Of a DNA stretch of 32,000 bases, positions 1-32,000 are shown one piece after another. How positions within the stretch are numbered: the stretch's first letter is position 1; every line of letters starts with the position of its first letter. The position numbers and the translations under genes are program-made. A model generated the notes under the pieces. The model ran no database searches. It saw nothing but the letters and a program-made list of their open reading frames with translations, and had not been told where the DNA came from. Origin of the DNA: Desulfobulbus propionicus DSM 2032 (GTDB lineage Bacteria; Desulfobacterota; Desulfobulbia; Desulfobulbales; Desulfobulbaceae); NCBI RefSeq assembly GCF_000186885.1, contig NC_014972.1, positions 2,130,001 to 2,162,000 of the forward strand, given 5' to 3'.

Positions 1-1382
1 AGAAACACCAGGTTCTGGCCGCCTGCCGGGAAAAAGGCGGCGGCAAACAGAGCGTAGACCGGCAGCCGCGCCCCGCAGGACATGAAGGGATTCATCATCA
101 CGGTCAGGGTGCGGTCCCGTTCGTTTTCCAAGGTCCGGGTGGCCATGATGGCCGGCACGTTGCAGCCAAACCCGACCAGCATGGGGACAAAGGCCTTGCC
201 CGGCAACCCGATGAAGCGCATGAACCGGTCCATGACAAAGGCGGCCCGCGCCATGTAGCCCGAATCCTCGAGAAAGGAGAGGCAGAGGAACATGAAACCG
301 ATCGGCGGGATGAAGGTGGCCATGGTCTGAACCCCACCGCCGACGCCCGTGGCCAGGATGGCGATCAGCCACTCCGGCGCGTGCCAATGGGTCAGCAACT
401 CGGCAAAGCCGTCGACAAAGAGGGTTCCGGCCAGCTGATCGAAAAAGTCGATGAAAGCCCCGCCGAGATTGATGGTGAACATGAACATCAGGTACATGGC
501 GCCCAGGAAGATCGGAATGCCGAACACGCGACTGAGCACCACCCGGTCGATCCGATCGGACAGGGTGGCGGTGAGTTGGCCGCCTTTTCTGACCAGATCC
601 TGGACCAGCCAGGAAACAAAGCCGTAGCGGCCCGAAGCGATGACGATGTCGATTTCCTCATCCTCCTGCCGTTCTATGGCTCTTCGCGTCTCGGCGATCA
701 TTTCCGTGAGCACCGCCCCCAGGGTCAGGTGTTCGACCGGTTGCTCATCCCCTTCCAGCAGTTTCAATGCCAGCCAATGCGGATCGATCTTTCTGACCGC
801 GCACAGATCCTGAAGATTCGCGGCCAACCGTTCGCGGGCCTCCTGCACGGCAGCCGGATACACCACCTGGGCAGCCGGCTTGGTCCCATTGGCGACCGTT
901 TCGAAGATAGCCGCCTTGAGCTGGTCGATGCCCGCATCCTTCGAGGCGGTTAACGGCACCACCGGACAGCCGAGCCGCTGGGCCAAGCCCTGGATATCGA
1001 TTTCCAGCTTGCGCTCCGCCACCATGTCCATCATGTTGAGGGCAATCAGCATCGGTACCCGCATATCCAGCAACTGGCAGGTCAGGTATAGATTGCGCTC
1101 GATATTGGAGGCATCAACGATATTGACGATCAGATCGGCCTCGCGGGAGAGAATGAAATTGCGCGTGACCTTCTCATCCAAGGAGGAAGCGGCAAGCGAA
1201 TAGATGCCCGGGGTGTCGATGACCTCCACCCGGCAGTGCCCGTACCGGTAGGAACCGGATTTGCGATCCACGGTCACCCCTGGCCAGTTGCCGACCCGCT
1301 GCTTGGCGCCGGTCAGACAGTTGAACAAGGTTGTTTTACCGCAATTGGGATTACCCACTACACCGATGACCATCTCGTTCAT
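1..1382 (-). CDS. feoB: Ferrous iron transporter FeoB, 5' part only (C-terminus lies beyond the left window edge)
   Basis: Reverse-strand translation from ATG at 1382-1380 reads [41 protein letters not shown]... The G-domain motifs are present (P-loop [16 protein letters not shown]). It is followed by the membrane/gate part ...[27 protein letters not shown]... It has a 4-nt ATGA overlap with feoA. It is absent from the ORF track because it is open at the edge. Confidence 0.95.
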
Positions 1383-1618
1383 GGCGTGGCCCTCCTCACC
1401 CGCAGCGACCTCGCCTCGTCCTTGCGCAGACTGAGATTGAAATCCCGCACTCTGATCTCCATCGGGTCGCCCATGGGCGCCACCCGGGCAACAACAAATT
1501 CGATTCCCTTGATCAACCCCATGGCCAGGAGCTTCTGCCGATACGCCTGCGCGCCCTTGACAAAGCCAAGCACGGTCCCTTTCTCCCCCACGGAAATATC
1601 CGCCAATGTCTGTTCCAT
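1379..1618 (-). CDS. feoA: FeoA family iron transport accessory protein (79 aa)
   Basis: Small SH3-like FeoA pattern ([12 protein letters not shown]...[31 protein letters not shown]). The stop overlaps the feoB start. Confidence 0.9.
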
Positions 1619-1621
1619 CTG

Positions 1622-1894
1622 TTAACACCTGATTACGTTGATTTTATGGGCCATGCCGCCGCCTAGGGCATATCGCGTCCCCGACTTTTCAATCAGCACG
1701 GCGCCGCCATTTTGTTTTTGCACCACCATCAATTCATCGTTCAACTGGATGCCCATGCTCAGCAAACGCTCGCGCATCAGTGTTCCGCTGCGAAAAAACA
1801 CGATTCTCACCTTTTCCCCCTCGCTGGCAATGGCCAAAGGAAACGACGGGATTGGCGCGCCTCCGGCGTTGGCCAACAAGCATCCATTTCGCAT
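1622..1894 (-). CDS. feoA: Second FeoA family protein (90 aa)
   Basis: FeoA-like core ([44 protein letters not shown]). A strong SD AAGGAGG lies 7 nt upstream of the ATG at 1894 (reverse strand). There are 3 nt between its stop and the next feoA start. Confidence 0.85.
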
Positions 1895-1978
1895 TGCTCA
1901 TCCTCCTTGACCGCTACCGCCCCCTCCGTCTCACAACGAACCCGCGTTCGAGCACGCGGGACGGACAGCAGTACGACT

Positions 1979-2027
1979 GTTCTTGAATATTTAGCCAAAA
2001 CTAATTTTGGCGAATATACTCAAGAAC
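1979..2027. promoter_or_regulatory. 49-bp imperfect inverted repeat, candidate operator upstream of feoA-feoA-feoB
   Basis: The element reads GTTCTTGAATATTTAGCCAAAA-ctaa-TTTTGGCGAATATACTCAAGAAC. Aligning the left arm to the reverse complement of the right arm gives 20 matches in 23 columns, with one 1-nt indel and two mismatches. The outer 8-mers and inner 7-mers are perfect. It lies 85-133 bp upstream of the feoA start at 1894. Confidence 0.5.
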
Positions 2028-2396
2028 AATATGGAGTCAATAATTTTTTAAGCCTAGTCTAATTTTTGCCACCTATACGGCAGCAGCGGCTGAATCATGG
2101 AACCGCTGATCAGTAGCATCGAGAGGCAAGAAAAACGCAGGAAAAGGGACAAGGAGAGGAGAGGAGCCGGATTTGGCGCGTGTATTCTGTTGAACTTTTT
2201 TTTCGGAACTGTATGTTCTTTGGACACATTCCCTGCCCCCTCCATCAAGGGATGGGCGGTAGCACTTGATCAATCATCAAAAAAATTGAACACAAGCTAA
2301 GGCAAAATAGATTTTTCTTTCATCAGGTTTTTTTGTAAACATACCAGTAGTTTTTAAGTATTTTTATAAAAAATAGCAAAAAATCTTCATTTTTAC

Positions 2397-2408
2397 TGAT
2401 AATTATCA
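2397..2408. promoter_or_regulatory. Perfect 12-bp palindrome TGATAATTATCA, Fur-box-like core
   Basis: It is self-complementary and contains the GATAAT and ATTATC hexamers of the classical Fur box. It is 3 bp shorter than the 7-1-7 TGATAATnATTATCA form. It sits in the AT-rich region between feoA and the Mo-oxidoreductase/nuo operon. Confidence 0.3.
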
Positions 2409-2512
2409 CAAAATCAACCTGTTTACCCCCTCAACGGAGGCTAAAGACAAGACTGTTACAGCAAAATGCAATAAACGGGCAGCCTCTTTCCTGTAAATGT
2501 GGGCAGCCGCGA

Positions 2513-2542
2513 TTGAACAAATATATAAATTTTTCTTATATA
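2513..2542 (+). promoter_or_regulatory. Candidate sigma-70 promoter for the Mo-oxidoreductase/nuo operon
   Basis: TTGAAC at 2513-2518, then TATATA at 2537-2542 after an 18-bp spacer (or TTATAT after 17 bp). It lies about 60 bp upstream of ATG 2601. The call rests on sequence pattern only, in an AT-rich background where such matches are easy to find. Confidence 0.25.
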
Positions 2543-2600
2543 AAAAGTGTCCGGCTAGCAATCCGGCCGGTATATTGACCAAATCGTACGGGGTACCCTT

Positions 2601-4685
2601 ATGAAAGAAACGAAATACAGCATTTGTGGTATGTGCGCCGTGCGCTGCCCCGTGGCTGTGCACCTGGAAAACGACAAACCTGTGTGGATCGAAGGCAACA
2701 GCCATGACGGCGGCATGGGACGTAGCCTGTGCGCCAAGGGCGGCGCCGCCTTTGCTCAGCGACTGGACCGGCAACGGCCCACGGCTCCCCTGTTGCGCCG
2801 TGGGCAACGGGGCGAGGGCGAGTGGCGGGAAGTTTCCTGGGACGAGGCCTTTGACTACATCACCACCCGGCTCAATGCCATCATTGCCGAACACGGCGGC
2901 CGTTCGATCATGTTCTCTGACCGCGGCGGTCCCTTCGCCGACCTGCGGCAGGCCTTTGTCAAGGCTCTGGGATCCCCCAATTACCACAACCACGACTGCA
3001 CCTGCGGCCGCAACGTCCATCATGCCTCCAAATCGGTCTATGGCCTGGGGCGCAAGGACTTTGCCTACGATTACGAAAACGCTCGGCATATCGTCCTTTT
3101 TGGCCGCAACATCACCGAGTCGCTCAAAGTCAAAGAAGTGAAGAGCTTTCTCAAGGGGATCAAAAACGGGGCACGGGTGACCTATATCGATCCGCGGGCC
3201 TCGGTTACCGCCGGCAAGGCCAGCCGTTACTGGCAGATCAAACCGGGTACCGACTACGCCCTGCTGTTGGGCATTGCCCACTGTCTCGTTGCCAACAATT
3301 ACTACGATCTCGACTTTGTTGACCGCTACGTCAACGGCATGGCCGAATTCAAGGCCTTTCTCGAGCCCTACACCCCCCAATGGGCCGCTGGCGAGACCGG
3401 CATCGCCGCCGAGGAAATCGAAACCTTCTGCCGCGAGCTCAACGAGGACCGGCCCAAGGTGATCATTCATCCGGGTTGGATGCTGGCCCGTTACCGCGAC
3501 TCCTTCCATGCCTCGCGGATGATTCATATCATCAACGCCCTCATGGGCAGCATCGAACAGCCCGGCGGCCTGTTCTACCCCAAAGGACCCAAGGATGCCG
3601 GCAAATCCGGGCTCAAAAGTCTGGCTGCCCTGGTACCGGCGGTGAACGAGGATCGCGCCGACGGCTGCGGCAGTCGCTACCCCCAATGGGACAAGGGGGC
3701 GGGCATGCTCCAGACCGCCTACGAAGCCATCGACACCGGTGTGCCCTACCCGGTCAAAGCCTACTTTATCCATCGCCACAATCCCTTCATCGCCCTGCCC
3801 GACACCAAGGAGCAGCGGCGGATTCTCGACAAACTCGACCTGATCGTGGCCGTGGATGTTAACTTCTCGGAAACCGCCTGGTTCGCCGATGTCATCCTCC
3901 CGGAGAGCACCTTTATTGAACGTGCCTCCATCCTGCGCACGGAAAAGGGACTCAAACCCGGTTTCGGCCGCCGGCAACAGTGCGTCAAGCCCTTGAACAA
4001 CACCAAGGCTGGCTGGGAAATCTATATTGAACTGGCCAAGCGGATGGGCAAGGGCGAATACTTCCCGTTCAATTCCATCGAGGATATCTGGCAGTACCAG
4101 TTGCAGGATACCGGCCTTAGTGTGACTGATTTCGACGCCAAGGGATTTGTTAAACTGAGCGACAAACCCCTCTGGCTTGACCGCGACAAACTCAAATTCG
4201 GCACCGATTCCGGCAAGATCGAACTGGTCAATGCCAAGTGGGAGGCCATGGGGATCGCTTCACTGCCGCCCTATGAACCACCCCTGGCGCCGCCCGAGGG
4301 CAGCTTCCGGTTGCTGTTTGGCCGCAACGGCTACCAGGCCCATGGCCAGCACCAGAACAATCCCATCCTTGCCGATCTGCTCGATGTTAACAAGTTGTGG
4401 ATCAACACCGCTGCCGCCAAGCGGCTGGGAATCAAGAACGGCGACCAGGTTCTGGTGAAGAACGGCGATGAAGAGGGTCGGATTGCCGCCTACGTCACCG
4501 ACCTGATCCATCCCGAGGCGGTGTTCATGCTCCATGGCTTTGGCACCGATGTGCCCGCCAAAAAACGATCCGTTGGCAAGGGGCTGGCCGACCAGCTGTA
4601 CATGCAAGGAAAACTCAAGGAATGGGACAAGGCCGGCGGCGGTCTCAACCTGGCGGAAAGTTTTGTTACCGTTACCCCGGTTTAA
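2601..4685 (+). CDS. Molybdopterin (bis-MGD) oxidoreductase catalytic subunit, Psr/Phs-like, with no Tat signal (cytoplasmic), 694 aa
   Basis: The N-terminal [4Fe-4S] motif is C9-x2-C12-x3-C16...C44 (SICGMCAVRCPV...SLCAKG). Candidate Mo-ligand cysteines are in HNHDCTCGRN (C133/C135). C-terminal family motifs are FRLLFGRNGYQAHGQHQNNP and FMLHGFG. The in-frame TAG at 2556-2558 excludes a longer N-terminus, so a twin-arginine leader is impossible. There is no in-frame TGA. Confidence 0.9.
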   Translation: MKETKYSICGMCAVRCPVAVHLENDKPVWIEGNSHDGGMGRSLCAKGGAAFAQRLDRQRPTAPLLRRGQRGEGEWREVSWDEAFDYITTRLNAIIAEHGGRSIMFSDRGGPFADLRQAFVKALGSPNYHNHDCTCGRNVHHASKSVYGLGRKDFAYDYENARHIVLFGRNITESLKVKEVKSFLKGIKNGARVTYIDPRASVTAGKASRYWQIKPGTDYALLLGIAHCLVANNYYDLDFVDRYVNGMAEFKAFLEPYTPQWAAGETGIAAEEIETFCRELNEDRPKVIIHPGWMLARYRDSFHASRMIHIINALMGSIEQPGGLFYPKGPKDAGKSGLKSLAALVPAVNEDRADGCGSRYPQWDKGAGMLQTAYEAIDTGVPYPVKAYFIHRHNPFIALPDTKEQRRILDKLDLIVAVDVNFSETAWFADVILPESTFIERASILRTEKGLKPGFGRRQQCVKPLNNTKAGWEIYIELAKRMGKGEYFPFNSIEDIWQYQLQDTGLSVTDFDAKGFVKLSDKPLWLDRDKLKFGTDSGKIELVNAKWEAMGIASLPPYEPPLAPPEGSFRLLFGRNGYQAHGQHQNNPILADLLDVNKLWINTAAAKRLGIKNGDQVLVKNGDEEGRIAAYVTDLIHPEAVFMLHGFGTDVPAKKRSVGKGLADQLYMQGKLKEWDKAGGGLNLAESFVTVTPV

Positions 4686-4701
4686 GCGCAGGAGAAACAC
4701 C

Positions 4702-5205
4702 ATGAGCAACTATATCGTCACCCAGAACGTGGCCGACTGCATCGGCTGCCGGGCCTGCGAGGTCCATTGCAAGGACAAGAACAACAGCGGTCCCGGCGCC
4801 TTCTATTGCAGGATGATCGAGGTGAGTTCGAGCGAGACCTCGCCGCCACGCATCGATTTTGTCTACCTGTCCTGCTTCCACTGCGAAAAACCGTGGTGTG
4901 TCGATGCCTGCCCCACCGGCGCCATGCGGCGGCGCGACAAGGATGGCATCGTCTATGTCGAAGAGAAGGCCTGTGTCGGCTGCAAGGCCTGCATCACCGC
5001 CTGCCCCTGGACCGTGCCCCAATGGAACCCGGAAACGGGCAAGGTGGGCAAGTGCGACCTGTGCATGGACCGCATCGATCAAGGACTGGAACCGGCCTGT
5101 GTCACCAAATGCACCACCGGCTGCCTGAGCTTCACCACCCCGTCGGCGGCCTCGCAGGCAGCCCGCCAAGCCTTCGCCGAACAGCTGATGCTCAACCGGC
5201 GCTGA
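4702..5205 (+). CDS. 4x[4Fe-4S] ferredoxin-type electron-transfer subunit (DmsB/PsrB/HycB-like), 167 aa
   Basis: Four cysteine groups are present: CIGCRACEVHC, CFHCEKPWCVDACP, CVGCKACITACP and CDLC...CVTKC. GGAG lies 7 nt upstream of ATG 4702, and the gene begins 16 nt after the upstream stop. There is no hydrophobic segment. The ORF-track start at 4534 overlaps the upstream gene and is rejected. Confidence 0.9.
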   Translation: MSNYIVTQNVADCIGCRACEVHCKDKNNSGPGAFYCRMIEVSSSETSPPRIDFVYLSCFHCEKPWCVDACPTGAMRRRDKDGIVYVEEKACVGCKACITACPWTVPQWNPETGKVGKCDLCMDRIDQGLEPACVTKCTTGCLSFTTPSAASQAARQAFAEQLMLNRR

Positions 5206-5218
5206 AAGGAGTGTAGCC

Positions 5219-5587
5219 ATGGACGCGATCCCTGGGGAATATCTCGGTATTCTGCTGCTGCTCATCTTCGGCATTCTCTTTGGCGTGCTGACCCTGTTTG
5301 TGGGTCGGTTTTTTCGCCTCAGCCGGCCCTACCGCGAAAAGCTGATTGCCTATGAATCGGGCAACGAGCCCACCGCGGCCCCGCGGATGCGCTTCTCGGT
5401 CAAGTTTTACCTGATCGCCATCCTCTTTGTGGTCTTCGATGTCGAGTGCATCTATCTTTATCCCTGGGCGGTCAGTTATGACCGCCTGGGCCTGTTCGCC
5501 CTGGTGGAGATGCTCCTGTTCATCGCGCTGCTCCTGGTCGGCTATGTCTACGCCTGGAAGAAGGGGGTCCTGCAATGGGAGAAATAA
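5219..5587 (+). CDS. nuoA: NADH-quinone oxidoreductase (complex I) subunit A
   Basis: 122 aa with three TM segments and typical NuoA/ND3 motifs ([19 protein letters not shown]). AAGGAG lies 7 nt upstream, and the gene begins 13 nt after the ferredoxin-subunit stop. Confidence 0.95.
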
Positions 5588-6096
5588 GTGATCCAACCAT
5601 GGTCAAGCTGGAGGAGGGGGTGCGCTACATCCCCGGGGCCAATGCCATCCTGGGGCCGCTGAACAAGCTGGTCAACTGGGGCCGGGCCGGGTCCATCTGG
5701 CCGGTCACCTTTGGTTTGGCCTGCTGCGCCATCGAGATGATGGATGCCGGTGCCTCCACCAACGATCTCGACCGCTTCGGCATCCTCTTCCGCGCCAGCC
5801 CCCGTCAGGCGGATTGCATGGTGGTGGCCGGCACGCTGAGCAAGAAAATGGCGCCGGTGTTGCGGAGGGTCTACGATCAGATGCCCGAGCCCCGTTATGT
5901 GCTGGCCATGGGCAGCTGCGCCTGCAGCGGCGGGGTATTTGACACCTACGCCGTCACCCAGGGGGTGGATCAGATCATCCCGGTGGACGTCTATGTCCCC
6001 GGCTGCCCGCCCCGTCCCGAGGCCTTGCTGGAGGGCTTCCTCAAACTCCAGGAAAAAATTCTCAAGGAGCAGTTCCGATGGAGCCAGTGGCGATAA
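5575..6096 (+). CDS. nuoB: Complex I subunit B (N2 cluster carrier)
   Basis: Motifs [22 protein letters not shown] and PGCPPRP are present. The start is ambiguous between ATG 5575 (13-nt overlap with nuoA, G-rich SD upstream) and ATG 5599. Confidence 0.93.
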
Positions 6097-6662
6097 TCGA
6101 TCGGCTGCGCGCCGAGTTTCCCGACGAGGTTGTGCAGGGCTACGTCAACCAGGGCCAGGGCGCGGTGGTGATCCGTTCCGGCCGCATCGTCGAGATGCTG
6201 CGCTGGCTGCGCGATAGCGACGACCTGCGGATGAACCACCTGCGCTCGCTGTGCGGGGTGGATAACCTACGGCGCAAGGGGCCGGGGTTGTCACGTTTTG
6301 AGGTGGTGTACAATCTCTATTCCATCCCCCTGCGCCACGAGATCCGATTGCGGGCCGAGGTGGGCGACAAGGACCCGGCCATTGATTCGGTGGTCGAACT
6401 GTGGCCGGGCGCCGACTGGCTGGAGCGTGAAACCTTTGACCTGATGGGTATCCGTTTCACCAATCACCCCAACCTGCACCGGGTGCTGCTGCCCGAGGAT
6501 TGGGTCGGCCATCCGCTGCGCAAGGATTATCCCCTCAAGGGCAAGGAAGAGTGGGCCGGAATGACCGAGCTGCTCGACAAGATCAAGGAATTGGATCAGC
6601 ACGGCTTTGATCCCGAAGGACACGCCCACGGACAGAGCGCACCCGAGCAGGAGGATGACTGA
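6078..6662 (+). CDS. nuoC: Complex I subunit C (30-kDa subunit), not fused to NuoD
   Basis: Motif [41 protein letters not shown] is present. It overlaps the nuoB end and the nuoD start. Confidence 0.93.
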
Positions 6663-7888
6663 TGACCCGGCCGATCAAACAACATCTGGAAATTCCGGTG
6701 GCCGACGGCGCGGGCGAACGCTATTCCCTGCGCATGGGGCCGCAGCATCCGGCCACCCACGGCGTGCTCCGGGTCGATCTCGAATTGGATGGCGAAACCA
6801 TCATCGAGTGCATTCCCCAGGTGGGCTATCTGCATCGGGGTTTTGAAAAACTGGCGGAAAACAAAACCTATGCCCAGGCCCTGATCCTCACCGACCGGCT
6901 CGACTACATCGCGGCCATGGCCAACAATGTCGGCTACTGCGTGGCGGTGGAGCGGCTGCTGGGCATCTCGGTGCCGCTGCGCGCCCAATATATCCGCACC
7001 ATAGTCGGCGAGATGTCGCGTCTGTGCTCGCACCTGCTGTGGCTGGCCACCCATGCCCTGGATATCGGAGCCATGACCGTATTTCTCTACTGTTTTCGCG
7101 AGCGCGAGATTCTGCTCGACCTGTTCGAGGAGCTGTGCGGGGCCCGGCTGACCTTTTCCTATCCCCGTATCGGCGGCGTGCGCCAGGATGTGACCTCGTA
7201 TTTCGTCGATGAACTGCAACGGTTTCTCGACATGTTTCCCTCCAAGATCGAGGAATACGAGACCCTGATCGACACCAACCGCATCTGGCTCAAACGCACG
7301 GTCGGCGTTGGCACGCTCACCGGCGAGGAGGCCCTGGCACTTGGCCTGACCGGCGCCTGCCTGCGCGGCTCGGGTGTGGATTACGACATCCGCAAGCATC
7401 AGCCCTACGACGCCTACCCTTTAGTCGATTTCGAGGTGCCACTCGGCAGCGACGGCGACATCTACGCCCGGTATCGTTGCCGCATGGAAGAGATGCACCA
7501 GTCGGTGCGCATCATCCAGCAGTGCATCGATCAACTGCCGCCCGGTCCGATCATCGGCCCGGACGCCCCGGACCTGGTGATGCCCAACAAGGTGCCGGCC
7601 CGCATCGAGGCCGGGACCAACGAGTACGGCACCGGCCTGATCAAGCTGATCCGTGATCGCAATCTGTATATTTCCGGCGATGTCTATGTGGCCACCGAAG
7701 TGCCCAAGGGCGAGTTGGGTTTTTATTTCATCTCCGACGGCAACAACCGCCCCTACCGGATGCACATCCGCTCACCCTCCTTCATTCACATCGGGGCGCT
7801 GGCGGCCATTGCCAAAGGTGAACTGATCGCCGACCTGATCGCCAACATCGGCAGCCTGGACGTGGTCCTGGGTGAATCCGACCGGTAA
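6662..7888 (+). CDS. nuoD: Complex I subunit D (49-kDa subunit)
   Basis: 408 aa with motifs MGPQHPATHGVLR, GYLHRGFEKL and RSPSFIHI. The start overlaps the nuoC stop (TGATG). Confidence 0.95.
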   Translation: MTRPIKQHLEIPVADGAGERYSLRMGPQHPATHGVLRVDLELDGETIIECIPQVGYLHRGFEKLAENKTYAQALILTDRLDYIAAMANNVGYCVAVERLLGISVPLRAQYIRTIVGEMSRLCSHLLWLATHALDIGAMTVFLYCFREREILLDLFEELCGARLTFSYPRIGGVRQDVTSYFVDELQRFLDMFPSKIEEYETLIDTNRIWLKRTVGVGTLTGEEALALGLTGACLRGSGVDYDIRKHQPYDAYPLVDFEVPLGSDGDIYARYRCRMEEMHQSVRIIQQCIDQLPPGPIIGPDAPDLVMPNKVPARIEAGTNEYGTGLIKLIRDRNLYISGDVYVATEVPKGELGFYFISDGNNRPYRMHIRSPSFIHIGALAAIAKGELIADLIANIGSLDVVLGESDR

Positions 7889-7921
7889 ATCGGCCGTGTC
7901 TGTCTGATCAACGAGGAACCT

Positions 7922-8890
7922 ATGAATATTCTGCTCACCCTGGTGTGGCTCCTGATCCTCTTCGCCGTGGTCATGCTCCATGTGGCCTATGCGACCTATT
8001 TCGAGCGCAAGATCATCGGCCACATGCAGGTCCGTCTCGGGCCGATGCGGGTCGGCTGGCACGGTCTGCTCCAGCCCATTGCCGACGGCATCAAAAGTTT
8101 CTTCAAGGAAGATATCATCCCGGAGAACGCCGACAAGCCGACCTTCCTCGCCGCGCCGATCATTTGTCTGGTGGCGATGATGACCTCCCTGGCGGTGCTG
8201 CCCTTTGCCAAGGGCTGGGTGCTGGCGGATATCGACATCGGGCTGCTGTTCATCTTTGCCATGAGTTCCCTGGCCAGTTACGGCGTGGTCCTGGCAGGCT
8301 GGGCCTCGAACTCCAAGTACAGCTTTCTCGGCGGCCTGCGCTCCATGGCCCAGGTGATCAGCTACGAGATCAGCATGGGCCTCAGTCTGGTAGGGGTGAT
8401 GCTCATGGCCGGCTCGCTTAACCTGAGCGAGATTGTCGAGGCCCAGGGCGATTCATTCCTGGGCATGTACCTCATGCCCCAGTGCATCGGTTTCTTCGTC
8501 TTTTTCATCAGCATGCTGGCCGAGACCAATCGGGTCCCCTTTGATCTGCCCGAGGCGGAAACCGAGCTGGTGTCCGGCTACTGCACCGAATACAGCGGCA
8601 TGCGCTACGCCATCTTCTTCATGGCCGAATACATCGGCATGATGGTCATGGCCTCCATCGCCACCATCTGTTTTCTCGGCGGCTGGAACGGTCCCTTTGC
8701 CGTGCCGTTCTTCCCGCCGCTGTGGTTCGTGCTCAAGGTCTACCTGTTCATGTTTCTCTTCATATGGATTCGGGCCACCCTGCCACGCTACCGCTACGAT
8801 CAGCTGATGGATCTCGGCTGGAAATTGCTCATCCCGCTGGCGCTGGTCAATATCGTCCTCACCGCCTGCCTGAAGGCGCTCATCAGTTAG
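7922..8890 (+). CDS. nuoH: Complex I subunit H
   Basis: 322 aa polytopic protein with motifs ERKIIGHMQVRLGPMRVGWHGLLQPIADGIK and LAETNRVPFDLPEAETELVSGY. It starts only 33 nt after the nuoD stop, so there are no nuoEFG genes in between. Confidence 0.95.
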   Translation: MNILLTLVWLLILFAVVMLHVAYATYFERKIIGHMQVRLGPMRVGWHGLLQPIADGIKSFFKEDIIPENADKPTFLAAPIICLVAMMTSLAVLPFAKGWVLADIDIGLLFIFAMSSLASYGVVLAGWASNSKYSFLGGLRSMAQVISYEISMGLSLVGVMLMAGSLNLSEIVEAQGDSFLGMYLMPQCIGFFVFFISMLAETNRVPFDLPEAETELVSGYCTEYSGMRYAIFFMAEYIGMMVMASIATICFLGGWNGPFAVPFFPPLWFVLKVYLFMFLFIWIRATLPRYRYDQLMDLGWKLLIPLALVNIVLTACLKALIS

Positions 8891-8914
8891 AGGAGGGGAG
8901 GGAAACTCCAAACC

Positions 8915-9553
8915 ATGCAGATTCAATACAAACCCCGACGCGGACTCCTGGCGACCATTTTCCAGGCGGAGATCCTCCAGGGCATGACCCTGACCCTGAA
9001 GCGGCTCTTTTCCAAGCCGATCACCCGCCAGTATCCCGAGGAAAAACCGCGCATCCGTCCCGGCTTTCGCGGCCAGCACGCCCTGGTGCGCGATCCCGAG
9101 ACCAAGGACTGCAAGTGCATCGGATGCATGCGTTGCGCCATGGTTTGTCCGTCGCGCTGCATCCGCATCCGCTCCCACAAGGACAAGGAACCGGGCAGCC
9201 GTCGGATCATCGACTGCTACCGCATCGAATCGCTGCGCTGCGTCTACTGCGGCTACTGCGAGGAGGTTTGTCCGGTCAATGCCATCGTCCTTACCGAGGT
9301 CTTTGAGTACGGCTCCTATGAGCGGCCCTCGCTCTACTTCACCCGGGAACAGTTGTTGGCCAACTGGGACCGGTTTGTGGCGGAAAAGGGCGCAGAGATG
9401 GAGACCTATGTCAATCCTTTCTGGCGGCCGCGCGGCCTGCCTGAAGAGGGACTGCCCGCCCCCAAACGGCTGCCGGTGTCGCCCGAGTGGAGCGGCGAGC
9501 AGCAGGTGGTGGGCAGAAAGTGGCGGCAGCATCTACCGCCGGAACAATCCTGA
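8915..9553 (+). CDS. nuoI: Complex I subunit I (2x[4Fe-4S])
   Basis: Motifs CIGCMRCAMVCP and CVYCGYCEEVCP are present. At 212 aa it has a somewhat long Pro/Glu/Trp-rich C-terminal tail. Confidence 0.93.
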   Translation: MQIQYKPRRGLLATIFQAEILQGMTLTLKRLFSKPITRQYPEEKPRIRPGFRGQHALVRDPETKDCKCIGCMRCAMVCPSRCIRIRSHKDKEPGSRRIIDCYRIESLRCVYCGYCEEVCPVNAIVLTEVFEYGSYERPSLYFTREQLLANWDRFVAEKGAEMETYVNPFWRPRGLPEEGLPAPKRLPVSPEWSGEQQVVGRKWRQHLPPEQS

Positions 9554-9562
9554 GGAGGGGCC

Positions 9563-10126
9563 ATGTTTCTCCAGTTCTTTTTCGGCTACTGCGCGCTGAT
9601 GATCATTGCCAGCGGCATCCTGGCCATCAGTTTGCGCAACCTGGTGCACAGCGTGCTCATGGTGCTGGTGCTGTTCTTTCACATGGCCGGCCTCTATCTG
9701 ACCCTGAACGCCGAGTTCTTGGCTGCGGTGCAGATCATCGTCTATGCCGGCGCCATTCTCGTGCTCTACCTCTTTGTGCTCTTTCTGGTCAGCCTGCGCG
9801 AGGAACTGCATTTGGACGCCTTTGTCCCGGGGGCTTGGCTTGGGCGGATCATTGCCGTTGGTCTGGCCGTGGGGCTATTGTATGTCATCCCCGCCTTTAC
9901 CCTGGGCGAGAAGGGGACCTGGTCGGTCAGTGCCATCCGCGAGTTGACCCACACCAAGGCCCTGGGCCAGGAGTTGTATTCCGCCTATTTGCTCCCCTTT
10001 GAGATCGCCGGCCTGATTCTGCTGGTTGCCCTGATCGGCGGCCTGGTGCTGGCGCGCCGGGAGGAGGTACCTCTGCCCGGTGCGGATGCGGACCCATCCC
10101 CGGAACACAAGGAGGTGGCGCGATGA
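9563..10126 (+). CDS. nuoJ: Complex I subunit J
   Basis: 187 aa with the NuoJ/ND6 pattern (NLVHSVLMVLVLFFHMAGLYLTLNAEFLAAVQIIVYAGAILVLYLF). It has an ATGA overlap with nuoK. Confidence 0.92.
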   Translation: MFLQFFFGYCALMIIASGILAISLRNLVHSVLMVLVLFFHMAGLYLTLNAEFLAAVQIIVYAGAILVLYLFVLFLVSLREELHLDAFVPGAWLGRIIAVGLAVGLLYVIPAFTLGEKGTWSVSAIRELTHTKALGQELYSAYLLPFEIAGLILLVALIGGLVLARREEVPLPGADADPSPEHKEVAR

Positions 10127-10425
10127 TCCCCCTGTCCTGGTACATGGCCCTGGCCGCGATCCTGTTCTGCATCGGGGTGTGCGGCTTTCTCACCCGGCGC
10201 AACGTGATCATCATGTTTCTCTCCATCGAGCTGATGCTCAACGGCGTCAACCTCAACCTGGTGGCGCTGAGTCATTTCATGGACAGTGTCCGCGGCCAGG
10301 CCTTCACCTTTTTCATCATCACCGTGGCCGCGGCCGAGGCCGCCATCGGTTTGGGCATCGCTATCGCCCTCTACCGCAGCCGGCGCAGCGTGCACGTCGA
10401 TACCATCAACCACCTCAAGGGATAA
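10123..10425 (+). CDS. nuoK: Complex I subunit K
   Basis: 100 aa with the NuoK/ND4L pattern (RRNVIIMFLSIELMLNGVNLNLVA...AAAEAAIGLGI). Confidence 0.93.
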   Translation: MIPLSWYMALAAILFCIGVCGFLTRRNVIIMFLSIELMLNGVNLNLVALSHFMDSVRGQAFTFFIITVAAAEAAIGLGIAIALYRSRRSVHVDTINHLKG

Positions 10426-10429
10426 CAAT

Positions 10430-12352
10430 ATGCCGGCCTCACTGCTTGCCATCCCGCTTCTGCCGCTGGCCTCCTTTGTCCTCACCCTGTTGCTGGGCAA
10501 ACGCTGGGGAACCCGGGCCCATTGGCTGCCGATCATCACCGTGCTGCTCTCCTTTGGTTGCGCCCTGGCTACCTTGTTCCGAGTTCAGTCCGGGACGATC
10601 ATCAATCAGGACCTCTACACCTGGATCGAGTCGGGCACCCTGCGGGTCTCGGTCGGCTTCCTGGTTGATCAGCTGACCGCGGTGATGCTGATCGTGGTCA
10701 CTTCCATCAGTTCGCTGGTGCATATCTATTCGGTGGGCTACATGAAAGGCGAAGAGGGCTATTACCGCTTTTTTGCCTATCTGAGCCTGTTCACCTTCTC
10801 CATGCTGATGCTGGTGCTGGGCAACAACTTCCTCCAGCTCTTTTTCGGTTGGGAGGCGGTGGGCCTGTCGTCCTATCTGCTGATCGGTTTTTACTATGAG
10901 AAGCAGTCGGCCTCGGATGCGGGCAAAAAGGCCTTTATTGTCAACCGGTTTGGCGATTTTGGCTTCATCTTGGGGTTGTTTCTCATTTTCACTCAGTTCG
11001 GCAGCCTCCACTATCAGGAGGTCTTCAGCCGAGTGGGTTCTCTTGACGGGCAGACCCTCTCCCTGTTCGGCACCCCGGTCAGTGTGGCAACCCTGATAGC
11101 CCTACTGCTGTTCTGTGGGGCCATTGGCAAGTCGGCCCAGATGCCGCTCCACGTCTGGTTGCCCGATGCCATGGAAGGGCCGACTCCGGTCAGCGCCCTG
11201 ATCCATGCCGCCACCATGGTCACGGCCGGTGTTTTTTTAGTTGCCCGCTGTAATCCGATTTTCGAACTGTCCCACTTCACCCTGAACCTGATCACCGTGT
11301 TGGGTGCCATCACCGCCCTGTTCGCCGCCACCATCGCCCTGGTCCAGACCGACATCAAGCGGGTGGTGGCCTATTCCACGGTCAGCCAACTGGCCTACAT
11401 GTTCATCGGCTGCGGCGTCGGTGCCTACTCGGCCGGCATCTTCCATCTCTTCACCCACGCCTACTTCAAGGCCCTGCTCTTTCTCGGCTGTGGTTCGGTT
11501 ATTCTCGGCATGCATCACCAACAGGACGTGCGCTCCATGGGCGGCCTCAAGCAGTACATGCCGATCACCTACTGGACCTTTCTCCTCGCCTCGCTATCCA
11601 TCTCCGGCGTGCCTGGACTGGCCGGGTTTTTCAGCAAGGACGAGATCCTGCTCATGGCCTTCAACACCCCTCTGGCCGCCGGCAAATTCGCCTGGGCCAT
11701 CGGCACGCTGGTGGCCTTCATGACCGCCTTCTACTCGTTCCGCCTCTTTTTTCTTATCTTTCACGGCGAGTTCCGGGGCACCGACCACCAGCGCGATCAT
11801 CTCCATGAATCACCCCTGGTGGTCACCCTGCCGCTGATGCTGCTGGCCTGCGGCGCCGTGGCTGCCGGATGGTTTGGCGTGCCTGCCATCCTCGGCGGTG
11901 ACAACCACTGGGCCCATTTCCTGGAGCCGGTGCTCGGCCATCCCCCTATCCATGTCTCCGGAACCGTGGAGGCCCTGCTCATGGGGAGCTCGATCCTCGC
12001 CGGTGTCTGCGGGATCGGCCTGGCCTTTTACCTGTACCGGCTCAAGCCGCAGCTGCCGACGCTGCTGGCCGAACGACTCTCCTTTGTCTACAGGCTGCTG
12101 CTGAACAAGTATTACATCGACGAACTGTACATTGGCGCCATCGTCAAGCCCACCCTGGCCTTCAGCCACGGCGTGCTGTTGCGGCTGGTGGACTTGGCCT
12201 GCATCGAAGGAGTGGTCAACGGCTTGCCCCGAGCCATTGGCGCTTTTTCCCAACGTCTGCGGCGCATCCAGGACGGCCAGGTCTCGCACTATCTCGCCTG
12301 GATGGGCGGTGGCGCCCTGGCCCTGGTGGTGGTCCTGCTGATCGGCCGTTAA
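10430..12352 (+). CDS. nuoL: Complex I subunit L (antiporter-like)
   Basis: 640 aa counted from ATG 10430 (MPASLLAIPLLPLASF...). Motifs FFGWEAVGLSSYLLIGF and KSAQMPLHVWLPDAMEGPTPVSALIHAATMV are present. The track ORF start at 10286 lies inside nuoK and is rejected. Confidence 0.93.
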   Translation: MPASLLAIPLLPLASFVLTLLLGKRWGTRAHWLPIITVLLSFGCALATLFRVQSGTIINQDLYTWIESGTLRVSVGFLVDQLTAVMLIVVTSISSLVHIYSVGYMKGEEGYYRFFAYLSLFTFSMLMLVLGNNFLQLFFGWEAVGLSSYLLIGFYYEKQSASDAGKKAFIVNRFGDFGFILGLFLIFTQFGSLHYQEVFSRVGSLDGQTLSLFGTPVSVATLIALLLFCGAIGKSAQMPLHVWLPDAMEGPTPVSALIHAATMVTAGVFLVARCNPIFELSHFTLNLITVLGAITALFAATIALVQTDIKRVVAYSTVSQLAYMFIGCGVGAYSAGIFHLFTHAYFKALLFLGCGSVILGMHHQQDVRSMGGLKQYMPITYWTFLLASLSISGVPGLAGFFSKDEILLMAFNTPLAAGKFAWAIGTLVAFMTAFYSFRLFFLIFHGEFRGTDHQRDHLHESPLVVTLPLMLLACGAVAAGWFGVPAILGGDNHWAHFLEPVLGHPPIHVSGTVEALLMGSSILAGVCGIGLAFYLYRLKPQLPTLLAERLSFVYRLLLNKYYIDELYIGAIVKPTLAFSHGVLLRLVDLACIEGVVNGLPRAIGAFSQRLRRIQDGQVSHYLAWMGGGALALVVVLLIGR

Positions 12353-12382
12353 CTCGAACCCTTACTCGCGGAAGTGTCGTCC

Positions 12383-13888
12383 ATGTCGATTCCTCTTCTC
12401 AGCACCCTGATCTTCTTTCCGGTCCTCGGCGGCCTGTCGCTGCTGATCGTCCCCCGGCAACAGACCGCCACCATCCGCTTGATGGCTCTGTTCGTCAGCC
12501 TGGTCGAGTTGTTGCTCACCCTGCCGGTGGTCCTCCTCTTTGACAAGACCACCGCCCGGATGCAGTTCACCGAACTCCATCCCTGGATCAGCACCCTCAA
12601 CATCAATTACAGCCTGGGCATCGACGGCATCAGCATTCTCTTCCTCCTGCTCACCGCCCTGATCACCCTGCTCTCGGTGCTGGTCTCCTGGGAGGCGATC
12701 CACGACAAGGTCCAGGAGTTCTTTGTCGCCCTGCTGCTGCTGGAGGGGGCGATGATGGGGGTGTTCTGCGCCCTTGATTTCTTCCTGTTTTATATCTTTT
12801 GGGAGGCCATGCTTATCCCGATGTTCCTGATCATCGGCATCTGGGGCGGTCCCAACCGGATCTACGCCACGGTTAAGTTTTTTCTCTACACCCTGGTCGG
12901 CAGCCTGCTGATGCTGGTGGGCATCATCCTCTTGTACCAAAACGGCGGCCATACCTTTGATATCCTCAAGCTGGCCGGGCAAAACTATTCCCTCAAACTG
13001 CAGCTGATCCTTTTCTGGGCCTTTTTCGCCGCCTTTGCGGTCAAGGTACCGATGTGGCCGGTGCACACCTGGCTGCCGGATGCCCACACCGAGGCCCCGG
13101 CCGCCGGTTCGGTCATCTTGGCCGGCGTGCTGATCAAAATGGGGGCCTACGGGTTCTTGCGCTTCTCCCTGCCCATCCTGCCTGAGGCCACCCAGCAGAT
13201 GCTTGTGCCCATGCTGGTCCTGTCGGTGATTGCCATCGTCTACGGGGCCATCATCTGCCTGGCCCAGACCGATCTCAAGCGGCTGATCGCCTACAGCTCG
13301 GTAAGCCACATGGGGTTCGTGACGCTCGGCCTGTTCGCCCTCAACCAGCGTGGTTTGGAAGGCGCCATCCTGCAGATGATCAATCACGGTGTGGTCACCG
13401 GTGCCCTGTTTCTCGCCATCGGCATGATTTATGAACGGACCCACACCCGCGAGATCAGCGCCTACGGCGGCCTGGCCACCACCATGCCGGTTTTTGCCGG
13501 TTTTTTTCTGCTGTTCACCCTGGCGGCGGTGGGCCTCCCCGGCACCAACGGCTTCATCGGCGAGTTTCTCATCCTCCTCGGCGGCTTTGAACGTGCGCCG
13601 TGGGCAGCGGTCGTGGCCGCTTCCGGCCTGATCCTCGGGGCCTGGTACATGCTGTGGCTCTACCAGCGTATCTTTTTCAACGAGGTCAGCACCTCCCTGC
13701 ACGGGTTGACGCAGCTCAACCTACGCGAGATCCTGACACTCACTCCCATGGTGGTGCTGATCTTCTGGATTGGCCTCTATCCCAATGCACTGCTGGGCTT
13801 TCTCCACGTTTCGGTCGGCCATCTGCTCGATCAGGTCAACGGTGTCGGCCTGGCCGGGCCGGTGCTGCCGCCCGTCAACCTTCCCTGA
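12383..13888 (+). CDS. nuoM: Complex I subunit M (antiporter-like)
   Basis: Motifs MSIPLLSTLIFFPVLGG... and VKVPMWPVHTWLPDAHTEAPAAGSVILAGVLIKMG are present. ATG 12383 is preferred (GGAAG 8 nt upstream) over the GTG at 12374 used in the ORF track. Confidence 0.9.
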   Translation: MSIPLLSTLIFFPVLGGLSLLIVPRQQTATIRLMALFVSLVELLLTLPVVLLFDKTTARMQFTELHPWISTLNINYSLGIDGISILFLLLTALITLLSVLVSWEAIHDKVQEFFVALLLLEGAMMGVFCALDFFLFYIFWEAMLIPMFLIIGIWGGPNRIYATVKFFLYTLVGSLLMLVGIILLYQNGGHTFDILKLAGQNYSLKLQLILFWAFFAAFAVKVPMWPVHTWLPDAHTEAPAAGSVILAGVLIKMGAYGFLRFSLPILPEATQQMLVPMLVLSVIAIVYGAIICLAQTDLKRLIAYSSVSHMGFVTLGLFALNQRGLEGAILQMINHGVVTGALFLAIGMIYERTHTREISAYGGLATTMPVFAGFFLLFTLAAVGLPGTNGFIGEFLILLGGFERAPWAAVVAASGLILGAWYMLWLYQRIFFNEVSTSLHGLTQLNLREILTLTPMVVLIFWIGLYPNALLGFLHVSVGHLLDQVNGVGLAGPVLPPVNLP

Positions 13889-13918
13889 TTTTTTCGCGAC
13901 ACGGATAAAGGAGCGCGT

Positions 13919-15364
13919 ATGATTGCAACTGTGGCTGTCAACTGGGCCGCCGTGGAACCCATCCTCCCTGAACTGCTGCTGATCACCATCGGCGTGCTGC
14001 TGATCGGCTGCGACCTGTTCCTGCCCCGTCAGCGGCAACTGCTGCCGTGGCTGACCGTGATCGGCTGCCTCACGGCCCTGGCCATGATCTTGGGCTCCCG
14101 GCCGACCGTCGCCTTTGGCGGCATGTTTCTTGCCGACGGCTATGCCATGGTGTTCAAGACCATCTGTCTGGGATCGGTGATCCTGAGCGTGCTGATGAGC
14201 GAGCATTTTTGCCGCGTTATCGGTTTGCGCCAAGGCGAATACTACAGCCTCATGCTCTTCTCCCTGGTGGGTATGCTGCTGATGGCCTCAGCCGGCGACC
14301 TGATGGTACTCTACCTGGGCCTGGAGCTGATGGCCCTGCCGATCTATGCCCTGGTTGGGTTGCACAAGCGCGAGCAGCGGACCAGCGAGGCGGCGATCAA
14401 ATATTTCCTCATGGGCTCCTTTGGCTCGGCCCTGCTGCTGTTTGGCATGTCCATGGTCTACGGCCTGACCGGCACCACCGAGATCGCCCGCATCGCCGAG
14501 CTGATCGGCTCCCGGCAACTGGTCGCCAATCCGGCCCTGCTCGCCGGGCTGGGTCTGCTCTTGGCGGGCTTCTGCTTCAAGGTCGCGGTGGCCCCTTTTC
14601 ACCTCTGGACTCCGGATGTCTACGAGGGCGCACCCACCATTGTCACCGCCTTCATGTCCGTCGGTCCCAAGGCGGCCGGATTTGCCATCTTCGGCCGCGT
14701 GCTCTTTGTCGGTCTACCCGAGTTGCACGGCCACTGGGGACCGGTGCTGGCGGTGCTCGCCCTGCTGACCATGGCGGTGGGCAACATCACGGCCCTGTGC
14801 CAGCAGAGCCTCAAGCGGATGCTCGCCTACTCGGCCATCGCCCATGCCGGCTATGCCCTGCTGGGCCTGCTCGCCGGAACCGCCGAGGGTATGGCCGCCA
14901 CCATGACCTATCTGATGGTCTACCTGTTCATGAACATCGGCGCCTTTGCCATCCTCATGCTCCTGGCCACGCCGGATGCGCCCTGTGAATCCATCGACGA
15001 CTGCAAGGGGCTGGCCAGCCGCAACCCGGTGGCCGCGGCCCTGATGCTGGTCTTCCTCTTCTCGCTCACCGGCATTCCGCCCACCGGCGGCTTCATCGGC
15101 AAGTTCTACCTGCTCAAGGCCGCCTTTATTGCCGGCTACCCCCTGACCGTGGTCGGCGCGGTCCTGTTCAGCGCCATTTCCGCCTTCTTTTACCTGCGGG
15201 TGGTGCGCTTTATGTACATGGAGGCTCCGCAGCAAACGGCCACCCTCCAATTTTCGCCCGGGATGCGGGCCGCCCTTGGCCTCTGCCTGCTGGGTGTGCT
15301 TGGTCTGGGACTGTTTCCCGGCTCACTGCTCAACTGGACCGTGTCGGCGTTCTCGGGGATGTAA
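13919..15364 (+). CDS. nuoN: Complex I subunit N (antiporter-like)
   Basis: 481 aa with motif FKVAVAPFHLWTPDVYEGAPTIVTAFMSVGPKAAG. AAGGAG lies 6 nt upstream of the ATG. Confidence 0.93.
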   Translation: MIATVAVNWAAVEPILPELLLITIGVLLIGCDLFLPRQRQLLPWLTVIGCLTALAMILGSRPTVAFGGMFLADGYAMVFKTICLGSVILSVLMSEHFCRVIGLRQGEYYSLMLFSLVGMLLMASAGDLMVLYLGLELMALPIYALVGLHKREQRTSEAAIKYFLMGSFGSALLLFGMSMVYGLTGTTEIARIAELIGSRQLVANPALLAGLGLLLAGFCFKVAVAPFHLWTPDVYEGAPTIVTAFMSVGPKAAGFAIFGRVLFVGLPELHGHWGPVLAVLALLTMAVGNITALCQQSLKRMLAYSAIAHAGYALLGLLAGTAEGMAATMTYLMVYLFMNIGAFAILMLLATPDAPCESIDDCKGLASRNPVAAALMLVFLFSLTGIPPTGGFIGKFYLLKAAFIAGYPLTVVGAVLFSAISAFFYLRVVRFMYMEAPQQTATLQFSPGMRAALGLCLLGVLGLGLFPGSLLNWTVSAFSGM

Positions 15365-15542
15365 ACAGTCCCCAAACCAATCCCGCGCCATCACCGGCGG
15401 TATGCGGCAACCAACAAAAAAGATCGAACGAAAGCGCGCTCACCGCACGGTTTCCATTGAGTTTTCCCTATTGTTTCAGCGCCATGTTTCCGAAGAACAG
15501 GTACCCTCTTCCTTTTTCAACCTTTCACCTGACGGAACCACG

Positions 15543-16253
15543 ATGCGAAATGGATTACTCGTGATAGTGTTGCTGACTGGCCTGGCGCTGGCAACCGGCT
15601 GCACCCAAAGCAAAGGCTCCCTGTTTGGCGGCCAGGAGACCATCGAATCCGCTTCCCAATGGAATGTGCTGGCCAACGATGTCGCCAATCGGATCAACAG
15701 TGAACTGATGCGGCAACATTATCTCACCGCTTCGGTCTTTGTTCGGCATAGTTGCGGCACACCCGAAAAGTGCGGGGAAGGCGGGACCTTTCCCTTTGAC
15801 GAGGGATTCAACGATCTCCTGACCACCCAACTGGTCAATTTCGGCGTCCACACCATGGTGGCACCGGAACACGCCAACCTAGTGGTCGACTACAAGGTGC
15901 AAACCCTCTACCATCCGTCTGACTGGCGTTCGTGGCATTGGCCCAAGCCAGGCGTACTTACCGCCCTGGCTGCGGGAATCAGCGTCATCCGCGACGCACC
16001 GTGGGAGATCATTCCCGTCGCTGCGGCCGTCGATATGTTCCGCGCCAATTACCGCCACGACGGCCAATACGAGGTGATCATCACCGTTTCCATTGTCGAC
16101 AAGAACCGCTATGTGACGCGATTCTCCGACGTATACTTCATCAACAACGGCGACTTCTGGCAGTATCGGCCAACCGCCCCCGCGCCTGAAATTCAGCTCA
16201 CCAGCCCGAGCGGCCCGGCTGCGCCTGCAACGACCCGGAAAACCAGCCTATGA
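15543..16253 (+). CDS. Lipoprotein of unknown function (236 aa), distantly FlgO/LpoB-like by eye
   Basis: Signal peptide plus lipobox MRNGLLVIVLLTGLALATG|C. The ORF-track start at 15276 lies inside nuoN, and ATG 15543 immediately precedes the signal peptide. The stop overlaps the next gene's start (ATGA). Confidence 0.75.
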   Translation: MRNGLLVIVLLTGLALATGCTQSKGSLFGGQETIESASQWNVLANDVANRINSELMRQHYLTASVFVRHSCGTPEKCGEGGTFPFDEGFNDLLTTQLVNFGVHTMVAPEHANLVVDYKVQTLYHPSDWRSWHWPKPGVLTALAAGISVIRDAPWEIIPVAAAVDMFRANYRHDGQYEVIITVSIVDKNRYVTRFSDVYFINNGDFWQYRPTAPAPEIQLTSPSGPAAPATTRKTSL

Positions 16254-16897
16254 AGTCATTTTTCCGCTCCTGCTGTGTGTTCGTGGTCTGCCTGCTGCTT
16301 TGTCTGAGCCTGTCCGCTTGTAGCGATTTCAACGGCACCCGCCTCGAACCGTTTTTGGGCGGCGATGTCAATCTGGTCGAACTGGGCGACAAAGTGGCCG
16401 AAACCCTGATCATGCAAACCTTGCCGCCCCTCATCCCGCACCAGGGTGATCAGCCGATTCTGATCACCACCTTGGTCAACAATGACAACCTCTCCGATAC
16501 CTCCAGTTTTGGCCGTAGTTTTCAAAACAACATCGCTGCCGGTTTCGTGGCCCGCGGTTACACGGTCAAGGAACTCAAGCTGCGCCGGGATCTGTTGGTC
16601 GAACTGCACAAGGGCGAATTCATGCTCACCCGCAACCTGGCGGAAATGGCCGGTATCCAGCGGGCCCAGGCCGTGGTGGTCGGCACCTATGCCCTGGCCA
16701 ACAGGGTGATGTATCTTTCCGTGCGCTTAGTCTCGCCCAAGGACCAGACCATCAAGGCCACCTATGAGGACAAACTCACGCTCGACGCCAACAGCCTGCG
16801 CATGCTGGGATTGCGCATAAAAAACGGCGCGGACCGGGATCCCATCGAACCGGCCCTGCCGCCCAGCCCGTCGGTGCTCGATGATCTCCTCTACTGA
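16250..16897 (+). CDS. FlgO-family-like outer-membrane lipoprotein (215 aa)
   Basis: Signal peptide plus lipobox ...LLLCLSLSA|C. The core ILITTLVNNDNLSDTSSFGRSFQNNIAAGFVARGYTVKE...AQAVVVGTYALANRVMYLSVRLVSPKDQTI matches the FlgO/LpoB/TolB-N-like lipoprotein pattern as I remember it. Confidence 0.7.
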   Translation: MKSFFRSCCVFVVCLLLCLSLSACSDFNGTRLEPFLGGDVNLVELGDKVAETLIMQTLPPLIPHQGDQPILITTLVNNDNLSDTSSFGRSFQNNIAAGFVARGYTVKELKLRRDLLVELHKGEFMLTRNLAEMAGIQRAQAVVVGTYALANRVMYLSVRLVSPKDQTIKATYEDKLTLDANSLRMLGLRIKNGADRDPIEPALPPSPSVLDDLLY

Positions 16898-17010
16898 CCA
16901 TCAGCCCTGCCCCAATCCCCGGCCGTCATGGCTTTAAAACGCGCCCCTTCCCTGCCGATCAAGACAGCGGCCACCCCCAGGCCAGCTGGTGCGGTTCGCG
17001 GAGCACATTC

Positions 17011-17907
17011 GTGAAGCAGTTCCTCGCCAACAGTCTGCGATCCGCCGTGCAGAGCGGCCTGTTGATCCTCAAGTTCGTGGTGCCGCTGTATCTCCTGGCC
17101 GATATACTGCTCTATTTCGATCTCCTGCGTCCCCTCGGTTTTCTTTTTGCCCCGGTAACCAGCCTGCTCGACCTGCCGCCGGAGGCTGCGGTGGCCTTGG
17201 CCGGCGGGGTGCTGATCAACATCTATGCCGGTATCGCCTTTGCCGCGCCCCTGGACCTTTCTCCTTATCAGTGGACCGTGCTCGCGGTCTTTCTCGGCGT
17301 CTGCCACTCGATGATCGTCGAAAGCGCCATCATGGCCAAGCTGGGGATCTCCTACGGCTATTCCATCCTCCTGCGGGGTTTTGGTGCCTGCCTGACCGTC
17401 CTCCCGGTGCTGTTTCTGCCCGCCTCCCTGTTCAGTCAGCAACAGCAACACGATACACTCACCCTGCCGCGGTACGACGATTTCTGGCAGATGCTCTTCC
17501 ATTCCCTGCACAAAGCCGTGGTGCTGTCGGTGGAGATCATCCTGCTGATCAGCCTGATTATCGTGGTCATGGATTTGCTCAAGGCGAGCCGTCTGCTCCA
17601 GGCGCGCCTGGAAAAGGTCAACACCGCCTTCTCGATCATCGTCGGCCAACTGCTCGGCATTACCTATGGGGCCGGCATTCTCATCCGCGAGGCCAGCCGG
17701 GGCGCGCTCAGCCGCGAGGATATATTTTTCATCGGCACCTTTCTCATGATCTGTCACTCGATTGTCGAGGATGTGTTGCTGTTTGTCCTGTTCGGGGCCA
17801 ATTATTGGGTTATACTCGGTGTCCGTCTGACCGCGGCCCTGGTGCTCAGCGCTCTCCTCCTGCGCGTTTTTCGTCTCGTTTCGCTCGACTGGGTCATCCG
17901 GCCCTGA
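17011..17907 (+). CDS. Nucleoside-recognition (FeoB-type Gate) domain membrane protein, 298 aa, GTG start
   Basis: Polytopic membrane protein with two gate-like halves (LLDLPPEAAVALAGGVLINIYAGIAF..., ...IIVGQLLGITYGAGILIRE) resembling the C-terminal membrane domain of FeoB. There is no G-domain. Confidence 0.6.
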   Translation: MKQFLANSLRSAVQSGLLILKFVVPLYLLADILLYFDLLRPLGFLFAPVTSLLDLPPEAAVALAGGVLINIYAGIAFAAPLDLSPYQWTVLAVFLGVCHSMIVESAIMAKLGISYGYSILLRGFGACLTVLPVLFLPASLFSQQQQHDTLTLPRYDDFWQMLFHSLHKAVVLSVEIILLISLIIVVMDLLKASRLLQARLEKVNTAFSIIVGQLLGITYGAGILIREASRGALSREDIFFIGTFLMICHSIVEDVLLFVLFGANYWVILGVRLTAALVLSALLLRVFRLVSLDWVIRP

Positions 17908-18014
17908 GCATCCAGCGTGCATGGAAGGCGTACCCGGTTCTTGCGGCCGCCAACGCAGCCACCCGATGGCCTGACCGCCCCCAAGGCTGCAACGCCCTCA
18001 AAGGAGACCGATTC

Positions 18015-19199
18015 GTGTCTGTTCGCACCCTGCTCCGCCAACACTCCATCCTGACCAAGATCTACTTCTGCACGGTCATCACCTTTTGCTCCCTGTACGC
18101 GGCCCAACCGATCCAACCGGTTTTCCAGCACGAATTCGCGCTGACCTCGTTTCAGGCCATCCTGTTCACCACCCTGATGATGCTGCCGCTCGGCTTTGCG
18201 CCGATGTTCTACGGGGTGCTGCTGGAATCGCTCTCCGCCCGCCTGATCGTGCGCACCGCCGTCCTGCTGCTCGGGGGCTTGGAACTGGTGTTCAGCCAAA
18301 CCAGCAACTATCTGCTGCTCTTGATTCTGCGCGGCCTCCAGGGCATGGTCATCCCGGCCATTCTCACCTCGCTGGTCAGCTATATCTCCTTCACCGCGCC
18401 ACGCGAGGATGTGCAGACGGCCATCGCCCGCTACATCGCGGCCACCATTCTCGGCGGTTTCCTGGGACGTTTCCTGTCCGGGCTGTGCACCGATCTGTTC
18501 GGCTGGCGGTTTTTCTTCTTTCTCCTGGGTGCACTGCTGCTCTGGGCCTTTTTCCTCCTGCGCACCCTGGAAAAGGATGCCAACCTTGCCTACAGCCGGC
18601 CCAAGGCGGCCGAGGTGATGGAATTGATCAGGCAGCCGCAGTTTTTCTGGCTCTACTGCACCATTTTTGCGGTCTTCTTCGTTTTCGCCGGCCTGCTCAA
18701 TTTCCTGCCCTTTCAGCTGAAAGCGATCAATCCGGCCTTTCGCGAAACCGGCATCGGTTTCATGTATTTCGGTTATGTGATGGGGATCTTGGTGTCGCTC
18801 AACGTGCGGCGGATGATCAGTCTGTTCGGCTCGGAAACCAAGGTGGCCATGAGCGGCCTCTTTCTCTACATCGTCGGCATCTGCGGCTTCATGATCCCCG
18901 ATCACCGAGCCATGTTCCTTGCCATGTTCGTTTTCTGCACCGGCATGTTCATGGCCCATGCACTCCTGTCCGGCTACGTCAACACCCTGGCGAAAAGCAA
19001 GAAGGGGATCGCCAATGGGGTCTATATCTCGTTCTATTATCTGGGTGGCACCATCGGCTCGTTTGCGCCAGGGGCGCTCTACGAGTGCTGTGGCTGGAAG
19101 GTCTTTCTCGCCAGCCTGATCGCGGTGATCTGCGGGGCCATGTATTGCCTCCGCCGGTTGCAGCAGTCCGCCGCGACGGTGGCTCTGAAAGCGGCCTGA
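18015..19199 (+). CDS. MFS transporter (394 aa), GTG start
   Basis: About 12 TM segments. The MFS-like loop motif is LRGLQGMVIPAILTS. AAGGAG at 18001-18006 lies 8 nt upstream of GTG 18015. The upstream 1 kb of the 736-aa track ORF is an out-of-frame read-through of the previous gene. Confidence 0.8.
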   Translation: MSVRTLLRQHSILTKIYFCTVITFCSLYAAQPIQPVFQHEFALTSFQAILFTTLMMLPLGFAPMFYGVLLESLSARLIVRTAVLLLGGLELVFSQTSNYLLLLILRGLQGMVIPAILTSLVSYISFTAPREDVQTAIARYIAATILGGFLGRFLSGLCTDLFGWRFFFFLLGALLLWAFFLLRTLEKDANLAYSRPKAAEVMELIRQPQFFWLYCTIFAVFFVFAGLLNFLPFQLKAINPAFRETGIGFMYFGYVMGILVSLNVRRMISLFGSETKVAMSGLFLYIVGICGFMIPDHRAMFLAMFVFCTGMFMAHALLSGYVNTLAKSKKGIANGVYISFYYLGGTIGSFAPGALYECCGWKVFLASLIAVICGAMYCLRRLQQSAATVALKAA

Positions 19200-19317
19200 T
19201 CGCCTTTTCTCCGGAGCGCAACCCCGGGAGGGGAGAAACAGGTGAAAGAATGCGGCGCCCAGCGAAAGCGGGCTTAAGGATCGGGCGCAAGCGGTCGATA
19301 GAACAAGGAAGGCAAGG

Positions 19318-20055
19318 ATGCTTGAAACTTCTGCGCAGAAAGGGATGACACGCATGCAATACCGGATAGAGCCTGATACCGCCGCCACCGCCCGCGTCAT
19401 GGATAAAACAGCGAGGAAAAACGCTTCCCAGGCCGCGCGCATCGCCCAGAAAGGACAGTGGAGCAATCCGGGGACGGCGGTAGCCCTCCACCCCAGTTTT
19501 CAGCAATTTCTGGCCGAACAGACCACCCTTCGGGGAACCCAGTCAATCGGGGCGCGCCATGTCCGACCTGCCGCCCCGCAACAGGGTGCCGCTCCGGAAA
19601 TCATCCATACCCTGCGTCAGGGCGAAACCATTTGGGAACTGGCGCGGAAGAAGTACCATGTCGAGCCGGAGGCCATCCTCCGCCTCAACAACATTACCCA
19701 TCCCGGCACACTGCGGGCCGGCCAGCAGATTCGCATTCCTTCCGCAAACAGCGGCGGTTTCGTCGACACCGCCGAGGAAGTGGTGGCCGGCTGGTATGGC
19801 GAATATCACCACGGGCGGCTGATGGCCAATGGCGAGCGGTTCGACATGCACGGCGCCACCATCGCCCACCGCGACATGCCCATGGGCACCCGGGTGGAAC
19901 TGGAAAATCCGCAGACCGGGCAGCGGGTCGAGGCCGTGGTCACCGACCGGGGACCCTACCATCGGGGGCGCGATGTGGACCTCAGCTACGGGTTGGCCGA
20001 ACGTTTATCCCTCACCAGGCAGGGCGTCGGCAACTTGAAGATGCGGGTGCTGTAA
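19318..20055 (+). CDS. LysM domain + RlpA-like double-psi beta-barrel protein (245 aa), no obvious signal peptide
   Basis: LysM domain: HTLRQGETIWELARKKYHVEPEAILRLNNITHPGTLRAGQQIRIP. DPBB domain: AGWYGEYHHGRLMANGERFDMHGATIAHRDMPMGTRVELENPQTGQRVEAVVTDRGPYHRGRDVDLS. The start is uncertain, with alternative ATGs at 19345 and 19354. Confidence 0.8.
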   Translation: MLETSAQKGMTRMQYRIEPDTAATARVMDKTARKNASQAARIAQKGQWSNPGTAVALHPSFQQFLAEQTTLRGTQSIGARHVRPAAPQQGAAPEIIHTLRQGETIWELARKKYHVEPEAILRLNNITHPGTLRAGQQIRIPSANSGGFVDTAEEVVAGWYGEYHHGRLMANGERFDMHGATIAHRDMPMGTRVELENPQTGQRVEAVVTDRGPYHRGRDVDLSYGLAERLSLTRQGVGNLKMRVL

Positions 20056-20199
20056 CGCCTTTCCTTTTGGGGTATCCGCCGCGGCTGATGTGTCCACCGA
20101 TCCCCATGCCTTCTCCGGCATGACCGAAATCGCCCTCCCCGGATGCCTTTTATCGTTTTCCTGGTTTTTGCCCCCTCCTCCGTTCGTAGCGGCCACGTG

Positions 20200-21069
20200 T
20201 CAGCGCAGCATCCGGGATCGCGGCTCCCGCGCATACCACACCAACCCTGCCGAGCAACCGGTGATTCCAGCCAGCTCCCAGGGACTGAGCGCCTCGCCCA
20301 GCAACAACCAGGCCAGCAGGGCCGTGGTTACCGGGACAAAGGACATGAACAGGGCCACGGTGATCGTGCCCAAATGGTGGATGGCATAGGCCACGCACAC
20401 CAGGGCGAGCACATTGACGATCACCCCTTGATAAATGGCCTGCAGGGCCATATCGTGGTACGTAGCCGTGGACAGGCCGGAAGGAAAAACAAACCACAAT
20501 GGGGTAAAAATCAGCACGTTGACCACCGGCACGATGACGATCACGTCTCGCCAGCTCATCTGCCATAGGCGGATGCCGGTCATGTGCAGGGTGTAACAGA
20601 GGGCGGCGGCCAAGAGGAGAACGATGCCGGCAACCTGGTCGGGAGAAAACAGCGAACCGCCGGTCATCACCAGGTTGGAGCAAAAAATCAGGCCGATGGC
20701 CGCGTAACGATGGCCCGCGATCCGCTGGCGGAAAAGCAGCCAGGCAGCGACGGCCCCCAGTACCGGCAGCATGCCGTTGACCAGCACCCCGGCATGGGCG
20801 GCACGCAACACCTTGAGTCCGTAAAAGGAGAGCATGGTATAGGGAAACCCCACTCCCAGACCGATGACCAGATACTGCCACAAGCGGGTAGGGGTCCACG
20901 GATAGCGCAGAATCAACGGCGATACCACCAGCGCGGCGGTCCAGTAGCGCAGCAAGGTGATGTCCGCTGGCTGCAAATGGGTATGGACGCCGTGGCGGGA
21001 CAAGGTGATCCACCCCGACCAGATGAGCACCACGGCTAGGCCGGCGAGCGTAGGTTTGATCGCTTTCAT
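20200..21069 (-). CDS. EamA/DMT family transporter (289 aa)
   Basis: The sequence begins MKAIKPTLAGLAVVLIWSGWITLSR... It has 10 predicted TM segments arranged as two EamA-like halves. Only the 3' third of the 746-aa track ORF is real. Confidence 0.85.
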   Translation of the reverse strand: MKAIKPTLAGLAVVLIWSGWITLSRHGVHTHLQPADITLLRYWTAALVVSPLILRYPWTPTRLWQYLVIGLGVGFPYTMLSFYGLKVLRAAHAGVLVNGMLPVLGAVAAWLLFRQRIAGHRYAAIGLIFCSNLVMTGGSLFSPDQVAGIVLLLAAALCYTLHMTGIRLWQMSWRDVIVIVPVVNVLIFTPLWFVFPSGLSTATYHDMALQAIYQGVIVNVLALVCVAYAIHHLGTITVALFMSFVPVTTALLAWLLLGEALSPWELAGITGCSAGLVWYAREPRSRMLR

Positions 21070-21153
21070 GGGGGGCAAGCAATACTCCGGAAACGGCGAA
21101 CCCGCAAGGGTTTCATCGACATCGCCCGCAACCGCAACCCAGGAGGGACAAAC

Positions 21154-22755
21154 ATGAGCCGACCACTGACACCCCCCCACGCGCTGGACGCCCTCACCTT
21201 CGACAACCGCTTCACCCGAGCGTTGCCCGCCGATCCACGCAGCGACAACAGCCGCCGCCAAGTCCACCAAGCCTGTTACTCGCGGGTGCGGCCGGTGCAG
21301 GTCAGGGAACCACGCCTGGTTGCCGTTTCCCGCGAAGCGGCCGCCCTGCTTGACCTGACCGAGAACGACTGCCGGTGCGAACGCTTTCTCCAGGTGTTTG
21401 CCGGCAATAGCCTGCTGGCCGGCATGGATCCGCACGCCCTCTGTTACGGCGGCCATCAATTCGGCAACTGGGCCAGGCAGTTGGGCGACGGCCGGGCGAT
21501 CAACCTGGGCGAGGTTGTCAATCGACGCGGCGAGCACTGGACCCTGCAGCTCAAGGGAGCGGGGCCGACTCCCTATTCGCGCAATGCCGATGGTCTGGCG
21601 GTGCTGCGCTCGTCGTTGCGCGAATTTCTCTGCAGCGAGGCCATGTTCCACCTGGGCGTCCCCACCACCCGCGCGCTGAGCCTCATTCTCACCGGTGAAT
21701 CGGTGCTGCGCGACATGTTCTACGACGGCAATCCGGCCCTGGAACCGGGTGCCGTGATCTGCCGCCTGGCTCCCTCCTTTCTTCGCTTCGGCAATTATGA
21801 ACTTCTTGCCGCCCGCGGGGAAACCGCTCTCCTTCGCCAATTGGTCGATTTTACCCTGCGCACTTTTTTCCCCCATCTGGGCGATCCGGGCCCCGCCGCC
21901 TATGGCCGATGGTTTGCGGAGATCTGCCGCACCACCGCGGAGCTGATGGTCCACTGGCTGCGGGTCGGCTTTGTTCACGGGGTGATGAACACCGACAACA
22001 TGTCGATCCTTGGCCTGACCATCGATTACGGTCCTTACGGCTGGCTGGAGGATTACGACCCCACCTGGACCCCGAACACCACCGACGCCATGGGCCGACG
22101 CTACTGCTATGGCCGTCAGCCGCAGATCGCCCACTGGAATCTGGCCCAGTTGGCCACTGCCCTCTCCCCCTTGATCGGCGAAACCGAACCGCTGGAAGAG
22201 GCCCTGCGCGACTACGCCCACCACTTCGAACAGGGCTGGCAGACGATGATGGCGCGCAAATTGGGCTTGCGCGCCTTTGAACCGCACTCCGACCGTCCCC
22301 TGGTGGAAGAGCTGCTGCGCCTGTTGCCCGAAGTGGAAACCGACATGACCCTCTTTTTTCGCCGGCTGGCCATGGTGCCATCCGGTTGCGCCGAGGATCG
22401 TGTGCAACCGTTGCGGGATGCCTTTTACCGACCCGAGCAACTGACCGAGCCATACCGCCAGCGCTTACACGGCTGGATCGAACGTTACCGCCAGCGATTG
22501 CAGCGCGACAATCTGCCCGATGCGGAGCGCTGCCGGCGAATGAACGCGGTCAACCCCAAATACGTGCTGCGTAACTATCTGGCGCAACTGGCCATCGACA
22601 AGATCATGGAAGGCGAGTATTCCCTGGTGGAGGAGATGCTCGAGGTGCTGCGTCACCCCTATGACGAACAACCGGGCAGGGAATGGTTTGCCGAGAAACG
22701 GCCCGAGTGGGCCCGCCACCGGCCAGGGTGCTCGATGTTGTCGTGCAGTTCCTGA
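21154..22755 (+). CDS. selO: Protein adenylyltransferase SelO (YdiU/UPF0061), 533 aa
   Basis: Motifs GHQFGNWARQLGDGRAINLGEV, LQLKGAGPTPYSR, REFLCSEAMFHLGVPTTRALS and MNTDNMSILGLTIDYGPYGWL are present. The C-terminus ...MLSCSS has Cys at the position that is Sec in eukaryotic SelO. Confidence 0.93.
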   Translation: MSRPLTPPHALDALTFDNRFTRALPADPRSDNSRRQVHQACYSRVRPVQVREPRLVAVSREAAALLDLTENDCRCERFLQVFAGNSLLAGMDPHALCYGGHQFGNWARQLGDGRAINLGEVVNRRGEHWTLQLKGAGPTPYSRNADGLAVLRSSLREFLCSEAMFHLGVPTTRALSLILTGESVLRDMFYDGNPALEPGAVICRLAPSFLRFGNYELLAARGETALLRQLVDFTLRTFFPHLGDPGPAAYGRWFAEICRTTAELMVHWLRVGFVHGVMNTDNMSILGLTIDYGPYGWLEDYDPTWTPNTTDAMGRRYCYGRQPQIAHWNLAQLATALSPLIGETEPLEEALRDYAHHFEQGWQTMMARKLGLRAFEPHSDRPLVEELLRLLPEVETDMTLFFRRLAMVPSGCAEDRVQPLRDAFYRPEQLTEPYRQRLHGWIERYRQRLQRDNLPDAERCRRMNAVNPKYVLRNYLAQLAIDKIMEGEYSLVEEMLEVLRHPYDEQPGREWFAEKRPEWARHRPGCSMLSCSS

Positions 22756-22895
22756 ACGCCTCTCCGGCGTCGCAGCCGCAGTTTTCTTTTCCGGTCGAAA
22801 AGCGCACGAGCAGGCGCCGTTGTCAAGGGACACGCTCGACTAGGAGCTGACAGGAAAGGGTAAAACCAATGCCATACTCTTTTTCAGGAGGAACC

Positions 22896-23537
22896 ATGAA
22901 CACCACGCCGTGCTGGCAGGCGGTTTTCTTTGATTTTGACGGCGTCATCGCCGATTCCACCGAGGTCAAGGTCCGGGCCTTTTCCGCCCTCTTCGCCCCC
23001 CACGGCCCGACGGTGCAGCGGCAAGTAGTCCGCTATCACCTGGACAACGGCGGCATGCCCCGGCACGCGAAGTTACGCCATTGTTTCGAGGCCTTTGTCG
23101 GCCGCACCATTGACGATAGCGAACTGGATCGCCTAGGCCGAACCTTCTCGGCCCTGGTGCTCGACGAGGTGGTGGCTGCCCCCCAGATTGCCGGTGCCCT
23201 CGAAGCCTTGCGGCAGCTCAAGCAGGCCGCCATTCCAGCCTTTGTCGTCTCCGGTACCCCGGAAGAGGAGATGCGCCTGATCGTCAGCCGCAAGGGGTTG
23301 GCGCCCTTGTTCACCGAGGTTCACGGTTCCCCACGGACCAAAAGCGAGATTGTTGCCGACATCCTTGACCGTCATGGCCTTGCTGGGCCGCGCTGCCTGT
23401 TCATCGGCGATGCACTGGCCGATTACCGTGCCGCCGAGTCCACCGGCCTGAGCTTTCTGGGCATCGTGCCCCAGGGGCAGCCTTCGATCTTTCCCGCCGA
23501 CGTGCCGATCAGTTCGGAGGTGCTCCTCGACTGGTAG
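22896..23537 (+). CDS. HAD-superfamily hydrolase (phosphatase-like), 213 aa
   Basis: Motif I is FFDFDGVIADS, with SGT and a GDALADYRAA motif-IV-like sequence. AGGAGG lies 4 nt upstream of ATG 22896, which is preferred over the track start at 22869. Confidence 0.85.
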   Translation: MNTTPCWQAVFFDFDGVIADSTEVKVRAFSALFAPHGPTVQRQVVRYHLDNGGMPRHAKLRHCFEAFVGRTIDDSELDRLGRTFSALVLDEVVAAPQIAGALEALRQLKQAAIPAFVVSGTPEEEMRLIVSRKGLAPLFTEVHGSPRTKSEIVADILDRHGLAGPRCLFIGDALADYRAAESTGLSFLGIVPQGQPSIFPADVPISSEVLLDW

Positions 23538-23594
23538 CGGCAGCGCGCCACTTCCCCACCTCCGTCAGGGTATTCGGCCCCCATGAGGTTCGTC

Positions 23595-23623
23595 TTGACA
23601 GGGGGTGTTTCTTCCTCTATAGA
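23595..23623 (+). promoter_or_regulatory. Candidate sigma-70 promoter for thiM-thiE-thiD
   Basis: A perfect TTGACA at 23595-23600, a 17-bp spacer, and TATAGA at 23618-23623 (4/6, lacking the final T). It lies about 130 bp upstream of the thiM ATG. Confidence 0.35.
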
Positions 23624-23754
23624 CAGGGCTTGATTCAATTTTTCTATCGAACCACAGGCCGGCGGCACCCCTGGGTTTCAGTCCGGGGGCACCTTGTTGT
23701 CCGCTCCCGTCGCCCTGATGCCACGTGTGTTCTCTTCATCGTCAGAGGTCGTCC

Positions 23755-24561
23755 ATGTCCGCACTTGCCGGCAAAATCGCCGAAAACCTCAACAAGATCA
23801 GGGCAACCCAGCCGTTGATCCATAACATCACCAATTTCGTGGTGATGAACTTCACCGCCAACGTGCTCCTGGCCAGCGGTGCATCGCCGGTCATGGCCCA
23901 TGCCGACAACGAGGCGGAAGAGATGGTGGAGCATGCCGGTGCCCTGGTGCTGAACATCGGTACCCTGACCGACGCCTGGGTGGGGGCGATGATCCGGGCC
24001 GGACGCAAGGCCTCGGAACTGGGCAAGCCGATCATCCTCGACCCCGTGGGTGCGGGGGCCACCAGCTTGCGGACCAACGCCGCGAGAGCGATCCTCGCCC
24101 AGACCTGGGTGAGCGTGATTCGGGGAAACACCTCGGAAATCCTTTCCCTGGCCGGCCAGGACTCGATCACCAAGGGAGTGGACGCCACCCATGCCCTGAC
24201 CGATGTCAGCGAAACCGCCCCTCTCCTGGCCCGCGAACTCGGCACCACCCTGGCCGTCACTGGGCCGATCGATCTGGTTACCGACGGACGACGCAGCCTG
24301 ATCATTGAAGGCGGTCATTCGCTCATGCCCCGGATCACCGGGACCGGCTGCGCGGCCACGGCCCTGGTCGGCGCCTTTCACGCGGTGGACAAGGATCCGG
24401 TCTCCGCGGCGGCCACGGCGCTTGCCTTTTTTGCCGTCGCCGGCGAGGCGGCGGGCGCCCAGGCCCAGGGACCGGGCAGCTTCGTGATCCATCTGCTCGA
24501 CGCCCTGTACAGCCTCAGCCCAGAGGAAGTGGAGGCGCGCTGCCGTATCCGGCAGGGGTAG
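23755..24561 (+). CDS. thiM: Hydroxyethylthiazole kinase
   Basis: Motifs PLIHNITNFVVMNFTANVLLASGASPVMA, LNIGTL, VIRGNTSEI and ITGTGCA are present. AGAGG lies 6 nt upstream of ATG 23755. Confidence 0.92.
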   Translation: MSALAGKIAENLNKIRATQPLIHNITNFVVMNFTANVLLASGASPVMAHADNEAEEMVEHAGALVLNIGTLTDAWVGAMIRAGRKASELGKPIILDPVGAGATSLRTNAARAILAQTWVSVIRGNTSEILSLAGQDSITKGVDATHALTDVSETAPLLARELGTTLAVTGPIDLVTDGRRSLIIEGGHSLMPRITGTGCAATALVGAFHAVDKDPVSAAATALAFFAVAGEAAGAQAQGPGSFVIHLLDALYSLSPEEVEARCRIRQG

Positions 24562-24564
24562 ACT

Positions 24565-25221
24565 TTGATCGACTATTCGCTCTACCTGGTGACCGATCGG
24601 CACCTTTCCCTGGGCCGGGACACGGTCGACATCGTCCAGGCCGCCATCCGCGGCGGCATCACCTGCGTGCAGTTGCGAGAGAAACACGGTTCCACCCGCC
24701 AGTTCATCGAGGAAGCGCGACAGGTCAGAAACCTGCTGGATTGCCTGGCGAGCACCATTCCGCTGATCATCAACGACCGGGTGGATGTGGCCTTGGCGAC
24801 CGGTGCGGACGGGGTGCATCTCGGCCAACGCGACATGGACATCCGCGATGCCCGGCGACTGGCCGGATCGTCGCTGCTCATCGGCATCTCCGTGGAATCG
24901 GTGGATGACGCGGTGCGGGCCGAGGCCGAAGGTGCCGATTATGTTGGGGTCAGCCCGGTGTTCGCCACCCCGACCAAAAGCGATACCGCGCCGCCGCTCG
25001 GCCTGGCGGGCATCCAGGCTATCCGCGCCGCCGTGTCCCTGCCGCTGGTGGCCATCGGCGGCATCAATGCCGATAATGCGGCGGCGATCATTCGCGCCGG
25101 CGCCGACGGAGTGGCGGTGGTTTCGGCCATTGTCAGCGCCGCCTGTCCCGCACAGGCGGCACGCACGTTGAAAGAACAGATCAGCTCAGTCAAAGGGGGA
25201 GGGCGTCATGGCAATCAATAA
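24565..25221 (+). CDS. thiE: Thiamine-phosphate synthase (TTG start)
   Basis: Motifs LYLVTD, VQLREK, IINDRVDVA, GVHLGQRD, GVSPVFATPTK and VAIGGI are present. It starts 3 nt after the thiM stop. Confidence 0.92.
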   Translation: MIDYSLYLVTDRHLSLGRDTVDIVQAAIRGGITCVQLREKHGSTRQFIEEARQVRNLLDCLASTIPLIINDRVDVALATGADGVHLGQRDMDIRDARRLAGSSLLIGISVESVDDAVRAEAEGADYVGVSPVFATPTKSDTAPPLGLAGIQAIRAAVSLPLVAIGGINADNAAAIIRAGADGVAVVSAIVSAACPAQAARTLKEQISSVKGGGRHGNQ

Positions 25222-26023
25222 AGTCTATCGCCGGGTTCTGACCATCGCCGGTTCAGACAGCGGCGGCGGGGCCGGTATCCAGGCCGATCTGAAAACCATT
25301 GCCGCCAACGGCTGTTACGGCATGAGCGTGATCACCGCCCTGACCGCACAAAACACTCTCGGCGTCACCGCCATCCACGCGGTGCCGGTGGAGTTCGTCG
25401 CCGCCCAGATGGAGGCGGTGCTTTCCGATATTGGCGTCGATGCGGTCAAGATCGGCATGCTCTTTTCGCCGGAGCTGATCCGAACCGTGGCGGAAAATTT
25501 GCGCAAATTCAACATCCGCACCATTGTCCTTGACCCGGTGATGGTGGCCCAGAGCGGCGACAAGCTGCTCCAGGACGAGGCCATCGACGCGCTCAAACAG
25601 CACCTCATCCCCATGGCGGCGCTGATCACCCCCAACCTGCCCGAGGCTTCGGTCCTGCTCGGCCGCGACACCTTTACCCATGCGGCCATCGAACAAGCGG
25701 CCGTTGAACTGGCGGCCATGGGTTGCGCCAATGTGTTGATCAAGGGTGGTCACCTGGAGGGCGGCGACAGCAACGATTGCCTCTATCTTGGCAAGCAAGG
25801 ACGAACGGTCATCCTCCCGGGCGAGCGTATCGCCACCCGCAACAACCATGGCACCGGCTGCACGCTCAGTTCCGCCATCGCCGCCTTCATCGCCCGGGGA
25901 GCAGGGATTGAAGACGCGGTGCGCCTGGCCAAGGACTACATCACCGGTGCCATTCGCGCCGGCGCCGAGTACACCATCGGCCACGGCCACGGACCGGTGC
26001 ATCATTTCTTCCGCTTTTTCTGA
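25208..26023 (+). CDS. thiD: Hydroxymethylpyrimidine / phosphomethylpyrimidine kinase
   Basis: Motifs VLTIAGSDSGGGAGIQADLKT, KIGML, DPVMVA and HGTGCTLSSAIAA are present. It overlaps the thiE end by 14 nt. Confidence 0.93.
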   Translation: MAINKVYRRVLTIAGSDSGGGAGIQADLKTIAANGCYGMSVITALTAQNTLGVTAIHAVPVEFVAAQMEAVLSDIGVDAVKIGMLFSPELIRTVAENLRKFNIRTIVLDPVMVAQSGDKLLQDEAIDALKQHLIPMAALITPNLPEASVLLGRDTFTHAAIEQAAVELAAMGCANVLIKGGHLEGGDSNDCLYLGKQGRTVILPGERIATRNNHGTGCTLSSAIAAFIARGAGIEDAVRLAKDYITGAIRAGAEYTIGHGHGPVHHFFRFF

Positions 26024-26033
26024 AACCGACCAG

Positions 26034-26786
26034 ATGGCTGCGCATCCCGCTCCGGCCATCGTCGTCGACCGGGTCAGTCTCGACTTTGCCGGCAAACCGC
26101 TGTTCCAGGATTTATCGCTGCAACTGCCCGGCGGCCGAACCACCTGCATCCTCGGCCCCAGCGGCTGCGGCAAATCGACCCTGCTCAAGCTGATCGCCGG
26201 TTCGACCGCCCTGCCCGCCAGCGGCGAGATCCGTTTTGAACCTCTTCCAGTGGCAGACACGCTGCCGGTAGCCTGGATGGGACAGAACGACCTGCTGCTC
26301 CCCTGGCTGCCGTTGGTGGACAATGTGCTGCTCGGTGCCCGCCTGCGTCATGAACTGTCTGACAGCCTGCGCCAGCAGGCCCTCCAGCTGATCCACGAAG
26401 CAGGTCTGGCCGGCTATGAACAGGCCCTGCCCCGATCCCTGTCTGGCGGCATGCGCCAGCGCGGCGCCTTGCTCCGCACCCTGATGGAACAGCGTCCGGT
26501 GCTGCTGATGGATGAACCCTTCTCGGCCCTCGATGCCCTCACCCGGATGCGGCTGCAAAACCTCGCTGCCCGGCTGACCGCCGGGGCCACCGTGGTCCTC
26601 GTCACCCATGATCCGCTCGAGGCCCTGCGCCTGGGCGACCTGATCGTGGTCCTGGCCGGTTCGCCGGTACGGGTGGCCGAGATCCTTAAACCCAACGGCC
26701 GTCCGCCGCGCGAACCGGATGATCCGGCGCTGGCCCTCCAGCATGGGCAACTGCTCCGGCTGCTGATGCAGGGAGAAGACGCATGA
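26034..26786 (+). CDS. ABC transporter ATP-binding protein, NitT/TauT family (ThiZ-like by context)
   Basis: Walker A is GPSGCGKST, the signature is LSGGMRQR, and Walker B is LLMDEPFSALD. ATG 26034 lies 10 nt after the thiD stop. The track start at 25746 is inside thiD. Confidence 0.88.
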   Translation: MAAHPAPAIVVDRVSLDFAGKPLFQDLSLQLPGGRTTCILGPSGCGKSTLLKLIAGSTALPASGEIRFEPLPVADTLPVAWMGQNDLLLPWLPLVDNVLLGARLRHELSDSLRQQALQLIHEAGLAGYEQALPRSLSGGMRQRGALLRTLMEQRPVLLMDEPFSALDALTRMRLQNLAARLTAGATVVLVTHDPLEALRLGDLIVVLAGSPVRVAEILKPNGRPPREPDDPALALQHGQLLRLLMQGEDA

Positions 26787-27538
26787 ACAAGGGACTGCGC
26801 CTGGGCATCCTCGCCGCCGGCCTGTTGCTGCTGTGGCAGCTGCTGGTCAGCCTCAGCGGCGTGCCGCCCTATATCCTTCCCGGCCCCCTGCCGGTGGCCA
26901 GGGCCTTGGCCATCCACCTGCCGGTACTCGGCCCCCATCTCGTCACCACCTTGACCGAGATCGTGCTCGGTCTGTTGCTCGGCACCGTGCTGGGCACCTC
27001 CACCGCCCTGGCCATGATCGTCTCGCCCCTGCTCAAGCGGTGGATGCTGCCGATTCTGGTGATCAGCCAGGCGATTCCGGTCTTTGCCCTGGCGCCGGTG
27101 CTGGTGCTGTGGTTCGGCTACGGCATGGGTTCAAAGGTTGTCATGGCGGTGCTGATCATCTACTTTCCGGTGACCGCCTCCTTTTACGGCGGCATGCGGC
27201 GCACCGATCCAGACCTGCTTGAGCTGGCGCGGATCATGGGCGCCCGTCCCCTGGCCGTGCTGCGCACCATCGTCATCCCCGCCGCCCTGCCCGCCTTTGC
27301 CTCGGGGGTGCGCGTGGCCACGGCGGTGGCGCCGATCGGCGCGGTGGTCGGCGAATGGGTCGGGTCCAGCGCCGGTCTTGGCTTTCTCATGCTTCATGCC
27401 AACGGACGGATGCAGATTGACCTGATGTTCGCCGCGCTCACCCTGCTTGCCGTCGTCTCCCTCGCGCTTTATTTTTGCATTGACCGTCTGCTCGACAGAC
27501 TCATCTACTGGCAACCCAACCAAGGAACATCGTTATGA
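26783..27538 (+). CDS. ABC transporter permease, NitT/TauT family (ThiX-like by context)
   Basis: 251 aa with 6 TM segments and the EAA-type loop LELARIMGARPLAVLRTIVIPAALP. It has ATGA overlaps on both sides. Confidence 0.88.
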   Translation: MNKGLRLGILAAGLLLLWQLLVSLSGVPPYILPGPLPVARALAIHLPVLGPHLVTTLTEIVLGLLLGTVLGTSTALAMIVSPLLKRWMLPILVISQAIPVFALAPVLVLWFGYGMGSKVVMAVLIIYFPVTASFYGGMRRTDPDLLELARIMGARPLAVLRTIVIPAALPAFASGVRVATAVAPIGAVVGEWVGSSAGLGFLMLHANGRMQIDLMFAALTLLAVVSLALYFCIDRLLDRLIYWQPNQGTSL

Positions 27539-28485
27539 ACAAGATCTGTCTCTGCCTCGTGGCGTTGCTCTGTGCCGCGCACCTTTCGGCAATGCCGGCA
27601 CGGGCAACGGAAAAACTGACCGTGCTGCTCGACTGGTTCGTCAACCCCGACCACGCGCCGCTCTATGTGGCCATGGAAAAAGGCTTTTTCAAGAACAAGG
27701 GACTGGAGGTCGAACTGATCGCCCCCTCCAATCCCAACGACCCGCCCAAGCTGGTGGCCGCCGGCAAGGCCGATATCGCCGTCTCCTACCAGCACCAGCA
27801 TCAGATGCAGATCGACCAGGGGCTGCCGCTAGTGCGCATCGCCACCCTGATCGCCACCCCGCTCAACTCACTGGTGGTGCTGGCCGACGGTCCGATCAAG
27901 ACCTTAGCCGATCTCAAGGGCAAGACCATCGGCTACTCGGTGGGCGGTTTCGAAACCGCGCTGCTTAAAGTGATGCTGGAAAAGGAAGGACTCAAACTCA
28001 CGGATGTCAAGCTGGTCAACGTCAACTTCTCGCTCTCGCCCTCGCTGTTTACCGGCCAAGCCGACGGCGTGATCGGTGCCTTCCGCAACTTCGAGCTCAA
28101 CCAGATGGCTATCGAGAAACGGCCGGGCCGGGCCTTCCTGGTCGAGGAATACGGCGTGCCCGCCTACGACGAACTGATTCTGGTGGCCAACACCAAGGCG
28201 GTGAGCGAACCGAAGATGCGCCGCTTCGTCGATGCCCTGGAGGAGGGGGTGCAATATCTGATCAATCATCCGGAAGAGAGTTGGCAGCTGTTTGTCGGCC
28301 ACGGACGGGAAAACCTGGATGACGAACTCAATCGCCGCGCCTGGAAGGACACCCTGCCCCGCTTTGCCCTGCGGCCGGGCGCGCTGGACAAGAATCGCTA
28401 CAACCGTTTCGCCGCCTTCCTCCAGAAAGAACAAATCGTCACCAAGGTGCCGGCACTGGACACCTGGGCGGTGGAACTGCCGTAG
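27535..28485 (+). CDS. Periplasmic NMT1/THI5-like substrate-binding protein (ThiY-like pyrimidine-precursor binding protein)
   Basis: Signal peptide MNKICLCLVALLCAAHLSAMPARA, followed by LTVLLDWFVNPDHAPLYVAMEKGFFKNKGLEVELI..., which is typical of the NMT1/THI5 fold. It lies next to thiMED. Confidence 0.8.
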   Translation: MNKICLCLVALLCAAHLSAMPARATEKLTVLLDWFVNPDHAPLYVAMEKGFFKNKGLEVELIAPSNPNDPPKLVAAGKADIAVSYQHQHQMQIDQGLPLVRIATLIATPLNSLVVLADGPIKTLADLKGKTIGYSVGGFETALLKVMLEKEGLKLTDVKLVNVNFSLSPSLFTGQADGVIGAFRNFELNQMAIEKRPGRAFLVEEYGVPAYDELILVANTKAVSEPKMRRFVDALEEGVQYLINHPEESWQLFVGHGRENLDDELNRRAWKDTLPRFALRPGALDKNRYNRFAAFLQKEQIVTKVPALDTWAVELP

Positions 28486-28549
28486 ACAGCACCGCATCGC
28501 TGCATCGGCCGTCCGGGGACGATCGACCGCCGGCAAGGAAGGGAGCCAC

Positions 28550-29983
28550 GTGGCACGGATTCTGATCATCGACACCAACCAACCCTTCCTCGACACCTTG
28601 TCGAGGGAGATCTGCCACATGGGCCATCAGGTGACGGCTGCCGACAGCCTGCGCCAGGCCCGCGCCCTGGCAGCGAGCTCGGACTTCGACGTGGTGTTCC
28701 TTAACGCCGAGATGCCCGACGGCAGCGGCATGGACGCCCTACCGGCAATCATCGAGGCCCCCTCCTTTCCCGAGGTGATCATCTTCACCGATGTCGGCGA
28801 TGCCGACCAGGCGGAGTTGGCCATCAAGATGGGGGCCTGGGACTATGTGGAACGGCCGGCCACTGCCCGGGCCATGGCCCTGTCCCTGGTGCGCGCCATC
28901 CAGTACCGGGCGCGCAAGATCCACCGTCAGCCGCACACCACCCTCAACGAGGAAACCCTCAAGGACATTGTTGGCGACAGTCCGCAGATGAAACGCTGCC
29001 TGGATCGGCTGGCCCTGTCCGCCGGCAGCGACGCCAACGTGCTCATCTCCGGCGAGACCGGGGTGGGCAAGGAACTGTTCGCGTGGGCCATCCACAACAA
29101 CAGCCGCCGGGCGGGCAAGCGATTCGTGGTGGTCGATTGCGCCGCCCTGCCGGAAACCCTGGTGGAATCGATCCTCTTCGGCTACGAGCGCGGCGCCTTC
29201 ACCGGCGCCGACAAGAGCCAGAGCGGCCTGATCAAGCGGGCGGACGGCGGCACCCTGTTCCTCGACGAGGTGGGCGAGCTGCCGCTGTCGGTGCAGAAAT
29301 CCTTTCTCCGCGTCCTCCAGGAACACAAATTCCGCCAGGTCGGCGGCGGCCAGCAGCTGCGCAGCGATTTCCGCCTGATCGCGGCCACCAATCGCGACTT
29401 GGACGTCATGGTCCAGCGCCACCGCTTCCGCAAGGACCTGCTCTTCCGCCTGCGCGCCTTCAGCCTGGAACTGCCGCCTTTGCGTGAACGGATCGAGGAC
29501 GTGCCAGCCATCGCCATCCATCATGTGGACAAGCTGTGCGAAAGCTATGGCTTGAACGGCAAGACCTTTTCCCCGGATTTCTTCGAGGTGCTCAAACGGT
29601 ACCAATGGCCGGGCAACGTGCGCGAACTGGTCAACGCCTTGGAGCGGTCCGTGTCGGCGGCCCGGCATGAACCGGTGCTGTTCCCCAAGCACCTGCCGGT
29701 CTACATCCGGGTACATCTGGCCCGAGCCTCGGTCGAGCAGGGCCAGCAAGCCACACCGAACAGTCCGCTGCCCCGGCTGGGTGGCACGGAGGGCGCTGTT
29801 TTGCCCCGGCTGGTCGATGCCCGCGAGGCGGCGATCGCCGAACTGGAACAGCGTTACCTGAAAGAACTGATGACCCAGGCCCCGGACATGCGCCAGGCCT
29901 GCGCCATTTCCGGACTGTCCCGCTCCCGGCTCTATGCCCTGCTGAAAAAGTACAACCTTCCGTCCTGCTTCCGTCTCTCCTGA
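28550..29983 (+). CDS. Sigma-54-dependent transcriptional activator (REC-AAA+-Fis HTH) with a degenerate receiver domain, GTG start
   Basis: Walker A is GETGVGKE, the sigma-54 contact loop is ERGAFTGA, and Walker B is LFLDEVGEL. WPGNVRELVNALER is present, with the C-terminal HTH ACAISGLSRSRLYALLKKYNL. In the receiver, Asn52 sits where the phospho-Asp belongs (VVFLNAEMPDG). AAGGAAGGGAG lies upstream of GTG 28550. Confidence 0.9.
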   Translation: MARILIIDTNQPFLDTLSREICHMGHQVTAADSLRQARALAASSDFDVVFLNAEMPDGSGMDALPAIIEAPSFPEVIIFTDVGDADQAELAIKMGAWDYVERPATARAMALSLVRAIQYRARKIHRQPHTTLNEETLKDIVGDSPQMKRCLDRLALSAGSDANVLISGETGVGKELFAWAIHNNSRRAGKRFVVVDCAALPETLVESILFGYERGAFTGADKSQSGLIKRADGGTLFLDEVGELPLSVQKSFLRVLQEHKFRQVGGGQQLRSDFRLIAATNRDLDVMVQRHRFRKDLLFRLRAFSLELPPLRERIEDVPAIAIHHVDKLCESYGLNGKTFSPDFFEVLKRYQWPGNVRELVNALERSVSAARHEPVLFPKHLPVYIRVHLARASVEQGQQATPNSPLPRLGGTEGAVLPRLVDAREAAIAELEQRYLKELMTQAPDMRQACAISGLSRSRLYALLKKYNLPSCFRLS

Positions 29984-30008
29984 CCGCCCTTCCATACGGT
30001 CTTGTCAT

Positions 30009-30025
30009 ACAGGATTTAATCCTGT
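30009..30025. promoter_or_regulatory. Perfect inverted repeat ACAGGATT-T-AATCCTGT, candidate enhancer (UAS) site
   Basis: Perfect 8+1+8 palindrome 26 bp after the activator gene's stop. A related half-site, CAGGATT, recurs at 30050-30056. It lies about 120-135 bp upstream of the -24/-12-like element. Confidence 0.4.
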
Positions 30026-30142
30026 CAAACGGGACACAGTTGTGCCCTGCAGGATTGCCGCATTCAGACCGGCACATGGATCACCTCTGCAACTAACTCA
30101 TTTTTCGACTTATTTCCCAAACTTTCTCTTCGCCTGTCTGGA

Positions 30143-30157
30143 TGGAACGATTCTTGG
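30143..30157 (+). promoter_or_regulatory. Sigma-54 (-24/-12)-like promoter element
   Basis: TGGAACGATTCTTGG compared with the consensus TGGCACG-N4-TTGC. The GG-to-TTG spacing is correct. There are 2 deviations, including the C of the -12 GC. It lies 190 nt upstream of ATG 30347. Confidence 0.3.
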
Positions 30158-30291
30158 ACTGGTACATTGTAGGACTCTTGTTTTTTCCCGCCACCTTGTC
30201 GTCAAGACAGGGACAGCTTTGTTGGCGTCCATTTTCCTGGAACATGCCGGCTCCCCCTGTCGCGACCTGGTGCCTTGCCCCGTGATGCACC

Positions 30292-30314
30292 CTCCTCCGC
30301 CGATCGCGGAGGGG
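30292..30314 (+). other. GC-rich hairpin in the leader of the SH3b gene
   Basis: CTCCTCCGC (30292-30300) pairs with GCGGAGGGG (30306-30314), giving a 9-bp stem including one G-U pair and a 5-nt loop CGATC. No U-run follows immediately, so it is not a clear terminator. It ends 19 nt before the AAGGAG SD. Confidence 0.4.
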
Positions 30315-30346
30315 TGTCGCTCATTTCATTCCAAGGAGTATATCTG

Positions 30347-30808
30347 ATGAAAAATGAACAATATATTTTTTCGTTTCGCGCCTGTCTTCTCGCCGCCCCG
30401 ATCATCCTGGCCCTGAGCAGTCCGGCCGGGGCCAAGAGTATTGCCAAGGATCAGGTCAACATCCGCTCAAAACCAAGTCTCTCCAGCGAAATCATTTTCA
30501 CGGCCCCCCTGGGCTACCCCATCAAGATCGAGCAGGAGGCCAACAACTGGTCCTTTTTCCACGATTGGCAAAACAATCGGGGCTGGGTCTACAAACCGCT
30601 GGTCTCGGATATCGAGACAGCGGTGGTCGTGGTCGACAAGGCAAACATCCGAAACGCTTCCAATACCCGCTCGCAGGTGGTCAGCACAGCCGAACAAGGA
30701 GAAATTTACAAGATACTCGCCAAAAAAGGCGACTGGGTCCGTCTGGGGTACTACCACGGCGGCGCGGAAGTCGGCTGGATTCACTCGGATCTCGTGTTCG
30801 GCGAATGA
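30347..30808 (+). CDS. Secreted protein with two bacterial SH3 (SH3b) domains, 153 aa
   Basis: Signal peptide ...LLAAPIILALSSPAGA|K. There are two repeats of the SH3_3 pattern (VNIRSKPSLSSEIIFTAPLGYPIKIEQEANNWSFF...GWVY and ANIRNASNTRSQVVSTAEQGEIYKILAKKGDWVRLGY...GWIH). AAGGAG lies 8 nt upstream. Confidence 0.85.
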   Translation: MKNEQYIFSFRACLLAAPIILALSSPAGAKSIAKDQVNIRSKPSLSSEIIFTAPLGYPIKIEQEANNWSFFHDWQNNRGWVYKPLVSDIETAVVVVDKANIRNASNTRSQVVSTAEQGEIYKILAKKGDWVRLGYYHGGAEVGWIHSDLVFGE

Positions 30809-30895
30809 ACCGCCTTGTGGTGTTGAACACCGGTCAACCCATGGTCCCGGCTGCGCCCTCGTGAAAGTCAGCCTAACCAAGCAGGAGGAACACAC

Positions 30896-31561
30896 ATGGG
30901 AGAACCCTTTGTTGTCAAGGATTGCACCCTCATCTCCATTGCCACCGGGCAGGAAGCGCAAAATCTGCGCGAGTTGAGCGATCGGCTGGAAACGATCCAT
31001 CCCGGGTGCATCTACTATCATTTCTGGGGCGGAATGCTCCGCTCCAGTTTCGACGAACCCGAATACCAGAATGACTTTGCCGCCTGGGCGTGGCGCAGCC
31101 TGCACGACTCCCGCCTGGCCGAGCGGCTGGCGATCATCGACCCCAGCCACCATCGGGAGATGGACGACCTGCGGCGGGAACTGCTGGACGTGATCGAGGA
31201 GCGGCTGGCGGAAAGCGAGTTCGTGCCCTGGGCTCGCGCCGGACAGCGGTTCAAGTTCATCCGCTCGCAGATCCTGGTGTTCGATACCGGATGCCGGATT
31301 CTGAAACCGCGGGACATGGCCGAACAGATCGCCCGCATGTCGCTGGGGTCGATCTTTTACCATTTCATCGATGCCCGGCGGCGCACGGAGCGCGGCCGCA
31401 GCGATTTTGTCGAATGGCTGGCCAGCTTCGGCAACGGCGATTATGACGAGCTGATCAAAAACATCAATGCCATCGACCCCTATTTCACCACTCTGGCGGA
31501 ACTGCGCCGGGAACTGGCCGGGGTTTTCGACCGCTGTCTTGCCGAAGGAGGGACCCCATGA
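30896..31561 (+). CDS. Conserved-looking protein of unknown function (221 aa), translationally coupled to the treT-like gene
   Basis: Good SD (AGGAGG at 30881-30886). The composition is soluble and acidic/aromatic-rich, with no motif I can assign to a named family. Its stop overlaps the next gene's ATG (ATGA at 31558-31561). Confidence 0.75.
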   Translation: MGEPFVVKDCTLISIATGQEAQNLRELSDRLETIHPGCIYYHFWGGMLRSSFDEPEYQNDFAAWAWRSLHDSRLAERLAIIDPSHHREMDDLRRELLDVIEERLAESEFVPWARAGQRFKFIRSQILVFDTGCRILKPRDMAEQIARMSLGSIFYHFIDARRRTERGRSDFVEWLASFGNGDYDELIKNINAIDPYFTTLAELRRELAGVFDRCLAEGGTP

Positions 31562-32000
31562 CCAGTGTACTCGAACGCTATGTCCCCATTGTCGGCGCCG
31601 AGGTCATCGACCATCTCCGCCATCTGGCCGAACCGCTCAGGGGCATGAAGGTCGTGCACGTCAACTCCACCCGCGAGGGCGGCGGCGTGGCCGAGATTCT
31701 CAGCTGGCTGATTCCCTTCAAGCGGGAACTGGGCCTGGATGCCCGGTGGGAGGTGATCTCCGGCGAGAAGGATTTTTATCAGTGCACCAAGAGCTTCCAT
31801 AACGGGCTGCAAGGCACGCCGGTGGCGCTTCCGTCGTCCCTGCTCCGCGCCTATGAGCAAACCAATCGCGACAATGCCGAGCGGTTGCGTCCCCTTCTGG
31901 AGGACGCGGATTTCGTCTTTATCCATGACCCGCAGCCCGCGCCGCTGCTCCGTCTCTGTCCCGGCCGCAAGGGCAAATGGGTGTGGCGCTGCCATATCGA
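31558..32000 (+). CDS. treT: TreT-like trehalose glycosyltransferring synthase (GT4), N-terminal 147 aa only; continues beyond the right edge
   Basis: The sequence MTSVLERYVPIVGAEVIDHLRHLAEPLRGMKVVHVNSTREGGGVAEILSWLIPFKRELGLDARWEVISGEKDFYQCTKSFHNGLQG...FIHDPQPAPLL...WVWRCHI closely parallels the archaeal TreT N-terminus as I remember it (HVNSTxFGGGVAEIL, FFNVTKTFHNALQG, HDPQPAAL, WRCHID). It is absent from the track because the reading frame is open at the edge. Confidence 0.75.
   Translation, partial: MTSVLERYVPIVGAEVIDHLRHLAEPLRGMKVVHVNSTREGGGVAEILSWLIPFKRELGLDARWEVISGEKDFYQCTKSFHNGLQGTPVALPSSLLRAYEQTNRDNAERLRPLLEDADFVFIHDPQPAPLLRLCPGRKGKWVWRCHI

Follow-up and report, generated by a model that had tools for sequence, protein, structure and literature searches.

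A leaderless Psr/Phs-type molybdoenzyme pair encoded ahead of a nuoEFG-less nuo operon in Desulfobulbus propionicus: a candidate proton-coupled menaquinol:thiosulfate (or polysulfide) oxidoreductase

In a 32,000-nucleotide stretch of the Desulfobulbus propionicus DSM 2032 genome (NC_014972.1, positions 2,130,001 to 2,162,000; hereafter the window), a nuo cluster lacking nuoEFG directly follows the genes for a molybdopterin oxidoreductase and an iron-sulfur protein, which raises the question of whether this pair is the redox partner of the Nuo modules and, if so, in which direction the electrons flow. A sequence-only reading had regarded the pair as an electron-input module for complex I. Neither the link between the genes nor the idea of coupling is new: both were published once before, in the genome paper of Thermodesulfovibrio sp. 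N1 (Frank et al. 2016, PMC5165239), where THER_0567/0568 adjoin THER_0569-0582. No biochemical description of such an assembly was found in the literature searched, as that reading had also supposed.

Organisation of the operon

Thirteen tightly packed genes (2601-15364), with all twelve junctions between -19 and +33 nt, form one operon, in which the Mo and FeS genes are followed by canonical nuoABCDHIJKLMN. All eleven nuo genes were identified with Pfam and NCBIfam, most of them above the curated cut-offs. The features are as follows.

2302-2358, strand not assigned: conserved non-coding element (GCAAAATAGATTT...TTTTGTA.A.ATA...) within the 540 AT-rich nt that precede the operon
2601-4685, plus: leaderless Psr/Phs-type Mo/W-bisPGD oxidoreductase, catalytic subunit, 694 aa (Pfam, NCBIfam, PDB)
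4702-5205, plus: soluble PsrB/DmsB-type ferredoxin, electron-transfer subunit, 167 aa, four [4Fe-4S] motifs (Fer4_11, 8.7e-27)
5219-5587, plus: nuoA (PF00507, 4.4e-37), 13 nt past the FeS stop
5575-6096, plus: nuoB, N2 cluster ligand motifs (CCxx...) present (NF005012, 244 bits against a cut-off of 116)
6078-6662, plus: nuoC (TIGR01961, 137 against 122 bits)
6662-7888, plus: nuoD, quinone-site motifs HPATHG and DRLDY (NF004739, 510 against 360 bits; TIGR01962, 506 against 459 bits)
7922-8890, plus: nuoH (PF00146, 3.4e-129; NF004741, 383 against 305 bits)
8915-9553, plus: nuoI, 212 aa, with a C-terminal extension (NF004538, 136.5 against 135 bits)
9563-10126, plus: nuoJ (PF00499, 1.1e-36)
10123-10425, plus: nuoK (PF00420, 6.9e-31; NF004322, 128.4 against 128 bits)
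10430-12352, plus: nuoL, 640 aa (NF005141, 779 against 556 bits)
12374-13888, plus: nuoM (TIGR01972, 651 against 264 bits; NF004499, 624 against 585 bits)
13919-15364, plus: nuoN, last gene of the operon (TIGR01770, 448 against 333 bits)

The nuoL start was corrected from the GTG of the mechanical ORF to ATG 10430, and nuoM may start at ATG 12383 instead of GTG 12374. Assignment of nuoD as a NiFe hydrogenase large subunit was rejected, PF00374 giving only 20.8 bits, under its cut-off. The spacings on which the sequence-only reading had relied were confirmed: 16 nt separate the Mo and FeS genes, nuoA lies behind its own AAGGAG, and nuoH begins 33 nt past nuoD, at the site where nuoEFG normally sit. 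A search of the operon and of the large ORFs of the 32-kb window revealed no gene for NuoE/F/G, NrfD/PsrC or cytochrome b, in agreement with the absence of an anchor gene noted earlier. A consensus scan revealed no promoter- or terminator-like site at 4685-4702 or 5205-5219; over the region, the total of such sites is near the shuffle expectation, with no internal signal beyond chance. About 180 nt of non-coding DNA lie 3' of nuoN, and the genes further downstream (FlgO-like, MFS, SelO, thiamine genes) are unrelated.

Upstream of the operon, GC content falls to 0.49 in 2001-3000. Alignment of the 420 nt before the Mo gene from 14 orthologous loci showed columns at 2302-2358 that 85% or more of the sequences share, and a second conserved block about 50-80 nt before the Mo ATG. 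Neither an Rfam family match for the element nor a sigma-54 -24/-12 match in the upstream region was found. The 2302-2358 element may be an operator or promoter region.

The catalytic pair and its candidate substrate

The Mo subunit matches PF04879 (Molybdop_Fe4S4), PF00384 (Molybdopterin) and PF01568 (Molydop_binding). Its start at ATG 2601 is fixed by an in-frame TAG at 2556-2558, 45 nt upstream, with no ATG, GTG or TTG between; the FS0 [4Fe-4S] motif already begins at Cys9 (Cys9-x2-Cys12-x3-Cys16...Cys44) and there is no signal peptide, so that the enzyme is leaderless and cytoplasmic, as proposed from the sequence. Signal peptides and hydrophobic segments are absent from both redox subunits, and export by hitch-hiking is unlikely because neither has a Tat leader. 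Among NCBIfam models PhsA scored best (545 bits; next model, 228 bits), though below its equivalog cut-off of 694 bits, the alignment beginning at profile position 43. Thermus thermophilus PsrA (PDB 2VPW_A) gave an E-value of 7.5e-114, compared with 2.4e-50 for acetylene hydratase and 6e-41 for FdhH, which bears out the earlier Psr/Phs-like rather than FdhH-like assignment. The putative Mo ligand Cys133 aligns with Cys173 of PsrA (2VPW), and the two C-terminal motifs pointed out previously, FRLLFGRNGYQAHGQHQNNP and FMLHGFG, align with YRLLYGRSPVHTFARTQNN and YIVHGFG of the Thermus enzyme. On the basis of these similarities we infer thiosulfate or polysulfide as the candidate substrate.

The partner subunit carries four groups of four cysteines (13/16/19/23, 58/61/66/70, 91/94/97/101 and 118/121/133/137) and no hydrophobic segment, no 19-residue window reaching a Kyte-Doolittle value of 1.6; both features had been read correctly from the sequence. 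Its closest solved relative is PsrB (2VPW_B, 105 bits; HycB 7Z0S_B, 48 bits). The C-terminal tail TPSAASQAARQAFAEQLMLNRR is retained in Nuo-, NAD(P)H- and Rnf-linked homologues and absent from two stand-alone pairs. A longer ORF call starting at ATG 4534 was rejected, as homologues begin MS(K/N)Y and AGGAGA precedes ATG 4702.

Conservation of the pair with nuo

Of the 35 informative loci in which identity of the Mo subunit is 60% or higher, 34 have the order Mo-FeS-nuoABCDHIJKLMN, with nuo directly after the pair. Among these 34 are Desulfobulbales species representatives, Desulfobulbus elongatus DSM 2908, a Thermodesulfobacteriaceae MAG and metagenome contigs with a protein labelled Desulfocapsa sulfexigens in one source. 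The link recurs independently in Thermodesulfovibrio sp. N1, as noted above, and in the Nitrospirota, where L036 and L091 have the rearranged order TauE-TauE-Mo-FeS-nuoB-D-I-A-C-H-J-K; a further locus, L089, has nuo..IJKLMN-CBS-TauE-TauE-Mo-FeS. Identity between the L036 Nuo subunits and their counterparts in the window runs from 62% (NuoH, NuoD) to 71% (NuoB), while for NuoH of a second nuo cluster (L007), from a Desulfobulbales MAG, it is only 44%. The pair-nuo link is thus not due to chance and, judged from gene order and identity, this Nuo travels with the pair; the orthologues are not generally unlinked to nuo, an outcome that would have spoken against the sequence-only reading.

Farther out in this cytoplasmic clade, the pair has other partners or none. 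In L085/L086, which are sister to the Nuo-linked L036/L091 in a neighbour-joining tree (98% bootstrap), the genes behind the pair encode a HoxU/NuoG-N-terminal-like FeS protein and a GltD-like NAD(P)H subunit; in L040 a complete rnfCDGEAB operon follows. What lies downstream is thus repeatedly a low-potential redox partner, and with such swapping of partners the pair behaves as a portable catalytic head. Copies that stand alone, in L017 (a Desulfobulbus MAG) and in L084 (Thermodesulfovibrio thiophilus), count against coupling to Nuo. Outside the Desulfobulbales-type clade, most of the loci sampled (L036, L038, L085, L087-L091) have genes of the sulfite-exporter family TauE/SafE next to the pair, which may hint at the substrate; against this, no TauE gene was found in the 32-kb window.

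Complex I lacking NuoEFG is common, and its partner is generally taken to be ferredoxin, which counts against coupling of this Nuo to the pair. A PFOR-linked example is known (PMC5165239). Membership of one operon is evidence for co-expression and does not itself establish docking.

A possible proton-coupled machine and its direction

We tentatively propose, giving it somewhat less than an even chance, that the thirteen genes encode one machine, a reversible, proton-coupled menaquinol:thiosulfate (or polysulfide) oxidoreductase. The complex that we infer, with its substrate and direction, comprises a cytoplasmic catalytic head (PsrA/PhsA-like and PsrB-like), a quinone module (NuoB, C, D, I) and a proton-translocating module (NuoA, H, J, K, L, M, N). 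The pair would dock on NuoI/B/C/D, replacing NuoEFG, with the four-cluster PsrB-like subunit seated on NuoI and connecting cluster N2 and the menaquinone-binding site with the Mo site. In ordinary complex I it is NuoG that occupies this position on NuoI, and the seating would resemble that of HycB on HycF in formate hydrogenlyase. The nuoI product, whose closest solved relatives are complex-I TYKY/NuoI proteins, aligns with them only up to about residue 160; its C-terminal extension (YVNPFWRPRG..LPAxKR..VPxEW..QVVG), kept in all Psr-linked loci, including Nitrospirota L036, is a candidate docking element.

The S0/HS- couple lies at about -270 mV. For thiosulfate/(HS- + HSO3-) and menaquinone, E0' values of -402 mV and -74 mV are quoted (PMC13490349). 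Both sulfur couples thus lie far below menaquinone, and electron flow is probably reversed under normal conditions: protons would enter via NuoLMN/H, driving menaquinol electrons down to the sulfur acceptor. By our calculation, 4 H+/2e- at a pmf of 150 mV gives a lift of 300 mV, down to about -374 mV, and with such a machine pmf-driven reduction is at least as plausible as input. Thus, of the earlier proposal, a leaderless Psr/Phs-like enzyme linked to nuo stands, while the word input is questionable. In Salmonella PhsABC, pmf solves the same redox problem, menaquinol to thiosulfate. Thiosulfate disproportionation yields about -22 kJ/mol, and 4 H+ per thiosulfate therefore looks too costly for it, which weighs against the proposed machine. 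Work by Stoffels et al. is said, going by its title, to favour it thermodynamically. If true, the machine would supply low-potential electrons for cytoplasmic thiosulfate or sulfur reduction where the quinone pool is the sole source, as in thiosulfate or sulfur disproportionation.

Published expression data fall on both sides. Dissulfuribacter thermophilus has a cytoplasmic PhsAB-like pair (DITHS69_2027/2028), more than 60% identical to that of Desulfolithobacter dissulfuricans, which lies far from nuo (2265-2274); in thiosulfate disproportionation the pair is up and the Nuo subunits are down, and both observations count against coupling. So does Desulfurivibrio dismutans AMeS2, in which a Mur-ligase gene and no Psr pair precedes nuoA and Nuo is still induced in sulfur disproportionation. 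Desulfolithobacter dissulfuricans has the same operon (GF1_30490-30540), unremarked, with PhsA-1, PhsB-1 and NuoA-D all detected at similar abundance (0.04-0.12%); the operon proteins compared between conditions, a set without NuoD (GF1_30540; one abundance value only), are up in thiosulfate disproportionation or present only there (NuoA, NuoB).

Organisation of the operon and identity of its two redox subunits

In the operon, a molybdenum (Mo) enzyme gene and an iron-sulfur (FeS) subunit gene are placed directly in front of eleven nuo genes. The arrangement is real, and is notable to the specialist though not wholly new.

Features of the operon (window coordinates)
2601-15364, plus strand: operon of 13 genes with spacings of -19 to +33 nt
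2601-4685, plus strand: gene 1, Mo subunit of 694 aa, with its ATG 45 nt past an in-frame TAG and the FS0 motif from residue 9
4702-5205, plus strand: gene 2, FeS subunit of 167 aa, Fer4_11/DmsB-type, with four groups of four cysteines
Genes 3-13, plus strand: nuoA, B, C, D, H, I, J, K, L, M and N, assigned with Pfam and NCBIfam

The FeS gene is followed by nuoA and not by an anchor gene, nuoD and nuoH are separated by 33 nt, and the start of nuoL was revised to ATG 10430. Searches for nuoE, nuoF and nuoG (Complex1_51K, 2Fe-2S_thioredx, NuoG) gave no match in the operon or in the large ORFs of the 32-kb window, and no large ORF of the window matched the NrfD or cytochrome-b families. A scan of 1600-16400 for sigma-70 promoters and intrinsic terminators returned counts close to the shuffle expectation, with none at 4685-4702 or 5205-5219. 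The starts, motifs, spacing and the absence of nuoEFG and of an anchor, as described in the sequence-only reading of this DNA, were borne out in every detail.

The Mo subunit matches the Pfam families PF04879, PF00384 and PF01568, all above their cut-offs, and the cysteines of the FS0 [4Fe-4S] motif (C9, C12, C16 and C44) are present. Its best match among solved structures is PsrA of Thermus thermophilus (2VPW_A; E 7.5e-114 over the full length), followed by acetylene hydratase (2.4e-50), FdhH (6e-41) and ArrA (1e-39), and in the phmmer alignment Cys133, within NHDCTCGRN, is matched to Cys173 of PsrA as the Mo ligand. Among the NCBIfam models PhsA scores best with 545 bits, as compared with 228 bits for Fdh-alpha; the PhsA alignment falls in two stretches, begins at profile position 43, past the Tat leader, and stays below the equivalog cut-off of 694 bits (NF012032), and the Mo subunit is therefore regarded as Phs/Psr-like and not as a PhsA orthologue. 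Its earlier assignment as Psr/Phs-like rather than FdhH-like agrees with PsrA and PhsA being the best matches by far, and its cytoplasmic location likewise follows from the upstream stop codon, the early FS0 motif and the lack of a Tat leader.

A comparison of leaders across 79 species-representative loci gave a clean division. Homologues at least 43% identical to the Mo subunit are all leaderless and start with M-K-x-T-x-Y-S-I-C-G-M-C, while those at 31-37% identity all carry an SRRxFLK Tat leader; this places the pair in a separate cytoplasmic branch of the Psr/Phs clade. Among 1215 matches with E <= 1e-30 in an exhaustive search of representative proteins, leaderless full-length relatives made up about ten 50%-identity clusters. 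In this Desulfobulbus-like bacterium the Mo protein matches a metagenome cluster at 100% identity, and proteins of Desulfobulbus MAGs and of D. elongatus DSM 2908 at 87-90%. One leaderless relative from the exhaustive search (P0244, 921 aa, 44% identical) has about 215 extra residues at the C-terminus, and in it the Mo and FeS subunits may be naturally fused.

Specificity within this superfamily is hard to read from sequence, and the enzyme could act on another substrate, such as sulfite, tetrathionate, an arsenic, selenium or organic compound, or could even have a non-redox function or survive as a structural relic, much as NuoG's C-terminal domain does. The score below the PhsA cut-off, the non-redox acetylene hydratase as second-best solved relative and a weak match of the NuoG model (51 bits) are in keeping with such a role. 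We nevertheless consider it very unlikely, as the FS0 cysteines, the Mo-ligand cysteine and both pterin-binding domains are intact, which makes cofactor loss unlikely, and PsrA leads all other solved structures by more than 60 orders of magnitude; moreover, sulfite-exporter-family genes recur as neighbours, the host organisms are anaerobes of the sulfur cycle and thiosulfate induces a related pair.

The FeS subunit has no hydrophobic segment, and its closest solved relative is PsrB (105 bits), ahead of HycB of formate hydrogenlyase (48 bits). A longer ORF starting at ATG 4534 (223 aa, with 'RFKRRR') was considered as a Tat-bearing form of this subunit and rejected, since it has no hydrophobic h-region and overlaps the Mo gene, and homologues begin with MS(K/N)Y.

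Conservation of the association with nuo and exchange of partner modules

Homologous loci, designated by L-numbers, were surveyed for the genes that accompany the pair. Where the Mo subunit is at least 60% identical and at least 1.5 kb of downstream sequence is present, nuo genes lie directly after the Mo and FeS genes in 34 of 35 loci. The linked loci include a Thermodesulfobacteriaceae MAG as well as metagenome contigs, with a Mo protein that one source names Desulfocapsa sulfexigens. The sole exception, L017, is a stand-alone copy with an FeS subunit that lacks the C-terminal tail.

The association is found again in the Nitrospirota with other gene orders: L036 and L091 are arranged as TauE-TauE-Mo-FeS-nuoB-D-I-A-C-H-J-K, with a Mo subunit 51% identical to that of the window, and L089 as nuo..IJKLMN-CBS-TauE-TauE-Mo-FeS. 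The link is present in three gene orders and in two clades of the Mo subunit, and reflects more than chance. NuoH, NuoD and NuoB of L036 are 62-71% identical to those of the window. A second, divergent nuo cluster (H, I, K, antiporter-like subunits and N) occurs in a Desulfobulbales MAG (L007:8-7061), where it ends about 3 kb upstream of the Mo gene, and some such genomes therefore hold two Nuo systems side by side. The subunits of this second cluster are only 25-49% identical to those of the window (44% for NuoH, against 62-71% in L036), which suggests that the Psr-linked Nuo moves together with the pair.

Several individual loci deserve description. L017:9995-15731, from the Desulfobulbus MAG binchicken_co2_65, has 84% identity and is the only close homologue in which nuo does not come after the pair; a large PAS/His-kinase/receiver gene follows on the opposite strand, and either a second, paralogous copy or a chimeric assembly could explain the locus. 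The distal membrane arm encoded in L036:9980-22049 and L091:9001-20097 is non-standard, with a 496-aa antiporter-like protein, an 86-aa ORF and a 589-aa protein with a weak NADHdeh_related match. In L044:9171-22056 (uncultured delta proteobacterium MFD02979.bin.2.74) a divergent FeS gene and a frameshifted Psr-like Mo gene are followed, in this order, by nuoA-B-C, a second Fer4_11 gene, a nuoE-like gene, a split nuoF-like gene, a 657-aa fusion of NuoG-N-terminal-like and NuoD parts, and nuoH. Here a cytoplasmic Psr-like gene adjoins a nuo operon that does have NADH-module genes; the frameshifts may be long-read errors.

The pair also occurs with partners other than Nuo. Its commonest context in the Nitrospirota branch is TauE-TauE-Mo-FeS followed by two further proteins (L085-L088 and L090), the first a HoxU/NuoG-N-terminal-like 2Fe-2S/4Fe-4S protein and the second a GltD-like NAD(P)H subunit with a NuoF-type 4Fe-4S domain. 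The six-gene unit, at 8042-15343 in L085 and present also in L086, L087, L088 and L090, resembles a soluble, NAD(P)H-dependent form of the enzyme, accompanied by sulfite-exporter-family genes. A neighbour-joining tree with 50 bootstraps groups the Nuo-linked L036/L091 and the NAD(P)H-linked L085/L086 as sisters with 98% support, and the partner module has therefore been swapped between close relatives. In L040:10001-18554 (Desulfobacteraceae bacterium S20.Bin143, a MAG), where the Mo subunit is 43% identical, the pair is followed by a complete rnfC-D-G-E-A-B. Stand-alone copies were found in L017, L038 and L084. What follows the pair is thus, time and again, a set of genes for a low-potential redox partner, in two cases an ion-translocating membrane complex. 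This variety of partners is the strongest comparative argument that nuo encodes the redox partner of the pair, and we infer such a role for the nuo genes of the present operon. The pair would then be a portable catalytic head, attached elsewhere to Rnf and to NAD(P)H modules.

Two small sequence features are of note here. The FeS subunit ends in a tail of about 20 residues (window 5140-5205; ..P..AS..KR..FAE.L..N..), found in all the partnered pairs sampled, whether Nuo-, NAD(P)H- or Rnf-linked, and missing in two stand-alone pairs (L017:12103-12567 and L038:12115-12567), which is a very small sample. NuoI has a C-terminal extension of about 50 residues (window 9395-9553; YVNPFWRPRG..LPAxKR..VPxEW..E.QVVG), common to all Psr-linked NuoI including that of the Nitrospirota L036 (FWRPAG), for which no alignment was obtained with the NuoI/TYKY chains of solved complex I. 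Both are candidate docking features and may mark the interface between the pair and Nuo.

The association could also be explained by a shared physiology rather than a shared complex. The pair would then be a free soluble thiosulfate or polysulfide reductase fed by, for example, ferredoxin, and the 11-subunit Nuo a ferredoxin:menaquinone oxidoreductase, both being co-transcribed for the same sulfur-dependent growth mode and using the same ferredoxin pool. NuoEFG-less Nuo complexes are common and are usually assigned to ferredoxin. This is a serious rival, possible if somewhat doubtful in our estimation. In its favour, there are pairs that stand alone or are unlinked to nuo (L017, L084, Dissulfuribacter thermophilus) and NuoEFG-less Nuo systems that have no Psr pair, as in Desulfurivibrio dismutans and in a second Thermodesulfovibrio nuo cluster that adjoins PFOR (PMC5165239); the PsrB-like subunit keeps a near-constant length and the same tail beside Nuo, the NAD(P)H module or Rnf, so that no Nuo-specific adaptation is obvious; and the D. 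thermophilus authors model their own pair as a soluble enzyme. Against it stand the strict retention of the Mo-FeS-nuoA junction, the recurrence of the link across gene orders and clades, the exchange of the downstream module for other redox partners in place of its simple loss, the clade-specific NuoI extension and the structural precedent of FdhF-HycB-HycF (7Z0S), which is built from the same kinds of parts.

Relation to known systems and direction of electron flow

All eleven subunits of the Q and P modules are of the Nuo type, with Pfam matches for A, B, C, D, H, I, J, K, L, M and N and NCBIfam models above cut-off for B, C, D, H, I, K, L, M and N; the NuoD equivalog scores 510 bits against a cut-off of 360. 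The NiFe large-subunit family PF00374 reaches NuoD with 20.8 bits, below its cut-off of 25.8 and over the N-terminal 76 residues alone, and models for FpoC, D, H, I, K and L match subunits of the operon, all below their cut-offs. The N2 ligands of NuoB (including GCPP) and the quinone-site motifs HPATHG and DRLDY of NuoD, as read by eye, are intact.

Compared with characterised systems, the operon would encode a complex I with an alternative head. An architectural analogy is offered by E. coli formate hydrogenlyase (7Z0S/7Z0T), in which a signal-less Mo-bisPGD enzyme and a four-cluster ferredoxin sit on homologues of NuoI, NuoB and NuoCD; genes for the same kinds of head parts stand at the front of the operon, and HycB can be recognised as a relative of the FeS subunit, as can HycF of NuoI. 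The window differs in encoding a true quinone-reducing Nuo (NuoD, H, L and M exceed the NCBIfam equivalog cut-offs and the NiFe model does not), a Mo enzyme that is Psr-like and not FdhH-like, and an FeS subunit closer to PsrB than to HycB. Thermus thermophilus PsrABC (2VPW-2VPZ) is the closest solved kin of both redox subunits, with the equivalent of Cys173, FS0 and the four clusters all kept in the window. PsrABC, however, has a Tat leader, a periplasmic PsrA and an NrfD-type PsrC that provides anchoring and quinol binding, whereas the window has a leaderless, cytoplasmic enzyme and nuo genes in place of a PsrC gene. Salmonella PhsABC is similar in that PhsA is the top NCBIfam model, and its uphill transfer of electrons from menaquinol to thiosulfate poses the energetic problem that Nuo is proposed to solve in the present operon; it is, however, periplasmic, with a haem-b PhsC and no proton-pumping antiporter-like subunits.

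Complex I relatives with alternative heads share the 11-subunit Q and P core without NuoEFG, and include Fpo with FpoF/F420H2, cyanobacterial NDH-1 with ferredoxin and Campylobacter Nuo with flavodoxin. None of these is known to have a Mo-bisPGD enzyme or to be tied to sulfur chemistry. Heads for NADH, F420H2, ferredoxin and flavodoxin are known for complex I, and one made of formate dehydrogenase for its hydrogenase relatives; a molybdoenzyme acting on sulfur compounds would, if the proposal is true, be a new addition to this series and a living example of the presumed ancestral state of the cofactor-less C-terminal domain of NuoG.

The nearest published parallel is Thermodesulfovibrio sp. 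N1, in which Psr/Phs A and B genes (THER_0567/0568) adjoin a nuoA-N cluster (THER_0569-0582) without nuoEFG (Frank et al. 2016, PMC5165239). The window shares this arrangement, though N1 belongs to another phylum, the Nitrospirota; the Nitrospirota relatives L036 and L091 differ from the window in nuo order, in their unusual distal arm and in having TauE upstream. The N1 case was a genomic remark, made without biochemistry or a survey (PMC5165239). As the gene link and the idea of coupling were already voiced in 2016 (PMC5165239), novelty is limited, and the window is a further and much better-supported instance of that hypothesis. In the literature searched, no statement on a Psr-Nuo link was found for cable bacteria, Desulfobulbus propionicus or the Desulfobulbales, nor any biochemical or structural study of the arrangement. 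What is new here is the survey of how strictly the Desulfobulbales keep the link, the finding that it recurs independently where the genes are ordered otherwise, the exchange of the partner module among Nuo, Rnf and NAD(P)H types, the candidate docking features and the argument about direction.

Proteomic studies of sulfur-disproportionating Desulfobacterota are also relevant. The operon of Desulfolithobacter dissulfuricans encodes PhsA-1 (701 aa), PhsB-1 (168 aa), NuoA (124), NuoB (173), NuoC (195) and NuoD (408) (PMC9751629), that is, leaderless Phs-like A and B proteins without a C subunit and then NuoA-D, in the same order as in the window. All six proteins were detected in its proteome at similar abundance; PhsA-1, PhsB-1 and NuoC were higher in thiosulfate disproportionation, and NuoA and NuoB were seen solely there, the comparison covering these five proteins, with one value for NuoD (GF1_30540) (PMC9751629). 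Dissulfuribacter thermophilus has a cytoplasmic 'PhsAB-like' pair that lacks a C subunit, is not beside nuo and is regulated in the opposite manner to Nuo, the pair being strongly induced in thiosulfate disproportionation (PMC13490349, 2026). Both studies treat the pair as soluble and make no comment on a link to nuo (PMC13490349, PMC9751629). In Desulfurivibrio dismutans a NuoEFG-less Nuo is induced in sulfur disproportionation and has no Psr pair in front of it; its RS03515-03575 cluster was considered as a carrier of the pair and rejected, as a Mur ligase gene precedes nuoA.

In the mechanism we propose, the four-cluster subunit would bridge the Mo site to NuoI and NuoB, copying the part played by NuoG in complex I and by HycB between FdhF and HycF (7Z0S), and the pair would dock on Nuo in an analogous manner. 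The substrate would be a sulfur compound, most likely thiosulfate, which is favoured because of the Psr/Phs affinity, the recurrent TauE/SafE neighbours and the induction of the related pair in D. thermophilus. Protons would flow inwards, and menaquinol electrons would be lifted to the sulfur acceptor.

The direction is argued from potentials. The thiosulfate couple has an E of -402 mV and menaquinone of -74 mV (PMC13490349). With 4 H+/2e- and a proton-motive force (pmf) of 150 mV, the calculated shift is 300 mV, to about -374 mV. Sulfide stands at about -270 mV (the S0/HS- couple) and, by our own estimate, the thiosulfate couple lies near -200 mV at realistic concentrations; forward pumping would therefore be under-powered. 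Reduction in the reverse, pmf-driven direction is feasible and would parallel the pmf dependence of Salmonella PhsABC, in which, as Stoffels et al. reportedly found in 2012, thiosulfate reduction is uphill from menaquinol and needs the pmf. The sequence-only reading had proposed the pair as a candidate non-NADH electron input that may replace NuoEFG. Its identity, location and conserved link with nuo stand, but the potentials suggest that the direction may be the opposite, and an output role is favoured with modest confidence.

The same physical complex could nevertheless run forwards, oxidising sulfide to polysulfide, or sulfide and sulfite to thiosulfate, with electrons passing through PsrB and NuoI/B to menaquinone and NuoLMN pumping outwards; it would then conserve energy, unlike the sulfide:quinone reductase, which does not pump protons and to which it would be an alternative. 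The gene-linkage arguments for a complex all hold just as well for this version, complex I is reversible, relatives including Desulfurivibrio and cable bacteria run the enzymes of sulfate reduction backwards to oxidise sulfide, and in D. dismutans Nuo-like proteins increase during sulfur disproportionation, for which the authors of that study invoke 'some unknown electron-donating oxidoreductase'. It is rather unlikely, however, because the step from S0/HS- to menaquinone offers about 200 mV, too little for 4 H+/2e- against a normal pmf, and the thiosulfate couple at realistic concentrations is no more favourable a donor. Furthermore, the closest sister operons attach the head to NAD(P)H or Rnf modules, which fits a reductase fed at low potential better than a dehydrogenase, and the characterised Psr/Phs enzymes are reductases.

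The most far-reaching reading, held with well short of even confidence, is that of one membrane machine, in which a cytoplasmic Psr/Phs-type molybdoenzyme would replace the NADH module, inward proton flow through NuoLMN would lift menaquinol electrons to about -400 mV to reduce thiosulfate or sulfur, and the same head would elsewhere be plugged into Rnf and NAD(P)H modules. Spending 4 H+ on each thiosulfate, on the other hand, fits poorly with how little free energy disproportionation yields. Physiologists long ago inferred the need for reversed electron transport in sulfur disproportionation, and the machine, if real, would be the missing device. Reverse operation would give a testable answer as to how sulfate reducers and sulfur disproportionators obtain electrons at about -400 mV for cytoplasmic thiosulfate reduction from the menaquinone pool alone. 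The existence of cultured carriers (Desulfolithobacter dissulfuricans GF1 and Desulfobulbus elongatus DSM 2908) makes the question testable now.

Surroundings of the operon

The genes downstream of the operon are unrelated to it and include FlgO-like, MFS, SelO and thiamine-salvage genes and a sigma-54 regulator. The stretch 21154-28485 carries genes for a SelO adenylyltransferase, a HAD hydrolase, thiM, thiE, thiD and an NMT1/THI5-type ABC transporter, and a sigma-54 response regulator lies at 28292-29983; neither has an evident tie to the operon. Upstream, the ORFs at 381-953, 1236-1625 and 1712-2062 are without a Pfam or NCBIfam match and are only possible genes. An Rfam scan of the whole window, including the 540-nt leader in which a Moco riboswitch might lie, gave no family at the gathering score, and a search for sigma-54 -24/-12 elements upstream of the operon in 14 orthologous loci gave no consistent site. 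Within the AT-rich 540-nt upstream region, two blocks (2302-2358 and about 2520-2550), which have no Rfam match and no sigma-54 or clear sigma-70 consensus, are conserved across the 14 orthologous loci and are a possible candidate operator for some regulator.
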